Assembly (NCBI GenBank): GCA_000004985.1
Contig: GG738920.1
Reading direction: 5' to 3' (one strand)
DNA length: 64,000 nucleotides
Source: Naegleria gruberi
Taxonomy: Eukaryota
Notes under the pieces: generated by a model
Told to the model about the DNA's origin: nothing
Databases searched by the model: none
The model's input: only the letters and a program-made list of their open reading frames with translations
Position numbers and translations under genes: made by a program
Part shown: positions 1-64,000 of the stretch, in pieces
How the letters are laid out: each line of letters opens with the position of its first letter
Position numbering within the stretch: position 1 is the first letter of the stretch

Positions 1-3000
1 TACTGAAGCATTGAAATAGGATCTGTATGCATGTATACTTTCCAGTGAAACAAAACCATACCAGAATACACAGTATCCCCAAGCAATAATAAATAACAAG
101 ATATTGATCCAATAGAATATTCCTGACTCTGCTATCAATACAAAAGACAATAACCAAAACACCCAACCTAACACAAAATCTTGAATGTAGAAGGTATAAA
201 CATGTAAAATAAATACATAGTAAAGAATTGGAGAGATGTTGTAAAGGTTACTAACAAGTGATGAAGACCACCCACCAATACTACCAATGCTCATTACAGT
301 TTTACAAACAAGTACTCTTATATCAAAATAGAAAGGACTGAATGCAACTGAAAATCCATAGAGAATTATTCCCACAGAGCTAAGAACAGAAGCAATACCA
401 AGGAATACACTTGTTGCGTACTTCTTTCCATAAAAACTTCTATAGTTCCACAGTTGGAAGTCCCTATCACCCCACCATCTATACCCTAAGAATGGGAAAA
501 CATCCATTAGGTTGAAGAGTTTTTCAGTTAGGGAAACCAACAACATGAATAGGTTGATTGGAATTAACAGTACCAAGAACTCAATTCTATCCCATGTCAT
601 ATCACTTTCTATTCCTTCAACGTGTGAGAAGAGGCTAATGAGATAATAGAACGGATAAAGAACCAATCCCAAGAGCTTGTATCTAATGAAGAAAAGCTTG
701 TAGATGTGTTCTATGACATGTTGTGTTTCAGCCTTGACAATATGATGGAAACCAGCTTTGTAGTCATCATTGACAGCATCCTCAAAAGTGTACTGCTTGT
801 ATGAGTAACGACTCTTTTTTTCTAGATATCTCTTGATATACTCATTTCTATTCTCAGAATCTGAAGCAGAGAAGGCCTTCTTGAAAACAGATGTGAAATC
901 TTCATTCTTATATGATCCAATAGCACTGTAGTAAGCTTCATTCAAGTTGATATTATTGTAATAGTGGTAAGAGTTATAATTATTGGTATTGTTATACTTG
1001 GCTTGGAACTTTTTGTCAATCAAATTTGCCTTCTTATCAATATCGAGATACAATTGCCAAAGGAAGGAATCCTGTCTTGACAATTCGTGCCAATGTTTAC
1101 AGACACGATCAAAGCTTGCTGCATTTTCTTCAGGGGTGAGGTAAGTCAAAATTTCAAAGAACATATCACTTGGTAATATCTCACCATTATCCTCACTTGT
1201 GTTTTTGGTTTTTGATTTGGTGGTTGAGAATGGTTTTGTTTTCATGAACGCCATTAAATGCTTAATACATGCAACTGTGAAGAAATACAATCTCTTGACA
1301 GTGTAAGGGAATTGATAAACAAATGTAAGATTAATAAATAAAGCTGCAAGGCAAATGATATCCAAAATAGCACTCTTGAATTCAATCCACAATGTTCTTC
1401 TAACACCTTCCTTTAGCATCAAGTATCTGTACACAACGAATGGTATTCTCCAGAACATTACCAATAGAGCAATACCAAATACAAGAGTCAGCAAATCAAC
1501 AAGTGTCTTGGCAATTAAAACTCTAAGTTCTCTTCTTCTTTCTTCATCTCTGTTCTTCCACTGTTCATAGAGGAAAAGATATTTGAACATAAAGTAAACT
1601 CTATATGGAATAACAATACAAGTACATAGAGAAATTATAACAAGTGGAATATCAATGATTAATTGCAATGCCTGATCTCTAATAAATTCTCTATATCCTC
1701 TCTTAGATTTCTTCTTTGAAAGGAAGTGATAAAGCTCAACATTTCTGTAAACAGACAACACAACTACCAATGTGAGTAGCATGTATGGTACATCAAGTAT
1801 AATTTGACTAAGATGGTATCTAATAATTCCTCTTCTTCCCTTAGCTGTTTCTTCGATCCATGCTGATTTCAGTGCATTTGGAATTCTCCATAAAAGAAGT
1901 GGAATAAGAGCTATGTGAATTATGTCGAGAATGAGTTCGTAAAATTCCAAAAGAATGGAATAGTGAGCTTCTGATAGCTTTCCTGAAACATAAGCAGCAG
2001 TAATGATATTTACAACTCGCTTCGATCTCCAGGATACCAATAGCAAGGCTGAACATAAAATGCAAGGAATATCTAGGACCGTTAGGAAAGCGTTAGTTCC
2101 CAATAGGATTAATCGTTTCTTATAGTCTGTTTCGTTTGCTAAGGCTCTTAATATATGTTTGATTCTCCAAACAGTGAGGGATGAAAGAAGGAATAAAATA
2201 ATTATAGGAATGTCTTTAACTAGATTCCAAAAAACGAGAGCTATTTGTTTGTGGACTTCCAATGCTTCTCTGATAGCAAATGTAGATTTGAAAACAGGAT
2301 GTGTCTTGAGAACAGCAACTAAATCCTTGATTCTATAAACTGTGAGAACAATAATTGCAGAAAATACAGTACAAATCAAATCCAAAGGAATTGATAAAGC
2401 TTGAGAAACAATTACCTTGGCGGCCAATTTCTTTGGTTCCTTCTGCCCAACAAGAGACTTCATAGTTGTGACAGTAATTGGAATACGGTAGACTGTGAAT
2501 GTTACCAAATAAGTGCAGATAATTAATGGGATTTGGAGAGGAAGCAAATAAAGTTGCTTTAACACCTTTCCTCTAAAGAAGGTGAATAATTCTCTCTGCT
2601 TACCCAACTCTTTTTCTTCCTTCTTTGCCTTTTTGTATTTTCTAAATAAGAGGAAGATAGTAAAGATGTGCATGATGGAGAGTATCATTAAAACTAGAGA
2701 AATAGTAAATGGGATATCTATCATGGCATCCAAAAATTGTTGAAGAGCTAATTTTCTTCTCTTTTCTGCAGTTTCATATTCTTCTTTATGGAATACCCAA
2801 ATCTTGAGAATAATTACTGGTAAACGCCACATTGACAGCAAACCCAACAAAATAAAAGGTAAATCTTTCAAGACTGCAAAAGCTTCAGAAATAATAATAA
2901 ATTGATAGAGAGTGTCTTCTGTTCTTATTCTCTTAATAGTTGTACCTACTCTGTAAAGAGTTGGAACGACAAGGACTACCATTGCAGTTATTGCTACCAC

Positions 3001-4700
3001 ATCAAGAATACTTTGTACAAATTCTTCCATGGCCTTGTTTCTCATACTTCCCGCCTTTTCTTCATTGGTAATGATGGTAAGATAGTGTAGAATAATTCTT
3101 GGAATTCTCCACAATGACATAATTCCTAAACAAATAAAAGCAATATCAATAATCCAATTTTTGAAAATATCCCTAATAAGTTCTCTTCTCTGAATAAAAA
3201 TTTCATTTCCAACAACCTCTACCTTATCAAGTTCATCGCTATCACTATTTGAAAAGAATTTCTCATCATAAAAGACATCAATAAATATGGAAGAGTAAAG
3301 ATGGGAAGCTCTCCAAAAGGTAACAAATATTGGAACACATAAAACTATATGCATAAAATCCAATACCATTTGAGAGAACATGTACAAGCTAGTTGAATGG
3401 AAGTATAAGAAATTACCCTTCTCAAAGAGCTTCTTTTGTTCGGATCTAGTAATTTCCCATCTGTATCTGGTTACAAATAATGTAATGAATGCCAATAATG
3501 AAGGCAAATCAAGGACCAGACAAATAAATTGTTCGAATGTGATTACTCTCATAGATTTAGTTCTCTTTTCATCTCTATATTGTTGAATTATTGGAATAAA
3601 TCTATAAATGGTGATTGAAAGACAAAGACCTAGAGCAATAAATGGCATGTCAATAAGTACTTCTACACAATGTGAGAAACAGTAAATAGCTCTGTCAAAC
3701 CCTTCAGCTGGTTGTTCTTTGAATCCTTTGATAAATCCCTTAATTCTATAAAATCCAATAATATTAAATAGAATACTCAAAGCATATGCTGGTATTTCCA
3801 TAAGAATATAGCATCCATTTCTGAAAAATAGTTCGTGTGTCCATTTTTGGCTCCAAACATGAGGAATTCTCCACATGGTAACTGCAATCAATAACTGATA
3901 ATTCAAGTTAAAATATTTAAAAGTCAAACAATAATACATACACAAAATGGCAAGCATAAATAATCTAACACTGCTTTAACAGTATAATCAGCCATTAAAT
4001 CAGTAAATGCAGATAATGTTTGAGATTTGTATCCTTGTTTTAAAAAGTATATGAATCTGACAGGATTTACCAACATTACAATAGAAAATAAATGTTTAGG
4101 CAAACGTATTTGGAATTCACCCCAATCAGAGAAGATATCTACATTACTATTACGATAGCTTCTTCCAATCTTGTCATCCCACACAATGAAAGCTCTAATT
4201 GACATGGCCAACATGGACAAGAAGGTGACTGTCAATGAAATCATCATACTCCAAAAACCTGTAGAATTTTCCGAAATGTAAAGAGCATAAGTTTCATAGA
4301 ATGCAAATATTGGATACAAAACAATGGATGGTACTGCAAGTGTAACGATCGGATACATGACTGGAAACATTAAATAATAGATCAACAATACACCATTATT
4401 AAAGTCTGAGTATAAACGCTTTCTACTTCCATAATTATGTGAAATATCCAATGCCAATGTGAGTAATAATAATGCTGGTGAATAAAAGAGGCATGATACA
4501 AAATCAATTACTATTAACCCCAATTTGAGGGCTATTCTCAGTAGAGTTACCACTAACAACTCCATTCCGATATGATGATGATGATGTTGTAAACAGTAAT
4601 AAAAATAATCAGCTAATGATGGGTGCTGATTTAAAAGATACCAAGCATCTGTCTCTGATAATTTTTTTAAGTGGAAGAAAAGTTCATTCAGCTGTGGTAA
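1..4700 (-). CDS. Large multi-exon gene (partial, continues beyond window start) for a repetitive polytopic membrane protein; N-terminal region F-box-like
   Basis: Minus-strand translation is continuous across many ~50-nt GT..AG introns (for example the gtttgactttt...ttgattgcag intron just below 3924). ORF 3924..4565 is one long exon and the frame stays open upstream of its first Met (..SLADYFYYCLQHHHHHIGMELLVV). The protein shows recurring ~55-aa hydrophobic units with D-[IV]-P ... W-R-[IV]-P motifs (WRIPFVVYRYL, WRLPVIILKI, WRIPRIILHYL, WRIPNALKS). Exact exon boundaries and start not resolved. Confidence 0.45.
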
Positions 4701-4871
4701 CCTTTTGGGAACACCAAAAACTAAAACGAACAGAGAACTAACACGTAAAAGAAGAACATTTAAAAAATTAAAAGATACAATACTAAGCGAAACTGCATTG
4801 AAAACATTGATCTATTTTCTTTCCATACACATGACGTCAATTACAAAGGAGAAAAGGAAGATTAATTTACT

Positions 4872-5624
4872 TTACATGAAACTAGTTTCAGAATTATTCA
4901 TAGCTGCTGATTGTTGTCTTTGTGTTAAAATACGCTTAAATCCTTCTATCAAGTTTGGATGTTCACCTTTGAATATTATGTTAACATTATCTAGAGTTTG
5001 TTGGGCTGATTGTTGTTGATTGTTAAGCAGTTTGATTTGTTGTAAGAAATCAGCAAATTGTCTATTTGTCAAAACTTCTTTAGCTTGCTTAAAGAATTCC
5101 TTGCCTTCCAAAGCTTGAGCTTGTTGTGATTGAGTTTGTTGTTGCATTATTGATTGATTATTGATATTTGAAGAATTGAAACTTCTATTCTCTGACATCA
5201 TGCTGTTATTTGTTTGAGTTGGAGGAATGAATTGACTTGTGTTGTTTCCATTCGAAGAAGGATCTTCAAGTTCTTCCAAATTGATTGATTGAATAATTTG
5301 TTTCTTGAATGCTTTCAACTTTGAAAGTTCCCCGTTGAGGGCCTTTACTTGAGCTGACAGTCTATCTCTTTCACTTTGGAGATCTTGGTTCATTTCTTGT
5401 ATAGTTTTCATGGCAGTATTGAGACTTTGATATTCAAATTGTAATTTGCTGTGTTGTTGATTAATTTGATGAATTTCCTCTTGCTTTTTTTGTCCAATTT
5501 TTTTCAATCCTTCAATTTCATCCAACATTTGTAATTCCTTTGTTTTCCATGCTTTGTTTAAAATAGCAATGCCCAATTCAAATTGTTCTTCGGCATTGTT
5601 TGTATTAAGACTACTAGTGTTCAT
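4872..5624 (-). CDS. Q/N-rich coiled-coil protein (250 aa), function unknown
   Basis: Intact ORF; heptad-like charged/Leu pattern (LQSERDRLSAQVKALNGELSKLKAFKK); low-complexity Q/N tracts. Confidence 0.5.
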   Translation of the reverse strand: MNTSSLNTNNAEEQFELGIAILNKAWKTKELQMLDEIEGLKKIGQKKQEEIHQINQQHSKLQFEYQSLNTAMKTIQEMNQDLQSERDRLSAQVKALNGELSKLKAFKKQIIQSINLEELEDPSSNGNNTSQFIPPTQTNNSMMSENRSFNSSNINNQSIMQQQTQSQQAQALEGKEFFKQAKEVLTNRQFADFLQQIKLLNNQQQSAQQTLDNVNIIFKGEHPNLIEGFKRILTQRQQSAAMNNSETSFM

Positions 5625-6074
5625 AATAAATATAAATTAATTTAATAATAATGGTGATGAGATTATTTCTAACGGGATGTTCTCTTTTAGGGAGGCAAAC
5701 AAAAACTGTTTGGAGGTTTCTTAGGTTTTTTTTAAGTGTGTTTAACAGCTTTGATGTACGTCTATTTTGGCGCCAATTTTGAATGCTAAGATTTTTAAAT
5801 GAACGTTAGAGCTCTTGCTCAATACTTACACTTCCTTTACAAATACAACAATATTGTATGCACCTTAATAATATATTTATTGAATAATCATTCCTTTGAT
5901 GAATTTAAACAATTTTAATTCATCCATAGATTTTAAGCAAATTTTGTCTTGTAGTTTTCCGACTTCAACTAACCGTTACAAACCAACATTTTTAAAATTA
6001 ATTAAAAAATTTACAGCACCAACATTCACTTCATCTTCAGCACAGCCAAAAGCTAGGCAATAACAAGATTATTA

Positions 6075-8081
6075 TTGGAAGTTTATAAAAACATTTCCGA
6101 GTCAATCTTCAAGTGGACAATGCCTCTCCACTATCCTCCCATTCGATTAGGACAACAGCCATCCAATCATCATGGCTCATCATCAGGAGGTTTATATCAT
6201 CATCAAGGTAGTTCTACTTCGTTATTGTCGAGAGAGGACTCATCAATTGATATTTGCATAACAGGAGAGAAGAGCCATTTTGTCAGACAACATAGTGGAA
6301 GGAGCAACAGTCAGACACCAAGGTTAGCCAATCATAATATTCGGAATATTGCTTCACCAATTCCTCATCCAATCAATGCTTCCTCTTTTAATACATCGAC
6401 GACAACAACAAATCAACATCATCAGACGGTGATGAATAATAGTGCTAGTATTAATACCAATGGTAACAATATTCCTCTAACTCTTGATTCTAATTTATCG
6501 AGCATATTGAAGGAACACTTGGACGAATCACTTATTAATTTCCTTCAACAAAATCCTCAGCTAATTGACTCGAGTGCAATTAGTTTACTAAATCTTGTAA
6601 ATAAGCATGCTTCTTCTAATAATCAACAAGTTGTACAACCTCAAACAACTCTACCCGAACATACATCAAACTCCCAACATCAAGGTATTCCCAACTTGAC
6701 TGTAAATAATAGTAGTATGAATAATGAGGCAGTTTCATCCTCTGAACCAAAGATTACAATCATTAGAGAATACAAACAACACATGAAACCTACCACTAAA
6801 ACGAAAAAGAAACCAAAATATGTCCCACCCACCATGGATAAAGCTGTAAGGAAAAAAGAGGACAGATTATGTGCTCTTGTCGTTCCCAATAAGCAAAGTG
6901 TAGAGTTTCCAGATGAATTTGAATTCAATGAAAAACACAAATCATTTATTTACAATCCAGAACCTACAAAGACTTCGTTTTTGGAAAGATTAAGCTTTTT
7001 GGATAGTAAGAAATCAAGGGATAGGAGTTTGAATTATTCAATATCCAATCAAAAGGAAGGAAATCCAATAGAGCTATTTTCAAATAATGACATTAGCTAT
7101 TACAACAAGTCTGATTTTTTGTTAGCTTCTGAAAAATTTGTAAAAACGGAAAAGGAACGAAATAATGGAACAATTCCTCAATGGAACAAAATTACTGATA
7201 ATATTCCAATGGGTTTTATTGACGATCTCAATGCAGATTATATCATTCAACCTGTTGATAGATCAAACTCAGTGATACCAGAAGAAGTGGAAGAAGCACC
7301 AGCAGAACGTGAAACCTTCTTCATTACAGGACTGGACGAAACAAATAACACTAACAACTCGATACTTTCCAAAACTCAAAAATCTAACACTCAAAAATCA
7401 GAAATGCCAGAACTACCCTCTCGAATCAGTACCCCTAACTATGTGTTATTCTCTAGAGATGGCACTAATCTTTCCCAAATGTCACAACACTCACAAAGAA
7501 GTGTTTCTCCTAATGTATCTGTAAACCTCTCACGACCTCACTCAACCCTAAGCTACCATTCAGTTCCCTCTAACAATTACCTTTCCAATCACTCGCTAAT
7601 TTACCAAGAAAATGCACCACCAAGACCAAACACTTCCATGAATGTGGATAGAACAGCAGTACTCTCTGCTAAAAAGAAGTGGAATGTCTTTCCTCCTCGT
7701 CAGAAAATCATTGTGAATAATCCTAACAAACCAATCAATAGTTTTGTTGCTGAGCAATCGATGAACTTGTATCACTCCTCGAGCAGTAGAATGGATTTTT
7801 CAAGAAGTGCCACACCTTTATCCACATTAAGAGCTAAAAGCTCAATGTCCTCTCGATCTGGATACTCTATAAATACAAGTCAATCCCATGATAGCTCAGA
7901 ACAGGAAGAAATTGTAATTCGACTTCCTGACCAATGTCTAATCTCTGCCACAAGCAAACCAATCATTTCCAAGCCAACCCCAATCAAACAACACTCAATT
8001 TTCAACAAGAGTCAAGATAGAACTTGCAATTCCATCAATAACAGAGATCTCCTCAATATTTCACCCATAAACAACCAATAG
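6075..8081 (+). CDS. S/T/N-rich low-complexity protein (668 aa), function unknown
   Basis: Long intact ORF with compositional bias typical of disordered regulatory proteins; no catalytic motifs recognised. Confidence 0.45.
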   Translation: MEVYKNISESIFKWTMPLHYPPIRLGQQPSNHHGSSSGGLYHHQGSSTSLLSREDSSIDICITGEKSHFVRQHSGRSNSQTPRLANHNIRNIASPIPHPINASSFNTSTTTTNQHHQTVMNNSASINTNGNNIPLTLDSNLSSILKEHLDESLINFLQQNPQLIDSSAISLLNLVNKHASSNNQQVVQPQTTLPEHTSNSQHQGIPNLTVNNSSMNNEAVSSSEPKITIIREYKQHMKPTTKTKKKPKYVPPTMDKAVRKKEDRLCALVVPNKQSVEFPDEFEFNEKHKSFIYNPEPTKTSFLERLSFLDSKKSRDRSLNYSISNQKEGNPIELFSNNDISYYNKSDFLLASEKFVKTEKERNNGTIPQWNKITDNIPMGFIDDLNADYIIQPVDRSNSVIPEEVEEAPAERETFFITGLDETNNTNNSILSKTQKSNTQKSEMPELPSRISTPNYVLFSRDGTNLSQMSQHSQRSVSPNVSVNLSRPHSTLSYHSVPSNNYLSNHSLIYQENAPPRPNTSMNVDRTAVLSAKKKWNVFPPRQKIIVNNPNKPINSFVAEQSMNLYHSSSSRMDFSRSATPLSTLRAKSSMSSRSGYSINTSQSHDSSEQEEIVIRLPDQCLISATSKPIISKPTPIKQHSIFNKSQDRTCNSINNRDLLNISPINNQ

Positions 8082-8233
8082 TTTAATAACCACACAATAT
8101 AATCTTATCTTATTCCATATAATCTTTGAACAATTATCAAATTTCATAGAGTTTTCGTACCGAACGAACAAAAAACAATTTCTCCTCAGGTACATGATGA
8201 TTCATCTTCGGACCAAAAAGCAAATCATAAAAA

Positions 8234-9538
8234 ATGGCACAACAAGCAGCGACAGTGAATCATCTTGGATCGGATGTGTCTTCATCAGCACTGACCAATA
8301 TAACAATGATCATGAATAATAGTACTACTGCCAACAATCAGAGTGGTATTGCTTCGGTCGTTGAATTTTTATTCTATACACTTTATGATTATTGTTTTAA
8401 TTCAATTTTTGGAATTATATTTAATATTGTCTTGATACTTTTGATCCAAACAAAAACTAGTGGATACCTTACTGTTGAAAATCATTTACTTTACCGATTG
8501 AGAATGATTTTACCGGAGATGGGACAACAAACATCAAAGGTTATTAAAATTTCGACCATGAACGAAGCTGTTATTAAGACTTTGTACTTTTATAACGATC
8601 TAGATTATTTATTCTTTACATTTATGATTATGATTTTCTCATTGAAGAATGTTTACAATTATTTAGTTGTGATTATATTTTTAATTTTACTTTTTAGAAT
8701 TTATACAAACATGTATCAGAAGAGGAGAAATATTCTGTATTATTTAACATTTGTAGTTTCATTCCTTTTATCCTTTATTTGTATGGATTACTTTAATGCA
8801 TCTTGTGGAAATGAAATTGAACATCGTGCTATTTATTATATTAAGAATCATATCAAACATTACTTTTTTGTTTATGATGATCATTCTACGAGAGGAATGG
8901 CTAATGGTTGGTTATTGAATGTGTGGAACTTTTTATTTGAAAATTCCACCAACTTTAGTTTATTTTTATTCCTCTTTATTAATTTAATTGTTTCATATTT
9001 CCTGAATCTTGTAGTTGAATTTGATTATATAAGCAAGTGCCATATTTACTTTACCTCTTTCAAAGAGTATCATCATTTTGTAATTGGAGGAAAGTCATTC
9101 AAGGACAAGAAGATTTTCAATCTCTATTCTTTGGCCTCTAGATATCTCAGTCATTTCCAATTACTAGTTTTACCATTATTGGTCTTCTTCTTGGATCATA
9201 CGGAACACATTAAGGTTTCATTATTTTGTGCTCTCAATATTTTGATGCATTTCATTTACTTTAGGATTTACCTCAAGTCATACTTTATTTACAGAGCACT
9301 TCATTATAACAAGTACAAGCAACCTCAAAAGATGATTAATTTGGTCAAGTTTACAATTCTTTACTCATTGAAGAATTTGATTGTTCCATTTATCTCAACT
9401 GTGTTACTGGCTCTCTATGTCATTACTGACTATAGTTGTGTTGTCTTTTACACCATTTACATCTATTATGCAACAAGTGGTACTATTGGATTGCTGACCT
9501 ACTTCTTTGTCAAAGCCTTCTCTCATAATTTGTTATAA
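8234..9538 (+). CDS. Multi-pass integral membrane protein (434 aa), family unknown
   Basis: Intact ORF with hydrophilic N-terminus followed by at least 7 hydrophobic helices; no signature motif recognised. Confidence 0.45.
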   Translation: MAQQAATVNHLGSDVSSSALTNITMIMNNSTTANNQSGIASVVEFLFYTLYDYCFNSIFGIIFNIVLILLIQTKTSGYLTVENHLLYRLRMILPEMGQQTSKVIKISTMNEAVIKTLYFYNDLDYLFFTFMIMIFSLKNVYNYLVVIIFLILLFRIYTNMYQKRRNILYYLTFVVSFLLSFICMDYFNASCGNEIEHRAIYYIKNHIKHYFFVYDDHSTRGMANGWLLNVWNFLFENSTNFSLFLFLFINLIVSYFLNLVVEFDYISKCHIYFTSFKEYHHFVIGGKSFKDKKIFNLYSLASRYLSHFQLLVLPLLVFFLDHTEHIKVSLFCALNILMHFIYFRIYLKSYFIYRALHYNKYKQPQKMINLVKFTILYSLKNLIVPFISTVLLALYVITDYSCVVFYTIYIYYATSGTIGLLTYFFVKAFSHNLL

Positions 9539-10390
9539 ATCTGTTGAATCCTTAGAAGAATCTTTCTTTTTTTCATCCTTTTCCTTCATTAATGTTTGAA
9601 TTTGTTTCCACTCATTTTGTTCCTTATGTCTCTTGGCTACCTTGTTTGGTTTTTCAGATTTCTTGACCTTTGTAGAGCTGATAAAGTTGTGAGTCTCTGC
9701 AGCCTTATTCTTGAGTAAATCTTCATCCTCATCACTTTCCTCATCCTCATCATTCAATGCAATGGATTTATCATGTTCCTCATCCTCATCATCAGAATCT
9801 TCCAAGAAGGAAAATTTCTTTTCCTTTCTCTTTCTCTTGTGTCCTGACTTTTCCTTTTGCACTTGTCTCTCCTTTAATTGATCCTTGAATGGAACATCAT
9901 CGTCGTCATCAATATCATCAAATAATTTAATTTTCACTTCCTTTTGATTTTCATCATAAATTGCAGGTTTATCAACTAGTTCCTCATCATCCTCATCATC
10001 GAAAAGCTTTACTTCCACATCAACTTGTTTCTTTTCTCCCAACGAATGTTTCTCCTCCTGGGCAACATATTCTGTTATATTGTTATTGTATTTTCCTTGA
10101 AGTTTTACATTGAAAATATCATCGAGAATGTTCATCACTTCCGGCTTGGCAAAAACTTCTTCCTTTTCAATTTGTAATTTGCTCATTCCATTCATCTGTT
10201 GTTGATTGTCATACTTTTTGTTTATAATTACGTTCGGAACCATTGATTTAATCTTATCCAATCCATATACATAATTAACTTGATGAGTTTGAAAGGAATA
10301 GGAAGATGAATTTGTAGTTTTTCCTTCCAAGAGTTGCATAATCTGTGATCCGAGCGTTTTATGTAAAGATGCTTCCTGTAATCGAGACAT
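9533..10390 (-). CDS. Acidic/lysine-rich (D/E/K tracts) protein, probably nuclear or nucleolar (285 aa)
   Basis: Intact ORF; poly-D/E stretches (DDEDDEE, EDEESDEDED) and KRKRKEKK basic patch resembling a nuclear localisation signal. Confidence 0.4.
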   Translation of the reverse strand: MSRLQEASLHKTLGSQIMQLLEGKTTNSSSYSFQTHQVNYVYGLDKIKSMVPNVIINKKYDNQQQMNGMSKLQIEKEEVFAKPEVMNILDDIFNVKLQGKYNNNITEYVAQEEKHSLGEKKQVDVEVKLFDDEDDEELVDKPAIYDENQKEVKIKLFDDIDDDDDVPFKDQLKERQVQKEKSGHKRKRKEKKFSFLEDSDDEDEEHDKSIALNDEDEESDEDEDLLKNKAAETHNFISSTKVKKSEKPNKVAKRHKEQNEWKQIQTLMKEKDEKKKDSSKDSTDL

Positions 10391-10410
10391 TTTTTAATAT
10401 TTAATAAATC

Positions 10411-11265
10411 ATGGCTATATTAACAGCAATCAAAATGCTGCCAAATCATTCCAATGCTAATGTACATACTGATAGTCAAGTTGCTATTGAAGTTTTAAAA
10501 AAGAGTTACAGAGGAGACTTTCAAGGATTTCAAGAAGAATTCTTTGGTACCATTAAGGATAAACATTTAAATATCCATCTAGTTAAAGTGAAAGGGCATG
10601 AAGATCCAGAGAATATTATAGTTGATAAATTAGCAAAAGAAGGTGCACAAGGACAAAATATGATTGATATTACCAAACTATTATCCCAAAACCAAAAGAT
10701 TTTAATTAATACTAATAAGAAAACAATCATCTTTGACTATAGAAAATACATCAAAGATATCCAGAGAAAAGAATATTTAGATATTGTTGAGGATAAATCT
10801 GACTTACCTTTTAACCAAAGTCAGTCCCTCACTAATATCAATTTGAAATATATGGATCAAAGATTTGACACTGAAACCAAATTGTCAATTTGGAGAAACA
10901 TGACCGACTCACATATTAGACAATTCCGTCAAGTTTATTGTGATAACTGTGAATGTGAAGTGGATTTGGAACATTTCATATACTACTGTGAAGAAACCGA
11001 ATGTTTTAGAAGATATTTCTTAACTAAATTCACGAATCTTACAGGAGCATCCTGTAAGCTTCGTCCCCATGACACTTTTTGGGATAGACACAATTCAATT
11101 CTCAATTTAAATCATAGAGGCTTTATTAAGGCTTTAAATATTATTTTAGTTAAATCCTATAATCCTAAAATCATTGATAATTGGCATGAAATTCAAAGTC
11201 TATTATCACTACTTGTTGGTAAAGCACACAGAAAATATTACTCATGTTCTCTTAATTCAAGATAA
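10411..11265 (+). mobile_element. Retroelement-derived relic: C-terminal half of an RNase H domain followed by a zf-RVT-like Cys/His cluster; no reverse transcriptase present
   Basis: Motifs HTDSQ and VKVKGHEDPENIIVDKLAKEG match the RNase H 'I-TDS' and 'KGH...N..AD.LA' blocks. CDNCECEVDLEHFIYYCEETECF is a Cys-rich zinc-knuckle like the zf-RVT domain of non-LTR elements. The N-terminal catalytic D/E half of RNase H is absent because the ORF abuts the start of the neighbouring minus-strand gene. Confidence 0.5.
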
Positions 11266-11783
11266 TACCTCATGATCCTATTGGGATCAGCTACACTGAA
11301 ATAAAATTTTTTAATATTTAATAATTTTATTTATTAATTTACAATATTAATAATTTAATTTCTTAATAATATAATAAATTAGCTTCATGTTCAACATTGA
11401 TCAAAATTCTCCAAATATTTAATATTTTCATTTTACAAACCTTATCATCATGCTGTTTGAAGGTTAATTTACAAAGGATGCACAAATTATTCGAAATCCA
11501 AAAATAATCTTCAACATTGAAAGTTTGTGCTTGTTGGAATTTCGTATTTGAAATTATCATCCAACATTTTCTTGAATTCAAACATCGTCGAGTGGTTTCC
11601 ATTAAAATTGAAAGATCACTCTTCGAGCGCTTGGTTGAAGTCAACCAAAATTATTCCTCACGAAAGTTTACAAAATCTAAGGAAGCACAAAGTAATCTGT
11701 CCGCCTTCATCATGAGTATGAAATCCAATCTACTCTTTAAATAGTGAGAGTAGAGGTCAATATGAGTTTCCAACAAAAATAAA

Positions 11784-12911
11784 ATGTCTGATAATCAAAC
11801 TACAAGTCAACTCAAAACTATTCCAAGCTACAAGTTGTTGGGATCAAGCGGATTGAGAGTTTCTCCAATTGCTTTGGGTACTGGTCACTTTGGCCACAAT
11901 GCTGTCTTCTCCACTTCAATGGTATGTTAATATTTCATTGAATTTGTTTTATTAGAAAGTTTATTCGAATAGGGTGTTGGATCCACAGACGAAGAAAATG
12001 AGAAAATCTTTTTAAGATACCTTCAAGCTGGTGGTAACTTCATCGATACTGCCAACTTGTATCAAGATGGTGAAAGTGAAAAACTCATTGGTCAACTCAT
12101 CAAGAAACACAACATTGACAGAAATGAACTTGTCATTGCCACCAAATATTCCTTTAGTGTCAATCAAAAACCAAACTCTGTTGGTAATCACAAGAAGAAT
12201 CTTGTCCAATCTGTCAATGCCTCGCTCGACCGTTTACAAACTGATTATGTTGACGTGTTGTACATTCACTATTGGGATTACACAGTTGACTCTCATCAAG
12301 TCATTAGAGCTTTGGATGATTTAGTCAAACAAGGTAAAGTCCTTCATATTGCCATTAGTAATACTCCTGCATGGGAAGTAGCTCGTGCCAATTCATATGC
12401 TGAATTTCATGCACTTTCTCCATTTGTTTCGTATACTGGTAACTATTCCCTTTCTGATCGTTCAATGGAGTTGGACATTATTCCAATGGCTCAAAAATTG
12501 AATATTGGAATTGTTCCATGGTCTGTATTGGGTGGTGGCAAATTGACAGGAAAACATCAAAGAGGTCAAGAAAAATCAAGACGTCCAGTTGTCAAATTTA
12601 CTGAAAAGGATTTTGACATTCAAGATGTTCTCTTGGAAATTGCTAAAGAAACAGGTAGAACTGCAAGTCAAATTGCTATCAATTGGGTACTCAACAAACC
12701 ATTTGTTTCAAGTACTTTGATTGGTCCTTCAACTTTGGAACAATTGGAAGATAACTTGAAGAGTTTGGAATTCAAGTTGACTGAAGAACAAATTGCTCGT
12801 TTGGATAAGGTTAGTGGTGATCAACTCACATCTGTATTTCCTTATAATTTTATTGGAAAGGAATTTAATAATAGTCCATTCTCTCCAAAGACTTTCACTA
12901 TTAATCAATAA
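11784..12911 (+). CDS. Aldo-keto reductase family oxidoreductase (2 exons; intron 11922..11972)
   Basis: Exon 1 MSDNQTT...GLRVSPIALGTGHFG ends before a GTATGT donor at 11922; acceptor ag at 11971-11972. Exon 2 continues GVGSTDEENEKIFLRYLQAGGNFIDTANLYQDGESEKLIG. AKR hallmarks are present (G-x-x-x-x-S/ALGT..FG, NFIDTA..Y..G.SE, later HIAISN). Confidence 0.75.
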
Positions 12912-12935
12912 ATTTTACAATAAAATGTTTGGATT

Positions 12936-14544
12936 TTACTTGTGGTACTGCTTTAAGAGTGCTATGATGTCTGATCTTCCTCGTTTTTGAGCTATTCTAA
13001 TGAGATCTGTTTCTAAATCAATGGTTGGAAAGGTCAGTAAAAGTCGAACGATTTCGGTAAACCCCTTTCCACAAGCAACTCCAATTGGTGTCTTTGGTAA
13101 TTCGGTAAATATTAACATATATTCGAATACTTACATGCTTTATATTCATTTGTTTAATAATTCCAATGAATTTCTACTTACTTCGTTTGGCTTTGAAATT
13201 GTTACAAAAATTGTAATCAGAGAAAAATGTAAACTTACACCATAGTTGATATCAACTCGTGGATCTTTAACTAGTAATCGAACAATTTCAATGTGTCCAT
13301 AATTACATGCTGCATATAAAGGAGCCTAAATTATTCATTTCCACATCTTACTGAACTTGTTAAATTTACTTACATCCTTATTGACATCAATTGAAGGCAT
13401 TTCCATGAGAATTTTAACAATTTCCAGGTGACCAAACATACAAGCTCGCGAAAGAGCAGACTGTTACTATTGTTATACACTCAATGTTTGAAAAACTCAC
13501 TTTCTATTCGAAAAGTTTAGTTTCGAAAAATCTGAGAGAAACTTACTCCCTTATTCAAACTAATTCCAGGAATTTCAAGTAACATTTTTACAATTTCCAA
13601 ATTACCAGTCTCACAAGCTCCATACAGTGCACTCTTCAACTTTTTTATCATTTCCCTCTTTTAAAAACTTACATACTATTACAATAGTTACAAAAAACTG
13701 GAATTTCACTTACATTCTGAAAGAGTTGGAAATTGAGATACGGATAAATTACTTACTCCATAATTGACTTCAACTCCTTTTGTGGAGAGTAATAGCTTGA
13801 CAATTTCAGTGCGTTCAGTTGAACACGCAGCAAATAGAGGTGACTTGTAATTGGTTAATTGGTTTCGAATATTGTTTCCACTTACAAACTTAATTAGTTC
13901 AGGATAAATTACATGTATTTAAGAAAATACTCACATTCTGTAATATTAATAGAAATCCCAACTCCTATAAAAACTTACTCCAAGCTGAAATAGACAAAAT
14001 GTCAAAAATCTCATTTCTAATAAAAAGGTAACTTACAGACTTTGAACTTTAGAAAGAAAAACTCAACTCAACCTACATGCTAATCAAACAGTTATGAAAT
14101 TCACCCATTCCCATTCAAACACTTACTCCCTTATTGACATCTATTTTTGGAATACTCAAAATATGTTTTACAATTTCAATTTTTCCGCAATGACAAGCTT
14201 CATATAATGGAGTCTTGTTTTTTCATTTGGAATTTGAGTTCTGATTGTGTTTGTCTTCAACTTACAAACTATTTTGTATGTAAATTTTCAAGATTGTTAT
14301 TCGAATCCTTACCATGAGCTAGATATGAGTTTCATTGGAAATTGAAATTATATTCGAAACAAACATTATTGGTTGTTGAACGAAACAACTTGATATCCTT
14401 TATGGATTGAACTTTTTTCAAGTCTCCATTTCCGATGGCATCAAACAAGGATATTTCCTCTTCCATTGGTTCTTCCTTCCTTTCGACATTTGACATTTTT
14501 TTATTGACTTTGAAATAAGCTAATTTTCTAAGGAGATAAACCAC
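12936..14544 (-). CDS. Ankyrin-repeat protein, multi-exon with roughly one ~100-nt exon per 33-aa repeat
   Basis: Minus-strand exons encode consecutive ANK consensus units: APLYAACNYGHIEIVRLLVKDPRVDINY (~13250-13330), SALSRACMFGHLEIVKILMEMPSIDVNKD (~13380-13460), SALYGACETGNLEIVKMLLEIPGISLNKG (~13560-13640), and more near 13740-13840 and 14100-14210. They are separated by ~50-60-nt introns. N-terminal exon 14332..14544, C-terminal exon 12936..13118. Confidence 0.65.
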
Positions 14545-14632
14545 TAATCATAACACATCACTAATATTTAATTTTCTTTATTTACAACAATTACTTTCGA
14601 ATATTTTACAATAAATCTGAACTATTCCTTAA

Positions 14633-16745
14633 CTATTCCTCATCAACAAGTGACTGATTAGAATCCAACGATGCCAGTGTAGTACTACTACTACCAAATC
14701 CCATCTGTTTCTCAGCCAACTTTCTATAAATTCCCTTCTCCAAACCAATCAACTCCTTGTGCGTTCCAGCTTCCTTCAATTCTCCCTTTGCCAACACATA
14801 AATCACATCACAATTCTGAACAGTTGACAAACGATGAGCAATGGAAACTGATGTTCTTCCTTTCATGAGAGTTTCAAGGGCTGCCTGAACTAGTGCTTCA
14901 GATTCAGTGTCGAGTGCTGAGGTTGCTTCATCTAAGAGGAGGATTTTTGGATTTTGTAAGAGAGCTCTTGCAATGGCAATACGTTGTTTTTGGCCACCTG
15001 AAAGGGAGACTCCCTTTTCACCCAGCATGGTGTCGTAGCCATTAGGGAGCTCGAGGATAAAGTTGTGGCAGTTGGCAGCTTTGGCAGCTTGTTCGATTTG
15101 ATCTTGAGTGACATTTTCAATTCCAATGGCATAGGCTAGGTTTTCTCTAATGTTCATTGCAAATAGAACAGGTTCTTGAGTTACAATGCCAACTATGTGA
15201 AAACAATATAGAACAAGACAAATGTCTAAAACTTACCATATTTGTGCAACCATTGAGGATCAATTTCCTTAATGTTAACTCCGTCAATGAAAATTTCACC
15301 TTCTTGTGGATCATAATATCTTTCCAATAAACCAACAATTGTGGATTTTCCTGAACCAGATGGACCAACCAAAGCAATCGATTGACCAACTCGGATATCA
15401 AGTGAGAAATCCTTAAGAACTGTCACATTTGGACGAGATGGATAATTAAATTTGACATTTCTGAATTCTATTTTACCAACTTGTTCACCCAATTGTTTTC
15501 CACCTTTGAATGGAATAGCCGGTTCTCTCTTAATAACTTTCAATAAGGCAGTNTGACTCATNTGAGCTTTTGACATATCTGGAAGCATGATTAAAGCTTG
15601 GGATAAACCAAAAATACTAAAAATGGTTAAAATTAAGAAATTGTTAAATAATAAACATACGCAAAAATTAATAAACCAAACACCTTGACCAAATCACCAA
15701 CTGTAATGACACCATCAGCTGCCAAATTACCACTTTAGGAAAATGTTAATTTCACAAAACTTAATAGAGTTACAACTTACCCATACCAAAGAGCCAATGC
15801 AATTGTTCCCCAGGAAATGATATTTTCACTTGAAATACTGACACCTTGAATACTTGCTCTGATAATTGCATACAAACGTAAACGTTTCAAAATATTGGCA
15901 AAGTTGACTTGTTCCTTTTCTTCACATCCCATGCTTTTCACAGTTTTGAATGAAGAAACAACTTCAGTGGCCTTTGCAGCACTCTTGGAAATGACAATAT
16001 TGGATTTTCCAGTAAGAATCTCAGTAAACTTTCCTAAAATGACTGTAATGATCAACATTAATGGAACAGTTGACATCATGACAAGAGACATTTGCCAACT
16101 ACTAATCAATGCAAGAATTAGACCAATTACAAACATTCCCAAATTGGACATGATCAATGAAAGTTTAGTAGTGTAAGCTTCTTGAATCTTGGCCACATCT
16201 TCACTCAATCCAATGGTCAATGCACCTGTTTGTTTCACATCAAAGAATCCGACATCTTGTCTTGTTAAGGCATTGAAATAGGCCTTTCTCAATGAAACTC
16301 CAATCAGCTCATTGGCCCAACTCAAAAAGAATTGAGCTATGAAACTTGCAGCCATACCACCAATGGCCACTCCAGTGAATTTTATAGAAATGAGAGAAAT
16401 GTCACTCTTAATCTTTTCAGTGGTTGGTAAATTGCCGTTCGAATCTGCTTGGAAAATGTTAATCAAATCACCAAATAGAAATTGAAACACCAAGAGAATG
16501 ACACCATTTCCTAGCGAACCAATAATTCCCAAGAAGAGAAAGACCCAACTCCATCCAAAGATTTTGTAAATTCTCAAATGGTCATAAAAGTGAATCTTTG
16601 GTTCTCTTTCATCTTTGAGTTCCATAGAAAAATCATTCTTCTTTTTCTTGAATGGATTTCTACTTTTACGTGGTTGTTGTTGTTCAGTATTTACAGCTTG
16701 TTCAACTACTGTCATTTTGTTTTGTTGTTTGATTACATTGTTCAA
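14633..16745 (-). CDS. ABC transporter, ABCB-type half transporter (TMD-NBD), about 4 exons
   Basis: TMD exon 15777..16745 (6 helices). Walker [10 protein letters not shown] (15226..15588 exon). ABC signature [16 protein letters not shown], Walker [13 protein letters not shown] and H-loop SIAHRLST (14633..15157 exon). Introns with GTAAGT/GTATGT donors at ~15730-15776, ~15606-15655 and ~15170-15225. Two ambiguous bases (n) at 15553 and 15563. Confidence 0.85.
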
Positions 16746-17103
16746 TACCCTGGTTGACTATTTATACCATTTTTGATTTGTCCATGGTCATGCCGCGCAC
16801 TTGGGTGTGAGCAGAAATTAAAGGAATGCAATAATGGACTTCGGCAATGAGATTCAAACTCCAAGGACATCCAAGGAGCAGTGTTGAGGAGTCGAGCATT
16901 TGAATACCGAAACCCAAGAGTTACAACCAAAATAGGTTAGCTAACCTATTCTACACTGCTTCTAAATGAAAATTGTTGGTAGTTAGATTGATGAACAATC
17001 CTTAATTGTGTAATGGTTTTAAAGAATTTTAAAATAAACAATAGTTGGCCATAAAAATAATAATAATTAACGTTAGGTTCATTAGGTTTGGCAATTTAAA
17101 AAA

Positions 17104-18597
17104 TTAGTGAATAAATGTTAGATGACTATTGTGCTGATTTAACAGGCTTTCAATCTTTTCGAAAACTTGAGAGAAGTGGAATGCTACTATACGGTATTTG
17201 GATTTGAGAGAGTTATACGCATGCAATTCCTTCCTCAGTAAATCGAGATAATTGATACCATTATTGGTGATAATTCCACTATCCACTTTCTGCAAATGGT
17301 ATTCAGCAGCATAAGAGACATGCAATAAAACTTCAAATGGTAAGAGTGAGAATCGAGGATGATCGAGAGATTGAGCAATGTAAAAAGCGCTCGCTTCAAT
17401 AGAGAGTTCAATAATTGAAGATTTGGTAGTTTTTTTTGATAAGAGAGCAATTCTTGAGCCATTCTCTGCTAACCTATAGTAGAGGTCACTAAGCTCTGGA
17501 TTTGTCTTGAATGGTGTATGTATTTTAGCTTGGGTGAGAATTAATTCGACCAGAGTCCAAACTTCCAAACAATTTTCTGAAGTAATTGGCTGTTTCAAAC
17601 ATGCATCCCAGCCAGCTGGCAAACTTGTACTATTAAATACAAATAAATCTGGAATAATATCAAGAAAATCTTCCACTGTCATTATTTGTTTCACATTTTG
17701 ATCTACCTTGAAAACAATCTTCTCCAAATAAAATATTGCCTTCTTGACATTCAGTTGATATTCATTGAGGGAGGCGTTAGGATTTTTAAATAAACTCTGC
17801 TTGAAAAAGAGTAAAATTCTAAAGTACAATTGTGCCTTATCAAGTCTCTCCTGTAAGAGTTCGTAAATGCACATGTGGAAATAGGCACCAGCAATATAGA
17901 AACTGGAATAATTAGCAAAAGAGTTAGAAAGATATCGTTTAGCAATACTGGCAGTCTCATCAGGTTGTTTTCCCTGTGTTATCTCACAAACAGTTTTGAT
18001 TGAATAGAACAAGGCAGCCATTTCATTCATGAATGGTGTATCAAACTCTCCCTCAACCAGAGCAGAAATCTCCACAAACTTTTCCAATTCACTCCTCGAT
18101 ACGATGGGATGAGCAAAACAAGCCACTTCGAAATAAAAATCAACTATTTGCAATCGTTCACTTCTACTATTTACAATTTGATTAGAATTATTACTTTCGG
18201 GACTGCTATTTGATGAAGATGACGAAGATTTAATTGTTTGTTGTTCGGGTGGTGTTGATAATGAAGCTGATGATGATTGTGGAGGCTTTTGAAAAGGAAA
18301 GGTAAACATTGGAAAGCCTTGTTGTTGTTGAAATTCTTCCTGATGATGATGAGGAGTTGGCACTACTTTCATAACAGTCATCATTTGATCCATTTCTTCA
18401 TTATTCCTCTTTTTCCTCTTACCAGAACCATAAATACACTCAACACCTCTCATGACACACGAATAACAACTTGGTTTTGTTTTGCTACATCGACGATGCT
18501 GGGACCTGCAGAACTGGCAGGAAATAGAAGAGACTTCTACTGGATTAAATTGTTGTTGTTGTTGTTGTTGCATTTTTTCTCTTACTATTAATAACAT
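17104..18597 (-). CDS. Zn(II)2Cys6 binuclear-cluster transcription factor (fungal Gal4-type), 497 aa
   Basis: N-terminal CQFCRSQHRRCSKTKPSCYSCVMRGVEC fits C-x2-C-x6-C-x6-C-x2-C-x6-C. It is followed by a basic KRKKR linker, a poly-Q start (MQQQQQQQ) and a long middle homology-like region. Confidence 0.75.
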   Translation of the reverse strand: MLLIVREKMQQQQQQQFNPVEVSSISCQFCRSQHRRCSKTKPSCYSCVMRGVECIYGSGKRKKRNNEEMDQMMTVMKVVPTPHHHQEEFQQQQGFPMFTFPFQKPPQSSSASLSTPPEQQTIKSSSSSSNSSPESNNSNQIVNSRSERLQIVDFYFEVACFAHPIVSRSELEKFVEISALVEGEFDTPFMNEMAALFYSIKTVCEITQGKQPDETASIAKRYLSNSFANYSSFYIAGAYFHMCIYELLQERLDKAQLYFRILLFFKQSLFKNPNASLNEYQLNVKKAIFYLEKIVFKVDQNVKQIMTVEDFLDIIPDLFVFNSTSLPAGWDACLKQPITSENCLEVWTLVELILTQAKIHTPFKTNPELSDLYYRLAENGSRIALLSKKTTKSSIIELSIEASAFYIAQSLDHPRFSLLPFEVLLHVSYAAEYHLQKVDSGIITNNGINYLDLLRKELHAYNSLKSKYRIVAFHFSQVFEKIESLLNQHNSHLTFIH

Positions 18598-18790
18598 AGT
18601 ATTAGTTACGCTTTTACTTACATCTTACTACGAACTACTAATAAGAGGACGATAAGGTTTTGATGATAAAATAAAATCTTCATTAAAAAATTAATCATCA
18701 CCCGAACCTATTTAATAATAAATATTTATTCATCCATGATGATTGATTCTTCAATTAAAAATGGACATGAAAAAGAAAAATTAAAAAAAA

Positions 18791-19585
18791 ATGAAAATCC
18801 TCGTCGGCTTGAAGCGTGTTATTGATTACAGTGTTTCCGTGAGAGTGAACAAGACTCTCACTGGCGTTGTTACTCAACAAGTTAAACATAGTATGAACCC
18901 ATTCGATGATATTGCTCTTGAAGAAGGTATCCGAATTAAAGAAAAATTCAATTCACCAAAATTAATTAGTGTTTCTATTGGTACCGATCAATGCCAAGAA
19001 ATTTTGAGACAAGCTTTGGCTAAAGGAAGTGATGAAGCCATCCACGTTAAAACAGATTTTGATAGCGGAGAAGTTCAACAATGGATTTCACCTTTACAAG
19101 TTGCTCACATTCTTCGTCGTATTGTTGAAGAAAATCAAATTGATTTAGTCTTGTTGGGTAAACAATCTATTGATAGTGATAATGGACAAGTTGCCCAATT
19201 ACTTGCCAGCATGCTTGGTACTCAACAAGCTACTTTCATCAGCAAATTAAAACCAACCAGTGAGGAAGGAAAGGAATTTGAAATTGAAAGAGAAATTGAT
19301 GGTGGACTTGAATCTCTTATGCTCAATGGTAAGCCATCTGTTATTAGTTGTGATTTGAGATTGAATGAACCTCGTTTTGCCAATTTGAAGGCCATCATTC
19401 AAGCCAAGAAGAAACCATTGACTACTCTCAACTATTCCGATCTTGTCAAAGGAACTGAATTCGAAGAATCTCAATTGGAATATGTTCAAATTACTGAACC
19501 AAAGGCCAAGACTGGATCATGCGTTTTTGTTGAAAATGCAGAACAATTAGTGGATAAATTGAAGAATGAAGCTAAAATTTTGTAA
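18791..19585 (+). CDS. ETFB: Electron transfer flavoprotein beta subunit
   Basis: MKILVGLKRVIDYSVSVRV N-terminus, DDIALEEGIRIKEK, and LLGKQSIDSDNGQVAQLLASMLGTQQATFISKL, the ETF-beta signature block. 264 aa is the typical size. Confidence 0.85.
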   Translation: MKILVGLKRVIDYSVSVRVNKTLTGVVTQQVKHSMNPFDDIALEEGIRIKEKFNSPKLISVSIGTDQCQEILRQALAKGSDEAIHVKTDFDSGEVQQWISPLQVAHILRRIVEENQIDLVLLGKQSIDSDNGQVAQLLASMLGTQQATFISKLKPTSEEGKEFEIEREIDGGLESLMLNGKPSVISCDLRLNEPRFANLKAIIQAKKKPLTTLNYSDLVKGTEFEESQLEYVQITEPKAKTGSCVFVENAEQLVDKLKNEAKIL

Positions 19586-19768
19586 AGAGGAGTTAATTTT
19601 GTATAAAAAAATGATGTTTAATGATTTGTAAAATTGAGTTGTTTTAATAGTATGTTTTATTAATATTTTTGCTTTTTGACAAACAATTAAAGCATCTTGT
19701 AATTATTCCTCAGTTCTTCCAGTTTTTTCAGTTTGGCGCCCAAAATGTAAATTAAAGCAAGAGAAAAA

Positions 19769-21304
19769 ATGTCCTCACATCGTCACCCTCTCGAACTCGA
19801 GGTTTTAACCTCCCTCAATCATTACCTCTCGAAGAAGAATAAGAATTTGGAATCTTGTCCTTTGGTTTTTGTTCCTCAAACTATTGTATATGAACATAAC
19901 TTTCCGACTGTTTGGTATCAACAAAATCCTGCTACAAAGGAATTTAAAAAGAAGAGTGGTAAGGAATTGGAAACAAAGGCTATCATGAATGAATTTACTA
20001 GAAATATCGTTGTACCAAGAAGTGGAACTGGAGCATCAGGAGATCAACAAGATCCTAACGCTGCAGCAACAACACAAACTCAAGCAACTCCTGCAGTTGA
20101 TCCAAATAATCCTGCAGCCTCTAATGAAAATGTTATGAATAATGATAATCATCACGGAATTGTTGCCCAATTCATTTCTCAAACTGAGGATGAAAAAACT
20201 GGTGAAATAATCAATAATGTTGAATTTTTGGATGTTGATAGTTTGGATGATTTCCTCTTCAAAAGAAAGAAGAGAGACAAGGGTATTTTACAACAATTTA
20301 TCACTCCAAAAGGTCCATACAACTTTGTTATTCAAGCCATCTGGTCTCCTCACGTAACCAAGATTGAGAGGCGTGTAAATATTCATAGAATTACTGATAG
20401 AAAGAATTACTCTCCATACGAAAGAGCAGTCACTTATGAAGGTCCAAGTCACTTTAGTAATGAAGTGTTTTGTGCTCCTCACTTGGAAAAGGAAATTAAG
20501 AGAGTTTGTTCTGCAATTGTTGACCACTTCTTTAGTGTTGAACACAAGAATATTACTAGAATGGTTTTGTACTTTAAGGTTGATCCAAAGAATAACTTGT
20601 ACTTGCTGTGGAGTAGCAGTATTAGAATTGGTAATCAAAAGAATGATAAGCCTATTGTGACTGTAAACAATGGAAACACTCTCACTCCTCCAAAGAGAGA
20701 ACCATTAAATCTCTCTCCAAAATTCAACTATAATCATTTCGATTCTCAAGAGGAAAAAGATGGATCAAAATCAAAGGATGATTATGGTGACGTTTTGGAC
20801 AAGATTGATAGTAAAAAGCCAAAGAAAGCCAAGTCCAGTAAGGTTGATACAACTCAATCATTAGCAATGACTGAAAATTCATTTGACTTCTCTACGAGAG
20901 ATGAATTTGATAATAATGATGGAAATAACGATTGTGACAGAGACGAAGAATTCCAAAAAATCAAACAAGATTTACAACAAGAGTTAGACGACTTGCTCTA
21001 TTTGGCTTACTCACACTTCCTTCACAATAGTGAAATTGAAGAACAAACTATGGAATTCCCATTCTTGATGCCACCAATTTTATTGAAGGCATTCGGTGAG
21101 GAAAGTACTTTGGTTCAACTTTTTTCGAATCGTGATCTCAACTTGACAAGAGACGAAAGAGAAGACGGTGTTTACATTCTTAGCCTCAAGCAAGCTTCAT
21201 CTATGAATAAGTTGCAACATGAATTCACAACTTTCAAGGAATATCTTATGGAATGTTTCGAAAGTGAAGGATATTACGAATCAAACTTCAAAGTTCAAGA
21301 ATAA
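19769..21304 (+). CDS. Hypothetical protein with probable ATP-grasp / tubulin-tyrosine-ligase-like core (511 aa)
   Basis: ILQQFITPKGPYNFVIQAIWSPHV ... ITRMVLYFKVDPKNNLYLLWSSSIRI resembles the TTL blocks LIQKYI..P.LI.GRKFDLR.YVLV and FDFMLDENLKPWLLEVNSSPS. Acidic C-terminal tail. Family assignment is tentative. Confidence 0.35.
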   Translation: MSSHRHPLELEVLTSLNHYLSKKNKNLESCPLVFVPQTIVYEHNFPTVWYQQNPATKEFKKKSGKELETKAIMNEFTRNIVVPRSGTGASGDQQDPNAAATTQTQATPAVDPNNPAASNENVMNNDNHHGIVAQFISQTEDEKTGEIINNVEFLDVDSLDDFLFKRKKRDKGILQQFITPKGPYNFVIQAIWSPHVTKIERRVNIHRITDRKNYSPYERAVTYEGPSHFSNEVFCAPHLEKEIKRVCSAIVDHFFSVEHKNITRMVLYFKVDPKNNLYLLWSSSIRIGNQKNDKPIVTVNNGNTLTPPKREPLNLSPKFNYNHFDSQEEKDGSKSKDDYGDVLDKIDSKKPKKAKSSKVDTTQSLAMTENSFDFSTRDEFDNNDGNNDCDRDEEFQKIKQDLQQELDDLLYLAYSHFLHNSEIEEQTMEFPFLMPPILLKAFGEESTLVQLFSNRDLNLTRDEREDGVYILSLKQASSMNKLQHEFTTFKEYLMECFESEGYYESNFKVQE

Positions 21305-21348
21305 ATTTAACAATTAAGTTTATTTAATTTATTACAGAACTAGGTGCA

Positions 21349-23019
21349 TTAAAGAGTGATATTTTTCATCTTCCATTGTCCATCAATAAACGAACCAAAA
21401 CTCTTAAAGTTAGCAAACGAAAAGTTACCATCAATATTTGAGCCAGCAAAGTTTTCAGAGGAGAAGGCAATCTTTCCATCTTTCCAATTCCAAACACCAG
21501 AGATAAATTTACCTTCTTTCCATTCTCCATCTAAACTAGAACCATCAGCTGCGAAAGTGTAAACACCTTTTCCAGTTTTATGGTCGTCCTTAAACTCTCC
21601 AACGTACATATCACCGTTGCTATACAAATAAATTCCTCTTTCACATTGTTTCTTGTCGTCCACATAGTCACCATAGAATCTATCTCCATTGTGATACAAC
21701 ATTCTTCCTTTTCCATTCTTCATATTTTTCTTCCAATCTCCTACATAGTAGCAGAGAGGAACATTTTCTGGATTGAAAGCTTCTTCATCACCTTCAGCAT
21801 TTCCATCATCTTCCTCGTCTTTTTCTTCTTGTTCTTTTTCTTTCTTTTCCCTCAATTGTTTCAAATAGTCACCTCTGTAAATATAGGCACCCATTCCCTC
21901 ACGAATGGTGTTGTCGAAAGTACCAATATATACATCGTCATTTGGATAGTATGCCGATCCGAAACCATGTCTGTATTTTACAATAATTGGTTTAGGTGGT
22001 TCGACAACCTTGACTTTCTTTGGCTTCTTCTCAACAGGTTCCTTAGGTTCATCGTCGTCATTATTTTCATTGTCATCTTCATTCTTTTCCTCAGAGTTTT
22101 CATCTGTGGTAGGGGGTTCTTCCTTAGGTTCTTCTTTTGGTGGTTCCTCTTCAACTACTGGTGGTATTTCAACAGGTATTTCAAATTCGGCTGTTTCTCC
22201 CTCATAAATACCATATTCTCCAATTTGCTTAATCAACTCTACGGTATACTTTTCAAATTTCTCAACAAGTCCCGAGGCAAAGTCTTTTTCTTCTTCTGGT
22301 TCTTCTTCTTCTTCAGTTGATTCTTTTGGTTCATTTTGCTTCTTTTCAAGAAGATGGAGTCTTCTTTTTTCTTTTTGCCATTCCTTGATTATTTCAAAAT
22401 CTTGCTCATTGACCAAATTGGCTACCTTCTTTGGTCCAAAAGCTCTCAATAAAAATTCAATAACAGGATACTTTCTATTCATTGTTGCCCAACTAACAAT
22501 TGAATATCCTTTAATAGGATGCTTCATTGAGATAAGTTCATGAGAGCTACTAGTACTGCCACCACTATCATCACCATCATCACCCCCATCTTCCTTTCTC
22601 TTTGCTTCCTTAAATATTTTGATCACTTCATTAACTTTGTTTTCATCAGCAAATTGGAAAACTGGAGGAATATTAATTACTACAACAAACAAACTTGGCC
22701 ATTCAATTGCCTCCACTTTTTTGACTGTAAGAGAAATTCTCCACTTATTTGTATCAAGTTTCCAGTCCAAAGAATTTGGATTTACAGCCTCATGAAGTGT
22801 ATCCTCCAATAATTTTTCTTCATCTTCTCCCGGTTTTCTTACAACAATTGACAATTTTTTCCCTACAATTGAAACATCAATATCCTCCTGTACCAAATCT
22901 TCAGGACTTGGTAGCTCAACTGTTATAGCATTCTTTGTTTGCTTAAACGTATAATTATGTTCTTGGGGTTCATCAGACATTTTTTTTGTATATTTTTGAA
23001 TGATGATATTTGGCGCCAA
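21349..23019 (-). CDS. CS/p23-like domain plus MORN-repeat protein with long acidic (E/D/K) linker, 556 aa
   Basis: C-terminal MORN units (YVGEFKDDHKTGKGVYTFADGS, YHNGDRFYGDYVDDKKQCERGIYLYSNGDMYVGEF). N-terminal beta-sandwich-like region (ITVELPSPEDLVQEDIDVSIVGKKLSIVV). Central EEEPPKEEPKEEPP low complexity. Confidence 0.6.
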   Translation of the reverse strand: MAPNIIIQKYTKKMSDEPQEHNYTFKQTKNAITVELPSPEDLVQEDIDVSIVGKKLSIVVRKPGEDEEKLLEDTLHEAVNPNSLDWKLDTNKWRISLTVKKVEAIEWPSLFVVVINIPPVFQFADENKVNEVIKIFKEAKRKEDGGDDGDDSGGSTSSSHELISMKHPIKGYSIVSWATMNRKYPVIEFLLRAFGPKKVANLVNEQDFEIIKEWQKEKRRLHLLEKKQNEPKESTEEEEEPEEEKDFASGLVEKFEKYTVELIKQIGEYGIYEGETAEFEIPVEIPPVVEEEPPKEEPKEEPPTTDENSEEKNEDDNENNDDDEPKEPVEKKPKKVKVVEPPKPIIVKYRHGFGSAYYPNDDVYIGTFDNTIREGMGAYIYRGDYLKQLREKKEKEQEEKDEEDDGNAEGDEEAFNPENVPLCYYVGDWKKNMKNGKGRMLYHNGDRFYGDYVDDKKQCERGIYLYSNGDMYVGEFKDDHKTGKGVYTFAADGSSLDGEWKEGKFISGVWNWKDGKIAFSSENFAGSNIDGNFSFANFKSFGSFIDGQWKMKNITL

Positions 23020-23133
23020 TTTTAAATCATCTACAATTTTAAACCTGCTAAACCATTTCCCGCCAAAAAAACAAGTTTAATAAGTTGGGGAAAAAGGAAC
23101 TTGATTATTAGATAAATATAAACTTTAAAAAAA

Positions 23134-24078
23134 ATGTCGTCATTCTCAACCAAACCTCACTCTCCCCGTTTTAATAGCCAGGCTGTTGAGTTGAATGAAA
23201 TTTTACAGTACATACAAAATAGATGCACTCAGAGTTTATCATGTGATGGATATCATTATGGATGGAATGGACAATATGAATGTGTATTGGAGGATGCTGC
23301 CATCAAAGTGAATATTACCAAGTTTATTGAAAAAAACAGGGAGGAACAGTTTGTATATTATTATGTAAGACCTGATTATAGGAAGGATGATAAGGTGATT
23401 GATTATATTGTAAATGAATCATCGGAATTGATTGTTGAAAAAGATTCCTTCTTGTTGGATCGTTTGAACGGAAGAAAGGTTGTCTATTGGGAAAAGTGTA
23501 ATTTTGTGGAATATCAAGCTGTGGAGAAGGCCTACGGGGATCACCATGCTGAGAGATCGGGTGTTCATCTCATCAATCATATTGATGAAGGGATGTACAT
23601 TTTGAAAAAAGTGGGAGCTTCTGAACTAGCTCAAAAAGCTTATATTTTACACCCTCTCATTCAAGGAGACTCAGAAATCAAGGAATTTTTTAACAACCAA
23701 TTGCTGAATGATGAGAATAGGAATAAGTGGGATATCAGAGTTATAATGCTTGCCACCGAGTACAGAAATATTGCAAACGCTTACCTATCTCACTGTGCAT
23801 CTTCAGAAACATTTGCATTGAGTTCACTAAAGGAAGTTAATCAGATGTTAATGTAAGTTTCCTACTATTTAAAATAGTTGAATTAACATTTCTAGTGCTG
23901 ATAAGATTCAAAACAGAAAAGATTTTGAAAAGTATCACATCTTGACACACCCAAAAACAAATCGTCTACAAGAGTATTTTGGACAATGGTTAAGAAGATT
24001 GGAAATCTCTGAGGAATATTACAAACAAACAGTTGAAGAAATTTATAATCTTATTGGTAGTTCCTCTAAATATCTCTA
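23134..24078 (+). CDS. Hypothetical protein, 2 exons (intron about 23860..23895)
   Basis: ORF 23134..23856 ends at a stop created by the G|TAAGT donor (aat|gtaagt). Acceptor ttctag|tgctgat restores the frame, giving ..MLIADKIQNRKDFEKYHILTHPKTNRLQEYFGQWLRRLEISEEYYKQTVEEIYNLIGSSSKYL*. No family recognised. Confidence 0.4.
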
Positions 24079-24284
24079 ATTTGAATTGATAAACTTTAAT
24101 TTAAAACTCTATGCAAGTTGTTCATATTTATGGTAATTATGAATTTGAACTCAATGGTAGTGAAGTATCTAAATTAATTAGTCAATTCGTCAAGAAGAAT
24201 TGAAAACTTTATTCTCTGTTGTTGTATTATAGAACTAATATTAATAAATTTTGTAAATATAGTAAGAATTGGAAGAGATTTCTA

Positions 24285-26903
24285 TTATTTTACATGCTTA
24301 TCAGGTAAGTGAATCATCTTAACTTTAAGGCATTTGGCTCTTGTAGAATCAATCAAAGTATTCAAAGTTGTTTTTTTGATTTTTGTAATGCAAAGCTCTT
24401 TAACAGATGAAAGAGACCAACAAGGAAATTCAACATTAAATGTGTCAATAAGGTTAATGTGAATGAGGTTCAATTTAGAGTTGTCTATTTCTTTGGTATA
24501 ATGAAGTTTTAGATTGTAACAGGTCTCAATTTTTAGATTAGTTAATAATGGAAGCAGTGCCATGTCAAGTTCTACTGTTTGACTTGATGAAATAGTTAAG
24601 CTTTTCAAAATACATGTTGCATTGTTTGAGAATATTGTTTGCTGACTTATGTTGAGTGTTTCCAAATTAGAAAGTTTCTGCAAATCTATTGGAAAGTTGA
24701 TTAGTTTCTGATTACCATTTGTCATAATTGTTAAACTATTAAGAGTGGCTGATTCAACTGGTGGGGGAATTTTCATCTCTGGATAGACAGTTAAACTTGC
24801 TATCATTAATCCAGGATTAGATAAAATAGCATTAACTTTTTCCGTTACATTGCTTGTTTGTTCACATGAAAGATTTGATAATTTTCGAGTACAATACATA
24901 TAGAGACCATCACTGTTAATATATTCCACTACTTCATATTCCTGAGCTTTTCCTGAAATGCTTGACAAAATTTGATTCCAAATATCAGATGACATGTTGG
25001 AGAATTTGATTTTCCTAATTGTAGACACTTGCTTCAAATTATTTACAAGCAAATCTAATAGGTTCTTATTGCTATTACTAATGCTCAAATCAAGATTGTC
25101 AATGTTGCTTGAATAAGGGAAAATTAAGAAATTATTTGGGTCATTAATTGTTAACAGAGAAATGCTGTGGATCTGAACGGAAAAATGATTGATTTCCCCA
25201 ACATTAATTTCACAAATAGATTGATCTGTAATTTGTAGGATGAATATAGATAGACTCTTACATGAAGGAGATGATAAGGACAAAAACTGAGGATTTCTAT
25301 ACATGTAAAATGATGTAGAAATAGGATGGCTAGATTGTTCAATATTGATTGATTCAGTTACTGAATTAAAATTACATCTGTCAAGTTTACAATCTTTAGC
25401 ATGGAAAGACAAGGATGAAGAAATGTCAACATCATCCAATTTAGGAAGATCTAGTGCTTGTATATTTCTTGCTTCTGAAACTTTCAAAACCTCCAATTTG
25501 TGAAATTTCGAATCAAAATACAAATCCAATTTTTGATTATAGTCCTCGACACATGATCTAACATTTAGATTCTCCAAAGAGTCATAATGCTTGTCAATCA
25601 AGAAATCTTTTCTGAATTTTGAATATTTCAATTCAAGAGTTTGCAGCTTTGGAAATAGTTTTTGGTTTTCAACACTCAATTCAAAATGCTCTAATTCAAA
25701 ATATGAAAGTATAGGTGCATCAACATTGTCAAACTTGATGTGATGTAATTTCAGAGTTTGCATTGTTGGATTCAATTCTTCTTGGTATTTTCCATGAAAA
25801 TCTAGCCATTTCAAGTGTGGTAGTGAAATATCCTTTAGAACAATTGTCTCCTCTGGTGCAGATTTCAAAGTGACAGAAACTCTTTTCAAGTATTGATAGA
25901 GAACACTAAAACATTGAGTTTCTATAGCAAATACAGTCGTTGTTACTTGAATATTTGGACAACTTTGCACAAAATTTGAAATATTTTTCAATAATACATT
26001 CGATTTCCCCTCTCCCAAGTTGATTGACATGTTAACTCTCTTCATTTCATTTTTCTTTTCACTTGTAAATTTGGAAATTAGGTTCCTTTTCAAAACATCT
26101 TGGAGTGAGAAGAAGGATGAATAGCTCACAACAATGCCTTCCATTTCATGCCACCAATTCTTTTTTTCAAAATCAATTTCAGAATTGAACCAATAATTGC
26201 AATCTACATAATTCGATTGCGATCTAAAAGAAGCACATCGAATGTGTGGAAATTTCTCATGATACCTTCCAATAGTCAAATGAGTTTCCTTTCTCTTGTG
26301 TAATTCTAGAGGTAGAGGATTGAAACCCTCAAAGTAAATATCCATACTATCTGTATCACAGAGAACATTAACAAATTCAGAGTAGGAATCGAGTAATTCC
26401 AATTCACATGAAGAATAATGATGAATTTTGTTTTTTTTTTCTTGTGCAATAAAAGTACTTGTGGAAGGTACCTTTCCTTCCTTGATTGTTTCCAAAGTGG
26501 AATCATCATCAATGGGAGGACAATAAGAAACCTCTCCCATATAATAATCTACCTTTTGTTTCGAATAACTTTCAAAGGTTGGCAGCTTTAAATTTGCATA
26601 ATTCTCATCACATCTCATCACTAATTTCTTACATAATTTCAAGTTGCAATCCAAAAAACATGGAAATCTAAATAAACATCTCGACCACAAATCCGTATTA
26701 TTTCTCACCAAATCTCTCAATTTACGATTCGTATGCACGAGTGAGATGAGAGAAGTGTAATCGGAACAGGAAATGCAAGAAAGTGCTGGAAATGGATAAC
26801 AAATTACGAGAGGTTTAGCAAAAAAGTAGTCACATATTTGTGAGATGAGATCTTCAGAGAGATCGTAGAGTTTGTAGTGATGGAGGCTTTGGTTTTCGTT
26901 CAT
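24285..26903 (-). CDS. F-box-like / leucine-rich-repeat protein (872 aa)
   Basis: N-terminal LSEDLISQICDYFFAKPL resembles an F-box. Body made of irregular L-x-x-L-x-L-x-x-N LRR-like units (LKLHHIKFDNVDAPILSYFELEHFELSVENQKLFPKLQTLELKYSKF...). Confidence 0.55.
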   Translation of the reverse strand: MNENQSLHHYKLYDLSEDLISQICDYFFAKPLVICYPFPALSCISCSDYTSLISLVHTNRKLRDLVRNNTDLWSRCLFRFPCFLDCNLKLCKKLVMRCDENYANLKLPTFESYSKQKVDYYMGEVSYCPPIDDDSTLETIKEGKVPSTSTFIAQEKKNKIHHYSSCELELLDSYSEFVNVLCDTDSMDIYFEGFNPLPLELHKRKETHLTIGRYHEKFPHIRCASFRSQSNYVDCNYWFNSEIDFEKKNWWHEMEGIVVSYSSFFSLQDVLKRNLISKFTSEKKNEMKRVNMSINLGEGKSNVLLKNISNFVQSCPNIQVTTTVFAIETQCFSVLYQYLKRVSVTLKSAPEETIVLKDISLPHLKWLDFHGKYQEELNPTMQTLKLHHIKFDNVDAPILSYFELEHFELSVENQKLFPKLQTLELKYSKFRKDFLIDKHYDSLENLNVRSCVEDYNQKLDLYFDSKFHKLEVLKVSEARNIQALDLPKLDDVDISSSLSFHAKDCKLDRCNFNSVTESINIEQSSHPISTSFYMYRNPQFLSLSSPSCKSLSIFILQITDQSICEINVGEINHFSVQIHSISLLTINDPNNFLIFPYSSNIDNLDLSISNSNKNLLDLLVNNLKQVSTIRKIKFSNMSSDIWNQILSSISGKAQEYEVVEYINSDGLYMYCTRKLSNLSCEQTSNVTEKVNAILSNPGLMIASLTVYPEMKIPPPVESATLNSLTIMTNGNQKLINFPIDLQKLSNLETLNISQQTIFSNNATCILKSLTISSSQTVELDMALLPLLTNLKIETCYNLKLHYTKEIDNSKLNLIHINLIDTFNVEFPCWSLSSVKELCITKIKKTTLNTLIDSTRAKCLKVKMIHLPDKHVK

Positions 26904-27362
26904 TTTTTTTTTTAAATTTACTGTTCCAGTTGATTAGGTTGTTTACAATGACCTTTCGAATGAGTTTTATTTCACACGCTGGAAAGGGCGGTCAGGCCAA
27001 TAATAGTTGTTCAAAATTTTGCTGTACTATGAGAAAGGTTGGGATTCAACTCTTTTTGAAAAAGTTTGGCACTCAGTTTATCTTATTGAGGCAGCCATTG
27101 GATTTTTTAAAATAATTTTCCTTAATTTTGGAAATCAAAAAAAATGTTCAAACTTAAAATCCTTATTCCCAACAGACATTGCATTGTTGTTAGAGGTGCT
27201 GGTGCAATACTTGCTTTTAATAAATCAATCAACAACAATAAACACTTTACCACCACCTGCATTCCATTCAACAAATGTAAAGACTTTGATAAATGGACAA
27301 GAATGGATTGAATGGCCCTCTTGAAGAACTCATCTTTATATTCTCTCAATTGGTCCAATTAA

Positions 27363-28773
27363 ATGCACCAGAAGTTGAAGATATCTTTACAGAATCAACA
27401 GAATTTATTGCCTCTGATTGTATTGATTGATTCATTTCATGCCATCAACACAAACACTAGCCCCAATGGTTCTCTTTATGAAGTTGGAATTCTCCTATTC
27501 GAAAGCATGAAATATGAGCTGAAATCCAGTGCCACTTTGTCTCTTGTTTTATCTGCCAATTCCTTTCCAAACCAGTTTATCTTCAGCCGATACATGTTAC
27601 AATCTCAAAGTTGTAAACCTAGAGTTGCTGTTTGGAGCAAATGTTTTTCAAGAAATTACATTCGAATTGTTCTCTGCATATCTACATAGTGGTCAAAGAA
27701 TTGGGAGGAAATCCAGTGGCATGTGATAGCGCAAAAGAGCTTTCTCCTTATCTATCCAGAATAATTGTTTCTGTTTTATTAATGTGTAGTGGAAATGGAA
27801 GAGCAATGGAAAATATGTATTACCATTATGGTTCAGACCTTGCTAAAATGGTAGCTGACGAATTGTCAATTTCCCCACTTGAAAGGTCAACTCTATCTCA
27901 CCAAGAATTTGATATTTTGGAACAATGTAGAAAGACAATACAAACCTTTGCGAAGAAATACCCAGACAAACCTGAAGTTGGATTCTTTGATGAAGGTGAA
28001 GCACAGTATTTCCAATTAATCAAAGTGATGGGAATTACAAAACCACCATATCAACCACTTTTCCCAAGATCAAAGGATAAGCATAGTTTGACGGAGTTTC
28101 AAAAGATTGGATGGTGTGTTAAACTTGGAGTGGATAAAGAGCTATGTCAAGCAAGTTATGCTGGTTCCTTTATGATAAACATTTAACAAAACCGAAATTC
28201 CAAACGAAACTACAAGATGATCATTTCAAAAAAACTATTGCAGCCTCTATTTGGGCAAGCTATTGTTTGGGCTGTTTGGAATCTAATGTACCGATTGGAT
28301 CATGTCTTCCAATTGAAAAAGTACTTCCTGAAAGTATGATTCCAGATGATTGCAAATCTGGCCAAGTTTCTCTCAAAGGGGTTGTAAAATTATGCAAGCA
28401 ATTTGATTCTCTATCAGATATTGATGTTCTACCTGTGGAAAGGGTAATTCTTAATTCTGCAAAAGCAAAATTTGCAGATATAATTTTGCCTGTCAAGGTC
28501 AAAAACGAGCAAAGATTTATTGGCATACAAGCATGTTACCTCAAGTCAAATAGATCACAATCCAACCTATTCAAAATGGTTCAAGATATGAAATATGTAT
28601 TAGAATTACCATCTTTCTCATACCTCTTTATATCCACTTACAATGTTCTCAACTTTCCAATTCCCAAAAAAATAGCACCACATGTTAATTATTTATTGAA
28701 ACACCAAACCCAGTTTAAAGCAACACTGCCAAATAATCTGGTTTCCTATTGGTGGAATCAAATAATTCTCTGA
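27363..28773 (+). other. Chain of overlapping ORFs in three frames (27363..27689, 27632..28186, 28144..28773); uncharacterised gene with introns or frameshifts
   Basis: Successive -1 frame shifts between ORFs of 108, 184 and 209 aa; no recognisable domain; could be one multi-exon gene or a decayed gene. Confidence 0.25.
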
Positions 28774-28876
28774 AAATAGTAAAGAAGTTCACTAACATGA
28801 TGTGCTTTATTTCAAAGATACTACATAATCTCAGAAAAGAATGTATAATTTGAAAAAAGTGAAAAGAGTTCCTGAA

Positions 28877-31800
28877 CTAATAGAAATAAGAATTATCCAT
28901 TCCTTCTGTCCATGAATCCACTTCTGAACATGTTGATTCTACTTCTGATTCATCTCCAGTCAAGTCATACAAGTCATCATCATCATTATAATTCTCATCA
29001 TATTCTCCTTCACTATTTTCTTCAAGATTTTGAATTTCTTCATCCGAATCCACTCTAATTTCCTTCTCTTTCGTAGCAATCATTACCAGTTCCTTAAAGT
29101 TTATCCACCCAAAACTGAAAATATTGAACTGATTTTTCTCTGTATGAGTAATGTAATACCAGGCAGAGGCAATTGCCAATCGCTCACTCTCCCCATATTT
29201 CCTTACCATCTCTTCGAAAACATTCCTAAAATGTTTCAGGTAGAATGAAATGGTGATTGCAATGGTTTCGTGAATATCATGTTCCTTATGTCCAAAGCAT
29301 TTGATATTGGTATTAATCCAACCTGAAATAATTTGTGATTCGTCCTCAACGCCATACTTTACCATATCCGAGTTGACAAATCTACTGTAATTGTAATAAT
29401 GTGGCTCTATTTCCTTCAAGTACTTGTCAAATCCGTCAACAATGAGTAATGAATTGTGCTTTTTGTTGCATTTTCCTGGTGTTTCATGTTTGAATTGTGT
29501 TTCATCAAATAGTTTTCCAAGCACTTTTTTAGACTTGTACTTTCTTTTCATAGAAGAAATCATAAAGTGTGGATATTCATATAATTTGACCTTTGATGGA
29601 ATGATTGCAAATTTACCACTCTTGGCACTGTCTACAGCTGTTGAGTGAAGCTCACAAAGTGTTAAACATTCCTTCGATGTTAAACCATTTTTTCTAAAAT
29701 CAGAATTAGCCAAATGAGTATTGGCAATCAATCCAAGATTATTTCTCGTAATAAACTCTATGAAAAAGTCTATAATATCATCTTGCTTAATCTTGTATTC
29801 TTCTTCCTCCTCGTCTTTTTTGTTTGTTGGTTTGGCTACAGCTCCAACTGAATAGTCCATTGGTTCAGAATCTGATTCAGGAATCAAGTCTGGATCCCAA
29901 TAGACAAAAAATTGATCACCATCAAGATCTGAGCCTGTTATCATGTTTGTTATTGGCCTTTTTCCTTTCTTAGAAAATACCACAACATCATTTAAATGGT
30001 AAAGTTCTGGACGATCGACTGCTGTTACTATTCTCAAATCACCTTTATGTAGAGAAGGGTTCTTTCCAACAATACATCTTCCCTTAACTACTCCAAATTC
30101 AGCATTAGGTCTATGAAAGATAGGTGATAAATTAACAAAGATTTCATTTTCCTCCAAAACTCCATACTCATCAATGGCTCCCATTAAATACGCTGATTTC
30201 TCAATATATATTTTAGTCTTGTCTCGTAATCCTTTCAATAATTGTTCCTTATATGAACTCAACATATTCATGATAAAATTTTCTGATGTTGCAATTTCTG
30301 GTACATATTTAAGAACATGGCAAATAAATGTCCTTGTATGGTTGGAATGGTAAATCGACAGCCATTCATAGGCCTTTGAGACATCGTCTGTTATACTAAG
30401 AATGGAACGTATCATTTCTCTCTGTTTTGTCATGAATATTTCATCCTTAATTCCAAGTGCTGTCAAAATTGTTATGAATTGTCTATTCAAAAATCCACTT
30501 CTCCTCTTTGAGTAATCCACAATTTCCAATTGTTTCTGTATTGAGGTAAATTTGAATTGACTCTTTCTGAAAACTATTTGTTCTCCTTTTAAAGTTGGAT
30601 CTATTGCTAATACTCCCTTTCCTCCTCCACATCTAAATTGAATAGCTGATAGTAATGATTCTCCTAATTGAAGCTTTTCCTTTACTCGTTGCATCATTTC
30701 TTCACTTATCTTTCCAATACCATCTGTAAAAGTGAATCCATTTCTTTCAATATCTTCAACTGGTTCAATATCTTTAGTAATTTCAATTGATGGAGTTGTA
30801 CTTGTTAAGCATTGTCCAAATCTTGCTGCAACCTTTGCAGGTGTTTTAATGTCAGTGAAATCTCCCATATAATCGAATGTCCTGTGGTGATGGTTTCAAC
30901 TTGTTGTAATCTCTGAGGAAAAACCAACTTGACGAATTTCTTAATTGTGAAGATGAAAATCCAAGAAATTCCAATCGTTTCATGTCAGTAATCATTATAC
31001 CTCTACTCATCAGTTGCTTGATACGATTGCTAATATTTCTGAACTCACTCGCGAACAGATTATTGAAATTATCATCTAAGAAATTAACTCTAAAAAAGTT
31101 TTCTCTACTTCCCCACTTTTTATCGGCGTATCTGATGACTAGATTTGTTTTATCAACCTCAGGAGGTAAAAAGTAAATCTTGGTAGGTGTTACAATGACC
31201 TTTTTGCACAGATTCACCTCTTGTGCAGAGTCTCCCTGCATTAATATAGAACGACTCATTTGTAATTGGTAATCTTTTGAATTTAAATACGTTTCAATAG
31301 TTTCTTCCAAATTGTAAACTCTACTTGGATACTTGATTAAATAGTCAAAGTAAATCTTTTCCAAAAGGGTTCCCATTTTGATTTTGTACTCGTTTGATTC
31401 GTCTCCTTTTAACAATTCGAAAAATTTGTCACTATAATTGCATGGACTGAAAATACCATGACTTTCTAATACCAATAAATAATATTGAATATTGTAAAAG
31501 TCAAGTTTTCTAATCTTTTCCAAAGAGGAGTTTGAAATTTCAAACTTCTTGTGACAGAAATCAATACTTTTGATTGGAACTGCCTCTATTTTCTCTTTCA
31601 ATAACTCAAACAATTTTGGTATCTGCTTTTTGACATCCTGGAACAAACTCAATTTCAGTAAAAACACCTGAGTAAGTCCAATGTCTTCAAAAAGAGTATT
31701 TGTTTCTTTGCAAATCCTTGCACGTGAGGTTGTTTTAAAATTTTCCATATACTGTTGTTCCAACATGAGTGGAATATTCTTTGATTCCAATTCCAAGAAG

Positions 31801-32401
31801 AATTTTCCAACAATCTAATTCCATTCTTAATAGTTGCCAAATTGAATCTTAATTCAAATAACTTTCCATCAAATTTAATATTCAATTTCAACATTCCATC
31901 ATGATTTCTCAAATAATAATTTCGTTTTCTCTCTTTGAAATCCTTTGAAGCACCTTTCTCATACATAAATCGACTATAATTATAAAAAGTAGGCTTTTCC
32001 GATACGAGTGGATCATCTTTCCAATATCCAAAGCTAATGACATCAATATTCAATAGTGGACTTTGCTTTGGAGTGAATACTTTAAAGGCTTGTTTTTTTC
32101 CTCCCCTAGAATTTCCACCTCTTCCTCTTCCCCTAGAATTGCCACCTCTTCCTACTGATTGAGCATTAGAAGATGATGGTGGTGGTGATGATGATTGAGT
32201 ATTAGAAGAAGAGGATGCAGAGGAATTGTTTGATTGTTGAGTTCCCGAATTTGTGTTTACATTATTTGAGGAGGAGGAAACATTTGTGGAAACTCGATTG
32301 GTTTTACCTCCCCGAGGATTGTTTTGTTGGGAGTGATGAGGACGGTTCCGATTATTATTCATTTTTTTCTTTTTGATTTTTATTAAAATTTTGAATTGCA
32401 A
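28877..32401 (-). CDS. Cellular RNA-dependent RNA polymerase (RDR/QDE-1 family), about 1200 aa, with RGG/low-complexity N-terminus
   Basis: Catalytic motif NMITGSDLDGDQFFVYWDPDLIP (DxDGD) in ORF 28877..30868. RDR N-domain block KKVIVTPTKIYFLPPEVDKTNLVIRYADKKWGSRENFFRVNFLDDN in ORF 30852..31796. RGG repeats (GRGGNSRGRGRGGNSRGG) in ORF 31655..32401. Two frame discontinuities (~30860 and ~31700-31796) imply short introns or indels. Confidence 0.85.
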
Positions 32402-32539
32402 ATTGACCTAATTAAGTGATGGGAATTCTGAAAGGTCATGTCGTGTGTTCAATTCCTGTTGACCAGCACCAATTTTTTTAAGTAATTTCAATAATATTTA
32501 CAACAAATTTTAATTTAAACTATTTCAATATGATTTTAA

Positions 32540-34290
32540 TCATTGTTGATTATGTAATTGAATGAATTGATCTTGAAGTCCATTAGCATTGTTAATCTTC
32601 TTCTTTCTACAATTCTGAACCAAAAAGTAAATGACAACCATCAAGAAGGCAGTAATGAAACATCCACCAAAGAATGAAGCAACCACTGAGGCAGCAAAAA
32701 CTCCAACTCCTTCAAAAACAACGATCGTATCAGTTGACTTTCCATTATCAGCAGATGAAGAATTGTAAAACCATGGAATGGCCATCAAACTAATTCCATT
32801 ACATTCACCTGTACAATGACCTAATGTACAATTCATGGTTGCACATGGACAATTGAGAACTTCTTGAGTGATATCAAGACAATCTGGATCAATAACACCA
32901 CATCCACAATCACAACCATCAGATGCATTATAATATTGAGGAGAACATGTCCAATCTGGTGGAACATATTTCTTATTTTCACAATGACCATTGACATTAC
33001 AGAATTGATTGACAAGACAACCATAAGCAAATGAATCATAGGTTTGTTTGGTACAATCTGGATCTGGATAACCACATTCACAGTTACAGACACCATCTCC
33101 ATAATAGGAAGCAAGACATTTCCACTCAGTTGGAACAGGTCCATATTTGCTCATTACTCTTTGACATGATGCAGTTGTGGAATTACAAAAGAAGGCACCA
33201 GAAGATGGACAATTGAATAAAGAAGAACCTTGTTGTAAACAATCTGGATCGAAAACACCACATCCACAATCACAACCATCTATATTTTAAATGAATTACC
33301 ATTTTAGTAAATTTGAAATATTACCAATTATGTAAAAATAGATAAGTAATTAATTATTATATATAAAAAAAACATACCTGAAGTATTATAACTATTTGGA
33401 TTACATTTCCATCCAATTGGTACATCTCTAACAGCTCCAATACTTCTCAATCTCATTTCTTGTTTGAAATTTTCCAATTCCCAATCATTTGGCATTGACA
33501 GAACATCATTATTAGTGTCGGCATTATAATTCTTTCCATCCTTTGGACATTTAACTTTCATCAAATCAATAAATGTAATATTTGTGTTATATTCTGAAAC
33601 AAATGAAGGACTCATATCTCTCCACCATTGAGAACCATTTCCCATAGCAATAACTCTGAAACATTTGCCAGGTGGTACAATGACTTCTAATTCACCTTGA
33701 AATGGTAAACCTTCAACTCCTGTAATGTCTCTACCTCCAGATTTGGAAAATCTAAACATGTATCTATTACTGGCAAATCCAGATGCAACATGTGCTGATT
33801 TTGAAGTACTTAAAAATCCAGAATTTTGTAACAAGTCACCAATTTTAGGAATGTTATCCAAACCAGTTCCTCTAAAAGTTTCAAATTCATACTTGACTAA
33901 TTTCTTTAAAGCAACATTTAAACCAGTTGAAAAATCATGAACCCAACCAGGTCTTGAATTATTTGGTGTAACTTTCAAATGACAGTTCAATAATGGATAA
34001 AGTCTTGGATATTCTGCCTTGTAAGCATAAATATTTCTATAATCTTCATAATTAATACCTGGATTATAAGAAGTGGCAACATTTAATCCCAATTCTGTCA
34101 TGTTTGACTTGGAATTTAATTTATCATTGAGTGGTGAATTGACCACATAATTGCAATATTCTTGTGCAAGAGATGCGGCTAATATTTGACTAGTGCTACC
34201 AAGAATGAGAAGCATTGACATGATGACAACACTGATCGATGCAACGAACATGTACTGTTGTTGATCACGAGGTCCAGGACGGATAAACAT
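32540..34290 (-). CDS. Membrane-anchored mono-ADP-ribosyltransferase (R-S-E class) fused to three Cys-rich repeats and a C-terminal TM helix; 2 exons, intron 33280..33377, about 550 aa
   Basis: Exon 1 (33378..34290): signal/anchor MFVASISVVIMSMLLILGSTSQILAAS, then ART triad FRGTG (Arg), LSTSKS (STS) and FQGELEVIVPPG (E-x-E). Exon 1 ends ..NPNSYNTS at the donor cag|GTATGTTTTT; acceptor aaaatatag|ATGGTTGTG at 33279 continues in phase 1 with DGCDCGCGVFDPDC. Exon 2 holds three W-K/T-C...Y..DG-C-[DN]-C-[GE]-C-G..DPDC repeats, TM VGVFAASVVASFFGGCFITAFLMVVIYFLV and basic tail RKKK. Confidence 0.7.
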
Positions 34291-34766
34291 TTTCTGATGT
34301 GTTTGTGTGTGAAAATCAGCGACAACAACAACTGTCAGTAGTAGTGGATGATGTGAAATTGTTTTTTTTCGCGATTTTATTTGAAGGTACGAGATAGAGG
34401 TACCATCTCTCGATATTCGATATGTTCAGAAGGGTTGCATTGATGTGAGTAACCTCTTCTTTACTGGAGGTCAAGTGCTGGTGGTGGAGTATGAAACAGT
34501 TTTGATTGGTGCAACCTTGTAAAATCAGTTGACCAATTTTTGAAGAGTTACAGCAAACGGAGTAATTACCCAATGAAACATGTACAATTTACAAATTTAC
34601 AGTATATTGTTTTTTTGAATTGGTAAATTATAACAGTTCACTATTCTCCAATTCTGGGTATGCATATTTCATTCGCTCACTCTTGAGCATTTTCCTATCC
34701 AATGCATTGCCACATTCTGAATAACAGAAAATACCATACCTCTCACCGATTGTTAATTTGAGGCTG

Positions 34767-36362
34767 TCAGGGAAGGATGATGTTCTTGGATAGAGTGTAT
34801 TGAAATGTTTGCCAATTGACCTCAAGTACATTTGTAATAAAATTGACAGTTATGAGAGGACGATCAATTTTTAAAAGGAAATCACCATTGAATTTTACAT
34901 ATTCTAAGAGAAATTCCATATCATTACTCAATTCTGGTGGTAGAAAGATGATTAGTTTGGGAGAAATGAATTCAATCAATTTGAGAAGAATGTTCTTGTT
35001 TCGAATATATTCTGGTAAATCTTCATATTTAAAGTTTCTTCCATTCATATTCTTAATAACTGTTCCAATAATTTCAAAATCTGAAATGAATTCCAAAGGA
35101 ATTGCAGAGAAGGGCATTTTCCCAATCTTACAAACTTGCAAAACAAAATCTCTATTCCATTCAATGGTAACTTGTTTAAAATCCAAACCAGATTTGAGGG
35201 CCATCAGAACAAATTCATTTTCATTCTTGAAATGTGAAGGGATCATATGAAAAACAATACTTGATAATTGGAGAGCTGTCTTGATAATTTCAATGTCATT
35301 CTTTAAATTTTCAGAAGCAAATTGATAGGCACTTGGTAGATTCTTAATTGCCTCTAAAACAATTTCCCTGTCATTTCTCATGTCAGAACTCAATACTCTC
35401 AAAGCAATTCCACAATTTTTAACAAGTTCCAATACTAAATGTCTTTCAGTTTTGAATCTTTCAGGTATGTCCTCCAAAATAATTGTTTTTTCACGTATCA
35501 TTTCCATGACAAATTCATCATCCTCTCTCCAATTATATTCTGCAAATTGTAAGAGATGGTAATTTTGTTTTCCAATTTCCAAAAGAACTTGTCGATCATT
35601 TCCCCAATATTCTGGAAGTTTGTCCATTTGTTTCAATCCCTTTCCAACTCTACTTTTAATAGCTTTCAAAATGAAATCCTTGTCCCTCTTCAACTCATCA
35701 GAAATGAAATAAATTGCCGATGGATCATCCTTAATGGCAATTAAGGCCAATTCACAATCACCATGCATGTGAGGTAATATTTCAAAATAATCACCATTCC
35801 TCGAAAGCATCTTTCTCACAATTCTTCTCTCCTCTGGTTCATAAATATCCAATTCTGTCCATGCCTCACACCATAACATGTAATCGTCACGTTTCGATCC
35901 ATTCTGCTCGGCAATTCTCTGCAATTCTGAATCGAGTCTCAACTCTACACTAGCCCTCTCCAAAATATACCCAAATCCAGGTTGTGAAATGGCCAACAGA
36001 ATTGCCTCCCTATCACTCAACAAATCACTCATTGAAAGAATGTCAGCAGGTCTCTCCCTTATAACTGCCAATTTAAATTTACGATTATCCCGAATCTCTT
36101 TTGAAAATCGACTCATATGGAAATAATTCTCACGAATGTGCAGTAGGGCAAATTCCAAGCAATCATAATATTCAATCGGAATAAATCCAAGATTTTGATG
36201 CATGTTTCGTCGGAACTTTTTGATGGAATTTTGTCGAGTCGTTAATTTGTCAATGAAGGAGGAAATTAATGCATTTAAATAGAAATTGTTGCTGTTATTA
36301 TTGTATTGAAAATCGCAGAGGATGAGTTGAACAGGTTCGTGGCCCTCCTCCTCTTGTTCCAT
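34767..36362 (-). CDS. DUF4116-repeat protein (531 aa)
   Basis: Tandem ~35-aa units of the form D.E.VL.A[IV]K.NG.AL..[AS]S..L[KR]ND[KR]E (ELALIAIKDDPSAIYFISDELKRDKDFILKAIK; EIVLEAIKNLPSAYQFASENLKNDIEIIKTAL), matching the DUF4116 repeat. Confidence 0.6.
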   Translation of the reverse strand: MEQEEEGHEPVQLILCDFQYNNNSNNFYLNALISSFIDKLTTRQNSIKKFRRNMHQNLGFIPIEYYDCLEFALLHIRENYFHMSRFSKEIRDNRKFKLAVIRERPADILSMSDLLSDREAILLAISQPGFGYILERASVELRLDSELQRIAEQNGSKRDDYMLWCEAWTELDIYEPEERRIVRKMLSRNGDYFEILPHMHGDCELALIAIKDDPSAIYFISDELKRDKDFILKAIKSRVGKGLKQMDKLPEYWGNDRQVLLEIGKQNYHLLQFAEYNWREDDEFVMEMIREKTIILEDIPERFKTERHLVLELVKNCGIALRVLSSDMRNDREIVLEAIKNLPSAYQFASENLKNDIEIIKTALQLSSIVFHMIPSHFKNENEFVLMALKSGLDFKQVTIEWNRDFVLQVCKIGKMPFSAIPLEFISDFEIIGTVIKNMNGRNFKYEDLPEYIRNKNILLKLIEFISPKLIIFLPPELSNDMEFLLEYVKFNGDFLLKIDRPLITVNFITNVLEVNWQTFQYTLSKNIILP

Positions 36363-36434
36363 TTTTTTTTTGATTTTAAATAATTAAAAATATTTAAAGT
36401 TTACAATGAGTATTAAAGTCAATCAAGTCAATGA

Positions 36435-37583
36435 TCATTTTAAATATTTGGTTAACCAGTTGTCTGCATTGAGAGATAATTTCTCATACCATCTCATTTC
36501 ATCTTTCAAATGTTGCATGAAAACTTGTTCTGGTTCATGTGAAATCAATGAACAATGAAATTCCAATTTTCCACTCTTTCCAGTTTTGAATTGACCTTCT
36601 ATAAATGATACACTCCCATTTCTGAGTACAAATTCTTGTACATACTGGTCATAATCAGTATATTCCTTATTCCATAAAAGTCCATTCGGCTCTCGAGTTG
36701 TGTTAAAAGTTTCAACAGTTTCCTTAACACTTTCAAAGAATTTCTGTAACAAATTACCAGAAATTACTCTTTCCTTTTTGAGATGAGTAAGAGTTTCATT
36801 TCCATTAATAATTTCACTTCTCGGTCCAATCAATGCATCCCTCAAATAAAAATCAACAGTTACCTGATGTCTCGAATCTTTGGGATCAATAAATTGCAAT
36901 GCTAGTGGTACATTTCTAATAACATAAAAATCATGAGTCGAATAATAAAGTGGCTCTCTACTTCCCCTATGAGTATTATAACAGGTCAATAAATAGTGAA
37001 TTAATAGAATTTCATCCAATGATCGAGCACTTGTTTCCAATGGCTTGACATTGAATGAGTTTTGAGGTTTGTTCTGATATTTCAACATGATTTTACCATT
37101 CAATTTGATTCCTTGTTGTGATTTTCCACTTTTTAAAATATCTTCCCACGTTCTAGCATCCAAACCTTTCGAATTCAACACTTGATAGTAAACTTTATCT
37201 CTCTTTGGATCCCACCACCAAATCCAAATCAAAAATCCAGAAAGAATTAAGCAATAGGTCAATAAATCTCTGGAGAAATTCATTTGGAATTTACTGGATG
37301 CAATGACGGCCTCCCTTGGAACATGACTCGTATGAAATTGTCTACAGACAATTATATTATTATTAGTATTTGCATGATTAGAAATGGATGAATATTGATT
37401 TAATATCGGAATGATTTGATTATTGTTGTTAATGAGTCTTGTTGATTGCAATAATTGGATGACAAATAAAGACTTGTTTCTTGGTGCTGTTGCGAGAGAA
37501 CATGGTGTGAATTTTGTTGCTTTGACAAGTTTGAGCATTTTTTTATGATTTTTGAAATAATTTGGTGTGAACTTTAATTTCAA
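36435..37583 (-). CDS. Hypothetical protein with one predicted TM segment (382 aa), possibly organellar
   Basis: Intact ORF; basic N-terminus (MKLKFTPNYFKNHKKMLKLVKATKF), TM LTYCLILSGFLIWIWWW; no family recognised. Confidence 0.4.
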   Translation of the reverse strand: MKLKFTPNYFKNHKKMLKLVKATKFTPCSLATAPRNKSLFVIQLLQSTRLINNNNQIIPILNQYSSISNHANTNNNIIVCRQFHTSHVPREAVIASSKFQMNFSRDLLTYCLILSGFLIWIWWWDPKRDKVYYQVLNSKGLDARTWEDILKSGKSQQGIKLNGKIMLKYQNKPQNSFNVKPLETSARSLDEILLIHYLLTCYNTHRGSREPLYYSTHDFYVIRNVPLALQFIDPKDSRHQVTVDFYLRDALIGPRSEIINGNETLTHLKKERVISGNLLQKFFESVKETVETFNTTREPNGLLWNKEYTDYDQYVQEFVLRNGSVSFIEGQFKTGKSGKLEFHCSLISHEPEQVFMQHLKDEMRWYEKLSLNADNWLTKYLK

Positions 37584-37786
37584 TCAAAAACAAGAATTTG
37601 AAATTGATTGAAAATAAAAATCAATCTTGCACTGAACTTCATTGAATGTTCAATGTATTACTCCATAAACTTCCAGACTATCTCTCAACAGTTTCTTGAG
37701 ATTAAGATGTTTATTCTTTAACAGACGAAGAAGTCATCTAAAACAAGTTCACAGATGATAATAAAAATTGTTTCATTTCTTGTCTT

Positions 37787-38014
37787 TCAAATTTGCTTGG
37801 CCATTCCCTGAAGACACCTTAAAGATTCCAATTTAAATTCCTCACTTTGATATTGTTCCTTTGTTTTAATGTTAACCATATCTCCTAGACAAAGAACCAC
37901 GTCGATTTTTAATTGATTCCTTTCAAGAATTTGGTGAATTTTACTGAAATACTCGCTATGATTATGAATATCGCTGATAATCAACAAATTCAAATGTTCC
38001 AGAGGGGATGTCAT
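37787..38014 (-). pseudogene. Short ORF resembling the N-terminal motifs of a calcineurin-like metallophosphoesterase (fragment)
   Basis: LLIISDIHNH (motif I D-x-H) and VVLCLGDMVN (motif II GD) in a 75-aa ORF with no downstream continuation; the next gene starts at 37583. Likely relic or mis-split exon. Confidence 0.3.
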
Positions 38015-38148
38015 TTTTTTATTGTTTTATTGAACAATCTTGTGAATGGTTTCCAAATAATGAAATAAAATAATGAACACAAGCAATAAATTTATTGTCA
38101 ATCAATATTTAGCAATTAAGAGTTAAGGCAACAGTAAAGTTAAAAGCG

Positions 38149-38460
38149 TTTTAAGACTTATTAAACGAGAACTGTTAAATGGGTCGGTAGTGGCTGGGCG
38201 CAGGTGGAAATATCATCTNNNNNNNNNNNNNNNNNNNNNNNNNNNNNNNNNNNNNNNNNNNNNNNNNNTAACTCGAGTGAGTGTGAAAAATACCATTATT
38301 TTCTCTCTGTACCAAGCTGGTATCCATTCATTTAACAGTTCTCAATTAATAAGTCTTAAAACTTGTCTTGAAACCTAATTGAGGAATATTAAATGAATGG
38401 ATACCAGCTTGGTACAGAGAGAAAATAATGGTATTTTTCACACTCACTCGAGTTAACGAG
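38149..38460. repeat. Nested palindromic/foldback repeat array surrounding a 50-N assembly gap (38219..38268)
   Basis: 38269..38335 (taactcgagtgagtgtgaaaaataccattattttctctctgtaccaagctggtatccattcatttaa) is the exact reverse complement of 38392..38458. 38149..38185 (gttttaagacttattaaacgagaactgttaaatg) is a near-exact inverted copy of 38323..38365. Consistent with copies in alternating orientation of a ~95-bp element. Confidence 0.7.
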
Positions 38461-38468
38461 TTATTAGT

Positions 38469-39580
38469 CTAATTAGCATCATTTGAAATGATGGAACTAA
38501 TTTGACAGGTAGGTGTTGGGAATGGTTTGTGGGTATAGTTGGATTGTTTAACCCATTGCATTGATAAATTACCAGTGCAAGTGCTGGAATTTAAAATAAG
38601 AGTGTTATCTAATTCGTTGTCTTTTTGATTGTACTTTGAATATAATTGATAAAGTTGGGAATTGACTTGTAAATAGTAGATTCCTCCTTCAGATAATTCT
38701 TTAGGCTTTGAAGGCTTTTTAGGAAGTTGCTTGTGTTCTTTTAGGTATGGAATTAAATTTTTACCTTGTAGAATGTTGAGTCTGTAGACAGTACCATCGT
38801 AAGGATGGAATGTAAAATCAACTTTAGCATGTTCATTGATTTGAGTTGTTGGCTTTGAAGACCAGTAAAGAGACCATTGGACTGAAATCTCCTTATCGAG
38901 TGGTTTTTCGAACTGCACATAAATATCATTGTGCACAGCTCCACTACTCACTAAAAGAGTTTGGTTGTTATCAGTGTTAGGAGGTGGTGACATTGTCATT
39001 GGTGCACTGCTCTGTTGCTTGGTCTTCTTCTTTGGAGTAGATGAAGAAACACTCGAATGATCATCATCATCTTCACTACCAGAATCGATAGCCTTTCTCT
39101 TCAAAGTTTTGGAGGTCTTTCTGGTCTTTTGTTAATAAACTCTGGAGTCTCAACTGGTGGATGGTGTGCTTCCCCCAACACTTCAAGTGTTGTTGTGGGT
39201 TGTAGAGTAGGAACCAGTTGGAGTTGTCCATTGATGATCATAGAAAACATTAACATTGTAAGATTGATTTGTTGTTGAATTTGTTCTTGACAATAGCATA
39301 AATCAGTTGTAGGAGCAACCAACAAGCCTTGATCAACAACATTGCTGCCTTCCAAAATGTTGGAACGCTCAGCATGGACAGCAGGAGTAGAAGGTACGCT
39401 AACACCTTGATTGTCTTGATTCTTCGCATCATCCTGCGAATTGAAAATATCGTCAAATTCTTGCTGTTCTTCTTCATAAGGATACTTTGGCAAAGGAGAG
39501 GAATAAAATTCTTGGGAAAGATCCTCTCCGTATGAATTATTATCAAATAATTCTGTACCAGGGAGAGCAGGTTGGGTCAT
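38469..39580 (-). CDS. Hypothetical protein (two ORFs 39101..39580 and 38469..39104 joined by frameshift or short intron), acidic N-terminus, S/P-rich middle
   Basis: Adjacent same-strand ORFs overlapping by 4 nt; no domain recognised (FTFHPYDGTVYRLNILQGKNLIPYL block). Confidence 0.35.
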
Positions 39581-39705
39581 GGATCAAGAGATGCAGTAAG
39601 TTTGTTCAAAAAACAATCAGGGCAAAGAGCTTATTTTTTAAAAAGAAAATAATAAAATTATAAAATTTATGCAAATAACCAAAAAACAACATCAAGCGAA
39701 AAATT

Positions 39706-39795
39706 TGATGCGAGTGGGATTTGAACCCACGCCCTTGCGGAACACGGAATTTATACTCCTAAACGTGTCGTCTTAGACCACTCGACCATCGCACC
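39706..39795 (-). tRNA. tRNA-Leu (anticodon UAG), class II long variable arm, with about 10-nt intron 3' of anticodon
   Basis: Minus-strand sequence GGTGCGA-TG-GTC-GAGTGGTCTAA-GAC-G-ACACG-TTTAGG[agtataaatt]C-CGTGT-TCCGCAAGGGC-GTGGG-TTCAAAT-CCCAC-TCGCATC-A. Acceptor 7 bp with one G-U pair, GG in D-loop, TTCAAAT T-loop, 11-nt variable arm, discriminator A; anticodon loop T-T-TAG-G with an intron between 37 and 38 as in eukaryotic tRNA-Leu. Confidence 0.75.
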
Positions 39796-39841
39796 TTACA
39801 TTCATAATCCAAAAATTATACATATCCTAGTTATTAGTGAA

Positions 39842-40923
39842 TTACCTTAATACTTTATTTGGTCTTTTTGCCCAACAAAACATTGATTCCGTACCTGACC
39901 AAGCATTCCAACCTTTATGCGTTATAACATCTCTAGCCTCATCTGCTTTCTTCCAATTCAATGAAAAGAAACGTTGCTCTTCATCCTTAATTCCAATAAA
40001 ATTGCAAACTTTCCTCAAATTAGCCAACAATCTCCATACATACAATCTTCCAGGATAACCAGCACATAATTCTGATAATATCCCCAAAGGAACAAATATA
40101 ATTCCTCTCCAGTCAAATACAAATTTTGAAAAGGTGGCGACGAAACCTTTTCCAATAGAATTGAAAGGTGCATCTTTATGATTGACCATAATTGGTGGAA
40201 TGTAATCTGAGCAATGTCCCATAGATCTGAAGAATGCGTTGAACATCAAGATTGAGCTCAGCCAAAATGATTCATCATTGGAAAATTCCAAAATCCAATT
40301 TGGCAAAACTATTCGAAACAATGTCATTGACTTTGGTATTAGTATTTGTGGAATGATAAAATACCAGAGAGAAAAGAAAAAGCATGTAATGAAGAATTGG
40401 AATCGATAAATTTGATTTTTTGTCTTTGATTGTGCTTTGATATCTGGGGTTGTTTCATTATTCGAAACTATGGATATCGATAATAATTGCACTAAACACA
40501 AAATGTAATGAATCCAATATAATAAACCAGGAAATTGACGAAAACACACACTTCCATAATAATTAAAATACCATGCCCATCTATGAACAGTTCCACAACA
40601 TGTGTTTAGTTGATTTCCAATAAAAAACAATAACTTACAATGTCAAATCTATTGGAAAGGTCAGAATATGAGACCATATATTAAACAGTGTCTGATGATA
40701 AACATATCCAGTCACTGATTGCAACACAAAGTTTTTATGTCCATAATTTCTCAATGGTTGCGAAGTAAATCCATTACCTTAAAATTAGAATAGAACCTTT
40801 CAATTCTTGAATATTGGAAAGTAACTTACTTTGCCATTTAGATAAGAGAATTGGTGCACATGTAGCCAACAACATGAACAGTGAATTTATAACCAACAAC
40901 AGTGGTATCTCATAGAGCTGCAT
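39842..40923 (-). CDS. Multi-pass membrane protein 'X' copy 1 (paralog of 44384..45264), multi-exon
   Basis: Start ATG 40921-40923 (MQLYEIPLLLVINSLFMLLATCAPILLSKWQS then GTAAGT intron). Large exon 39842..40630 with ..VHRWAWYFNYYGSVCFRQFPGLLYWIHYILCLVQLLSISIVSNNE.. and HCSDYIPPIMVNH, CAGYPGRLYVW blocks shared with copy 2. Confidence 0.5.
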
Positions 40924-41097
40924 CTTTTTTTCAGAGTTTCGAATTAAACCTACTGTGGTTTGCTGTAATTTTGCGAGTAAAAGTAAATTTCACTGCATTG
41001 TTTCCAATTACAATGCAAAAAGTCAACCTGTCGTTGTTAAATGGTTAAGCTTAATCAATCTTACTATTTCCATAAAAAGGCTCTTTCCTTGTCCATA

Positions 41098-41290
41098 CAT
41101 AACACCATGAAACCTTTAAGACGGCCAACACTTGTAACTGACAGATTAGTGAACTTTTCAAGCAGTGCATCTGTCACTGCTCATTGTATCAAATTATGAG
41201 GACTCCAACAAAATATTGAAAAAATGTCAATAACCACTTCCTTTTGTTTATGAAATTCTTCATGGCTTACAATTATTATCAATAAAGCAG
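41098..41290 (+). pseudogene. Remnant of small membrane-protein gene 'Y' (copy 1): conserved promoter/5' region and first codons, then premature stop
   Basis: 41041..41150 is about 85% identical to 43330..43440 (ggttaagcttaatcaatcttactatttccataaaaaggctctttccttgtccatacataacaccatgaaacc). The ATG-TCA-ATA homolog of Y2's start reads MSITTSFCL* and terminates after 9 codons. Confidence 0.45.
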
Positions 41291-41357
41291 TCAACAACAT
41301 GATAATACTTTTAATATCATAACACGTAATTTATTATCTAGGAAAGGTGTTATAGTC

Positions 41358-42365
41358 CTAATCATACATTATTGATTTATCAACAAGGTATGTCTGTATT
41401 TCACTATCAACAAACTCTGTAGTTCTGCCATGATTTTCCTTTTCATGGAGAATATCATTCTTTGAAATAATGTTTTCAGATTGAAGATATTCAAGACACC
41501 GATCTGTATCCCATCTCTGTTTTGAATCTTTGTGGAGCATATTTGAACTCATTTCTCGTATCTTGGTTATCACTCGTTTTTGATTTTCTGAAAATGTAGA
41601 AACTGTAAGATTCCAATCTAATATTTCTGAAATAACAATTCCCAAACAATAAATATCGGTCAAAGGCGTAATATAACCAGATCCTGTTTTTTCTTTTTCT
41701 GGGGGCATCATATTTGGAGTTCCTTAATGATTTGGTTGGATTAGTAAATTGTAAATTATGAAAACATACCTGCTTTGGAATAAACCTTGTCACCAAAAAG
41801 TTCACAAATTTGATTCTCCCTATCATAAAAGTCAAATTTCTTTGCTAGTTCAAAGTCAATTAACTTGGTAAAATCATTGTAAATAACTATATTACTTCTT
41901 TTCACATCATTGTGAATATATTTAAGCATGTGAATCTTTCCCATTTCTACCAATAATTGAACAATCATTTTCACAGCTTTTTCAAAATCAACACTAACAT
42001 CTGTCAAACATTTACCTTCAAATGACATCTCAACATAAAATGCTGAAGCTTTGACATGTATCGCGCAAAGATAGATTGTTTTTTCTTTAACTTGTCAGCA
42101 GTTAAAATGCTATTTTCATCAACTTGTTGTGAGAAATTTTCAACAAGCAAATTAGTTTATCTTCGTCTGGGTGATTTTGTGCCTCGTTGAGGATATCTGA
42201 CTCATCTTCTTGTAGTACACGTATTACATACGAACCTGTATTTGGAATTTTAAATGTAACACTTCTATCAGACATTAATTGTTTGAGTTTTTCGTTCAAT
42301 TCTTTAAAGTTTTCATTGGCTCTGACCATGTTTAATTGCACCCCTCTGTATCGATTATGAGTCAT
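41358..42365 (-). pseudogene. Degenerate protein-kinase-like gene (pseudokinase or pseudogene), split over ORFs 42102..42365, 41756..42028, 41491..41835 and 41358..41711
   Basis: Kinase subdomain VIb HNDVKRSNIV (HRD changed to HND), VII IDFELAK (DFG changed to DFE), IX DIYCLGIVISEIL. Putative glycine-loop/VAIK region degenerate (TGSYVIRVLQ). Reading frame broken several times. Confidence 0.5.
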
Positions 42366-42387
42366 AAATTGAAGCTACTAAAGAAAC

Positions 42388-43017
42388 TTACGCATTTGTC
42401 TTGGTATCTCCAAAAAGATCACTCATATTACAAAGAGAGCTGAACATCCTAATTGTTAATTCCAGGTCGCTAGGCTCTTCACAACATCCCATCAATACCC
42501 TTTCTTTGAACAATAAAGGGTGAAGACACCACCTTGCATGTTGAATTTCTATTGAGTGGCAAACTTTCTTTTCAAACTTTGGGCTTTTTGATAGTAGATT
42601 TCGAATAGAAGTTTCAGAAGCATTTTCTTCTGCAACTTTGCTTAGTAAACTTTCAAATTCCTTTGCCAAAGGGGAAATAACATCGTTGTGGTTAGATACA
42701 TCGCTGGGGGTTATACGAAACAATGACAGTTTGCAAAGGAATCTGTTTTTAGACTCACACCATGCTGGAATCTGAAACGGTTTACTTTTATAGTATCCAG
42801 AAGAAATGTACATTCTCAAAAGGTGCGATTCATTTGCTTCTAGTGCAGACAAGTCATTTTGTATTTCTGCTTCAATACTGTTGTTAAAATTTGGATCGGA
42901 AGCAACTCTCTTTTTTGTTGGCGAATGTGGTGGTTCGTCCAATACTTGTTTTTTTGGTGGTTTCACTCTCAGTTTTTGTTTTCCTGTTGTTTTAAGGCTA
43001 TTTAATGAAGTGGGCAT
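42388..43017 (-). CDS. Hypothetical protein (209 aa), possibly the N-terminal regulatory part of the adjacent kinase-like gene
   Basis: Intact ORF on the same strand immediately upstream of the kinase-like ORFs; no domain recognised. Confidence 0.3.
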   Translation of the reverse strand: MPTSLNSLKTTGKQKLRVKPPKKQVLDEPPHSPTKKRVASDPNFNNSIEAEIQNDLSALEANESHLLRMYISSGYYKSKPFQIPAWCESKNRFLCKLSLFRITPSDVSNHNDVISPLAKEFESLLSKVAEENASETSIRNLLSKSPKFEKKVCHSIEIQHARWCLHPLLFKERVLMGCCEEPSDLELTIRMFSSLCNMSDLFGDTKTNA

Positions 43018-43494
43018 TTTTTTTAAACATTAAAGCTGTAGTGAAAAAGGCGCCAACCATGAGGTTACTAACATTTCTCTTTATTTTACACAATTGACAT
43101 TCGATATTCAATAAATAGAACGAGCAAAAGAAAGTTTGAACTCTGAATCGTAACAATTACACAATGTAAAGTATTAGAGTTAAACTATTTCAAATATTGA
43201 GTAATGATATCCTTAATTATCATTTATTATGCGAATTAATCTACACGTGTTGTAGCATAAACTCAAATAACGAATGGAATAAAACAGACTAAAAGGAAAT
43301 TCACTGCAAAAAATCGACATGTCATTAATACGGTTAAGCTTGATCATTCTTAATATTTCCATAAAAAGGTTCTTTCCTTGTCTATACATAACACCATGAA
43401 ACCTTTAAAACCGCCAACACTTGTAACTGACACGTTTGTGCATCTGTCACTGCTCATTGTATCAAATGAATTACTCAAGCAAAATATTGAAAAA

Positions 43495-44001
43495 ATGTCA
43501 ATAATCAAAACCTTTCCTGCCTTGTTTATGAAATTCTTCATGGCTTACACTTGGTTTGAACCTCTTTTCTGTGAAATATTCCTCGGCTTGTTGTTATTCT
43601 TCTTTCCAACAAATGAATTTGTGATCAATTCCTTTGTTCACACACCACTTTTCAATGCCATGAAAGAATCACTTCCTATTCATGATAGTTTGGCCTTTCT
43701 GATGAGATTTATTTCAATGTTATTGACCACGTTTGGATGTTTGCACTTTTTAATACTGCTAACATGCAACTATCATAGAAAAACAATTGCCCCACAGAAG
43801 AAGTGGTCTCAAAATGTTCTCTTCAATGTACTCATTGCAGTGTTATTGATTGGTGATTGTTTTCATGTGTTGTGTGTTTTAACATTGGAAGGTTCTTTGA
43901 AATCTCAAATTGTTTATCAACTTCCATTAACTATTTACTGTATAATAGTGAGGGCGATGTTTATTATCATGAATCAATTGAAATTATTGAATGATTTTTA
44001 A
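43495..44001 (+). CDS. Small multi-pass membrane protein 'Y' copy 2 (about 168 aa)
   Basis: MSIIKTFPALFMKFFMAYTWFEPLFCEIFLGLLLFFFPTNEFVINSFVHTPLFNAMKESLPIHDSLAFLMRFISMLLT.. is about 85% identical to 45514..46029. The longer ORF from 43378 includes likely 5'-UTR. Confidence 0.5.
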   Translation: MSIIKTFPALFMKFFMAYTWFEPLFCEIFLGLLLFFFPTNEFVINSFVHTPLFNAMKESLPIHDSLAFLMRFISMLLTTFGCLHFLILLTCNYHRKTIAPQKKWSQNVLFNVLIAVLLIGDCFHVLCVLTLEGSLKSQIVYQLPLTIYCIIVRAMFIIMNQLKLLNDF

Positions 44002-44383
44002 CAATTTATTCAATTATTGAATAAGTCTAAGGTGAAACTGTTTAATCTGTTTAATATTAAATTAAGTTTTGTATTGTCCATTAAGTATATTTAATAAGGA
44101 CGAAGGGCGAATGCAATTTCATTGTTTGAATGAACAATAAAGTGGGCATTTCAATCTTTGAAATTCTTATTGTTTACAATTGCCCATTCAAAAATTGGTT
44201 TTGTAATTGACCAAGAATTCCATCCCTGTCGGTTAATTAAAAATTTTGCCTTGTCAACTTGTTTCCAATTTAATGAAAAAAAGTTTGATTTTCATCTTCA
44301 ATTCCAATAAAATTACAAATTCTCCTCAAATTTGCTAACAATCTCCTATTCGAAAGTTGTCAAAAATTTGGAAATGAAATCAC

Positions 44384-45264
44384 TTACCAAACATACAATC
44401 TACCAGGATATCCAGCACATAATTCGGATAATATTCCAAGTGGTAAGAATATTAAAACTTTCCATTCGAAAGCTAATTGTAAAAATGCTGAAAATCCTTT
44501 TCCAATTGAGGTAAATGGTAAATCCACATGTTTAACCATAATTGGTGGAATATAATCGGAACAATGAGCTATTGATCGTATGGATGCATTGAGTATCAAG
44601 AAGCAGTTCAGTAAAATTGGATCATTTGAAATTCGAATTGGAAAAATTCGAAACATGATGAACGGAAGAATGAAATACCAAAACGAAAAGGCAAAGTATG
44701 TAATAAGGAACTGTAATAAATAGAAATTAAACTTTTGATAGCGGTAGATTATTAGAGAGGAATCTGTTTGCTCTTTAGTTGGTTTTTCATTATTCGAAAC
44801 TATGGATATCGATAATAATTGCACTAAACACAACATGTAATGAATCCAATATAATAAACCAGGAAATTGAGGAAACCACACACTTCCATAATAATTAAAA
44901 TACCATGCCCATCTATGAACAGTTACACAAAACACGTGTTTAGTTGAATTTCCAATAAAAAAACAATAACTTACAATGTCAAATCTATTGGAAAGGTCAG
45001 AATATGAGACCATATATTAAACAGTGTCTGATGATAGACATATCCAGTCACTGATTGCAACACAAAGTTTTTATGACCATAATTTCTCAATGGTTGCGAA
45101 GTAAATCCATTACCTATGAAAAAATTAACAATTATTCCAGTTTCGCGAAACCCCACAAAAAACTTACTTTGCCACTTGGAAATAAGAACTGGTGCACATG
45201 TCGATGACAACACGAACAATGCATTCCCAACAAACAACCAGGGAACGTTCTCTGTAAGTTGCAT
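44384..45264 (-). CDS. Multi-pass membrane protein 'X' copy 2, 2+ exons
   Basis: Start ATG 45262-45264 (MQLTENVPWLFVGNALFVLSSTCAPVLISKWQSK), intron ~45105-45165, body exon 44384..45013 with VHRWAWYFNYYGSVWFPQFPGLLYWIHYMLCLVQLLSISIVSNNE and HCSDYIPPIMVKH, CAGYPGRLYVW. Confidence 0.5.
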
Positions 45265-45513
45265 CTTTTTTTTGTTTCGTTTAATTTTCTAAACTTTTTT
45301 CCACTTGATAAAGTTGAAAGTGCACTGGCGCATTACTGATCCACCAAATTTCAATGAATATATCATGTTTCCCTTCTCTCTAGATGGTTCTTTCCATTTA
45401 CATAGGACCTCTTCGTACCGCAATTTAAAGATTAGTACTGACACGTACTTTCATAGAAATATTCAAAGTGTCAACATCATCCAACAGATGTCATCCACTG
45501 CTGAGTATTTCAC

Positions 45514-46029
45514 ATGAAAAAAATGACAGCAAACCATTCCATCCTAGCACTATTTATGAAAGTGTTCATTACCTACATGTGGTTTGAACCAATTTTCTGT
45601 GAAATTGTACTCGGCTTGTTGTTATTCTTCTTTCCAACGAATGAATTTGTGATTAATTCATTTGTTCACACACCACTCTTCAATGCCATGAAAGAATCAC
45701 TTCCTATTCATGATAGTTTGGCCTTTCTGATGAGATTTATTTCAATGTTATTAACTATTTTTGGAGGTTTACATTTACTGTTAATGGTTGCTTGTAATTA
45801 TCATCAAAGAGATGTGGAATCTCAGAATAAGTGGTCTAAGAATGTTCTCTTCAATGCAATGGTGGCCATTCTGTTGGTTGGTGATTGTTTTCATGTGTTG
45901 TGTGTTTTAACATTGGACGGTTCTTTGAAATCTCAAATTGTTTATCAACTTCCATTAACTATTTACTGTATAATAGTGAGGGGCATGTTTATTATCATGA
46001 ATCAATTCAAAATGTTGAATGATTTTTAG
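45514..46029 (+). CDS. Small multi-pass membrane protein 'Y' copy 3 (171 aa), divergently paired with X copy 2
   Basis: MKKMTANHSILALFMKVFITYMWFEPIFCEIVLGLLLFFFPTNEFVINSFVHTPLFNAMKESLPIHDSLAFLMRFISMLLTIFGG...; four hydrophobic segments. Confidence 0.5.
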   Translation: MKKMTANHSILALFMKVFITYMWFEPIFCEIVLGLLLFFFPTNEFVINSFVHTPLFNAMKESLPIHDSLAFLMRFISMLLTIFGGLHLLLMVACNYHQRDVESQNKWSKNVLFNAMVAILLVGDCFHVLCVLTLDGSLKSQIVYQLPLTIYCIIVRGMFIIMNQFKMLNDF

Positions 46030-46288
46030 ATCATGAATACGGGATATTAACAATATAATAATAATAATAATAACAATAATATGCTGACTAGTTAAAATAC
46101 TCCGATGAAAGAAGATCTTTTTTCCTTAATATTTCATCCTACATCAAGAGAGGGATGAAAGTAAATTGCTGTTGTGTGTTTTTCAAAGCCTTGATGAAAT
46201 TAAGGTATCAACCGTTACGAGAAAAAAAATAGCGCAACATTAAAGGCTTGTTCCTCAACCTCCTTCAAAATTTTAAAGAAGTAATAGG

Positions 46289-48108
46289 ATGAAGAAGACA
46301 ATAAACGGTGGGAATAAGGTAAGGAGCACCTCACCTCAATCTACAGCCTCCAATAATTCAACATCATCATCGGCATCATCTTATAGCTCGAAGAGAACTG
46401 CTTCTCCACAACAATATTCACCAGTGATGAGGTCTGGTCGATCATCAAGAAATTCCATGGGTTCTCCTAGAACATCTGTTGGAGGCTCACCTCAACATGA
46501 TGAATTATCTCACTCTATTGAAACTATAACACCAATTAAGAGAATGAATGATGATTCAAGTCTTTCCGAATTTGATGATTCTCCTAATACTAAAACTGTA
46601 AGTTAATTGTTGTGCATAATATTATTCACTACTACTAATAGTTATACAATGAACAAAAGGATTTGAGAGAAAGAGTTGATCAATATCTTAAAGAAGCTTT
46701 TGAAAATAGGCTTGCTTCAATGATGAATTTGAGAGTGCAAATGGAGGAATTAGCAAGTGCACACAAACAAGAAGAGGATAATTATGTTCATACTATTAGG
46801 GAAATTCTTAGAAGAAGTACTTTTGAAAATGAAAGGAGAAGAGAAGTAGAGTCGAGTTTGAAAGGAAAATTAAATGAAGTTGAAGGAAAACTGAAAACAG
46901 AGTTTATTGAAAAACAAAAAACCTATGAAGAATTCCAAAATTTCAAAGAGAAGGGTACTTCAATTATTTATCGATTAAGAGATTCTTTGAAAAAGATTAC
47001 AGAAAAGTACAAGGAAGAAAAGCAGAAAAACTCATCATTGAAAAAACAATTGAAAGAATGTGAAGATGCTTGGGAGGATGAAGTGAAAAAGAGAGAAAGA
47101 TTTGAATCCATCATTAATGAAAAACAATCATCAAATGATATTATTTGGCAAGAAAAGTTTGCAAGAATGAAGGAAAAGAATGTTCAATTATTGGATGAAA
47201 TCCAAGAATTAGAGGAAAAGCTTCATTTACAACAAGAAAAAGCAATTTCAGCTTCAAACAATGGTGAATCAGAAGATTGGAAAAAGAAGGAAAAAGTATT
47301 TGAAACTAAAATCAAAGAATTCCAAAGACTTTTGGAGGAAGAAGAGTCACTAATTGAAGACTTGAAACGAAAGCTTTCCATAAAGCAACAAGAAAATTCA
47401 GAATTATCAAAAGAATTAGAAAGAGTCAAATTGGAAAGAGGTATGAGTAAGGAAATTCTTGATACAACATCAGTGGAAATACCAAAAGAATATTTAGATG
47501 TCTATACTGAAATTAAGGGGTTGTTGGATCCAGAAGATAATAAGAATCTTCAAATGGATGCTAATCCTCAAGATAAGATTAAGGCTCAAAATAGATTCAT
47601 CAGATTATTGCTTACAAAATTAAAGTCAGAAGAACATAATAGAGTTAAAACACACAAAGAAAATATTTCAATCGTACTAGAACAAGAAAAGACCATCTCA
47701 TTCCTGGAAAAGAAGATTAGAGAATTGGAAAATATTGTCATTGAACAAAAAGAACAAGCTCAAAAGGAGAGTTTGAGAATTTCTAAACTTGTAAAGGGTG
47801 AACAAATTGATGAGGAAGCAGATGATGGTAAACTAAGAGAACTTGAACAGAAATTAGATATTATCACTCAAGAAATGAATAATTCCATTAGGTCAATTCA
47901 AGAAGCTAGAGAAGAAAAAATGATTTTAGAAGAAGAAATCGAAGAAGAGGATGATGAAGAATTCACAACACATAGTTTAAAAGAAGAAGAAACAGAACCA
48001 CTAGAAACTAATGAAACAGAGGAAATAATTGAAGAGAGATTGAGTATCAGTGATAATAGTCAAGATGAATTAATTGCTGATTGTAAAGAAGATGATGAAG
48101 ATGTTTAA
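46289..48108 (+). CDS. S-rich N-terminus plus long E/K-rich coiled-coil protein, 2 exons (intron about 46601..46662)
   Basis: Exon 1 ends ..PNTKTV|GTAAGTTAATTG. Exon 2 ORF 46663..48108 has extended heptad coiled-coil (LKKQLKECEDAWEDEVKKRERFESIINEKQ...) and acidic tail. Confidence 0.5.
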
Positions 48109-48480
48109 TCTTTCTTTTCTTCTTGCTTTTTTTTGAATCGTTCAATAATTGCCTTTGTACTATAATCTTTCAAATTACCTTCACTTAATAAAATGTTTCT
48201 AACAGCATGTAATTCCTTTTCTCTTATTTTCTTTTCTTCTTCAGTCAATTCAGGTTCTTCTTCTGAAAGTGATGAATATAAAAATCCTCCAATAACAAAT
48301 TGAACAATTACAACAGCAGAAACAGCTCCCCAAATTAAACGATCATGATTTGAATAGGAAACTATCATTCCATTCAATAAATAATAATAGGCATAATAAA
48401 ATCCAATTAATGGTAATGTAAACATGCAAATTGTAGCTATAATTAATTTGTTTCTAGCTGTTGAATTGATTGGATTTCTT
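48105..48480 (-). CDS. Small membrane protein (about 110-120 aa) with acidic C-terminal tail
   Basis: ORF 48105..48425; two hydrophobic helices (LIGFYYAYYYLLNGMIV, VSAVVIVQFVIGGFLY); a possible short upstream exon. Confidence 0.3.
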
Positions 48481-48554
48481 TAACATTCAACAATTATAAT
48501 ATTTTAAGTTTAAATATAAATATAATTAAATATATGATTATTATAATAATACTA

Positions 48555-48887
48555 TTAAATGACGTACAATATAGTTGGAACAAATGAAGGATTAGGAGGT
48601 AAAACCTTTGGTTTTTCTTCATTAGATGTTGTTGTATTCTGTTGTTCCAATGTTGTTGTTGTTGTTGTTGCTGATGATGATGAATTCAAAGCCTTCTTCT
48701 TCTTCTGTTCTTCCTGTTTTACTTTAATATATGGTTTCAAATCTTCATCATCTCCAAATTCCTTCAATTCTTCTTCCGTTAATTCTAATTCTTCATTCAA
48801 TAATTCTTCATCATTCATTTCCGAAACCTTTTTCACTACTGGTTTGGCATCTTTTGATGCTGATGTTAATGTGGATGATGATATCAT
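48555..48887 (-). CDS. Small acidic S/T-rich protein (110 aa), unknown
   Basis: Intact ORF; EELLNEELELTEEELKEF acidic helix, poly-T tract. Confidence 0.3.
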   Translation of the reverse strand: MISSSTLTSASKDAKPVVKKVSEMNDEELLNEELELTEEELKEFGDDEDLKPYIKVKQEEQKKKKALNSSSSATTTTTTLEQQNTTTSNEEKPKVLPPNPSFVPTILYVI

Positions 48888-49091
48888 ATTTTTTTTTATT
48901 TTCTTTTAAAATTATTAATAAATTATTTGTAATTGTTTTGTAAAAAAATCTAATTTAGAAAAAGATTCCAATTAGAATCAAACAATCTTTTCACATTGAG
49001 TGATTTAAATATTCAATTTTGAATTTGAAAAAATTAAAAATCAAAAATTGAACTTCCACAATTTAAAAAAATATTAAAAAAATATTAAAAA

Positions 49092-51461
49092 ATGTTTGCA
49101 GGAGATCACGGTCGGAATATTCTCCAACTAGTCGAAGATGACGACGATCAGGTCATTAATTTATCAGACTTTGAATTTAACTTGAATTTACAAACACAAA
49201 TACAAGAATTGGAACCCATTCGTGAATTTTCCAAACAAATTTCATACATTTCGCACCAACAACAACAAGAAGCCTTTTCATTCCAAGATCATCAAGATCA
49301 TGATCACCAATTTAACGTTAAATTATGTCAAGATGATTGGTTCATGATTCTCGATTACATTCCATTCCCTGATTTTTGTAAATTTTCACTTGTTTGTTCA
49401 TCATTTGCAGAATTATTAACTTTTAATAGGAGACATTTGGTGATGAGAGGAATTTTGAAGGATTTTCCATCACTATTAAAAGATCATCATTTTACCACTG
49501 TAGAATCATTGGGAATGTTGGCAAGTGAAAGATCTCCGAGTGATGATCTCTCCAATTTTCAAAAATCATTATTCTCTGATATGATTTATTTCCTTATAGA
49601 GAAGAAGAGATATAAACAAAATTTATGGAAATTCATTGAAATGGATAAAATTAGAGAAATGGATGAGAGATTGTTCATTTTACCATTTAGATCATCAATG
49701 ATCATTAACAGTTTTTATGATTTTTTGGATATTCCACAAGAATTGTTGAATTGTAAAAAATTTATTATGAAATTTTTTGAAATTATTCCAAAGGCTTGTT
49801 CAAAATTTTTCATATTTTTAAATGAAAATTTGAAAAATGATGAGGAAATTGTCAAATTGGCTGTTTCTAATAATGGATGGTTGATTAAATTTGTTAAAAA
49901 TCCAAATAAGGAAATTGTTAATTTGGCATTTCAATCTAAATATAGATTTGACATTTCTCCCACTTATAATCAATATAGAAAAGTATTTGAAAAATATAAT
50001 GATAGTTTAATTCACTTATCAGATTCATATTATGAATTATTAGATGAAAAATCAATTGTTTCTGATTATAGAAAATCAAAAAAAACAAATGATAATTCCT
50101 TATTTAGAAAATATATACAATTAGATTCTAAATATGGATTTAAAAATATTCAATTTCTATTATTATTTGCCTATTTTGAACAATCACCTGAATTGAAAGA
50201 TGTTCTTTTATATTACTATTATAATACTAATAATACTACTAAAAATAGAAAACATTACTTATATGTCGATGATTTAATTACTGACATGATGTGTTTTCCA
50301 GACATGTTTGAACCATCACTTTCCAATATAATTCAAGTTCCTACTCAAATATTAAATTGTAAAACTAGAGAAATAACCATCTCACAAATATTAAATAGAA
50401 TATTAAATGATAATTTTACATTTAATACTATATTAAATAATGTTAATATGAAATTTACAAAATCAAGTATTGAATATTTAAGAAAAAGATTAATTCATCA
50501 ATCCAAAGTTACACCACTCTTTACACGTCTCTATTTTACAAAATATTTTGAAATTAGAAATGAAAATGATGAAAATAATGAAATTAGGAATGAAATTAGG
50601 AATGAAAATGATGAAAATGAGAGAATTAAATTATGGAATGAAATTTCCAAATGTAGAAAATTAAATTTAAAAATGCTCAAATATTATCCAAATTATTATT
50701 CACAATTGAGTGATGAATTTAAGAATGAAAAGGAATTTAAAGCAATTGCAATGGAAAATTTAAAGTGCAATTTGAAATATTTTAATGTGGAAAATAATGA
50801 TGATGAATTTGTAATGGCACTTTCTGGTAATTTTAAAAGAAATATTAAAATATTGAAAAGTAAATATGGAAAGGAAAATATTAAGGAAAGAATTAAACGA
50901 ATTTTCCAACAAGAAAATGGAAGAATTCGTAAAGAATGGTTAAATTGGCCACGTGTCTATGATTTATATCAATTCCATCTTTGTTATTTATATACTGATA
51001 TGGAACATGTATTTACCACTGAAGATCAAATTGAAATGATTGATCATGGAACACCTGCAATTGTTAAGAAAATTGCCATAACCAATGATGAAAGAATTTT
51101 AGAAAGAATTCGAATGAAGAATTTATTGGACATTTGGTTTTCAACCAATTCAACTAGTTTCATGGTAGTAACATTTAGATATTGTTTGAGTTATAAATCA
51201 CATCAAGCTGTTTATAGAGCTTTGGATAGAACTTTTATTACATTACAAAAATCTGATCAATTTTTATCAAAGGTTTTACAAGTGGTTCCTAAATTTGTAA
51301 AGGTATTTTTCACAGTTAGAAAATCATATTATTATGATACACGTACTGTTATTGATTTCCCATTTGAATTAATTAGAGAACTTGCATTGGAAAATCAGAG
51401 AATTGTACATTATTTACCTAGAAATATTCAAAAGAGATTGAAAAATCCATTCTCCCTTTAA
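49092..51461 (+). CDS. F-box-like N-terminus plus DUF4116-repeat protein (789 aa); its 3' two-thirds lie inside the left arm of the inverted duplication
   Basis: DDWFMILDYIPFPDFCKFSLVCSSFAELL (F-box-like); NENLKNDEEIVKLAVSNNGWLIKFVKNPNKEIVNLAF (DUF4116-type repeat); NDENNEIRNEIRNENDENER low-complexity insert. Confidence 0.6.
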   Translation: MFAGDHGRNILQLVEDDDDQVINLSDFEFNLNLQTQIQELEPIREFSKQISYISHQQQQEAFSFQDHQDHDHQFNVKLCQDDWFMILDYIPFPDFCKFSLVCSSFAELLTFNRRHLVMRGILKDFPSLLKDHHFTTVESLGMLASERSPSDDLSNFQKSLFSDMIYFLIEKKRYKQNLWKFIEMDKIREMDERLFILPFRSSMIINSFYDFLDIPQELLNCKKFIMKFFEIIPKACSKFFIFLNENLKNDEEIVKLAVSNNGWLIKFVKNPNKEIVNLAFQSKYRFDISPTYNQYRKVFEKYNDSLIHLSDSYYELLDEKSIVSDYRKSKKTNDNSLFRKYIQLDSKYGFKNIQFLLLFAYFEQSPELKDVLLYYYYNTNNTTKNRKHYLYVDDLITDMMCFPDMFEPSLSNIIQVPTQILNCKTREITISQILNRILNDNFTFNTILNNVNMKFTKSSIEYLRKRLIHQSKVTPLFTRLYFTKYFEIRNENDENNEIRNEIRNENDENERIKLWNEISKCRKLNLKMLKYYPNYYSQLSDEFKNEKEFKAIAMENLKCNLKYFNVENNDDEFVMALSGNFKRNIKILKSKYGKENIKERIKRIFQQENGRIRKEWLNWPRVYDLYQFHLCYLYTDMEHVFTTEDQIEMIDHGTPAIVKKIAITNDERILERIRMKNLLDIWFSTNSTSFMVVTFRYCLSYKSHQAVYRALDRTFITLQKSDQFLSKVLQVVPKFVKVFFTVRKSYYYDTRTVIDFPFELIRELALENQRIVHYLPRNIQKRLKNPFSL

Positions 51462-51545
51462 CCAAATATTAAAAAATATATTTATTATTTTCATCATTTA
51501 TTGCCATATTTGAAAATTCAATTTAAAAGGTAAAAAAAAAAACAA

Positions 51546-52577
51546 TCAAGGTATTCCTTGTATTAAATCTTGAAGTATTTCATGACTTGTTGAATCTAAT
51601 TTACAATTGGTTCTATTTTGTCCAGACCACAATTGAGAAAAGTCGAAATTTAATTCTCTCTCCAAATGATTTCTCAGTGGTGTGAAATAATTGGTTGATT
51701 TTGGAAAGGGTGGTGCATATTCTGAAATAGTTCCAATTTCTTTCATTGCTCTATTTACAATGGAACGAGCAGGTCTTCCTGTGAATATATTAGTCACTGC
51801 AGTTGGTAATGAAACATCTGTCAATAACTGTTTATATTTAACAGTTGATTCCTGACATGTTAAAAATACAGTTCCACATTGAACACCACTAGCTCCCAAT
51901 TGAAATGCTGCTGTTACTGTCTGTGCATCAACAATTCCACCAGCAGCCACAACAGGTACCTTCACTTTCTTTACAATTTGTGGTAGGAGTGAAAATAATC
52001 CCATTTGAGTGGAAATATCATTTGATAAAAACATTCCTCTATGTCCACCTGCTTCTATTCCCTGTGCAATTATAATATCCACTCCATTCTCTTCCAAATA
52101 AAGTGCTTCTTCAACTGTTGTAGCACTTGACATGATTCTAATATTCATCCTTTTCAATTCCTTTACAATTTCTTTAGAAGGTAAACCAAAATGAAAGCTA
52201 ACTACAATTGGTTTAAATTCATTCAATACAGGAATAATATTTTCATTGAAAGGTAATCTGGAAATTGAAGAAGAAATTTTAAATTCCACATTAAATTCTT
52301 GATAATATTTTTCAATTATTTGGCGCCATTGATTTTCATTTTTAGTATTATTGGGATTTTCATGACAAAAGAAATTTAAATTGAATGAATGATCGGTGGC
52401 TAATTTAATCTTTTTAATTTCTCTTCTCATTTCTTCAATATCTAACGTGGCACATGGTAATGAACCTAATGCTCCAAATTTGGAAACTTGAATGGCGAGT
52501 GTGGAGTTTTGAGCACCAGCCATTGGAGCTTGAATAATCGGATATTTGACTTTGAGCAATCTCTTGATTGGATTCAT
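51546..52577 (-). CDS. Nitronate monooxygenase (2-nitropropane dioxygenase-like, FMN-dependent), copy 1
   Basis: YPIIQAPMAGAQNSTLAIQVSKFGALGSL N-terminal NMO signature; GIEAGGHRG; VVAAGGIVD glycine-rich FMN-phosphate motif. 343 aa. Confidence 0.8.
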   Translation of the reverse strand: MNPIKRLLKVKYPIIQAPMAGAQNSTLAIQVSKFGALGSLPCATLDIEEMRREIKKIKLATDHSFNLNFFCHENPNNTKNENQWRQIIEKYYQEFNVEFKISSSISRLPFNENIIPVLNEFKPIVVSFHFGLPSKEIVKELKRMNIRIMSSATTVEEALYLEENGVDIIIAQGIEAGGHRGMFLSNDISTQMGLFSLLPQIVKKVKVPVVAAGGIVDAQTVTAAFQLGASGVQCGTVFLTCQESTVKYKQLLTDVSLPTAVTNIFTGRPARSIVNRAMKEIGTISEYAPPFPKSTNYFTPLRNHLERELNFDFSQLWSGQNRTNCKLDSTSHEILQDLIQGIP

Positions 52578-52921
52578 TTTTTTTGATTATGAGAATGTAT
52601 TAATTTCGAATTGTCCACCCGATTTTGTAAACTTTGTAAATCTTTACAATAATATTATGCAATATTGATAAGGATTCTTTTTTTGAAAATTCCGATTTGT
52701 GAACCAATAAAACAAGCCTTGAAAATGCGCCATGTTTTTTTTACATTAAAATCAACTAGTTGGTGGTGAGAATCATCGTCATACAACAAATTGACATTAC
52801 GCAACTCCTTACCACATAATGTTCTTTTCAGAGCCTTGTTGTTGTGTGATCAAAAAAGCCTCGACAGAATAAAAGCCTTTGATGATGGAATTTTTTAATT
52901 TAAATTTAAATTTAAAAAAAA

Positions 52922-53629
52922 ATGTTCACCAAGACTCTCCGTTCCGGACTCATCACCAAGAAGAATATTATCGGTTTTGCTACTCAACAAGTTAGAAGCA
53001 AACATCAATTACCAACATTGGACTATGCTGTCGAACAAGGTATTCATCCAGTTATTACTGCTCGTCAATTAGATTTCCACTACAATAAGCATCACAAGAC
53101 CTATGTTGATAAGCTTAACGCATTGGTTGAAGGTACTTCATTTGAATCTCAACCTTTGGATGCTATAATTCAAAAAGTAGCCTATGATAGTGACCCAAAG
53201 AGTGTTGCCATCTTCAACAATGCTGCTCAACATTTTAATCACTCCTTCTATTGGAAATCATTGGTTCCAGGTGGTGATAAGATTGAAAACTATCCACTCA
53301 TTAAACAAGAAATTGAAAAGCAATTCGGTTCCGTTGATGCTTTCAAACAACAATTCACTGAAAAGGCTACCACTTTGTTCGGTTCTGGTTGGACTTGGTT
53401 AGTTTTGGATGGTACTTCATTGAGAATTTGGAATGGTTCTAATGCTCAAACTCCAATTGCTGAAAATTTAATTCCATTGCTCACTTGTGATGTTTGGGAA
53501 CATGCTTATTATTTGGATCATCAAAATAGAAGACCAGATTATTTGAAGACTTTCTGGGAAGCAGTTAACTGGGGATTCGTCAACAAGTCACTCCAATTTG
53601 CTGTTGAACAATCTAGTATTAAATTGTAA
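52922..53629 (+). CDS. SOD2: Mn/Fe superoxide dismutase with N-terminal presequence (mitochondrial MnSOD-like), copy 1
   Basis: LPTLDYAVEQGIHPVITARQLDFHYNKHHKTYV and DVWEHAYYLDHQNRRPDY (D-x-W-E-H-A-Y-Y signature); 235 aa with basic, Ser/Thr-rich leader MFTKTLRSGLITKK. Confidence 0.9.
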   Translation: MFTKTLRSGLITKKNIIGFATQQVRSKHQLPTLDYAVEQGIHPVITARQLDFHYNKHHKTYVDKLNALVEGTSFESQPLDAIIQKVAYDSDPKSVAIFNNAAQHFNHSFYWKSLVPGGDKIENYPLIKQEIEKQFGSVDAFKQQFTEKATTLFGSGWTWLVLDGTSLRIWNGSNAQTPIAENLIPLLTCDVWEHAYYLDHQNRRPDYLKTFWEAVNWGFVNKSLQFAVEQSSIKL

Positions 53630-53885
53630 TTTAATTACTATTACTACACTATATAGTAAATAATAATATAAAAAGGATTTAATTTATTAAGCCTAACTTG
53701 TTTGAATTTTTACTACATTCTTCCACTGATCAATTGAATGGTTAGTCAATTAATTCCGAAATAATAATCAAAGCTCATAATAATATTCCTAAATCAATTA
53801 TTCAGTAATCAAAAGAATAAATTTATATTTGAAATTTTAAAGCTGTTTACAGGTCGGAGTAAAATTTATTGGTTGCTAAGGATAG

Positions 53886-55178
<1,293 letters not shown>

Positions 55179-55239
55179 CTGAGATGCTAATAATAAATAA
55201 TGATATTGTAATTTAAATAATAATATTTAAAAAAATAAA

Positions 55240-55938
55240 TTATAAATGTGGAGGTGATTGAGGAGGTGAAATTCTTGAAATATTTAAAATAGAAGTATCT
55301 TCTAATTCTTCTTCATCAATATATTGAATAATATATTGAGTATTAGGTGATGATAATAAACCTTGATTTAGTAAATTTGACATATTTCCATTATTAGAAT
55401 TATTATTAGAACCATTATTATTTGAACTATTATTATTATTATGATTAGGTATATATATGGAAGTATTCATATCATGATAATGGATTGGATTAAATTGATT
55501 TATAAAATCATCATCACTTGAACTATCATATTCATCATCATCATCATCATCTTGATCTTCTAACATGACATCATCTTCACTATCTTGTTGAAAATTTCCA
55601 TTTATAGTAGTATTATTATTATTAACAAAATGATTTTGTTGTTGTTGTTGTTGATGTTGTAAAAATTTAATATTTGCCAATAAATCAGGTGGAGTATCCA
55701 ATGCTATTTTAATATTATATATTTTTGTTTGATATTCCTTTTCGAGACGATCCAATACTTCACCATCTAGTATATTATTATTATTATTTTGGAAAGTTAT
55801 TAAATTATTATTATTATTATTATTATTTGTATTATTTAAAATATTGTTATGATGAGAATGTTGATGTGATTGCATTTCCATACATTTAATTGGAATATCC
55901 AATGGAAATATTAATGTCATATTATTAAACAAGTCCAT
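55240..55938 (-). CDS. N-rich/acidic low-complexity protein (232 aa), unknown
   Basis: Intact ORF dominated by poly-N, poly-Q and poly-D tracts. Confidence 0.35.
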   Translation of the reverse strand: MDLFNNMTLIFPLDIPIKCMEMQSHQHSHHNNILNNTNNNNNNNNLITFQNNNNNILDGEVLDRLEKEYQTKIYNIKIALDTPPDLLANIKFLQHQQQQQQNHFVNNNNTTINGNFQQDSEDDVMLEDQDDDDDDEYDSSSDDDFINQFNPIHYHDMNTSIYIPNHNNNNSSNNNGSNNNSNNGNMSNLLNQGLLSSPNTQYIIQYIDEEELEDTSILNISRISPPQSPPHL

Positions 55939-56077
55939 TTTAATGATAATGTTGATGATGATTATAATAATATTAAGGTATGCTTAGAGTAAATATAATG
56001 TTGATGATTAAGATGATGGTAAAATGAATAATATTAAGGTTATTGTTGTTGTTGATGATTGTGAATATAATTTTTTA

Positions 56078-57046
56078 CTATTTCTTTTTATTGTTTTGTT
56101 GTTTTCCAATTTTTGGCGCCAACAAGTGAAATTCCCTCTCAAGATCCTTTTTAATAATTTTAAATTTGGCATCGAGTTGATTCCACACATTATCATACCA
56201 TTCCTGTTCTTTTTCAATATCATTATTAAAAGACATGATATATTCATAATGTGAATTAGCCTCTTCAAAATTATAAACAAATCCAAATTTGAGAATTTGA
56301 ATGGCAAATATGAGAATTTTCATAGAGTGAAACATTGATTTTAATCCAACTCTTAAATCATGTTCAACACATAATTTCTTTTTAGTTTTAATATATGAAT
56401 TTGATGATTTTCTACTGAATGGTGATCTGAATGATGATTTTTCAATTCCTGTTTTAATATTTGTAATGAAATATTTTTCATTTTCAATTAAAATACAATT
56501 TTCAATTCTTTCTCTATTTTTAATTTCATTCAAATTATTATTATCATTATTATTATTATTATTACTATTATTATTACTATAATAGGAAAGTGATGCAATT
56601 TCAAATAAACTTTGATCTAGAAAATATTTCAATTCAAATTCAAATTGAATTTTTTTGTAAATATTAATATCTAATAAATCAGATCTAAAACTGATACAAT
56701 TTTCATTTCTATTTGGAATTGAATCTTGTTGAATAATTTCCTTTTGAGATTCTAATAGAATTTTATCATTTTCAACTTCAAACCATTTCAATTTATCTAT
56801 TTTTGGAAGAGTGAAATCATTTTGAATAATCATAAATAAATCATAATCTGAATTTTCATCATGACAATTGTAGAGTCTACTTCCGACCAAATATAAATTA
56901 ATAATGGAATTGAGTGGGAAATTTAATTCATGACAAATGAATTCTATCAGTTGATTTTTAGAGGTGAATTTATTTCCAAGCACTGCTTGAAACTGATCAA
57001 CACTAGTCACATTACTTGATGTATTCATCATCATCATGGTTGACAA
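56078..57046 (-). CDS. Nucleotidyltransferase-fold protein (Pol-beta superfamily; Cid1/non-canonical poly(A) polymerase-like motif), 322 aa
   Basis: LYLVGSRLYNCHDENSDYDLFMI fits hG[GS]-x9-13-D-h-[DE]-h of minimal NTases (compare Cid1 FGSFVSGLYLPTSDIDLVV). Poly-N tract mid-protein. Lies at the centre of the inverted-repeat spacer. Confidence 0.4.
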   Translation of the reverse strand: MSTMMMMNTSSNVTSVDQFQAVLGNKFTSKNQLIEFICHELNFPLNSIINLYLVGSRLYNCHDENSDYDLFMIIQNDFTLPKIDKLKWFEVENDKILLESQKEIIQQDSIPNRNENCISFRSDLLDINIYKKIQFEFELKYFLDQSLFEIASLSYYSNNNSNNNNNNDNNNLNEIKNRERIENCILIENEKYFITNIKTGIEKSSFRSPFSRKSSNSYIKTKKKLCVEHDLRVGLKSMFHSMKILIFAIQILKFGFVYNFEEANSHYEYIMSFNNDIEKEQEWYDNVWNQLDAKFKIIKKDLEREFHLLAPKIGKQQNNKKK

Positions 57047-57207
57047 ATGGATAATGAGTTGTTGTGTAATTTTTTCTGAAATAATAAATCGTCATGTATT
57101 TCAAAATTGCATCACAGAGTAATCAATTTTAAAATAATTAAATAATCAAATTCATTCCGATAAAGATCAATCAAGTTAAAGAGAATTTTTAATAAGTTAG
57201 AAATAAT

Positions 57208-58241
57208 TTAGAGTTCACCCTTGGCAGCCAAAGAACATTTCTTAGCTTGTTCAAGGTAAGCCTTTTGAGCAGCTTCAACATTTTCCTTCTTACCAGCCCA
57301 AGTTCTAATAGTAGAATCTTGCAAAGCTCTACCATAAGAGTATGAGATAGCCCAAGGCTTTGGAGCATTAACCTTATTGATGGCATTCAAAGTTTCAACA
57401 GCTTGTTGTTCTGATTGACCACCAGACAAGAACATAATACCTCTAACAGCAGGTGGGACAGTGGAAGTCAAAGCATCAATAGTGTATTCAGCAATCTTCT
57501 TATCATCTTCAGCCTTAGTTGGAGAATTGTTACCTGGCAAGACCATGTTAGGCTTTAAAATAATTCTATTCAAGTTAACATTGTGTTGAATCAAAGCTTG
57601 GAAAACAGAAGCCAAAACTCTCTTGGTAACATTCAAAGAAGTTTCAATATTGTGTGATCCTTCCATAACCAAAATTTCTGGTTCAACAATAGGAACCAAA
57701 CCATTTTGTTGACAAATAGCAGCATATCTAGCCAAAGTTTCAGCATTTTGAGCAACACAGAGTTGAGATGGCAATCCATTATCAGAGACCTTATAAACAG
57801 CTCTCCACTTGGCAAATCTAGCACCTCTAGCATAGTACTTTTGAATTCTCTTTTCCAAATCATCCAAACCTTGAGTGGCAGTTTCACCATCAGTGCCAGG
57901 CAATTCCTTAACACCCAAATCGAGTTTAATACCTGGAACGACACCACTTTCAGTCAACAATTCAGCAAAGGCCTTACCACTGAGAGTAGATTGGAACAAG
58001 GTTTCTTCATACAAAATAACACCAGAAATGAATTGAGTGTATTCCTTTGGTGCAGTGAAGAGCAATTCTCTGTAAGCTTGACGATTAGCTTCAATATTTT
58101 CCAATTGAATCTTTTCGAAACGCTTGCCAATGGTAGAAGTAGATTCATCAGCAGCCAAGAGACCCTTTCCTCTAGCAACCATCATTTCGACAGTCTTGTC
58201 CAATTCAGCACCGAATTTTCCGCAGATATCAATGTGAGCCA
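57208..58241 (-). CDS. FBA: Fructose-bisphosphate aldolase, class I (Schiff-base type), about 344 aa
   Basis: Start ATG at 58239-58241 (MAHIDICGKFGAELDKTVEMMVARGKGLLAADESTSTIGKRFEKI...). Conserved LLFTAP, GIKLDLG, ILKPNMV (Schiff-base Lys region), LSGGQS, and C-terminal ISYSYGRALQ. The 390-aa ORF includes an upstream in-frame extension unlikely to be coding. Confidence 0.9.
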
Positions 58242-59000
58242 TTTGTTGTATGTTGTTGTGTTGGTTTTTTTTGATTTTTGTGTTTGAAAAATAAGCCACG
58301 CTCTCTCGGAAATGAAGCTTAATTTTGAAAGATGGTACCAGCAGCAAGCTTGTAAAGATCTCTCTGCAGCAATCACACAAGAGAACGAATTTCTAACCAA
58401 AATAAAGCCTATCGCATTCGATTATGGTAAAGTTGGAGGAGACTAAAAAGTTCCCAACCAATCTGCTGGTTAAAATTAATCGCGCCTTTTGATTGGTGTA
58501 AATAATGGTGAAAATTTTAAAAATGTTAGGTCTATCAAATCGAGAAGAAACAACGAATAAGTAAAATTGTCAAGAAATGAATAAGACTATTCGATTTATC
58601 AGGCACAGTTACCACTCATAGTTATTATCTATTAGTGTTTAAAAGTGAAATTACTATTACAATATATAAATACAAATTGACTGAATTGAAGAGTAAATAA
58701 GCTAATCTACTGTGAACGTTGAGATTTTCATTGTAACGAGGTACTCACCTTGAGTTATCTTTCCAACTTGGTTAGATTTTGTTTTCATCTATTATGTCTA
58801 CAAGATATTTTACATCAATTCTCAAAAACATTAGAAACTTTTCGAGTCTTTTACTCTCAATACAATCCATACAACGATCAAATGACTGGGCAACGTATTC
58901 AATTGGCAAACTCTCTTTAGTACTCTATGCTATGGAAACTTTTCTTGATTTCTCTTCATTGGGACCAGATATGGTCAAACTCTTTTATAGCCCCAATTAA

Positions 59001-60182
<1,182 letters not shown>

Positions 60183-60437
60183 CTATCCTTAGCAACCAAT
60201 AAATTTTACTCCGACCTGTAAACAGCTTTAAAATTTCAAATATAAATTTATTCTTTTGATTACTGAATAATTGATTTAGGAATATTATTATGAGCTTTGA
60301 TTATTTCGGAATTAATTGACTAACCATTCAATTGATCAGTGGAAGAATGTAGTAAAAATTCAAACAAGTTAGGCTCATCTAATAAATTAAATCCTTTTTA
60401 TATTATTATTTACTATAGTGTAGTAATAGTAATTAAA

Positions 60438-61145
60438 TTACAATTTAATACTAGATTGTTCAACAGCAAATTGGAGTGACTTGTTGACGAATCCCCAGTT
60501 AACTGCTTCCCAGAAAGTCTTCAAATAATCTGGTCTTCTATTTTGATGATCCAAATAATAAGCATGTTCCCAAACATCACAAGTGAGCAATGGAATTAAA
60601 TTTTCAGCAATTGGAGTTTGAGCATTAGAACCATTCCAAATTCTCAATGAAGTACCATCCAAAACTAACCAAGTCCAACCAGAACCGAACAAAGTGGTAG
60701 CCTTTTCAGTGAATTGTTGTTTGAAAGCATCAACGGAACCGAATTGCTTTTCAATTTCTTGTTTAATGAGTGGATAGTTTTCAATCTTATCACCACCTGG
60801 AACCAATGATTTCCAATAGAAGGAGTGATTAAAATGTTGAGCAGCATTGTTGAAGATGGCAACACTCTTTGGGTCACTATCATAGGCTACTTTTTGAATA
60901 ATAGCATCCAAAGGTTGAGATTCAAATGAAGTACCTTCAACCAATGCGTTAAGCTTATCAACATAGGTCTTGTGATGCTTATTGTAGTGGAAATCTAATT
61001 GACGAGCAGTAATAACTGGATGAATACCTTGTTCGACAGCATAGTCCAATGTTGGTAATTGATGTTTGCTTCTAACTTGTTGAGTAGCAAAACCGATAAT
61101 ATTCTTCTTGGTGATGAGTCCGGAACGGAGAGTCTTGGTGAACAT
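60438..61145 (-). CDS. SOD2: Mn/Fe superoxide dismutase, copy 2 (protein identical to copy 1)
   Basis: Identical 235-aa translation to 52922..53629. Confidence 0.9.
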   Translation of the reverse strand: MFTKTLRSGLITKKNIIGFATQQVRSKHQLPTLDYAVEQGIHPVITARQLDFHYNKHHKTYVDKLNALVEGTSFESQPLDAIIQKVAYDSDPKSVAIFNNAAQHFNHSFYWKSLVPGGDKIENYPLIKQEIEKQFGSVDAFKQQFTEKATTLFGSGWTWLVLDGTSLRIWNGSNAQTPIAENLIPLLTCDVWEHAYYLDHQNRRPDYLKTFWEAVNWGFVNKSLQFAVEQSSIKL

Positions 61146-61489
61146 TTTTTTTTAAATTTAAATTTAAATTAAAAAATTCCATCATCAAAGGCTTTTATTC
61201 TGTCGAGGCTTTTTTGATCACACAACAACAAGGCTCTGAAAAGAACATTATGTGGTAAGGAGTTGCGTAATGTCAATTTGTTGTATGACGATGATTCTCA
61301 CCACCAACTAGTTGATTTTAATGTAAAAAAAACATGGCGCATTTTCAAGGCTTGTTTTATTGGTTCACAAATCGGAATTTTCAAAAAAAGAATCCTTATC
61401 AATATTGCATAATATTATTGTAAAGATTTACAAAGTTTACAAAATCGGGTGGACAATTCGAAATTAATACATTCTCATAATCAAAAAAA

Positions 61490-62521
61490 ATGAATCCAAT
61501 CAAGAGATTGCTCAAAGTCAAATATCCGATTATTCAAGCTCCAATGGCTGGTGCTCAAAACTCCACACTCGCCATTCAAGTTTCCAAATTTGGAGCATTA
61601 GGTTCATTACCATGTGCCACGTTAGATATTGAAGAAATGAGAAGAGAAATTAAAAAGATTAAATTAGCCACCGATCATTCATTCAATTTAAATTTCTTTT
61701 GTCATGAAAATCCCAATAATACTAAAAATGAAAATCAATGGCGCCAAATAATTGAAAAATATTATCAAGAATTTAATGTGGAATTTAAAATTTCTTCTTC
61801 AATTTCCAGATTACCTTTCAATGAAAATATTATTCCTGTATTGAATGAATTTAAACCAATTGTAGTTAGCTTTCATTTTGGTTTACCTTCTAAAGAAATT
61901 GTAAAGGAATTGAAAAGGATGAATATTAGAATCATGTCAAGTGCTACAACAGTTGAAGAAGCACTTTATTTGGAAGAAAATGGAGTGGATATTATAATTG
62001 CACAGGGAATAGAAGCAGGTGGACATAGAGGAATGTTTTTATCAAATGATATTTCCACTCAAATGGGATTATTTTCACTCCTACCACAAATTGTAAAGAA
62101 AGTGAAGGTACCTGTTGTGGCTGCTGGTGGAATTGTTGATGCACAGACAGTAACAGCAGCATTTCAATTGGGAGCTAGTGGTGTTCAATGTGGAACTGTT
62201 TTTTTAACATGTCAGGAATCAACTGTGAAATATAAAAAGTTATTGACAGATGTTTCATTACCAACTGCAGTGACTAATATATTCACAGGAAGACCTGCTC
62301 GTTCCATTGTAAATAGAGCAATGAAAGAAATTGGAACTATTTCAGAATATGCACCACCCTTTCCAAAATCAACCAATTATTTCACACCACTGAGAAATCA
62401 TTTGGAGAGAGAATTAAATTTCGACTTTTCTCAATTGTGGTCTGGACAAAATAGAACCAATTGTAAATTAGATTCAACAAGTCATGAAATTCTTCAAGAT
62501 TTAATACAAGGAATACCTTGA
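61490..62521 (+). CDS. Nitronate monooxygenase, copy 2 (one substitution Q->K relative to copy 1)
   Basis: 343-aa translation identical to 51546..52577 except KYKQLLTD -> KYKKLLTD. Confidence 0.8.
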   Translation: MNPIKRLLKVKYPIIQAPMAGAQNSTLAIQVSKFGALGSLPCATLDIEEMRREIKKIKLATDHSFNLNFFCHENPNNTKNENQWRQIIEKYYQEFNVEFKISSSISRLPFNENIIPVLNEFKPIVVSFHFGLPSKEIVKELKRMNIRIMSSATTVEEALYLEENGVDIIIAQGIEAGGHRGMFLSNDISTQMGLFSLLPQIVKKVKVPVVAAGGIVDAQTVTAAFQLGASGVQCGTVFLTCQESTVKYKKLLTDVSLPTAVTNIFTGRPARSIVNRAMKEIGTISEYAPPFPKSTNYFTPLRNHLERELNFDFSQLWSGQNRTNCKLDSTSHEILQDLIQGIP

Positions 62522-62623
62522 TTGATTTTTTTTTTACCTTTTAAATTGAATTTTCAAATATGGCAATAAATGATGAAAATAATAAATATATTTTTTAATA
62601 TTTTTAAAGGGAGAATGGATTTT

Positions 62624-64000
62624 TCAATCTCTTTTGAATATTTCTAGGTAAATAATGTACAATTCTTGATTTTCCAATGCAAGTTCTCTAATTAATTCAA
62701 ATGGGAAATCAATAACAGTACGTGTATCATAATAATATGATTTTCTAACTGTGAAAAATACCTTTACAAATTTAGGAACCACTTGTAAAACCTTTGATAA
62801 AAATTGATCAGATTTTTGTAATGTAATAAAAGTTCTATCCAAAGCTCTATAAACAGCTTGATGTGATTTATAACTCAAACAATATCTAAATGTTACTACC
62901 ATGAAACTAGTTGAATTGGTTGAAAACCAAATGTCCAATAAATTCTTCATTCGAATTCTTTCTAAAATTCTTTCATCATTGGTTATGGCAATTTTCTTAA
63001 CAATTGCAGGTGTTCCATGATCAATCATTTCAATTTGATCTTGAATGGTAAATACATGTTCCATATCAGTATATAAATAACAAAGATGGAATTGATATAA
63101 ATCATAGACACGTGGCCAATTTAACCATTCTTTACGAATTCTTCCATTTTCTTGTTGGAAAATTCGTTTAATTCTTTCCTTAATATTTTCCTTTCCATAT
63201 TTACTTTTCAATATTTTAATATTTCTTTTAAAATTACCAGAAAGTGCCATTACAAATTCATCGTCATTATTTTCCACATTAAAATATTTCAAATTGCATT
63301 TTAAATTTTCCATTGCAATTGCTTTAAATTCCTTTTCATTCTTAAATTCATCACTCAATTGTGAATAATAATTTGGATAATATTTGAGCATTTTTAAATT
63401 TAATTTTCTACCTTTGGAAATTTCATTCCATAATTTAATTCTCTCATTTTCATCATTTTCATTCCTAATTTCATTCCTAATTTCATCATTTTCATTTCTA
63501 GGTTCAAAATATTTTGTAAAATAGAGACGTGTAAAGAGTGGTGTAACTTTGGATTGATGAATTAATCTTTTTCTTAAATATTCAATACTTGATTTTGTAA
63601 ATTTCATATTAACATTATTTAATATAGTATTAAATGTAAAATTATCATTTAATATTCTATTTAATATTTGTGAGATGGTTATTTCTCTAGTTTTACAATT
63701 TAATATTTGAGTAGGAACTTGAATTATATTGGAAAGTGATGGTTCAAACATGTCTGGAAAACACATCATGTCAGTAATTAAATCATCGACATATAAGTAA
63801 TGTTTTCTATTTTTAGTAGTATTATTAGTATTATAATAGTAATATAAAAGAACATCTTTCAATTCAGGTGATGTTCAAAATAGGCAAATAATAATAGAAA
63901 TTGAATATTTTTAAATCCACATTTGGAATCTAATTGTATATATTTTCTAAATAAGGAATTATCATTTGTTTTTTTTGATTTTCTATAATCAGAAACAATT
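62624..64000 (-). pseudogene. Right-arm copy of the F-box-like/DUF4116 gene 3' portion, carrying two 1-bp deletions (frameshifts), an indel in the NDEN/IRNE repeat and substitutions; partial at window end
   Basis: 412-aa ORF matches residues ~378-775 of the 789-aa protein, but gaaaatcaGagaattg (left) is gaaaatcaagaattg (right), changing the C-terminus to ..ENQELYIIYLEIFKRD*. ttgaacaAtcacctg is ttgaacatcacctg near 63880, breaking the upstream frame. C->G (SKCRK to SKGRK) and TTEDQ to TIQDQ substitutions. Confidence 0.55.

What the first reader, a model, noticed from the sequence alone, without database searches (positions are those of the whole stretch)
1..4700. Giant intron-rich gene for a repetitive polytopic membrane protein with ~55-aa D-[IV]-P / W-R-[IV]-P units
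No long minus-strand ORFs are reported below 3900, yet the minus-strand translation is clearly coding once ~50-nt GT..AG introns are removed. It produces more than 15 tandem units, each a charged linker, then a hydrophobic helix containing [LI][LI]D[IV]P, then [WY]R[IV]P. A 213-aa exon sits at 3924..4565 and an F-box-like stretch (EILTYLTPEENAASFDRVCKHWHELSRQDSFLWQLY) near the 3' coordinate side. This regular internal periodicity in a membrane protein is uncommon and was not matched to a known family by eye. The gene runs off the window start.
Basis: partly seen in the sequence, partly recalled or inferred. Interest (0 to 1): 0.5.

Follow-up and report, generated by a model that had tools for sequence, protein, structure and literature searches.

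The report
Membrane F-box protein with 18 helix repeats
This is a real Naegleria gruberi gene with one intron, not many, encoding a very large membrane protein built from 18 copies of a ~48-residue helix repeat followed by an F-box, and it belongs to a widespread protist family that nobody appears to have named or studied.

Summary
The window is Naegleria gruberi. The repeat and the F-box are real, but the "intron-rich" reading is wrong. Minus strand 3975..1 is one uninterrupted 1325-codon ORF, which the ORF lister skips only because it runs off the window.

The gene has two exons, 4565..3942 and 3894..<1. They are separated by one 47-nt GTATGT..CAG intron whose position is conserved in N. lovaniensis. 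The window holds 1506 aa, and about 29 aa are missing.

The protein has 18 units with a median period of 48 aa, not 55. The family consensus is RRK-x10-D-[ILV]-P-[FY]-(12 apolar)-[WY]-R-x-P.

A profile of the unit finds 688 proteins (354 at E≤1e-10) among 1.84 billion representatives. They come from Heterolobosea, Amoebozoa, Anaeramoeba, Diplonema, Picozoa and a haptophyte, and all are unnamed or misnamed. Across 1451 units D is 96% conserved and R 95%. Only 0.35% of residues between them are charged.

My best reading is a membrane-embedded SCF (Skp1–cullin–F-box) substrate receptor. The architecture is shown. The function and the membrane topology are inferred. The public gene model NAEGRDRAFT_59810 is a chimera of three genes.

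The parts
3942..4565 (-). Exon 1 (aa 1-208), starting at the ATG at 4565
   Evidence: The ATG at 4565 is the first possible start codon after the upstream stop. The N. lovaniensis orthologue starts at the equivalent position (MGELLVVTLL against MELLVVTLL). Its N-terminal region matches at phmmer E 3.4e-32.
3895..3941 (-). The only intron in the window part of the gene, 47 nt, GTATGT...TATCAG, phase 0
   Evidence: Removing it joins frame 0 to frame 2 without a stop and restores ...LDYLCLPFC|LLIAVTMWRIP. N. lovaniensis has an annotated 53-nt intron at the same codon position...ICIPFA|LLILVTMWRVP.
1..3894 (-). Exon 2 (aa 209-1506), open at the window start; about 29 codons are missing by comparison with N. 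lovaniensis
   Evidence: It is a continuous reading frame, part of the 1325-codon open frame 3975..1. The orthologue is colinear at 51% identity and 100% coverage.
4017..4565 (-). N-terminal hydrophobic domain (aa 1-183), about 4-5 hydrophobic helices, specific to Naegleria
   Evidence: Hydropathy peaks fall at aa 10-33, 67-82 and 105-123. jackhmmer finds only N. lovaniensis.
1282..4016 (-). Array of 18 repeat units (aa 184-1079; unit 1 spans the intron)
   Evidence: The conserved acidic or equivalent residues sit at aa 205, 241, 290, 337, 387, 458, 506, 552, 601, 662, 713, 769, 816, 865, 909, 956, 1008 and 1053. There are 18 HMM hits, all in one minus-strand frame between 1285 and 3894 and none elsewhere in the window. 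There is no DNA-level tandem repeat, so the units are old and diverged. AlphaFold2 gives each unit a long helix of 29-31 aa and a short helix of about 13 aa.
1054..1176 (-). F-box (aa 1115-1155), inside a hydrophilic linker (aa ~1080-1249)
   Evidence: Pfam F-box-like PF12937 scores 29.9 bits, above the 24.3 cut-off (E 4.9e-7). PF00646 scores 19.9 bits, just under its 20.5 cut-off. The sequence ILPSDMFFEILTYL...VCKHWHEL...LW shows the canonical LP, hydrophobic core and W.
1..771 (-). C-terminal hydrophobic module (aa ~1250-1506+), about 6 helices, cut by the window edge
   Evidence: jackhmmer seeded with the N. lovaniensis C-terminus matched 45 proteins of the ~155-sequence local set. In 33 the match reaches the membrane part of the module. 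Conserved motifs are D.PH..LLPLKL.G, TLG.P.W and F.P..A..W. The AlphaFold2 model is all-helical but low confidence (pLDDT 62).

Best explanation
This is a two-exon Naegleria gruberi gene for an integral-membrane F-box protein of about 1535 aa. The protein has four parts.
- An N-terminal hydrophobic domain specific to Naegleria.
- Eighteen copies of a ~48-aa unit.
- A cytosolic linker carrying a canonical F-box.
- A conserved C-terminal hydrophobic module.

Each repeat unit is one long helix. It starts at a basic RRK cluster, has a near-invariant Asp (usually D-x-P) about a third to half of the way in, runs 14-15 strictly uncharged residues, and ends at a near-invariant Trp/Tyr-Arg. A short amphipathic helix follows.

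Shown:
- the gene structure;
- the repeat and its conservation;
- the F-box;
- the order repeats, then F-box, then C-terminal module, kept across distant eukaryotes.

Inferred:
- The long helices are lipid-embedded. Most likely they are successive antiparallel membrane spans, with the short helices lying at the interface.
- The F-box faces the cytosol and recruits Skp1-Cul1. The protein would then act as a membrane-embedded substrate receptor or scaffold of an SCF ubiquitin ligase, with the repeat array as its recognition or platform surface inside the membrane.

My confidence is about 0.9 for the gene model and family assignment, about 0.8 for membrane embedding, and about 0.4 for the SCF-receptor function.
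For: Gene model:
- There is a single open frame 3975..1 and one 47-nt intron.
- The N. lovaniensis orthologue is colinear at 51% identity and 100% coverage, with an intron at the same codon.

Repeat:
- N. gruberi and N. lovaniensis each have 18 units, and P0003 has about 20.
- An independent HMM scores 155.6 bits, against a shuffle maximum of 7.3.
- The profile search finds 688 representatives at E<=1e-3, 354 at E<=1e-10 and 90 at E<=1e-30, with up to 42 matched stretches in one protein.
- Across 1451 units D is 96% conserved, R 95%, W/Y 92% and R/H at D-13 90%.
- The D-to-R distance is 16 residues in 754 of 1076 units.

Membrane embedding:
- Only 52 of 14,865 residues between D and [WYF]R are charged.
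- In 138 canonical 47-aa units no K, R, D or E occurs from D+1 to D+12.
- Kyte-Doolittle peaks fall at nearly every unit.
- AlphaFold2 predicts long helices of 29-31 aa at a mean pLDDT of 74.5.

F-box:
- The Pfam match is above threshold here and in Mastigella, Balamuthia and Soliformovum relatives.
- Wherever the F-box is found together with the C-terminal module, it lies between the repeats and that module (9 of 9).
Against: - No experiment or transcript data were available.
- Many family members keep the repeats and the C-terminal module but have no detectable F-box. These include dictyostelids, several Pelomyxa proteins and Anaeramoeba. The membrane part therefore has a function of its own, and SCF recruitment may be secondary.
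- Every inter-unit loop is net positive. That is unexpected if half of the loops face the non-cytosolic side.
- A simple Hessa-scale sum puts only about 8 of the 18 units below 2.5 kcal/mol.
- The AlphaFold2 global arrangement is unreliable (pTM 0.39), and I could not inspect coordinates.
- The F-box region itself is modelled at low confidence.
Confidence: 0.6

Rival explanations
1. The core activity lies in the membrane part. The stack of helices, each with a buried Asp and flanking Arg, would form an ion, proton or lipid pathway, or a membrane-shaping scaffold. The F-box would be a lineage-specific add-on that only controls the protein's own turnover or localisation.
For: The repeats and the C-terminal module persist without an F-box in many lineages. 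The Asp (96%) and Arg (95%) are conserved far more strongly than anything else in the unit. A polar stripe (positions D-8, D-7, D-4, D0) lies on one face of an otherwise apolar helix.
Confidence: 0.25
2. This rival concerns topology. The units do not cross the membrane. Each would be a short one-sided hairpin or wedge (arms D-11..D-1 and D+1..D+14, turning at D-x-P) inserted from the cytosolic face, so that all loops and the F-box are cytosolic.
For: All 18 loops carry more K and R than D and E. The uncharged stretch is only 14-15 residues and is preceded by a Pro-containing motif. Both flanks are basic, as in known monotopic hairpin proteins (my own knowledge of oleosin, caveolin and lipid-droplet hairpins; not tested here).
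Against: AlphaFold2 draws a continuous helix through D-x-P in 15 of the 17 units modelled. A conserved charged Asp at the tip of a hairpin would sit at the bilayer midplane. Symmetrical basic flanks are also what tandem homologous spans of alternating orientation would need.
Confidence: 0.3
3. The protein is a soluble alpha-solenoid F-box protein. The 18 units would be a new HEAT/ARM-like substrate-binding repeat and would not be membrane helices.
For: The best, non-significant Foldseek hits are karyopherins and other solenoids. F-box proteins normally carry a repeat domain for substrate binding.
Against: Those hits have E>=0.25 and TM-score 0.06. Only 0.35% of residues are charged in the 14-15-residue segments across 1076 units, which is incompatible with solvent-exposed solenoid helices. 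The N- and C-terminal domains are hydrophobic as well.
Confidence: 0.05
4. One reading: many short exons separated by ~50-nt introns. The reader's alternative was several unrelated small genes.
For: The N. lovaniensis orthologue is annotated with five short introns.
Against: In this window 3975..1 is a single open frame that already encodes all units in register. At least one of the N. lovaniensis introns is an annotation patch over a frameshift.
Confidence: 0.02

Closest known systems
F-box proteins, the substrate receptors of SCF (Skp1-Cul1-F-box) ubiquitin ligases (Pfam PF12937 / PF00646)
   Same: The protein has a canonical ~40-residue F-box that scores above the Pfam threshold and is conserved in relatives. 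By inference it binds Skp1.
   Different: The F-box sits C-terminal to the repeat domain, between two hydrophobic modules. There is no LRR, WD40, Kelch or other known substrate-binding domain. The partner domain is an array of apolar helices.
Membrane-associated F-box proteins such as prenylated FBXL2 or mitochondria-associated yeast Mdm30/Mfb1 (from my own knowledge, not tested here)
   Same: They place an SCF receptor at a membrane.
   Different: Those are peripheral or lipid-anchored. This protein would be polytopic, with more than 25 hydrophobic helices. Full-text searches found no description of a polytopic F-box protein.
Large membrane proteins built from tandem helix repeats, for example the four-helix units of Piezo blades, or the mitochondrial carrier repeat with its P-x-[DE]-x-x-[KR] signature (from my own knowledge)
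   Same: They are long arrays of homologous membrane helices with interfacial helices between them. Pro plus acidic plus basic residues are conserved at fixed spacing.
   Different: The unit here is a single long helix plus a short one, about 47 aa, repeated 9 to 42 times. There is no Pfam, PDB sequence or fold match to either family.
Uncharacterised orthologues and relatives
   Same: These are:
- N. lovaniensis C9374_000840;
- Balamuthia KAL6046203;
- Pelomyxa KAH3757436 and KAH3762468;
- Cavenderia F4PXC6 (named 'Polyprotein');
- Polysphondylium KAF2076672;
- Acytostelium XP_012753899;
- Anaeramoeba KAJ6243072;
- Prymnesium KAL1511175.

They share the repeat. The C-terminal module was detected in those of them recovered. 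It was not detected for Prymnesium KAL1511175 or Pelomyxa KAH3762468. Only some of them have the F-box.
   Different: They have other repeat numbers (about 9 to 42). Some have an extra soluble C-terminal domain (DUF4476 in Prymnesium). The N-terminal domain is not shared. None has a meaningful name.

Membership tests
F-box protein (Pfam PF12937 F-box-like / PF00646 F-box) | Sequence match to the F-box profile above the curated threshold | tested here: met
   PF12937 scores 29.9 bits against a cut-off of 24.3, E 4.9e-7, at aa 1115-1155. PF00646 scores 19.9 against 20.5, just below.
F-box protein (Pfam PF12937 F-box-like / PF00646 F-box) | Conserved L-P start, hydrophobic core and Trp of the three-helix F-box | tested here: met
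   ILPSDMFFEILTYL..FDRVCKHWHELSRQDSFLW, read directly from the translation. It is conserved in the orthologue and in relatives.
F-box protein (Pfam PF12937 F-box-like / PF00646 F-box) | Binding to Skp1 and assembly into an SCF complex | not testable with these tools
   This needs a pull-down or co-immunoprecipitation, or a complex prediction with Naegleria Skp1.
Known soluble helical repeats (HEAT, ARM, TPR, Sel1 and similar) | Profile match or a fold match to a solved solenoid | tested here: not met
Known membrane repeat families or transporters (Piezo, mitochondrial carrier, MFS, ABC and others) | Profile or structural match | tested here: not met
   Pfam matches only the F-box, here and in the nine relatives scanned apart from one DUF4476 hit. 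PDB sequence searches with the protein and with the unit profile were empty.
The D...WR repeat family defined here (no public name found) | At least 4 tandem units matching the profile, with D and [WY]R about 16 residues apart and an uncharged stretch between them | tested here: met
   There are 18 units at i-Evalues of 1e-9 to 1e-14, and the spacing and composition fit the family.
The D...WR repeat family defined here (no public name found) | C-terminal hydrophobic module following the repeats | tested here: met
   The module is found in the N. gruberi sequence (as P0001), in N. lovaniensis and in 43 other proteins of the local set. The order repeats, then F-box, then module holds in 9 of 9 cases where all three were detected.
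Integral (polytopic) membrane protein | Hydrophobic helices long enough to span a bilayer, and an experimentally or algorithmically supported topology | tested here: inconclusive
   For: 0.35% charged residues in the core segments, hydropathy peaks and 29-31-aa helices. Against or unclear: only about 8 of 18 units pass a simple Hessa sum, and all loops are net positive. No dedicated topology predictor was available.

The most novel reading that the evidence does not exclude
This would be the founding example of an undescribed, ancient eukaryotic family of giant membrane proteins. It is present in Discoba, Amoebozoa, Metamonada, Haptista and Picozoa. I saw no animal, fungal or plant protein among the roughly 30 members whose source I looked up. 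The proteins are built from a ~47-residue single-helix repeat with a near-invariant intramembrane Asp and interfacial Arg. In many lineages the array is fused to an F-box, which would make these the first polytopic, membrane-integral SCF substrate receptors. The Asp ladder may form a conduit or a recognition groove inside the bilayer.
Probability: 0.4. Interest if true: 0.7.

Novelty: new variant of a known kind. Interest (0 to 1): 0.55.

Why it matters
F-box proteins are known as soluble or peripherally tethered adaptors. One embedded in the membrane through dozens of helices would point to a way of selecting substrates within the bilayer that has not been studied.

Separately, the repeat is a clean sequence signature (D, 16 residues, then WR, with almost no charge between). 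It is conserved in hundreds of proteins across distant protist lineages and has no Pfam model, no solved structure and only spurious database names. That makes it a ready target for a new family definition and for structure determination.

On the practical side, the public N. gruberi gene model is a three-gene chimera and should be corrected. Part of the N. lovaniensis model is an annotation patch over a frameshift.

Tried and rejected
- Word-indexed homology search with the short unit alignment. It found nothing because of the word filter. With the long alignment it returned only 7 proteins and no new names.
- AlphaFold database fold search. The library was not available.
- PDB by sequence, with both the protein and the unit profile. 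The only hit was a chance match to a designed helix bundle at E 0.058.
- AlphaFold2 of the F-box plus C-terminal module. Confidence was too low (pLDDT 62), and Foldseek gave nothing.
- Extending the sequence beyond the window start to find the stop codon. P0001 and a neighbouring ORF are not on record.
- N-terminal domain homology outside Naegleria. None was found.
- Testing whether the two unit flavours (R or H at D-13) alternate strictly, as a proxy for membrane sidedness. H units avoid each other, but the pattern is not strictly alternating, and in N. gruberi it is irregular. The result is inconclusive.
- DNA-level tandem repeats. None were found.
- Literature searches for the locus tag, the transcriptome accession of P0003, and transmembrane or integral-membrane F-box proteins. 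Nothing relevant came up.
- A mitochondrial-carrier-like or Piezo-like identity. I rejected this because there is no profile or fold match.
Full report
**What is in the sequence**

The window is Naegleria gruberi. The translated region is 100% identical to parts of GenBank NAEGRDRAFT_59810.

Translating the minus strand of 1..4700 in three frames gives two open stretches. Frame 0 is open from 4700 to 3927. Frame 2 is open from 3975 to base 1, which is 1325 codons without a stop. The ORF list contains no long minus-strand ORF below 3900 only because that tool does not list ORFs that run off the source.

The two frames are joined by removing 3941..3895. This is 47 nt, GTATGTATTATTGTTTGACTTTTAAATATTTTAACTTGAATTATCAG, phase 0. 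Splicing yields ...LDYLCLPFC|LLIAVTMWRIP... and a 1506-aa protein with no stop. So the gene has two exons in the window, 4565..3942 and 3894..<1, and it is not intron-rich.

**Support from the orthologue**

N. lovaniensis C9374_000840 (P0002, 1523 aa) aligns over 100% of the query at 51% identity. It starts at the equivalent Met. Its first annotated intron lies at the same codon position, ICIPFA|LLILVTMWRVP.

By that alignment about 29 residues of the N. gruberi protein lie beyond the window start. I could not fetch the flanking DNA.

**The public model is a chimera**

The public N. gruberi model (P0001, 2590 aa) is assembled from three genes.
- Its first 249 residues are the neighbouring 250-aa ORF at 5624..4872.
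- It then enters this gene at aa 426. That skips exon 1 and five repeat units, all of which are conserved in N. lovaniensis.
- It drops aa 1414-1503 and continues off-window into a BTB-domain protein.

**The repeat**

Anchoring on the acidic residue gives 18 units. The spacings are 36, 49, 47, 50, 71, 48, 46, 49, 61, 51, 56, 47, 49, 44, 47, 52 and 45 aa. An iterated HMM finds 18 units in N. gruberi, 18 in N. lovaniensis and about 20 in P0003, a distant relative from a EukProt transcriptome.

As an independent test I built an HMM from the P0003 units alone. It scores the N. gruberi protein 155.6 bits, with 11 domains of at least 10 bits. The best of 200 full shuffles and 200 block shuffles scores 7.3 bits, with no such domain.

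In a six-frame scan of the whole window, all 18 hits fall in one minus-strand frame between 1285 and 3894. Unit 1 spans the intron. There is no DNA-level tandem repeat and the units are 7-28% identical to each other. The array is therefore ancient.

**A large, unnamed family**

I searched a 49-position profile of 52 units against 1.84 billion representative proteins. It returned 688 proteins at E<=1e-3, 354 at E<=1e-10 and 90 at E<=1e-30, with up to 42 matched stretches in one protein.

The members whose source I could look up come from these groups:
- Amoebozoa: Mastigella, Mastigamoeba, Pelomyxa, Balamuthia, Soliformovum, Clastostelium, Pyxidicula, and the dictyostelids Cavenderia, Polysphondylium and Acytostelium.
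- Metamonada: Anaeramoeba.
- Euglenozoa: Diplonema.
- Picozoa.
- Haptophytes: Prymnesium.

All of these are "hypothetical" or carry plainly spurious names such as "homeobox protein", "Polyprotein" and "TatA".

Pfam matches nothing in this protein except the F-box. It has no model for the repeat in nine relatives either.

**Anatomy of the unit**

Across 1451 units from about 150 proteins:

| Position | Residue | Conservation |
|---|---|---|
| D0 | Asp | 96% |
| D+16 | Arg | 95% |
| D+15 | Trp/Tyr | 92% |
| D-13 | Arg/His | 90% |
| D+2 | Pro | 56% |
| D+18 | Pro | 47% |
| D-6 | Phe | 51% |

The modal Asp-to-Asp spacing is 47 aa. The Asp-to-Arg distance is 16 in 754 of 1076 units.

In 138 canonical 47-aa units, positions D+1 to D+12 contain no K, R, D or E at all. 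The next ten residues are amphipathic. A polar loop follows, and then an R-R-K cluster opens the next helix. The N-terminal half of that helix has a polar stripe at D-8, D-7, D-4 and D0. Over all units only 52 of 14,865 residues between D and [WYF]R are charged, which is 0.35%.

I ran AlphaFold2 on aa 209-1250 with a 30-sequence alignment. Mean pLDDT was 74.5 and pTM 0.39. Each unit comes out as one long helix of 29-31 residues, running from about D-15 to D+13 and continuous through D-x-P in 15 of the 17 units modelled, followed by a short helix of about 13 residues.

**The other domains**

- The F-box (aa 1115-1155, window 1054..1176) passes the Pfam threshold.
- The C-terminal hydrophobic region matched 45 proteins of the ~155-sequence local set. 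In 33 the match reaches the membrane part of the module. Its conserved motifs are D.PH..LLPLKL.G, TLG.P.W and F.P..A..W.
- Wherever an F-box was detected together with that module, the order is repeats, then F-box, then module (9 of 9).
- Many members have no detectable F-box, including the dictyostelids, several Pelomyxa proteins and Anaeramoeba.
- The N-terminal 195 residues are specific to Naegleria.

**How it most likely works**

Shown: the architecture and its conservation.

Inferred from composition: the long helices sit in lipid. A soluble solenoid could not carry 14-15-residue stretches that are 99.65% uncharged in more than a thousand copies.

Two topologies remain open.
- Alternating spans. 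The AlphaFold helix lengths and continuity favour successive antiparallel spans with the short helices at the interfaces. The equally basic flanks are what a homologous unit needs if it must insert in both orientations.
- One-sided hairpins. All 18 loops are net positive, and only about 8 units pass a simple Hessa-scale sum. This keeps alive a model in which each unit is a hairpin turning at D-x-P.

I could not inspect coordinates. The attractive idea that the conserved Asp and Arg residues zip neighbouring helices together, or line a polar path, is therefore untested.

From established knowledge of F-box proteins, the F-box should bind Skp1 and bring in Cul1-Rbx1. That requires the linker to be cytosolic. 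My best reading is a membrane-embedded SCF substrate receptor or scaffold. The main rival is that the membrane array has its own activity and the F-box is a lineage-specific regulatory addition. The F-box-less relatives support that rival.

**Comparison with what is known**

The protein meets the sequence definition of an F-box protein. It lacks every known substrate-binding domain, and its F-box sits C-terminal to the repeats.

It matches no known repeat, channel or transporter family:
- by profile;
- by PDB sequence;
- by Foldseek, where the best hit has E 0.25 and TM-score 0.06;

Full-text searches found no description of this locus or of polytopic F-box proteins. That library is incomplete, so an existing description cannot be excluded.

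**Verdict**

The object is a new variant of a known kind: an F-box protein whose partner domain is an undescribed membrane helix repeat. It belongs to a widespread but unannotated protist family.

Interest is moderate to fairly high. The function is still inferred, but the signature is unusually clean and the family is large and untouched.

Noticed in passing
window 4872..5624 (-) and the whole of 1..5624: The GenBank/JGI model NAEGRDRAFT_59810 (2590 aa) fuses three genes. Its first 249 aa are the separate 250-aa Q/N-rich coiled-coil ORF at 5624..4872. It then jumps into this gene at aa 426, drops aa 1414-1503, and continues off-window into a BTB-domain protein.
   Followed up: yes
L001 8241..8293 (N. 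lovaniensis PYSW02000011.1): The second annotated intron of the N. lovaniensis orthologue is probably an annotation patch. Reading straight through in the same frame gives ...YYRSGELRNVFKTHSLFPSTFEIREAIQAHRLIALIFWDLIKDI, which aligns well with N. gruberi units 11-12. A frameshift follows near ...IKDI. The cause is either an assembly indel or a real lesion.
   Followed up: partly
relatives P0005/P0154, P0036, P0006: Database names on family members are spurious. They include 'homeobox protein' and 'rab-gap/tbc-related' (Anaeramoeba), 'Polyprotein' (Cavenderia F4PXC6) and 'Sec-independent translocase TatA' (a JGI metagenome protein).
   Followed up: no
repeat array, window 1282..4016 (-), and relatives: The units come in two flavours: Arg at D-13 (RRK...QF) and His at D-13 (W-H..V-F, often with D-L-P-F-I-P-F). 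His-type units are almost never adjacent (HH 15, HR 131, RH 94, RR 226). Some relatives show a clear two-unit super-repeat, but N. gruberi is irregular.
   Followed up: partly
relatives P0003, P0007, P0071 (C-termini): Some family members carry an additional soluble C-terminal domain that Naegleria lacks. Pfam DUF4476 matches it in Prymnesium, and similar-looking tails occur in Balamuthia and P0003.
   Followed up: no
L001 (N. lovaniensis locus) against window 4600..10000: The orthologous genes are not in conserved neighbourhoods. N. lovaniensis has a MAPEG gene upstream and a protein kinase downstream. N. gruberi has the coiled-coil ORF upstream. The public model suggests a BTB gene downstream.
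   Followed up: no

Follow-up and report, generated by a model that had tools for sequence, protein, structure and literature searches.

The window analysed here, a 64,000-nucleotide stretch of Naegleria gruberi contig GG738920.1, carries on its minus strand (32362..28877) a gene for an RNAi-type RNA-dependent RNA polymerase (RdRP), RDR1c, and taken jointly the evidence makes it highly probable that this gene is split by two frameshift indels rather than by introns, and that its adjacency to an ADP-ribosyltransferase (ART) gene is incidental and stems from a lineage-specific rearrangement. The RdRP gene is spread over three open reading frames and features a DLDGD motif, an RGG box and the VTPTK and FRVNFLDDN blocks. 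The 663-aa ORF at 30868..28877 matches profile positions 110-581 of the Pfam RdRP family (PF05183, E=8.9e-139), and the ORF at 31796..30852 matches positions 1-93 (E=1.6e-14). The closest homolog is an RdRP of N. lovaniensis (45-47% identity), followed by plant RDR1. These domain matches and homologs bear out the RNAi-type RdRP identity put forward in the initial annotation. From the sequence match, the locus is the already published N. gruberi RDR1c, a cellular, plant-RDR1-like RdRP gene: ORF 30868..28877 is the same gene as NaegRDR1c (Bollmann et al. 2016, Front Plant Sci 7:284), with 399 of 399 residues identical, from MGDFTDIK onwards, to the sequence printed in the supplement of PMC4791657. 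The table in that paper gives N. gruberi 10 RDR genes, and its sequence files likewise list ten NaegRDR names (PMC4791657).

The published model comprises only the C-terminal 663 aa, to which the window adds about 500 upstream codons in two other ORFs; among what they encode are the RGG box and roughly the first 110 RdRP domain positions, both absent from the NaegRDR1c model. Segment A (31797..32362) runs in frame A from the ATG at 32362 and ends in ...IKNGIRLLENSS; its product has a low-complexity N-terminus and the RGG box and reaches into the N-terminal domain. The initial annotation had placed the RdRP start at ~32362-32401; its lower bound is the eukaryotic start codon, whereas 32401 is merely a TTG picked up only by the bacterial ORF rule. 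The RGG N-terminus that it also described is confirmed by an RGG/RG box, GRGGNSRGRGRGGNSRGG, whose position follows from the translation and its coordinates (32152..32099). Residues 81-238 of segment A align with the exon-1 ORF of the N. lovaniensis gene in a BLASTP high-scoring pair (HSP; E=7e-5). Segment B (30867..31796, frame B) encodes the N-terminal domain and the first ~110 Pfam RdRP profile positions, includes VTPTK (31193..31179) and FRVNFLDDN (31094..31068), both located by motif search, and ends in ...PSPQDIRLY; in tblastn it is 37% identical to the N. lovaniensis protein over 171 aa. Segment C (28877..30868), in frame C, which is the frame of segment A, corresponds to the 663-aa ORF; it encodes the catalytic core and, at the C-terminus, an acidic tail. 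The catalytic DLDGD (DxDGD) motif lies here at 29915..29929, in columns that are invariant in a 21-sequence alignment.

As already described in the initial annotation, the reading frame is broken twice; both breaks are real features of the assembled sequence, and their coordinates could be refined to 30867/30868 for break 1 and to an outer bracket of 31814..31721, most likely 31814..31797, for break 2. At break 2 the reading frame moves by -1, out of frame A into frame B. The latter is open from 31814, just after a TAG at 31817-31815, and its head aligns to the N. lovaniensis protein (shuffle p=0.0005); no such alignment is seen for the frame A tail (p=0.24). A single BLASTP HSP with N. lovaniensis spans the break, with B as the conserved frame there, in a region where homology is weak (23% identity). 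Putting a single T back into tcttc(T)ttgg is the simplest repair and gives ENSS|LELESK. Break 1 (30866..30869) is a +1 shift from frame B to frame C at which the TAT codon for Y in frame B (30869-30867) overlaps the ATG codon for M in frame C (30868-30866). Its simplest repair restores AT in ttatat(AT)ggga, and the lesion looks like an AT loss from TATATAT. We picture the two breaks as the loss of one T near 31797-31814 and of AT from the TATATAT tract, which would account for the split frame. The intact-ORF sequences at the two repaired sites would read TTATATATGGG and TCTTCTTTGG. By coordinate arithmetic the -1 and +1 shifts compensate, placing segments A and C in one frame, a point that the initial annotation had missed. 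Unrepaired translation from the ATG at 32362 ends after 235 codons, ahead of the polymerase domain; repair of 3 nt yields a 1162-aa protein without internal stop, in which residues 391-955 give a single match to Pfam RdRP positions 1-581 of 582 (535.6 bits, E=2.2e-160).

The choice between introns and frameshifts, which the initial annotation had left open, falls in favour of frameshifts on the evidence of abutting residues, the N. lovaniensis ORF and a donor mismatch. In the alignment, break 1 cannot be an intron, because the conserved residues DIRLY|MGDF abut: homologs read uninterrupted through DIREYMGDF or IRxWMGDF, zero nucleotides separate the conserved Y and M, there is no GT nearby, and the candidates with a consensus donor would remove 64+23 conserved codons. 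Break 2 is almost certainly a frameshift as well, because the sole GT-AG pair that restores the frame has a non-consensus donor. This 95-nt candidate (31811..31717), the only one inside the break-2 bracket, formally restores the frame, and introns as short as 37-52 nt do occur in the N. gruberi genome and in N. lovaniensis. However, its donor reads GTTGGA, compared to GTANGT in nine of nine introns examined; its AT content of 66% is at the exon level, compared to 73-81% for introns in the window; and its removal would cut out a stretch that is open in frame B. A frame-restoring GT-AG intron that has a GTANGT donor and spares the conserved residues was found at neither break, and the N. lovaniensis ORF continues, free of introns, through the positions homologous to both. 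It is therefore highly improbable that small spliceosomal introns account for either break, or for both, with an mRNA that encodes the full-length RdRP. Scarcely conceivable is a programmed ribosomal frameshift, -1 and then +1, that makes full-length RDR1c from the sequence as written. The ORF coordinates show that the two shifts compensate exactly, but two random non-zero shifts would cancel in about one case in two; break 2 features no X XXY YYZ slippery heptamer, break 1 has neither a stop nor a rare-codon pause site at the position required by conservation, and the N. lovaniensis ortholog needs no recoding. An uninterrupted or cleanly spliced RDR1c coding sequence is thus not present in the assembly, which holds two frameshifts and no acceptable intron.

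Sequence comparison alone leaves either real mutation or sequencing error as the cause of both shifts. Residue conservation gives no sign of long-term decay of RDR1c: among 264 plant-invariant residues, the window RdRP keeps 164 and N. lovaniensis 165, and lineage-unique deviations number 13 and 12, respectively. In the absence of long-term decay, the shifts therefore point either to a very recent inactivation or to errors in the draft scaffold. On the error reading, the organism itself would have an intact gene for a 1162-aa RdRP that carries an RGG box in its N-terminus; both shifts would have entered the draft assembly through base-calling or consensus errors, and the 663-aa model in public use would be an annotation artefact. 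The scaffold is indeed a draft: isolated Ns occur at 15553 and 15562, and 38219-38268 is a gap of 50 Ns. Segments A, B and C are each free of internal stops, DLDGD and the other invariant residues are all retained, and repair of just 3 nt restores the full-length domain. The shifts are also ~930 nt apart, roughly the length of one Sanger read, which would fit errors. Against this, neither break site is a long homopolymer, and since the other long ORFs of the window, ~43 kb in all, are unbroken, two errors in one 3.5-kb gene amount to a local excess; furthermore, the duplicated coding ORFs of a 4.2-kb inverted repeat have identical lengths. We regard assembly error as a serious possibility that falls somewhat short of even chances, and lean slightly towards a young pseudogene, or a null allele of very recent origin, within the ten-member RDR family.

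The gene upstream of RDR1c on the same (minus) strand encodes an R-S-E ADP-ribosyltransferase with its stop at 32540, and the R-S-E triad and family profile matches agree with the earlier assignment of an ecto-ART-like gene at this position. Exon 1 (34290..33378) encodes a hydrophobic segment at the N-terminus as well as the R-S-E ART domain, in which motif search located FRGTG (33876..33862), STSKS (33810..33796) and GELEVIV (33696..33676). A 98-nt phase 1 intron (33377..33280; GTATGT...ATATAG) separates it from exon 2 (33279..32540), which contributes three copies of a Cys-rich repeat (W.C.P..YN.SDGCDCGCG..DPDC) along with a transmembrane segment and a tail that is short and basic. Removal of the intron restores the repeat motif YNTS|DGCDCGCG, found again in exon 2 and in the intronless orthologs. 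The catalytic triad is present as R140 (FRGTG), S161-T162-S163 and E200-L-E202, and R140, S161, T162, S163 and E202 are invariant in all six family members. Taken alone, the window protein stays below the Pfam ART threshold (PF01129, 16.6-18.1 bits against a gathering threshold of 22.3), whereas five of the six family members match PF01129 (best E=4.2e-7) and three of the six match ADPrib_exo_Tox; the family profile matches Tre1 (1.5e-8), Vis (1.8e-8) and ExoT (2.4e-5). An AlphaFold2 model built from an alignment of 6 sequences has a mean pLDDT of 34.9, too low for a fold search. In a Kyte-Doolittle scan, two hydrophobic segments (aa 11-41 and 487-529) enclose the ART domain and the Cys-rich repeats, which would be predicted to face the cell exterior or lumen. 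The protein shares the R / S-T-S / E-x-E triad with the R-S-E ARTs (vertebrate ARTC ecto-ARTs; bacterial Tre1, Vis and ExoS/ExoT) and, in its predicted topology of a signal/anchor segment plus a transmembrane segment, would resemble the ecto-enzymes. It differs in having a transmembrane rather than a GPI anchor and three Cys-rich DGCDCGCG..DPDC repeats, and its activity is putative. On the evidence of its orthologs, we take the ecto-ART-like gene to be conserved and independent of RDR1c.

The spacer from the ART stop to the RdRP ATG measures 177 bp (32363..32539; 23% GC), not the ~140 bp given by the initial annotation, and no tRNA or Rfam match was found within this spacer. The idea, also advanced there, that the tight tandem arrangement is functional found no support: the spacing is no tighter than background, as 177 bp is the median of the 23 tandem ORF gaps in the window (193 bp over all gaps), and neither N. 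lovaniensis nor Willaertia shows the adjacency. The N. lovaniensis RdRP is found on contig PYSW02000030 and the ART ortholog of that species on PYSW02000026 beside unrelated genes, so that no ART neighbours the syntenic RdRP; no RdRP lies within 10 kb of the Willaertia magna ART ortholog. The RdRP neighbourhood itself can be followed between the two Naegleria species, as the 589-aa and VMA21 genes keep their order and orientation near the RdRP, with 68-73% aa identity. The N. lovaniensis 589-aa gene, 166 bp away from the RdRP there, has its ortholog in the window at 46289..48108 (plus strand; tblastx 68-73% aa identity to L001 9442..8270), 13.9 kb from the RdRP ATG, where it serves as a synteny anchor. 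By this synteny, RDR1c and the N. lovaniensis RdRP are positional orthologs. The closeness of ART and RdRP is ordinary gene packing and not a conserved functional pairing. A lineage-specific rearrangement would have put the ART next to RDR1c, with the 177-bp spacing reflecting a compact genome; in such a compact protist genome, a same-strand spacer of <200 bp is no evidence of functional linkage.

A functional, co-transcribed or co-regulated genome-defence pair of ART and RdRP could be proposed from their shared strand and 177-bp distance, and from the roles that ADP-ribosyltransferases and RdRPs play in antiviral or defence pathways of other organisms. In addition to the unexceptional spacing and the missing adjacency in both relatives, the ART would act outside the cell or in a lumen and the RdRP in the cytoplasm or nucleus, and the RdRP ORF is disrupted in the assembly. 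We therefore consider such a pair very improbable. Absence from two relatives is compatible with a function specific to the N. gruberi lineage; a read-through or co-regulated unit of this kind, made by the ART 177 bp upstream of RDR1c, would require the frameshifts to be assembly errors and the RGG-box RdRP to be functional, and is likewise very improbable. Nothing in the nucleotide sequence itself calls for read-through or co-regulation. An intact RDR copy would use targeted or aberrant transcripts as templates for dsRNA that feeds siRNA production; for an intact RDR1c, RNA synthesis and this siRNA role would be predictions from family membership.

As a known gene in an ordinary arrangement, the locus is little biological news. 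It codes, or until very recently coded, for an enzyme of ~1162 aa with an RGG-box N-terminus, and the correction of the NaegRDR1c model is relevant to RDR phylogenies and to work on Naegleria RNAi. If the frameshifts are real, RDR1c would illustrate how an expanded family, here of ten RDR genes, undergoes birth-and-death turnover; if they are errors, the reference assembly needs fixing at two sites. With plant RDR1 / RDR-alpha cellular RdRPs (PF05183), RDR1c has the full-length RdRP domain and DxDGD in common and is 33-37% identical to plant RDR1, but its N-terminus is lineage-specific and its ORF disrupted; Pfam detected no N-terminal RRM or plant-RDR accessory domains in it. The N. lovaniensis RdRP C9374_007742 (P0001) is 45-47% identical to RDR1c in the core and shares the N-terminal domain, DLDGD and the 589-aa and VMA21 neighbours. 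In contrast to RDR1c, it is intact, has several introns of 37-52 nt that the N. gruberi gene lacks, and carries neither the RGG repeat nor an ART neighbour. The annotated C9374_007742 model probably misses an exon.

The window is AT-rich (GC ~32%) and densely packed, with long ATG-ORFs covering ~67% of it. ORF calling on its minus strand from 32401 to 28877 gave three ORFs that follow one another with overlaps and measure 248, 314 and 663 aa (ORF1, ORF2 and ORF3, read in frames A, B and C). ORF3 matches the Pfam RdRP profile (PF05183) with E=8.9e-139 over profile positions 110-581, and the middle ORF matches it with E=1.6e-14 over positions 1-93. A motif search recovered on the same strand every element named in the initial annotation, namely DLDGD (29929..29915), VTPTK (31193..31179), FRVNFLDDN (31094..31068) and an N-terminal RGG box (32152..32099), confirming an RdRP whose reading frame is broken twice; its eukaryotic start codon ATG lies at 32362 (minus strand). 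The top protein match to ORF3 is the Naegleria lovaniensis RdRP C9374_007742 (P0001; 45-47% identity), followed by plant RDR1 (~36%). The gene has been published before: the sequence printed as 'Naegleria gruberi NaegRDR1c' in the supplement of Bollmann et al. 2016 (PMC4791657) starts MGDFTDIKTPAKVAARFGQCL, and its printed residues are identical to ORF3 from the first codon of that ORF (399/399), which identifies the window as N. gruberi DNA. The table in the same work counts 10 N. gruberi RDRs, in agreement with the ten names in its sequence files (NaegRDR1a, 1b, 1c, 2a, 2b and 3-7; PMC4791657). The public NaegRDR1c model thus comprises the C-terminal ORF only, and its first residue falls exactly at a break. 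What is new here is modest: the public model is cut off at a frameshift, the full locus adds the N-terminal RGG box and ~500 residues, and the two indels offset one another.

Whether the breaks are introns or frameshifts had been left open; homology, intron features and repair favour a frameshift at both. ORF1 and ORF3 share a frame from which ORF2 is offset, break 2 being a -1 and break 1 a +1 shift, so that the shifts cancel. At break 1 (30867/30868), frame B runs to ...PSPQDIRLY and frame C picks up at MGDFTDIK, the TAT codon at 30869-30867 and the ATG codon at 30868-30866 sharing two bases. As homologs continue uninterrupted over this point (N. lovaniensis TKDIREYMGDFSEIK; plants IRxWMGDF), zero nucleotides separate the conserved residues. 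No GT donor was found within reach, and the sole consensus-donor candidate would remove 64+23 conserved codons; most simply, one AT would have dropped out of TTATATATGGGA. At break 2 (about 31797-31814), frame B is open from 31814, and the peptide it encodes, LELESKNIPLML...ARICKETNTLFEDIGLTQVFLLKL, scores above shuffled controls when aligned to the exon-1 ORF of N. lovaniensis (p=0.0005), whereas frame A continued past the break does not (p=0.24). N. lovaniensis has a single continuous ORF over the homologous position, and one BLASTP HSP crosses the repaired junction. Intron scans combined a donor-consensus filter with a homology bracket, since an unfiltered GT/GC..AG listing yielded hundreds of meaningless candidates. 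For the bracket at break 2 (31814..31721), the sole frame-restoring GT..AG spans 31811..31717 (95 nt), with donor GTTGGA and 66% AT; all nine reference introns (four in the window, five in the N. lovaniensis RdRP) begin GTANGT, and those in the window are 73-81% AT. We regard the intron reading as very improbable, and entertain it for break 2 alone. Putting back one T and one AT produces a 3489-nt ORF of 1162 aa, free of internal stops, whose product gives a single Pfam RdRP match over profile positions 1-581 of 582 (535.6 bits). At 30850-30890 and 31780-31830, the frameshifted form reads TTATATGGGAG and TCTTCTTGGAA, and an intact form would read TTATATATGGGAG and TCTTCTTTGGAA (or equivalents). 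Programmed frameshifting was rejected, a slippery or pause site being absent where conservation puts the shifts, as was a single large intron spanning the middle ORF, which the coincidence of frames A and C would allow, because ORF2 bears conserved RdRP sequence.

The two frameshifts could be real mutations or errors in the sequence, and we lean slightly towards RDR1c being a recent null allele or pseudogene. Both break sites are short tandem repeats, typical places for slippage, and neither contains a long homopolymer; ~43 kb of further long ORFs in the window run unbroken, and coding ORF lengths are identical between the copies of a 99.1%-identical 4.2-kb inverted repeat. Redundancy is also plausible in a family with ten members (PMC4791657). 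On the other side, a sequence error is a realistic possibility that falls short of being probable: the scaffold is of draft quality, the break sites lie ~930 nt apart, which would be roughly one Sanger read, and the rest of the gene is flawless. The single Ns at 15553 and 15562 (9 nt apart) and the 50-N scaffold gap at 38219-38268 show the assembly to be a draft and bear on the trust to be placed in any frameshift of this assembly. A set of 18 plant RDRs shares 264 invariant columns; of these the window RdRP keeps 164, that of N. lovaniensis 165 and the related RdRP P0116 168, with 13, 12 and 23 departures unique to the respective lineage. By this comparison the window RdRP shows no sign of long-term relaxation of constraint, so that RDR1c, if dead, would have died very recently. 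Neither exact look-ups of three window proteins in an assembly collection nor two metagenome scans, one querying the 663-aa protein and the other a gapped DNA pattern bridging break 1, gave a match, and so they yielded no independent copy of the break sites. P0116 itself (931 aa, 41% identity) comes from eukaryote-like contigs of an environmental metagenome (L002-L005; ENA/Logan, series YUYA23), on which a 276-aa ORF stops 15 bp short of its called start and no ART neighbour was seen. Convergent to the RdRP 3' end, three plus-strand ORFs in differing frames occupy 27363-28773, with overlaps of 67 and 49 nt, and contain no convincing intron and no Pfam match. A search meant to gauge the frameshift rate of the assembly found no homologs of the ORFs at 27632..28773 (+) among 5.8 billion proteins; the region may be non-coding or a frameshifted orphan gene.

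Upstream of the RdRP on the same strand, the ART gene consists of two exons (34290..33378 and 33279..32540) flanking a 98-nt intron (33280-33377, GTATGT...ATATAG). Its excision restores the motif YNTS|DGCDCGCG, which recurs downstream, and the spliced product has 550 aa. Full-length orthologs are present in N. lovaniensis (P0121, 53% identity, UniRef name NAD(P)(+)--arginine ADP-ribosyltransferase) and Willaertia magna (P0123, 45%). Taken alone, the window protein scores under the threshold of Pfam ART, but its family does not, with PF01129 matching five of the six members (best E=4.2e-7). A profile of the family picks up the solved R-S-E ARTs Tre1 (1.5e-8), Vis (1.8e-8), ExoT (2.4e-5) and ExoS (1.4e-4), and R140, S161-T-S163 and E202 are invariant throughout the family; the initial identification of the gene as an ART was correct. 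The ART domain lies, together with three Cys-rich repeats, between two hydrophobic segments (aa 11-41 and 487-529), and this predicted topology is that of an ecto-enzyme. An AlphaFold2 model of the ART domain has a pLDDT of 35, too low to be informative on the fold. Judged by these predicted features, 'ecto-ART-like' is a fair label. The repeats (W.C.P..YN.SDGCDCGCG..DPDC) lie in the C-terminal part encoded by exon 2 (32540-33279). Five further proteins (P0124-P0128) match the ART with ~43% identity over only ~30% of the query, a coverage that suggests matches to the repeats; P0127 and P0128, the latter from a deltaproteobacterial metagenome bin, carry trypsin-like protease domains. The repeat domain appears to be nameless in Pfam.

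The proposal that the tandem arrangement of ART and RdRP is functional found no support. Their 177-bp spacer matches exactly the median gap between same-strand ORFs in the window (23 gaps; median over all ORF gaps, 193 bp). In N. lovaniensis the two genes lie on separate contigs, the ART flanked by genes for an oxysterol-binding protein and for CorA, and no RdRP was found within 10 kb of the Willaertia ART locus. The N. lovaniensis RdRP is divergently transcribed 166 bp from a 589-aa gene, followed by VMA21. Since orthologs of both neighbours (68-73% aa identity) keep their order and orientation at 46.3-48.6 kb of the window, the window RdRP is the positional ortholog of the N. lovaniensis gene. 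In N. gruberi, ~13.9 kb separate the RdRP from the 589-aa gene and hold, besides the ART gene, a DUF4116 gene, pairs of duplicated orphan genes, a tRNA and the scaffold gap, and the ART-RdRP juxtaposition is therefore a lineage-specific rearrangement. Functional linkage is thus not supported by the genomic comparison; an ART outside the cell would share no obvious substrate with an RdRP in the cytoplasm or nucleus, and read-through transcription from ART into RDR1c is a remote possibility that nothing found requires. A by-eye likeness of the spacer to the 3' half of a tRNA was dropped, as neither ARAGORN nor Rfam (E<=1) detected an RNA gene there.

In the N. lovaniensis RdRP, the stretch annotated as a 326-nt 'intron' (10658-10983 of our PYSW02000030 stretch) holds a 97-codon open frame (10700-10990) homologous to ORF2 (LDFNIRYHLKSLESHGIFHCCNYNQEFFALL vs LDFYNIQYYLLVLESHGIFSPCNYSDKFFELL); the public 1044-aa model is probably short of one exon. 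The RdRP has several introns of 37-52 nt in N. lovaniensis and none in N. gruberi; the ART shows the opposite pattern, with its one 98-nt intron in N. gruberi and intronless orthologs in N. lovaniensis and Willaertia.

Within the lineage-specific 14-kb segment lies a 90-nt tRNA gene (39706-39795, minus; Rfam RF00005, 49.8 bits), to which ARAGORN assigned no anticodon and which is therefore probably intron-containing. Two paralogous pairs of orphan multi-pass membrane-like genes occupy 38300-46700, one on the minus strand (39842..40630 and 44384..45013, 73% identical overall) and one on the plus strand (43378..44001 and 45514..46029, 86% DNA identity). A 160-nt block of the first pair (40784-40623 vs 45120-44959) is 98% identical with stops in every frame, and may be a conserved intron, a regulatory element or a product of gene conversion. 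The inverted repeat (50054-54245 and 59823-64000) has 22 gap positions and reaches the window end; it duplicates ORFs for a nitronate monooxygenase (51546..52577 and 61490..62521) and an Fe/Mn superoxide dismutase (52922..53629 and 60438..61145), along with a portion of a DUF4116/F-box gene and a stretch that overlaps a GAPDH gene (59007..60182).

Follow-up and report, generated by a model that had tools for sequence, protein, structure and literature searches.

To our knowledge, arginine ADP-ribosylation outside the cell has been well studied in vertebrates only, where the GPI-anchored ARTC enzymes act on P2X7, integrins and CD73. Arginine is also the acceptor for the bacterial toxins Tre1 (a T6SS effector of Serratia proteamaculans; structures 6DRE/6DRH) and ExoS/ExoT (Pseudomonas; 6GN0/6GNN), and it is given as the acceptor in the PDB name of Vis (Vibrio splendidus; 4XZJ). 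A literature search on ecto-ARTs of amoebae and other protists returned nothing specific, and no paper mentioning the locus tag or the accessions of the gene studied here was found. Mentions of Naegleria in a polymorphic-toxin survey concerned other domains. Here, we describe a two-exon gene that probably, in our judgement, encodes a type I membrane glycoprotein with a predicted R-S-ExE mono-ADP-ribosyltransferase head.

The gene occupies positions 32540..34290 (start to stop codon) on the minus strand of the window, that is, the 64,000-nt stretch of contig GG738920.1 that was analyzed; all features below are on the same strand. Exon 1 (33378..34290, 913 nt) encodes residues 1-304 and the first base of codon 305 and contains the signal peptide, the ART domain, a linker and the start of repeat unit 1, whereas exon 2 (33279 down to 32540, 740 nt including the stop codon at 32542..32540) contains the remainder of unit 1, units 2 and 3, the transmembrane (TM) helix and the cytoplasmic tail. 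They are separated by a spliceosomal phase 1 intron of 98 nt (33280..33377; GTATGT...TAG). Exon 1 ends in ...ACT TCA G|GTATGT and the intron in ...AAAATATAG, with a TACTAA branch-like element ∼35 nt upstream of the acceptor, and GC content is 13% in the intron compared with 35% in the exons. The joined coding sequence (34290..33378 plus 33279..32540) is 1653 nt long and in frame, giving 550 amino acids and a stop codon, and tblastn placed residues 1-304 of the spliced protein on 34290..33379 at 100% identity. The codon divided by the intron (G|AT) is the Asp of DGCDCGCG; thus, splicing restores a repeat unit 1 that matches units 2 and 3. Residues 288-331 were 57% identical to unit 3 (tblastn, E=1e-11). 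If the intron were retained, the frame would stop after 16 codons and yield a 320-residue product.

The 550-residue product is identical to the annotated N. gruberi protein NAEGRDRAFT_81994 (EFC37287.1/XP_002670031.1/UniProt D2W127), which UniRef names 'NAD(P)(+)--arginine ADP-ribosyltransferase'. Since both the gene model and the ART label were already in public databases, the splice is a rediscovery. A preliminary description of this DNA had proposed one gene instead of two, with an in-phase join of donor and acceptor, and both proposals were borne out by the annotated protein, the rebuilt repeat unit and the orthologues described below; its remark that the genome was fungal-like was mistaken, as the exact protein match identifies the source as Naegleria gruberi (Heterolobosea, Discoba). 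The junction 33378^33279 is supported by in-frame motif reconstruction, orthologue comparison and the existing JGI gene model, and the locus could be confirmed as one real two-exon N. gruberi gene.

Full-length collinear orthologues were found in Naegleria lovaniensis (53% identity), Willaertia magna (45%) and a metagenome (protein P0002, 50%). Uninterrupted orthologous ORFs were present in N. lovaniensis (1650 nt) and W. magna (1740 nt) and on two metagenome contigs, L003 (1590 nt) and L004 (1548 nt). As these single intronless ORFs show the same architecture, the fusion of the ART domain with the repeats does not depend on the intron call. The same gene was also found on a Naegleria contig (L005) that is syntenic with the N. 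lovaniensis locus; in both, an OSBP gene lies upstream and a CorA gene downstream. This neighbourhood was not kept in the N. gruberi window, in which a DUF4116 gene lies upstream and an RdRP gene downstream, and gene context provides no functional clue. The gene is conserved across Heterolobosea.

The predicted R-S-E mono-ADP-ribosyltransferase domain (33541..34068) covers residues ∼75-250. Its motifs are R140 in FRGTG (33873..33871), S161-T-S163 in GFLSTSKS (33810..33802) and E200-L-E202 in QGELEVIVPPG (33693..33685), and the region has four conserved cysteines (C46, C103, C210 and C248). ART (PF01129) was the best-scoring Pfam family for the window protein, with a score (16.6 bits, E=0.005) below the gathering cut-off of 22.3 bits; ADPrib_exo_Tox (13.9 bits) was also below its cut-off. 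The ART cut-off was exceeded by the orthologues P0001 (24.9) and P0009 (29.0), with W. magna (20.8) staying below it. When a profile built from orthologues only (A2) was run against the PDB, it reached Tre1 (1.5e-8), Vis (2.6e-8), ExoT (6.7e-6) and ExoS (3.5e-5). In these alignments R140 fell on the Arg of ETYRGT (Tre1), AYRGT (Vis) and TFRGT (ExoT), S161-T-S163 on FMSTSAK, FTSTST and YLSTSRD of the same three proteins, and E200-L-E202 on NEAEVLYPP (Tre1) and KEAEVLF (Vis). A broader profile of 28 sequences gave E=1.6e-31 for Tre1 and 3.2e-16 for rat ecto-ART2.2 (1GXY), the latter over almost the full chain. An AlphaFold2 model of the domain (residues 40-292, six-sequence alignment) was unusable (pLDDT 42), so that the ART fold is deduced from sequence homology only. 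The ART assignment in the preliminary description holds and is carried by the profile searches: the orthologue profile matches solved ARTs, whereas the window protein alone stays below the Pfam cut-off.

Y90, N102, R140 and E202 were invariant in 28 diverse homologues. R140, STS and ExE were intact in N. gruberi, N. lovaniensis, W. magna and P0002, with ExE kept in P0001, P0002 and P0003. An exhaustive search returned 629 relatives, the best non-orthologous ones scanned falling in the ART or ADPrib_exo_Tox families; a word-indexed homologue search with the ART profile returned P0005 alone. On the basis of these results, the head is homologous in sequence to arginine-specific ARTs, and we infer that it has enzymatic activity and arginine specificity. 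Counting against this, two distant relatives with the same ART plus three-repeat architecture have QxE (P0009) or ExQ (P0070) in place of ExE; thus, activity or specificity is not uniform in the wider family.

With regard to topology, a Kyte-Doolittle scan detected just two hydrophobic segments, at residues 11-41 and 487-529, the latter with a hydropathy peak of up to 2.45. The first belongs to an N-terminal signal peptide (34165..34290; residues 1 to ∼42, hydrophobic core 14-33) with small-residue sites at ILA|A and SLA|Q, and the signal peptides of the orthologues are shorter, typical and end at the conserved SLA. Cleavage is predicted; alternatively, the long hydrophobic stretch (∼20 residues) could be an uncleaved anchor. 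The second segment contains a single TM helix (32618..32710; residues ∼495-525, GVGVFAASVVASFFGGCFITAFLMVVIYFLV) and has a hydrophobic counterpart at the equivalent place in P0001, P0002 and P0003. It is followed by a cytoplasmic tail (32543..32617; residues 526-550) with the basic cluster QNCRKKK and, after it, a motif common to the orthologues, L-x-[DEQ]-x-F-[IV]-[QE], which may act as a sorting signal. Since residues 495-525 are followed by a hydrophilic, basic tail of 25 residues, the segment is a TM anchor and not a C-terminal GPI signal. All nine N-glycosylation sequons and 30 of the 32 cysteines lie between the two hydrophobic segments. The ectodomain thus has a composition of the extracellular type, and entry into the secretory pathway is indicated by composition and hydropathy only.

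Between head and anchor lie three Cys-rich repeats of ∼58 residues each (∼180 residues together): unit 1 (33140..33423; residues 290-351, 8 Cys), with the intron inside the Asp codon of its DGCDCGCG; unit 2 (32969..33139; residues 352-408, 8 Cys), with the variant core DGVCNCECGYPDPDC; and unit 3 (32789..32968; residues 409-468, 10 Cys), whose membrane-proximal end NCPC..NC..GHC.GEC was kept in all orthologues. Both a repeat-core regular expression and the unit alignment find three units in the window protein, and applied to the window protein together with the 48 homologues retrieved, of which 47 contained the repeat, the same expression counted 218 units. Among 44 units from many organisms, a Trp, five Cys and two Asp were invariant, and a further three Cys occurred in at least 90% of units, giving 8 Cys per unit. 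Accordingly, the architecture first described for this locus holds in its parts: the R-S-ExE triad lies at the expected places and aligns with toxin catalytic residues, the three Cys-rich repeats are present, and the signal, C-terminal TM helix and short basic tail correspond to the two hydrophobic segments and the basic cluster after the second.

The repeats had no Pfam or NCBIfam match, and NCBIfam returned nothing for either the window protein or the bacterial repeat proteins. The AlphaFold2 model of units 2-3 was confident (pLDDT 88.9), and its best Foldseek matches were LDLR-A and megalin modules in the PDB (E=3.7, not significant) and, in BFVD, a match with E=4.9. An LDL-receptor class A or other known Ca-binding Cys-rich module, as suggested by the 'Ca-binding-like' stalk of the preliminary description, was rejected on these grounds (no Pfam/NCBIfam match, best Foldseek E of at least 3.7). 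Thus, the unit is an undescribed domain family with neither a Pfam/NCBIfam model nor a structural neighbour. With its conserved Asp cluster (DG-C-D-C...D-P-D-C), the unit might bind a cation. A word-indexed search with a single-repeat profile gave 15 short fragments, and a degenerate DNA pattern scan located at least 120 repeat loci in Myxococcota genomes. The prokaryotic occurrence of the unit was almost exclusively in this phylum, where its fusion partners are various secreted enzymes, among them a trypsin-like protease, a lysyl oxidase and a protein that has an HExxH motif and CARDB. Such fusion to enzymes that are secreted or lie at the surface fits an extracellular accessory module.

Taken together, these features suggest the following mechanism. 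The signal peptide would direct the chain into the ER, and the TM helix and 25-residue basic tail would anchor the protein, with the head facing either the outside of the cell or the lumen of phagosomes and food vacuoles, which is topologically equivalent. The membrane-distal head, an R-S-ExE (cholera-toxin-like, C3/ExoS/Tre1-type) mono-ADP-ribosyltransferase, would move ADP-ribose from free NAD+ onto arginine side chains of nearby proteins, with NAD+ hydrolysis as a side reaction. The three disulfide-knotted Cys/Asp-rich modules would serve as a stalk or binding arm that keeps the head off the membrane or places it on a ligand. What the stalk does, where the NAD+ comes from and which proteins are targeted, whether the amoeba's own surface proteins or those of prey, are all surmised, and the suggested roles in host-protein modification or self/non-self signalling are speculation. 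Free NAD+ is scarce outside cells, so that its supply for a free-living amoeba is in question, and we count this against the mechanism. We also count against it that Tre1, the nearest solved relative, acts intracellularly as an antibacterial toxin and not as an ecto-enzyme.

Several other explanations of the locus were considered. Mechanical ORF calling divides it into 33328..34290 and 32540..33154, and ENA holds a prokaryote-style gene call of a 204-residue piece (P0050), as might be expected if the intron were merely coincidental and the locus consisted of two independent genes, contaminating bacterial DNA or an error of assembly. This explanation is effectively refuted: a single intronless ORF encodes the fused architecture in each of four further organisms or contigs, joining the two parts of the Asp codon makes a repeat unit whole, and the intron, at 13% GC, has canonical ends. 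Bacterial contamination could be ruled out by exon GC content (35% vs 32% for the window), the spliceosomal intron and the eukaryotic neighbours (RdRP and DUF4116) that flank the locus. With respect to function, the ART fold might be merely a binding domain in a catalytically dead adhesin or receptor. The degenerate ExE of P0070 and P0009 and the weak Pfam ART score of the window protein point in this direction; however, the intactness of R140, STS and ExE among four proteins of only 45-53% overall identity (N. gruberi, N. lovaniensis, W. magna and P0002) and the invariance of R140 and E202 in 28 homologues make it highly improbable.

Somewhat less improbable, although still very doubtful, is an ecto-NAD+ glycohydrolase that would hardly modify proteins and would mainly split the NAD+ set free by prey lysis, so that nicotinamide and ADP-ribose could be salvaged. 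In the absence of an acceptor, NAD+ is hydrolysed by R-S-E ARTs, among them vertebrate ART2 and bacterial toxins, and the present protein has kept the catalytic Glu as well as the R and STS residues that bind NAD+. On the other hand, the first Glu of ExE, which is associated with arginine transfer, was kept in all four close orthologues, and a scavenging hydrolase needs no elaborate stalk. We also consider it unlikely, to a lesser degree, that the protein is a weapon directed at prey or competitors and does not regulate the surface of the amoeba itself. Its Cys-rich modules, which secreted enzymes of predatory myxobacteria also carry, would then bind a component of the bacterial envelope, and the head, freed by shedding or made soluble via intron retention, would ADP-ribosylate proteins of the bacteria, whether in the phagosome or in the medium. 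The antibacterial T6SS toxin Tre1 as closest solved relative, followed by Vis and ExoS/T, is in line with such a role, as are the near confinement of the repeat elsewhere to Myxococcota, fused to proteases and other secreted enzymes, and an intron-retaining transcript that would specify a 320-residue secreted ART with neither stalk nor anchor. Eukaryotic mono-ARTs have moreover been described as nested inside the bacterial toxin ART radiation (PMC3417536). However, every orthologue from Naegleria and Willaertia has kept the TM anchor and tail motif, as would be expected of a protein that stays in the membrane, and there is no translocation domain to bring the head into the bacterial cytoplasm.

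If the membrane-anchored ecto-ART reading is correct, a conserved R-S-ExE enzyme on a TM anchor in Heterolobosea would mean that the chemistry of vertebrate ecto-ARTs is also used at the surface of a free-living protist. Because the nearest solved relatives are bacterial toxins, the profile results suggest that the ART was independently recruited from the bacterial toxin pool. The genus Naegleria includes the pathogen N. fowleri, for which such a conserved surface enzyme, if present in that species, could serve as antigen or drug target. With at least 218 units retrieved, the domain family of the stalk is of considerable size and is worth describing in its own right. A wider reading, which we regard as decidedly unlikely as a whole, is that the unit is a structurally novel extracellular domain which has passed between predatory Myxococcota and heterolobosean amoebae that feed on bacteria, and that it would direct a surface or phagosomal arginine-ART of Naegleria to the envelope of its prey or to a particular self ligand; the protein would then belong to a protist ecto-ART system that evolved independently of the vertebrate one, and it might be a marker of the cell surface or an enzyme related to virulence in the lineage of Naegleria.

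Among known systems, the Myxococcota proteins with W-x-C...DGCDCGCG-x-x-DPDC (for example, P0004, P0008, L018, L070 and L080) have the same unit, with a period of ∼55-65 residues and the invariant W, five Cys and two Asp of the N. gruberi unit. They differ in being bacterial, in having up to 12 units, in their protease, lysyl oxidase, CARDB or other heads and in their lipoprotein or MYXO-CTERM-like ends; the ART domain was absent from all those examined. DUF4215 (PF13948, Myxococcus cysteine-rich repeat) is likewise tandem, Cys-rich, extracellular and typical of myxobacteria, and it also occurs in eukaryotes. Membership in this family was rejected, as no PF13948 match was found for the window protein (E⩽1) or for P0004 and P0013 (E⩽0.1); P0042 and L053 carry a DUF4215 repeat plus the present unit, in P0042 as separate regions. 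In the kin-recognition receptor TraA, repeats are situated between the recognition head and the anchor (PMC6626042), and we would only infer from this a functional analogy with the N. gruberi stalk.

The nearest non-orthologous relatives of the head (E=1e-23 to 1e-9) are secreted metagenome ARTs of ∼240-320 residues (P0057, P0058, P0061, P0062, P0065, P0077, P0082 and P0090). Like the N. gruberi protein, they have a signal peptide and, in corresponding places, four Cys, as well as the motifs N-C-x-L and P-x-W-[VI] and a C-terminal beta-strand-plus-Cys element; in contrast, they lack the Cys-rich repeats and TM helix, and many have an acidic tail end. The closest solved sequences are the bacterial toxins Tre1, Vis and ExoS/ExoT and not the vertebrate ecto-ARTs: the orthologue-only profile reached the toxins, whereas ART2.2 was not reached at E⩽1. 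The toxins and the N. gruberi ART align at the Y-x-x-L-N helix, [FY]RG[TS], [FM]STS and ExEV[LI]. However, the toxins are soluble and delivered into target cells via T6SS, T3SS or unknown routes, whereas the N. gruberi protein is predicted to be membrane-anchored, and they lack its signal peptide plus TM topology, its Cys-rich repeats and the conserved disulfide Cys in the ART core. The vertebrate ecto-ARTs (ARTC1-5) likewise are secretory, disulfide-containing, extracellular R-S-ExE mono-ARTs on the plasma membrane, and their ExE-V-[LI]-[IV]-P-P motif closely resembles that of the N. gruberi protein. Nevertheless, ART1-4 are GPI-anchored and ART5 is secreted, whereas the N. gruberi protein has a predicted TM helix and cytoplasmic tail and carries three Cys-rich modules that the vertebrate enzymes lack, and its host is a discoban protist.

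Two minus-strand ORFs lie in different frames: one begins at 34290 and reaches a GTATGT at 33377, and the other ends with a stop codon at 32540. When 34290..33378 and 33279..32540 were joined, an in-frame CDS of 1653 nt (550 aa) was obtained and a 98-nt intron removed, which has GTATGT...TAG ends, a TACTAA element ∼35 nt upstream of the acceptor and a GC content of 13% (vs 35% in the exons). The junction splits an Asp codon (after its G, before AT) that encodes the first residue of DGCDCGCG, and splicing thus completes the first copy of a unit repeated twice downstream. The product was identical to N. gruberi EFC37287.1 (XP_002670031.1, NAEGRDRAFT_81994, UniProt D2W127), whose UniRef name is 'NAD(P)(+)--arginine ADP-ribosyltransferase'; both the gene model and the ADP-ribosyltransferase (ART) label are therefore already in public databases, and the single spliced gene proposed in the preliminary description amounts to an independent rediscovery of the public model. 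A literature search found no paper mentioning this gene. Three further window ORFs were exact N. gruberi proteins from the same 218,836-bp scaffold. On the basis of these matches, the window belongs to Naegleria gruberi (Heterolobosea), and the genome had been wrongly called 'fungal-like'. It should be noted that intron retention (33328-33377) would add 16 codons before a stop; the ORF 33328-34290 would then encode 320 aa, a possible soluble isoform predicted to be a secreted ART lacking stalk and anchor.

Full-length, collinear homologs were found in N. lovaniensis (P0001, 549 aa, 53% identity to the window protein), Willaertia magna (P0003, 579 aa, 45%) and an environmental contig (P0002, 529 aa, 50%), together with a more distant protein without a transmembrane (TM) helix (P0009, 515 aa, 34%). 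All four are encoded by uninterrupted ORFs (1650, 1740, 1590 and 1548 nt, respectively), so no splice is needed to establish that the ART domain and the repeats form one architecture. With the in-frame junction and the exact public protein, these fused ORFs bear out the original observation, and it is very improbable that two separate genes or an artefact are involved.

In N. lovaniensis and on a related, low-coverage Naegleria contig (L005), which is syntenic with the N. lovaniensis locus and has the ART gene broken into four frames, this gene lies between genes for an oxysterol-binding protein and CorA, whereas in N. gruberi it lies between DUF4116 and RdRP genes; thus, the locus has been rearranged. 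The intron is confined to the N. gruberi copy. Contamination was excluded by exon composition, the intron and the eukaryotic neighbors (RdRP downstream, DUF4116-repeat gene upstream). The RdRP gene (28877-32401, minus strand), directly downstream, encodes a eukaryotic RNA-dependent RNA polymerase (PF05183, E=9e-139) with a low-complexity S/N/G/R-rich N-terminal part; it is spread over three overlapping or adjacent ORFs, and introns are therefore probable. The upstream neighbor (34767-36362, minus strand) encodes a 531-aa protein with at least six DUF4116 repeats (E=2e-58). An exact-match lookup did not find this translation in the protein collection, which makes it probable that the public gene model departs from the simple ORF.

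Elsewhere in the window, 50183-54245 and 59823-63872 form a large, nearly perfect inverted duplication with a spacer of ∼5.6 kb and four collinear blocks (2190 nt, 100%; 829 nt, 99%; 483 nt, 100%; 395 nt, 99%), which duplicates ORFs of 343 aa (51546-52577/61490-62521) and 235 aa (52922-53629/60438-61145). Either an assembly artefact or a palindromic segmental duplication of very recent origin would account for it. In addition, a direct repeat (43490-43789 and 45518-45817; 81% identity, 2028 nt apart) near two equal-length 209-aa ORFs (42388-43017, 44384-45013) suggests tandem gene duplication.

The ART head of the window protein alone scored below the Pfam cut-offs (ART, 16.6 bits; ADPrib_exo_Tox, 13.9 bits); the ART cut-off was passed by P0001 (24.9) and P0009 (29.0). 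A profile made from heterolobosean ART domains only (A2), searched against solved structures, retrieved Tre1 (E=1.5e-8), Vis (2.6e-8), ExoT (6.7e-6) and ExoS (3.5e-5), with FRGTG, FLSTSKS and GELEVIVPP matching the R, STS and ExE motifs of the toxins. The broader 28-sequence profile reached Tre1 at 1.6e-31 and rat ecto-ART2.2 at 3.2e-16. The AlphaFold model of this domain failed (pLDDT 42), and the ART fold is thus inferred from homology. When 1.84 billion representatives were searched exhaustively with the HMM, 629 relatives were recovered at E≤1e-3. The nearest were short secreted proteins that have four cysteines in common with the Naegleria proteins, as well as the N-C-x-L and P-x-W motifs; others were giant multi-ART proteins. 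Three of the latter (P0055, P0056 and P0059; 2200-3700 aa) carry four to nine tandem ADPrib_exo_Tox domains and, given a Phage_Mu_F domain in one of them, are possibly virion-packaged proteins of large phages. A second, more distant clade (P0009, at 93-1640 of locus L004, and P0070) has ART plus three repeats and no TM helix. Here ExE is replaced by QxE (EDQSEV) or ExQ (GEWQV), implying that these proteins either are inactive or differ in their acceptor specificity.

The stalk unit, of ∼55-65 residues, follows the consensus x-P-x-x-W-[TK]-C-x(4)-Y-x(2-3)-D-G-C-D-C-G-C-G-x-x-D-P-D-C-x(8-10)-C-x(5-6)-C-x(3-5)-C and has eight cysteines (10 in the membrane-proximal unit). Its core regex identified 218 units in the window protein and 47 of the 48 retrieved homologs; the W, five Cys and two Asp did not vary among 44 diverse units. 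Neither Pfam nor NCBIfam had a model that matched the unit in the window protein or homologs scanned. AlphaFold modeled two units confidently from a 37-sequence alignment (pLDDT 88.9). Using one genome per prokaryotic species, a degenerate DNA pattern for DGCDCGCGxxDPDC was detected at 120 or more loci, nearly all in Myxococcota (Nannocystaceae, Polyangiaceae, Sorangium, Sandaracinaceae, Kofleriaceae and Archangium); some were labelled just 'Deltaproteobacteria bacterium' or 'bacterium', and one Bdellovibrionales. The bacterial partners were varied (trypsin-like protease, lysyl oxidase, a CARDB-plus-HExxH protein, InlB-type repeats, DUF4215 and Temptin_C), and the unit appears to be a promiscuous extracellular accessory module.

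The window protein has only two hydrophobic segments (aa 11-41 and 487-529). Every one of its nine N-x-S/T sequons falls between them, as do 30 of its 32 cysteines, and the second segment is followed by QNCRKKK and a tail motif that is conserved in the orthologs. With the A2 matches and the core regex, these segments support the structural side of the original interpretation, an R-S-E ART with triple Cys-rich repeats and a TM anchor. ExE is the arginine-specific form of the ART motif, and Y90, N102, R140 and E202 were invariant in the 28-sequence alignment. From such sequence features, we predict that the protein is probably an active, arginine-specific ecto-mono-ADP-ribosyltransferase, displayed on a disulfide-rich stalk at the cell surface or in the phagosome lumen. 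A weapon directed at prey would be a less likely role, and an enzyme acting mainly as an NADase is doubtful; an adhesin with a dead ART head seems more doubtful still.

The roles of R, STS and E in ARTs have been summarized (PMC8120803), and the nesting of eukaryotic mono-ARTs among bacterial toxin ARTs is an established pattern (PMC3417536). Two features stand out as unusual, the TM anchor and an undescribed repeat of the myxobacterial type. The arrangement suggested by the sequence places the ART head at the distal end of a type I membrane glycoprotein rather than of a GPI-anchored one.

Follow-up and report, generated by a model that had tools for sequence, protein, structure and literature searches.

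Clusters of tandem or segmental paralogues that are homogenised by ectopic gene conversion are a general phenomenon in eukaryotes. A second described system to be compared with the present genes is the Mpo1-like family (DUF962, PF06127), whose yeast member Mpo1 (YGL010W) is a 2-hydroxy fatty acid dioxygenase (PMC10398889); its reaction is Fe2+-dependent according to Seki 2019, as cited in PMC10398889. The locus analysed here resembles the first system in being a mosaic, in which sharp tracts with dS of about 0 (one of them containing an intron) are set in old divergence and some of the copies are decaying. Compared with other gene-converted paralogue clusters there is nothing unusual in it; two unrelated families in one cluster both carry tracts.

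The window, i.e. the whole stretch of 64,000 nucleotides that was analysed, comes from Naegleria gruberi, and the locus is eukaryotic and spliced, with short introns. It contains two paralogues of a multi-pass membrane protein gene (X1 and X2), two intact copies of a small four-helix membrane protein gene (Y2 and Y3) with the 5' remnant of a further one (Y1), and a kinase-like gene lying between them, arranged in the order X1-Y1'-kinase-Y2-X2-Y3 (Table 1). The paralogy is real and far beyond chance, as had been claimed: X1 and X2 matched with E 1.5e-102 in tblastn (70% protein identity), Y3 and Y2 with E 4e-85 (78%). X1 and Y1 are head-to-head, separated by 301 bp, X2 and Y3 are head-to-head with 249 bp between them, and Y2 and X2 are tail-to-tail at a distance of 149 bp, all in agreement with the orientations first described. 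The head-to-head partner of Y2 is the kinase-like gene and not an X. Simple tandem-duplication models were tried and do not yield the observed order. The reading which we favour, and consider fairly probable, is that an old segmental duplication would have been followed by partial rearrangement of two unrelated membrane genes around an ancestral X-kinase pair, X belonging to a rare family with probable Mpo1-like kin and Y to N. gruberi only. The long-diverged copies are being homogenised in patches by ectopic gene conversion and have decayed piecemeal (Y1 to a 5' stub, X2 by a C-terminal frameshift, the kinase-like gene by a frame break), while the X-Y adjacency would be inherited from one duplication. 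The cluster shows the usual dynamics of gene families; for X there is in addition a modest lead as to its family.

Table 1. Features of the X/Y cluster; positions are counted from the first nucleotide of the window.
Feature	Position	Strand	Description
X1	39842..40923	-	323-aa multi-pass membrane protein; intact, 3 exons; family without Pfam model
X2	44151..45264	-	X1 paralogue; 4 exons, extra 42-nt intron, 1-nt deletion
X conversion tract	40450..40780 vs 44785-45115		exon 2, intron 2 and start of exon 3
Y1 remnant	41010..41272	+	upstream region and about 16 decayed codons; Y2 is the most similar copy
Kinase-like gene	41358..43017 (upper end tentative)	-	multi-exon; HND and DFE motifs; no Gly-loop/VAIK match
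Y2	43495..44001	+	intact, intronless; 168 aa, 4 hydrophobic helices
Y3	45514..46029	+	intact, intronless Y2 paralogue; 171 aa

The exons of X1 are 40923-40830, 40777-40639 and 40580-39842. The spliced model has an open frame, and its alignment to the Naegleria homologues is free of gaps across both junctions, near which the N. fowleri tblastn segments also break; homologues in the protein search scored E 9e-87. In case of X2 the exons are 45264-45168, 45113-44975, 44912-44388 and 44345-44151. This gene had been thought to end at 44384, but it continues through an intron at 44387-44346, which is absent from X1. The 'VHR' in the sequence block previously quoted for X is translated intron, and the homologues read ...DLTWW... 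there. As assembled, X2 carries its deletion in a T-run near 44276, which results in a premature stop ('...NQTFFH*') and truncates the conserved C-terminus. Downstream of it the +1 frame has remained open, with a 46-67% match to the homologues, so that the lesion is either recent or erroneous. Both the X2 frameshift and that of the kinase-like gene fall within homopolymers (T7 at about 44276 and A6 at about 42084, respectively), where an assembly error is possible. While the Y3 entry of N. gruberi came up in the protein search, no X protein of this species did, thus the protein set of N. gruberi apparently lacks both X1 and X2.

From residue 4 onwards Y3 is identical to the NCBI entry 'predicted protein [Naegleria gruberi]', and an alternative start of Y2 is possible at 43396. 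The Y1 remnant matches the upstream region and the first 19 codons of Y2 (43300-43552) at 214 of 273 positions, and the homology ends abruptly at 41272. An insertion of 16 nt and a deletion of 7 nt relative to Y2 result in the decayed reading MSITTSFCL*, correctly noticed in the original prediction. The co-duplication of promoter and 5' sequences proposed there, between the regions upstream of Y1 and Y2, holds; it does not extend to the X-Y spacers. In the protein collection no homologue of Y was detected outside N. gruberi; Y is an orphan confined to this species. The profile searches that had been suggested gave no Pfam hit for Y at E<=1, while for X they led to the Mpo1-like link described below. 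A kinship of Y with X or with the Mpo1-like proteins was rejected (hhalign probability <=0.2%). Sequence-profile searches of the PDB with X and Y returned nothing below E 0.6, and the AlphaFold2 models (pLDDT 50 for the N. fowleri X homologue P0001 and 51 for Y) were too poor for fold comparison.

Outside the conversion tracts the copies have reached a dS of about 1-1.4 or saturation, hence the X and Y duplicates are old. The cluster had been described as young and still evolving; it is not young, but it is still changing, as seen from the conversion tracts, the intron present in one paralogue and the frameshifts. The X tract spans about 330 bp, in which 316 of 331 positions are identical, as against approx. 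58-62% in the flanks. It contains the YHQ..N..H motif, the most conserved one of the X family, and the near-identical blocks of X and Y might therefore be ascribed to functional motifs being held constant by very strong purifying selection, without any gene conversion. We consider this extremely improbable: codons 30-119 of X (90 codons) differ by 2 synonymous and 3 non-synonymous changes, so that the synonymous sites are almost unchanged there, as against a dS of about 1 or more in the remainder, and identity amounts to 84% (52/62) in intron 2, inside the tract, but to 50% (27/54) in intron 1. Y2 and Y3 are also a mosaic, composed of converted blocks with dS 0-0.1 and old blocks with dS of 1 or more.

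The C-lobe of the kinase-like gene is encoded by two exons (42084-41770 and 41722-41358) with a 47-nt intron between them. One exon scored 31.9 bits with Pkinase (PF00069), above the 31.7-bit gathering cutoff, and a conceptual model with a 39-nt intron and a 1-nt repair reached 58.6 bits over profile positions 48-223. In comparison with the protein kinases of PF00069 the HxD-type catalytic loop is kept as HND, while DFE stands in place of DFG. Profile positions 1-47, with the Gly-loop and VAIK, were unmatched in the kinase-like gene of N. gruberi as well as in that of N. lovaniensis. The assembled sequence breaks frame once in the N-terminal half of the gene, and no consensus GT-AG intron would connect the N-terminal stretch (42345-42124) in frame. 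Rescue of the frame by any GT/GC-AG intron was also tried, and no consensus-like solution retains the region homologous to the N. lovaniensis kinase. A 209-aa open reading frame at 43017-42388 may be the first exon, in which case the gene extends to 43017. In N. lovaniensis a kinase-like gene with the same HND/DFE pattern, 37-40% identical to the N. gruberi copy, directly follows X. Since the order X-then-kinase is found in that species too, the kinase-like gene is an ancestral neighbour of X and not, as had been supposed, a pseudogene trapped between the copies; that it is degenerate may nevertheless be right, considering the frame break. Beyond X and the kinase, the window shares no wider synteny with the loci of N. 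fowleri and N. lovaniensis.

A search of 1.84 billion proteins yielded 47 representatives of the X family at E<=1e-3. They are about 300-490 aa long, have some five or six membrane helices each, and belong to Heterolobosea, an amoebozoan, a rotifer and both eukaryote-like and bacterium-like metagenomic contigs. The near-invariant residues of the family (in the numbering of P0001) are H80, H89, W100, Q129, R246, H250, P256, E298 and R306. A Pfam scan of X1, X2 and the 47 family members found no relevant family and no PF06127 hit (gathering score 24 bits; the control, yeast Mpo1, scored 82.7 bits). The hits that did occur are unrelated: four in all, each isolated and confined to one member, e.g. 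Lactamase_B_2 on a fusion protein. When the X family was compared by hhalign with an alignment of 27 PF06127 proteins, a probability of 90.9% was obtained (E 1.1e-6, 122 columns), as against 0.3-0.4% for the reversed-alignment controls. The YH..N..H of the X family was paired with Y18/H19/N24/H28 of Mpo1 and its GH..(D/E)..P with G114/H115/E119/P123. The Mpo1 signature H19, H28, H115, E119 and P123 is thereby found in the same order as H80, H89, H250, an acidic position and P256, and the counterparts in X1 are H59, H68, H200 and D203. With the Mpo1-like HMM, 20 members of the X family (up to 21.4 bits) outranked every reversed decoy (best 5.8 bits). The bacterium-like members scored 16-21 bits and X1 alone 0.9 bits, the link of X1 being transitive, via the family profile and the bacterium-like members.

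Like Mpo1, X is an integral membrane protein, and it shares the order of an N-terminal Y-H-x4-N-x3-H-x4-P followed by G-H-x2-3-(E/D)-x2-3-P. Unlike Mpo1, a protein of about 170-200 aa with approx. 4 TM helices, X1 and its homologues (up to 490 aa) do not have the compact architecture; X is twice as long, its central loop is variable, and at the C-terminus there is a further conserved region (G..SE..AG.P.RL ... GW) to which nothing in Mpo1 corresponds. In addition, the Naegleria X copies carry D, an acidic residue one position closer to the histidine, where Mpo1 and the rest of the family have E. Taken on these sequence comparisons, the X family is probably a remote branch of the Mpo1-like superfamily with longer proteins, and in that case X would most likely be a membrane-embedded, Fe2+-dependent, histidine-ligated oxygenase acting on a lipid substrate.

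It has to be considered whether most of the cluster is defunct, X1 being its single functional gene and X2, the kinase-like gene and perhaps also the Y copies being no more than pseudogenes or spurious reading frames. The X2 frameshift together with a G-to-A change adjoining a conserved histidine of X2, the frame break of the kinase-like gene, the decayed Y1, the return of a Y3 entry without any N. gruberi X protein and the lack of Y homologues elsewhere would all fit this explanation. It is, however, rather unlikely, as X1/X2 have a dN/dS of about 0.27 and Y2/Y3 one of about 0.28, with the unconverted blocks included, and Y2 and Y3 are under purifying selection. The frame past the X2 lesion is open and matches the homologues, and the C-lobe reading frame of the kinase-like gene is intact and conserved with N. 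lovaniensis.

According to the original prediction, repeated co-duplication of the X-Y unit suggested that the two proteins work as a module. One form of this idea is a two-component membrane module (e.g. an Mpo1-like oxygenase with a 4-TM accessory subunit) expressed from a bidirectional promoter and hence duplicated and retained jointly. There are indeed two head-to-head X-Y pairs with spacers of 250-300 bp, concerted evolution is seen in both families within the cluster, and both X and Y are membrane proteins. Both adjacencies, however, derive from one duplication and are therefore counted as a single event; Y2 is paired with the kinase-like gene. The X1-Y1 and X2-Y3 intergenic regions are unalignable (approx. 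40% identity), shared promoter sequence being found for Y1 and Y2 only. No Y-like sequence occurs in the seven X-bearing loci of other organisms (N. fowleri, N. lovaniensis, Willaertia and metagenomes) or elsewhere in the protein collection, the coverage of N. gruberi being this window. Within this coverage, the refuting condition which the original prediction set for itself, X and Y not being adjacent elsewhere, is what was observed. Moreover, intactness is anti-correlated: the intact X1 adjoins only the dead Y1, and the frameshifted X2 stands beside the intact Y2 and Y3. Because of the lack of Y at these seven loci, the unalignable spacers and the anti-correlated intactness, a functional X-Y module is unsupported, and we regard the two-component explanation as distinctly improbable. 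Its most far-reaching version, in which X is an unrecognised, scattered Mpo1-like dioxygenase branch with an added C-terminal domain and has acquired an N. gruberi-specific 4-TM partner, Y, so that bidirectional promoters and concerted evolution would mark a newborn two-subunit lipid oxygenase, is less probable still. The X-Y adjacency is best explained as inheritance from one duplication and not as evidence for a two-protein module.

As it stands, the cluster is a clean but ordinary case in which conversion has patched old paralogues, the copies differ by the gain or loss of an intron and decay proceeds piece by piece; the X/Y locus opens no major question. Of greater use is that the rare X family (about 47 clusters), which has no Pfam model, can tentatively be tied to the Mpo1-like Fe2+ dioxygenases. 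For hypothetical proteins of Naegleria (among them those of the pathogen N. fowleri), of Willaertia, of a rotifer and of bacterium-like metagenomic contigs, a putative function as histidine-ligated lipid oxygenases can thus be put to the test. In Willaertia the X homologue adjoins an EBP gene in head-to-head orientation, and because of this arrangement an EBP/EXPERA 4-TM identity was considered for Y and rejected (0.2% hhalign probability with the Willaertia EBP-like protein; no Pfam hit). The X homologue adjoins a P450 on two metagenomic contigs, and on the bacterium-like contigs it follows an acyl-CoA-synthetase-type gene or lies near Rieske/KshA_C and FMO genes. These neighbours are weak hints of a context of lipid or sterol oxidation.

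The duplication on which the original prediction was based is real: comparison by tblastn gave an E value of 1.5e-102 for the two copies of the multi-pass membrane gene X (X1 and X2) and of about 1e-85 for the small membrane genes Y2 and Y3, alignment of the remnant Y1 with Y2 bore out the decay of the former, and no further copy of X or Y was found by tblastn within the 64-kb window. The interpretation was right in part only; the locus holds an old paralogue cluster of an ordinary kind, in part decaying and subject to gene conversion. The genes of the window (GC approx. 32%) are split by GT-AG introns of 42-58 nt, therefore a bacterial-style ORF list fragments the real genes, which explains several details of the first description.

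Features in and around the X/Y cluster (window positions)
Feature	Position	Strand	Remarks
X1	exons 40923-40830, 40777-40639, 40580-39842	-	intact, 323 aa
X2	down to 44151	-	same two introns as X1 and an extra one
Extra X2 intron	44387-44346	-	42 nt, GTAAGT...ATAG
Near-identical X tract	40450-40780 = 44785-45115		316/331 identical
Y1 remnant	about 41010-41272		aligns with Y2 upstream region and first codons
Upstream ATG and first 12 codons in Y1	41108-41199	+	
Possible Y2 extension	43396-43494	+	ATG at 43396, 33 residues
Kinase-like gene, if the 209-aa ORF belongs to it	41358-43017	-	
209-aa ORF	43017-42388	-	ends in GTAAGT, 22 nt before kinase-like ATG
tRNA gene	39706-39795	-	90 nt, 47 nt downstream of X1 stop
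Assembly gap	38219-38268		50 N, in or beside a gene, ~1.5 kb left of cluster
Single Ns	15553 and 15562		

Both splice junctions of X1 are backed by gap-free alignment with the Naegleria homologues, which read ...KWQS|DAYTSQP... and ...DLT|WW..YF across them, and the tblastn segments of the N. fowleri gene break near both. In the block VHRWAWYF, quoted in the original prediction, the first three residues are translated intron according to this alignment. The extra intron of X2 is of in-frame length and follows ...GRLYVW, where X1 reads straight through, so that of these two old paralogues one has the intron and the other lacks it. The homologue of N. lovaniensis (P0002) is apparently intronless (1473 nt for 490 aa). 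As assembled, X2 has lost 1 nt from a T-run near 44276, which leads to ...NQTFFH*. Past the deletion the +1 frame is open until a stop equivalent in position to that of X1, and since this frame still matches the homologues (46-67%), the lesion is recent or an assembly error. X1 and X2 were not found in the protein collections, where the searches gave other Naegleria species only, though Y3 is present (100% identity to the NCBI 'predicted protein [Naegleria gruberi]'); the gene set of N. gruberi thus seems to lack both X genes.

In a sliding-window comparison the X1 and X2 units were 65-80% identical across most of the coding sequence. The near-identical tract takes in exon 2 and intron 2 and reaches into the beginning of exon 3, and the identity of intron 2 is 52/62 versus 27/54 for intron 1. 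By the Nei-Gojobori method only 2 synonymous and 3 non-synonymous differences were counted in codons 30-119, whereas all other 30-codon blocks gave pS values of 0.54-0.89 (dS ~1 or saturated), with an overall dN/dS of ~0.27. The Y2/Y3 pair (dN/dS ~0.28) is likewise a mosaic, with dS of at least 1 in codons 0-20 and 80-120 and of 0-0.1 in codons 60-80 and 120-170, and the sequences flanking the ORF are unalignable. The duplicates of both genes are therefore old, kept under purifying selection and recently patched by ectopic gene conversion. Calling the array young was thus mistaken, since dS is ~1 or saturated outside the converted tracts; calling it still evolving is fair, given the recent patches.

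The intronless Y gene encodes 168-171 aa with four hydrophobic helices, and no relatives were found in Pfam, PDB or the protein database. Its unconverted blocks are under purifying selection, which speaks for Y as a genuine coding gene despite the lack of homologues; it is a lineage-restricted membrane protein under constraint. Comparison showed Y to be unrelated to X, the Mpo1-like proteins and the EBP-like neighbour in Willaertia. The Y1 remnant matches Y2 at 214 of 273 positions; its frame is destroyed by a 16-nt insertion and a 7-nt deletion, and the homology stops abruptly at 41272. An in-frame ATG upstream of the Y2 start would add an N-terminal extension (MKPLKPPTLVTD...), the beginning of which is kept in Y1; Y3 is without it.

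It had been proposed that X and Y work together as a module, and that promoter and 5' sequence had been co-duplicated. Such co-duplication holds for Y1 and Y2 but not for the two X-Y spacers (X1-Y1 301 bp, X2-Y3 249 bp), which are ~40% identical and so unalignable. Using Y2 and Y3 as tblastn queries, no Y-like sequence was detected at seven loci of X homologues, those of N. fowleri, N. lovaniensis and Willaertia magna and the metagenomic L004 and L006-L008 of Naegleria-like or other eukaryote-like origin (L005, of the same gene content as L004, is left out of the count). Among 5.8 billion proteins the N. gruberi entry was the only Y homologue in a word-based search, which very distant relatives may escape. 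Intactness of X and Y is anti-correlated in the cluster, X1 being intact beside the dead Y1 and X2 frameshifted between the intact Y2 and Y3. A functional module is thus very unlikely, and the simplest reading of the adjacency is that it came along with a single duplication. One adjustment to the description concerns Y2, which is tail-to-tail with X2 and, at its other end, head-to-head with the kinase-like gene across a 477-bp spacer.

This gene had been regarded as a pseudogene trapped between the copies. In N. lovaniensis, the gene that comes after X on its strand is kinase-like too: it encodes 398 aa, shares the unusual HND...DFE motifs and is 37-40% identical to the window copy over the C-lobe; the minus-strand order in the window is X2, then Y2 (opposite strand), then the kinase-like gene. 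The place of the kinase-like gene next to X is therefore ancestral and not the outcome of trapping between copies. The gene is multi-exon, a 47-nt intron joining ...YSKAG|GTPNMMPPE..., parallel to GTPGYFPPE in the homologue. The 209-aa ORF, with no Pfam match and no counterpart in the N. lovaniensis kinase, may be its first (N-terminal) exon or a separate gene. No consensus GT-AG intron can join the N-terminal part (frame ...LICLLKISHNK) to the C-lobe frame; a 39-nt GTTGAT...AAAG intron with an extra A in the A6 run would yield a conceptual protein matching Pkinase positions 48-223 (58.6 bits). The Gly-loop/VAIK part of the profile is unmatched in both species. The gene is therefore conserved and pseudokinase-like, with one frame break in the present assembly.

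X matches no Pfam family, and no PDB relative was found by sequence. Among 1.84 billion cluster representatives, only 47 proteins were found at E<=1e-3 by a profile search. They belong to Naegleria species, Willaertia magna, Cavostelium apophysatum and Adineta vaga or are unnamed metagenomic proteins, and none has a relevant Pfam domain. H80, H89, W100, Q129, R246, H250, P256, E298 and R306 (numbering of the N. fowleri homologue P0001) are nearly invariant. The motifs Y-H-x4-N-x3-H-x4-P and G-H-x2-(D/E)-x2-P-P resemble those of yeast Mpo1 (DUF962). The Mpo1 sequence scores 82.7 bits against PF06127 and retrieved 77 PF06127 proteins. Profile-profile comparison of the X family with an alignment of 27 diverse Mpo1-like proteins gave a probability of 90.9% (E 1.1e-6, 122 columns; reversed-alignment controls 0.3-0.4%), and the Y-H..N..H and G-H..(D/E)..P motifs aligned in the same order. 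With the HMM of the 27 proteins, 20 X-family members (best 21.4 bits) outscored all reversed decoys, the best of which had 5.8 bits; the score of X1 itself was 0.9 bits only. X is probably a distant, much longer relative of the Mpo1-like proteins, outside PF06127 as that family is defined, and the unannotated X family can tentatively be placed next to these dioxygenases. Mpo1 is described in PMC10398889, citing Seki 2019 and Mori 2020, as a yeast 2-hydroxy fatty acid dioxygenase, Fe2+-dependent according to the title of Seki 2019 cited there. By analogy, we infer that X may act on a lipid as a membrane oxygenase with histidine-ligated Fe2+. The structure models of P0001 (pLDDT 50) and of Y (pLDDT 51) were of too low confidence to be usable.

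What lies beside the X homologues hints, weakly but consistently, at function: the Willaertia homologue and a gene for EBP, of the sterol isomerase family, are head-to-head, P450 adjoins X on two metagenomic contigs, an AMP-binding (acyl-CoA-synthetase-type) gene directly precedes X on three related bacterium-like contigs, and Rieske/KshA_C and FMO genes also occur. GC-rich family members (L009, L010-L012) lie on metagenomic contigs with bacterial gene content, and the 590-aa member P0024 is fused to a metallo-beta-lactamase-fold domain. Willaertia X (L003 5888-9296, JBEGDK010000162.1) is annotated as two genes 30 nt apart, KAL9642326/7 (266 and 431 aa); since one accounts for the N-terminal and the other for the C-terminal half of the family, a single gene model with a low-complexity insert has probably been split here.

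To the tRNA gene beside X1 (Rfam RF00005, 49.8 bits) no anticodon could be assigned by ARAGORN; visual inspection suggests a type-II tRNA-Leu(UAG), interrupted after position 37 by a short intron (~10 nt).

Follow-up and report, generated by a model that had tools for sequence, protein, structure and literature searches.

A stretch of 64,000 nucleotides from Naegleria gruberi (hereafter the window) carries one set of genes twice, in opposite orientation, around a short unique segment. Inverted arms of this kind are already known; here they are found in a draft assembly, the Sanger draft of N. gruberi NEG-M, in which the window is part of a 218,836-bp scaffold and the reference annotation lists both copies. 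The locus raises the question of whether the two arms lie on one chromosome and, if so, which rearrangement produced them, or whether two haplotypes of a single locus have been assembled back to back.

Geometry and gene content of the inverted repeat

By repeat finding, blastn (bit score 7518, E = 0), and global MAFFT alignment, the left arm is the reverse complement of the right arm. The features of the arms and the spacer are the following.

50054..54245, no strand: left arm, visible part, 4192 nt (repeat finding, blastn, MAFFT)
49092..51461, + strand: F-box/DUF4116 gene, intact, 789 aa, NAEGRDRAFT_75074 (ORF, Pfam, annotation)
51546..52577, - strand: nitronate monooxygenase (NMO), left copy with Q250, NAEGRDRAFT_75075 (Pfam, annotation)
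52922..53629, + strand: Fe/Mn superoxide dismutase (SOD), left copy, NAEGRDRAFT_81995 (Pfam, annotation)
53886..54245, - strand: start-less GAPDH fragment, codons 215-333 and stop (ORF list, codon comparison)
54246..59822, no strand: unique spacer, 5577 bp
54247..55178, - strand: PH/C2-like gene, truncated 5' part (orthologs, including N. fowleri FDP41_008159)
55240..55938, - strand: poly-N-rich ORF (in N. fowleri, its ortholog lies upstream of PH/C2)
56078..57046, - strand: nucleotidyltransferase-domain ORF in the spacer (Pfam)
57208..58242, - strand: class-I fructose-bisphosphate aldolase, NAEGRDRAFT_56383 (Pfam, annotation)
59181..60182, + strand: intact GAPDH across the spacer/right-arm boundary (100% identical to N. 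gruberi XP_002669989.1)
59823..64000, no strand: right arm, visible part, 4178 nt, cut by the window end
60438..61145, - strand: SOD, right copy (protein as in the left copy; own accession pair)
61490..62521, + strand: NMO, right copy with K250, NAEGRDRAFT_75083 (annotation, codon comparison)
62606..64000, - strand: F-box/DUF4116 gene, degenerate right copy (alignment; annotated only as the 255-aa model NAEGRDRAFT_75084)

The initial annotation had described these arms and proposed aligning them nucleotide by nucleotide. The global alignment spans 4196 columns at 99.09% identity, the arms differing at 16 mismatched positions and by 7 indels (1, 9, 1, 2, 2, 4, and 3 bp); the arms are real, and the coordinates first given for them shift by just 1-4 nt. 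The outer limit of the left arm is an effect of the window edge on the right arm and not biology. No other repeat in the 64-kb window exceeds 90% identity (the remaining repeats reach 74-88%), and the repeat search returned no further arm copies there. Runs of N occur at 15553, 15562, and 38219-38268, and positions 38269-64000 form one gap-free contig.

Pfam domains were found for DUF4116/F-box, NMO, Fe/Mn-SOD, GAPDH, class-I aldolase, and PH. The spacer holds the 5' part of the PH/C2-like gene, the poly-N gene, the nucleotidyltransferase-domain gene, the aldolase gene, and GAPDH codons 1-214. Each arm had been credited with a partial F-box/DUF4116 gene; a 3' portion does lie in the repeat, but the left gene itself is complete, with its 3' 60% inside the visible repeat and its 5' third outside. 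Transposon-borne terminal inverted repeats were considered and rejected: the arms hold F-box, NMO, SOD, and GAPDH genes, they are a single pair in the window, and no transposase was matched by Pfam in the arms or spacer.

Junction J and the PH/C2-like gene

The inner boundaries of the two arms, and an annotated intron beside one of them, lie at these positions.

54245..54246, no strand: junction J, novel and blunt, where GAPDH from codon 215 on abuts internal sequence of the PH/C2-like gene
54261..54291, - strand: 31-nt pseudo-intron of the reference model NAEGRDRAFT_81996, by which PH gene and GAPDH fragment are fused in frame
59822..59823, no strand: inner boundary of the right arm, inside intact GAPDH; ancestral, not a breakpoint in the right copy

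At J, GAPDH is broken between codons 214 and 215, and codons 1-214 are lost in the left copy. The locus had been described as a segmental duplication with one breakpoint in GAPDH, leaving an intact right copy and only the end of the left one. The GAPDH break stands, but the description was incomplete: comparison with orthologs shows that J also truncates a second, conserved gene (PH/C2-like), which had been missed and is new here. Homology to this gene ends exactly at 54246/54247 for N. fowleri FDP41_008159 (75% identity) and for two metagenomic homologs (L006 and P0142), and past the breakpoint all three run on as T-x-x-P-I-W/F-N-E.... The N. gruberi gene is without ~950 codons. Its truncation was established from orthologs and not from Pfam, which matched no C2 domain on the truncated tail. 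An exon boundary lies at 54743, a 152-nt intron spans 54742-54591, and the second exon (54590-54247) leads into J; the natural frame hits a stop 9 codons beyond J, at 54217.

The 3' part of PH/C2 and its neighbors are absent from positions 1-64000, and simple insertion of an inverted arm into PH/C2 is therefore excluded, the remainder being found neither at the outer edge of the left arm nor elsewhere in the window. A search with the missing part returned no N. gruberi match, and the same search also missed the query's own source protein (P0141/P0148). Because J truncates the PH/C2-like gene as well and the remainder of that gene lies outside the window, an inversion-type rearrangement is favored over plain duplication. 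The reference model NAEGRDRAFT_81996 reads through this junction by means of its pseudo-intron, which deletes residues kept in the orthologs (12 protein letters, not shown); the model is thus a spurious PH::GAPDH chimera and an annotation artefact.

Since no N gap interrupts 38269-64000, at least one read crosses J. The two arms share no bases at the J boundary, and no sequence similarity was detected between the two sides of J, so that there is nothing to support a false overlap. Searches with k-mers from the spacer side gave no match to J in JGI metagenomes, and a homology search with the PH gene for an independent assembly of J returned the reference model alone. The wild N. gruberi-like metagenome ERR1078381 contains contigs for other window parts and for ancestral GAPDH only.

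Arm divergence and ancestral gene order

The SOD copies have 1 synonymous difference and, as initially noted, identical proteins. The NMO copies differ by 4 synonymous changes and by the single Q-to-K replacement already reported, now placed at residue 250 (Q250K). Pooled, the two genes show 5 synonymous changes to 1 non-synonymous (P ~0.005 vs random change). The two 1-bp deletions described for the right F-box copy are confirmed opposite 50182 and 51398; both shift the frame and lie outside homopolymer runs, and this copy also has a 9-bp in-frame deletion and 5 altered codons vs 3 silent changes. The complete arm genes are under purifying selection. Because the arm differences bear this mark, two distinct biological sequences exist and the arms, as first argued, are not a trivial self-hit. 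Sequencing error was rejected as the source of the differences, given the 5:1 synonymous excess and the position of the indels outside homopolymer runs. Decay of the right F-box copy is as expected of a redundant or truncated duplicate.

Substitution divergence between the arms is 0.38%, as against 0.5-0.8% mismatches between the window and the wild N. gruberi-like strain. It changes at ~52090 (15 vs 1 substitutions, P = 0.002), dropping 15-fold inward. The last arm difference before J lies at 53760-53762, 483 bp from J; the last 483 bp of the arm hold 0 differences, and the left GAPDH fragment is identical to the functional right copy. The change-point points indirectly to gene conversion between the arms. 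Haplotype mosaicism explains the change-point and the undrifted dead GAPDH fragment equally well, and an undrifted inner arm region is natural for haplotypes running into an identical region. The initial annotation was right to keep allelic haplotypes as an option, the source being a heterozygous diploid assembled as a Sanger draft and the arm divergence being like the wild-strain level.

The right inner boundary is ancestral: GAPDH is intact there, aldolase and GAPDH form a conserved divergent pair, and a contig from the wild strain runs across the boundary without interruption. Conservation of the pair emerged from the comparison with related species that had been proposed, in which N. lovaniensis and Willaertia both keep it. 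At the other end of the spacer, the poly-N gene followed by the PH/C2 gene is a pair conserved in N. fowleri, which marks this end as ancestral gene order; GAPDH and PH/C2 lie on one contig in that species. Sequence at the outer boundary of the left arm is continuous. Both are conserved as local pairs; the flanks share too little synteny with N. lovaniensis or N. fowleri to polarize the orientation of the middle segment. The structure gave no sign of conservation or recurrence in other Naegleria.

Immediately to the left of the arm, at 48555-48887, lies a 110-aa gene with one accession and a one-member cluster; the same holds for other left-flank genes. Because the 110-aa gene is without a second accession, either the right arm or the scaffold ends at most ~1.2 kb past the visible arm, and the single-accession left flank bounds the duplicated block at no more than ~5.4 kb. 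A giant palindrome or fold-back was rejected, the left-flank genes being single-copy in the annotation. The EFC ids number + strand genes first and then - strand genes; the + strand genes past the right NMO and the - strand genes upstream of ~21 kb sum to 36, which fits a window at either scaffold end or mid-scaffold.

Origin of the arms and known counterparts

Our preferred explanation, held tentatively and at slightly less than even confidence, is that a genuine inversion of small size arose in the lineage of N. gruberi NEG-M and that its staggered breaks left inverted duplicates at its ends. The ancestral order would have run from the flank through the F-box, NMO, and SOD genes and the 3' third of GAPDH, then through a middle comprising the 5' two-thirds of GAPDH, the aldolase, nucleotidyltransferase, and poly-N genes, and the 5' part of PH/C2, and on into the 3' part of PH/C2. 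One break would fall within PH/C2, and the second would be staggered over 4.2 to ~5.4 kb, beginning inside the F-box gene or shortly upstream of it and reaching GAPDH codon 214/215. The 5.6-kb middle would then be inverted by fill-in and end-joining, with a copy of the staggered block ending up on either side of it, one facing opposite to the other. The outcome would be at least one intact copy each of GAPDH, SOD, and NMO, with SOD and NMO doubled and, at the end of the left arm, a non-functional 3' piece of GAPDH fused to the truncated PH/C2 gene. The right F-box copy would have decayed afterwards, and gene conversion may have homogenized the arms over their inner 2.1 kb. Both arms would lie on one chromosome, the inversion would have arisen by a staggered-break or chromatid-break mechanism, and the missing 3' part of PH/C2 would be expected past the window end, directly next to the right arm. 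The absence of that part from 1-64000 fits the predicted place, which is consistency and no test.

For an inversion speaks that J breaks two unrelated genes, GAPDH and PH/C2, at one blunt point. Placed on the inferred ancestral order, the sequences joined at J are separated by just 5.6 kb and stand in inverted orientation, as a local rearrangement would predict. The ancestral right inner boundary, the purifying selection on the complete arm genes beside a decayed right F-box copy, and the gap-free contig across J speak for it too. Several observations weigh on the other side. A divergence of 0.38% is equally expected of two alleles, and both the undrifted GAPDH fragment and the 15-fold drop require gene conversion as an extra assumption. 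If the divergence of the outer block is taken as a date, disruption of a conserved gene would be of long standing. With a length of at least 4.2 kb, the arms also exceed the ~1.9-kb maximum in D. yakuba (PMC1885836).

A heterozygous simple 5.6-kb inversion, with breaks in GAPDH and PH/C2 and mis-threaded by the assembler, seems to us rather unlikely. J would be real, the assembled path would run along homolog 1 across J, enter the middle that both homologs share, and leave it on ancestral homolog 2 via intact GAPDH, and the arms would be two alleles of a single-copy block, with no chromosome duplicated. This accounts for a local, inverted J without a chimeric clone and for arm divergence at the allelic level, and it suits an organism in which heterozygosity is reported, Naegleria being described as mainly heterozygous diploid (PMC9928731). 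Near-identity of the inner 2.1 kb beside a collapsed spacer would be natural if the haplotypes are identical there, and a right arm extending at most ~1.2 kb further is expected if the second haplotype dead-ends. However, one GAPDH allele and one conserved PH/C2 allele must be destroyed, and one F-box allele must be null, having acquired its two frameshifts independently. The assembler must separate the arms at 0.55% difference, collapse all else, and choose this path. The GAPDH cluster holds no 5' fragment or reciprocal chimera, although these could be missed.

Less probable still is a pure assembly artefact, in which an uninverted single-copy locus had its haplotypes assembled apart and a chimeric clone or read made J. 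The Sanger draft of a heterozygous organism and the allelic level of arm divergence are compatible with it, and the 483 bp between the last arm difference and J is within one Sanger read, where a haplotype contig would end. The feature is known from one assembly, the searches for a second, independent assembly of J brought none to light, and the literature search found no mention of these loci. Yet J lies within a gap-free contig and joins sides without similarity for a false overlap, and the contig end inside the PH/C2 gene must be a coincidence. A random chimera joins any sites in the genome, whereas these are 5.6 kb apart and inverted; random ligation in a ~41-Mb genome would not predict such a local inverted J. 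In JGI Sanger assemblies, mate pairs from three library sizes should presumably contradict an artefactual orientation.

It is improbable that the locus is, all in one, a single-chromosome palindrome with a mitochondrial-type Fe/Mn-SOD and NMO doubled, arms partly homogenized by conversion, and an expressed truncated PH protein. Such a product would comprise a PH domain with half a C2-like module and be terminated and polyadenylated via the captured GAPDH 3' end. A fold-back inverted duplication of the breakage-fusion-bridge type (a break in PH/C2, priming in GAPDH, and loss of the PH/C2 3' part) has the classic geometry of a novel junction beside a short unique spacer and agrees with the absence of that part from the window and from the N. 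gruberi proteome search, the latter being unreliable, but it would mirror all proximal sequence, whereas the duplication ends at most ~1.2 kb past the visible arm, and we regard it as very improbable.

If real, the small inversion with staggered breaks would be a clean, very young, non-animal example of an inversion that duplicated its own breakpoint flank, preserving GAPDH, doubling SOD and NMO, and truncating a conserved PH/C2-like gene. It would be useful for understanding the origins of rearrangements in a protist whose sexual and ploidy cycle is poorly understood. A true single-chromosome palindrome would represent inversion-coupled duplication giving a dosage change and a new product in a heterolobosean; significance through the dosage of the "stress genes" SOD and NMO, as initially proposed, is speculation. 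Under any explanation, N. gruberi reference entries at the locus are questionable: the spurious PH::GAPDH fusion protein, the two SOD accessions and two NMO entries (possibly false duplicates), and the fragmentary F-box model. Such entries can mislead gene-family counts and domain-architecture surveys.

How does the locus compare with known systems? Haplotype-duplication artefacts normally appear as separate scaffolds or as direct copies across N gaps. Like haplotigs and false duplications, the N. gruberi copies are ~99% identical, diverge at the allelic level, come from a Sanger draft of a heterozygous organism, and include a second copy that cannot reach far past its visible part; unlike them, they are inverted on one gap-free contig, and their junction cuts short two genes that lie 5.6 kb from each other. 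Human X/Y ampliconic palindromes have arm identity >99.9%, maintained by arm-to-arm gene conversion. They share with this locus kb-scale inverted arms, a unique spacer, and intact selected genes, and the near-identity block beside the N. gruberi spacer is compatible with gene conversion, but the arms here are ~100-fold shorter and 99.1% identical, and one of the genes they carry is decaying. Fold-back inversions with terminal deletion likewise combine a novel junction with inverted copies about a short unique spacer, but there the whole proximal flank is mirrored, whereas the N. gruberi block is bounded (at most ~5.4 kb).

Inversions that leave inverted duplicates by staggered breaks are amply documented: in Drosophila, 17 of 29 inversions are accompanied by inverted duplicates of the unique sequence at their flanks (Ranz et al. 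2007, PMC1885836), with a median of 321 bp, a maximum of ~1.9 kb, and identity of ~88%. The N. gruberi arms, by contrast, span at least 4.2 kb at 99% identity around a putatively inverted segment of just 5.6 kb. Within the window, the likeness to Drosophila takes in ancestrally unique, gene-bearing sequence present twice and inverted around a unique segment, one ancestral boundary and one novel blunt junction, partial gene copies, and one duplicate that is decaying.

Inverted arms and their reference annotation

The inverted repeat claimed by the initial annotation is real: its arms are reverse complements that differ by 16 substitutions and 7 indel events in an alignment of 4196 columns (99.09% identity; BLAST bit score 7518). 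No other repeat in the 64-kb window exceeds 90% identity.

Components of the inverted repeat
50054-54245, left arm
54246-59822, unique spacer, 5577 bp
59823-64000, right arm, reverse complement of the left, cut off by the window edge

The gene calls first made for this region are borne out by Pfam. Because N calls fall only at 15553, 15562, and 38219-38268, the interval 38269-64000 forms a single contig without gaps, and the junction between left arm and spacer (J, 54245/54246) is borne by actual sequence. Exact-sequence look-ups place the window's genes on one 218,836-bp NEG-M reference scaffold, whose annotation contains both repeat copies. The superoxide dismutase (SOD) appears there as one sequence under two accession pairs, and the nitronate monooxygenase (NMO) as two entries, NAEGRDRAFT_75075 and 75083. 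Of the F-box/DUF4116 models, the left has 789 aa (75074) and the right is just a fragment of 255 aa (75084). The GAPDH encoded at 59181-60182 matches Naegleria gruberi XP_002669989.1 with 100% identity.

In NMO and SOD together, five of the six codons that differ between the arms are synonymous, where random change would give a synonymous share of ~25% (P ~0.005). This bias indicates that two distinct selected sequences exist in the organism; the arm differences are biological, not noise. The right F-box copy carries two 1-bp deletions outside homopolymer runs and one 9-bp deletion, with five changed codons versus three silent changes. Substitutions are unevenly distributed: the outer 2.04 kb holds 15 and the inner 2.15 kb a single one (change-point ~52090; permutation P = 0.002), and the final 483 bp before J, including the GAPDH fragment, show no arm difference. 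Gene conversion may account for this near-identical inner block.

Other features of the window were also recorded. The two lone N calls, 9 bp apart, stand in sequence that is otherwise clean; they may be heterozygous or low-quality sites in the Sanger consensus. The 50-N run at 38219-38268 is the sole assembly gap. Immediately after it begins a hairpin with 80-nt arms, 96% complementary, and a 27-nt loop (region 38148-38455), and 38300-38362 has 76% complementarity to the sequence just ahead of the gap, 38148-38210. The gap seems to fall within a repeated hairpin or MITE-like element, which may have given rise to it. Logan and ENA assemblies of a metagenome contain the exact product of a 213-aa ORF at 3924-4565 (- strand), a sequence absent from the NCBI proteome of N. 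gruberi; the gene was probably left unannotated or modelled in another way. The region 39951-46029 contains old tandem duplications of 74-88% identity.

Tandem duplications and the paralogous ORFs within them
44781-45272 and 40448-40931, duplicated pair
45553-46028 and 43525-44000, duplicated pair
43378-44001 and 45514-46029, paralogous membrane-protein ORFs

Two genes broken at the novel junction

Our main new finding is that J is a breakpoint of two genes. A PH/C2-like gene on the - strand reaches J through an exon to 54743, a 152-nt intron, and an exon at 54590-54247, and its reading frame ends 9 codons past J within out-of-frame GAPDH sequence. An exhaustive HMMER scan identified an ortholog in N. 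fowleri, P0141, whose full model of 1206 aa is P0148 (FDP41_008159), together with two homologs from metagenomes, P0142 and P0147, the latter on contig L006. These proteins match the window product through a shared 14-residue stretch and then run on as T(I/M/L)(T/N)PI(W/F)NE... for hundreds of residues. By blastn and tblastx alike, the similarity of L006 and a second contig, L007, to the window stops exactly at 54246/54247, so J joins the 3' part of GAPDH, from codon 215 on, to an internal position of a conserved gene.

Relative to its orthologs, the window gene lacks ~950 codons. Neither this part nor its downstream neighbours occur anywhere in 1-64000; a search of the N. gruberi proteome gave no match to the missing part, a negative that is unreliable. 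JGI metagenome k-mer scans and the PH-gene homology search found no independent assembly of J. The PH/C2 intron contains an AT-rich low-complexity tract (54592-54737) with 78-79% self-complementarity in self-BLAST.

The reference model NAEGRDRAFT_81996 (347 aa, Pfam PH and Gp_dh_C), which we rebuilt exactly, is a chimera. It depends on a 31-nt "intron" (54291-54261) that removes residues conserved in the orthologs, which marks the fusion protein as a model-building artefact.

Ancestral order on either side of the spacer

The right inner boundary, 59822/59823, is ancestral. GAPDH is unbroken across it, the divergent aldolase(-)/GAPDH(+) pair is kept in N. lovaniensis (L001) and Willaertia magna (L002), and an N. 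gruberi-like wild strain supplies a contig, 98.2% identical, that passes the boundary uninterrupted. At the other end of the spacer, a poly-N ORF (55615-55893) matches the gene lying upstream of the PH/C2 ortholog in N. fowleri, so this end is in ancestral order as well. The N. fowleri GAPDH (FDP41_008135) and PH/C2 (FDP41_008159) genes share a 552-kb contig, 24 locus tags apart, versus just three intervening genes in N. gruberi, which indicates that the interval has been remodelled between species.

Three contigs of an environmental metagenome (L003, L004, and L005; run ERR1078381, PRJEB11402) are 97.9-98.6% identical to the N. gruberi scaffold. Public metagenome data therefore hold a close wild relative of NEG-M, and this run is a possible source for mining the ancestral arrangement. 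Its GAPDH contig (L009), matching window 58767-60112, is collinear to codon ~311, and its last 76 bp (1347-1422) are unrelated sequence without a match in the window; a chimeric contig end, an intron, or a further rearrangement within GAPDH might each explain this tail.

A proposed inversion with a duplicated flank and its alternatives

We tentatively favor, at somewhat under even chances, inversion of the 5.6-kb segment through one staggered break. An ancestral order A-B-C-D (flank; F-box-to-GAPDH 3' block; middle; PH/C2 3' part onward) would become A-B-rc(C)-rc(B)-D, with both arms on one chromosome and the missing PH/C2 part beyond the right arm. This reading is favored because a novel junction on one side faces ancestral continuity on the other, because two genes are broken at one blunt point with their partners 5.6 kb apart and inverted, and because the rest of the broken gene is absent on the left side. 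It would also account for the constraint on the complete NMO and SOD copies and for the decay of the right F-box copy. In Drosophila, 17 of 29 inversions have been ascribed to the staggered-break mechanism (PMC1885836).

A heterozygous simple inversion on one homolog is a less probable but credible account. J would be real and the arms would be alleles, since the assembler would have entered the middle along one homolog and exited along the other. Arm divergence is indeed at the allelic level (0.38% versus 0.5-0.8% to the wild strain), Naegleria is described as mainly a heterozygous diploid, and the identity gradient and bounded right arm also fit; however, under this account one GAPDH allele must be broken and the assembler must have taken one particular path. 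A pure assembly artefact through a chimeric clone is improbable, as the sites joined at J lie close together and are not random positions in the genome, and J shows neither gap nor similarity. Fold-back with terminal loss is very improbable, being contradicted by the single-copy left flank. The initial interpretation, an evolved duplication or allelic haplotypes, holds in part and is sharpened to an inversion-type breakpoint with a duplicated flank, or its allelic look-alike.

The most concrete value of these results is as a warning that some gene models and copy numbers of the N. gruberi reference are doubtful. The structure itself, in a known draft genome, is of modest interest and of a known kind.
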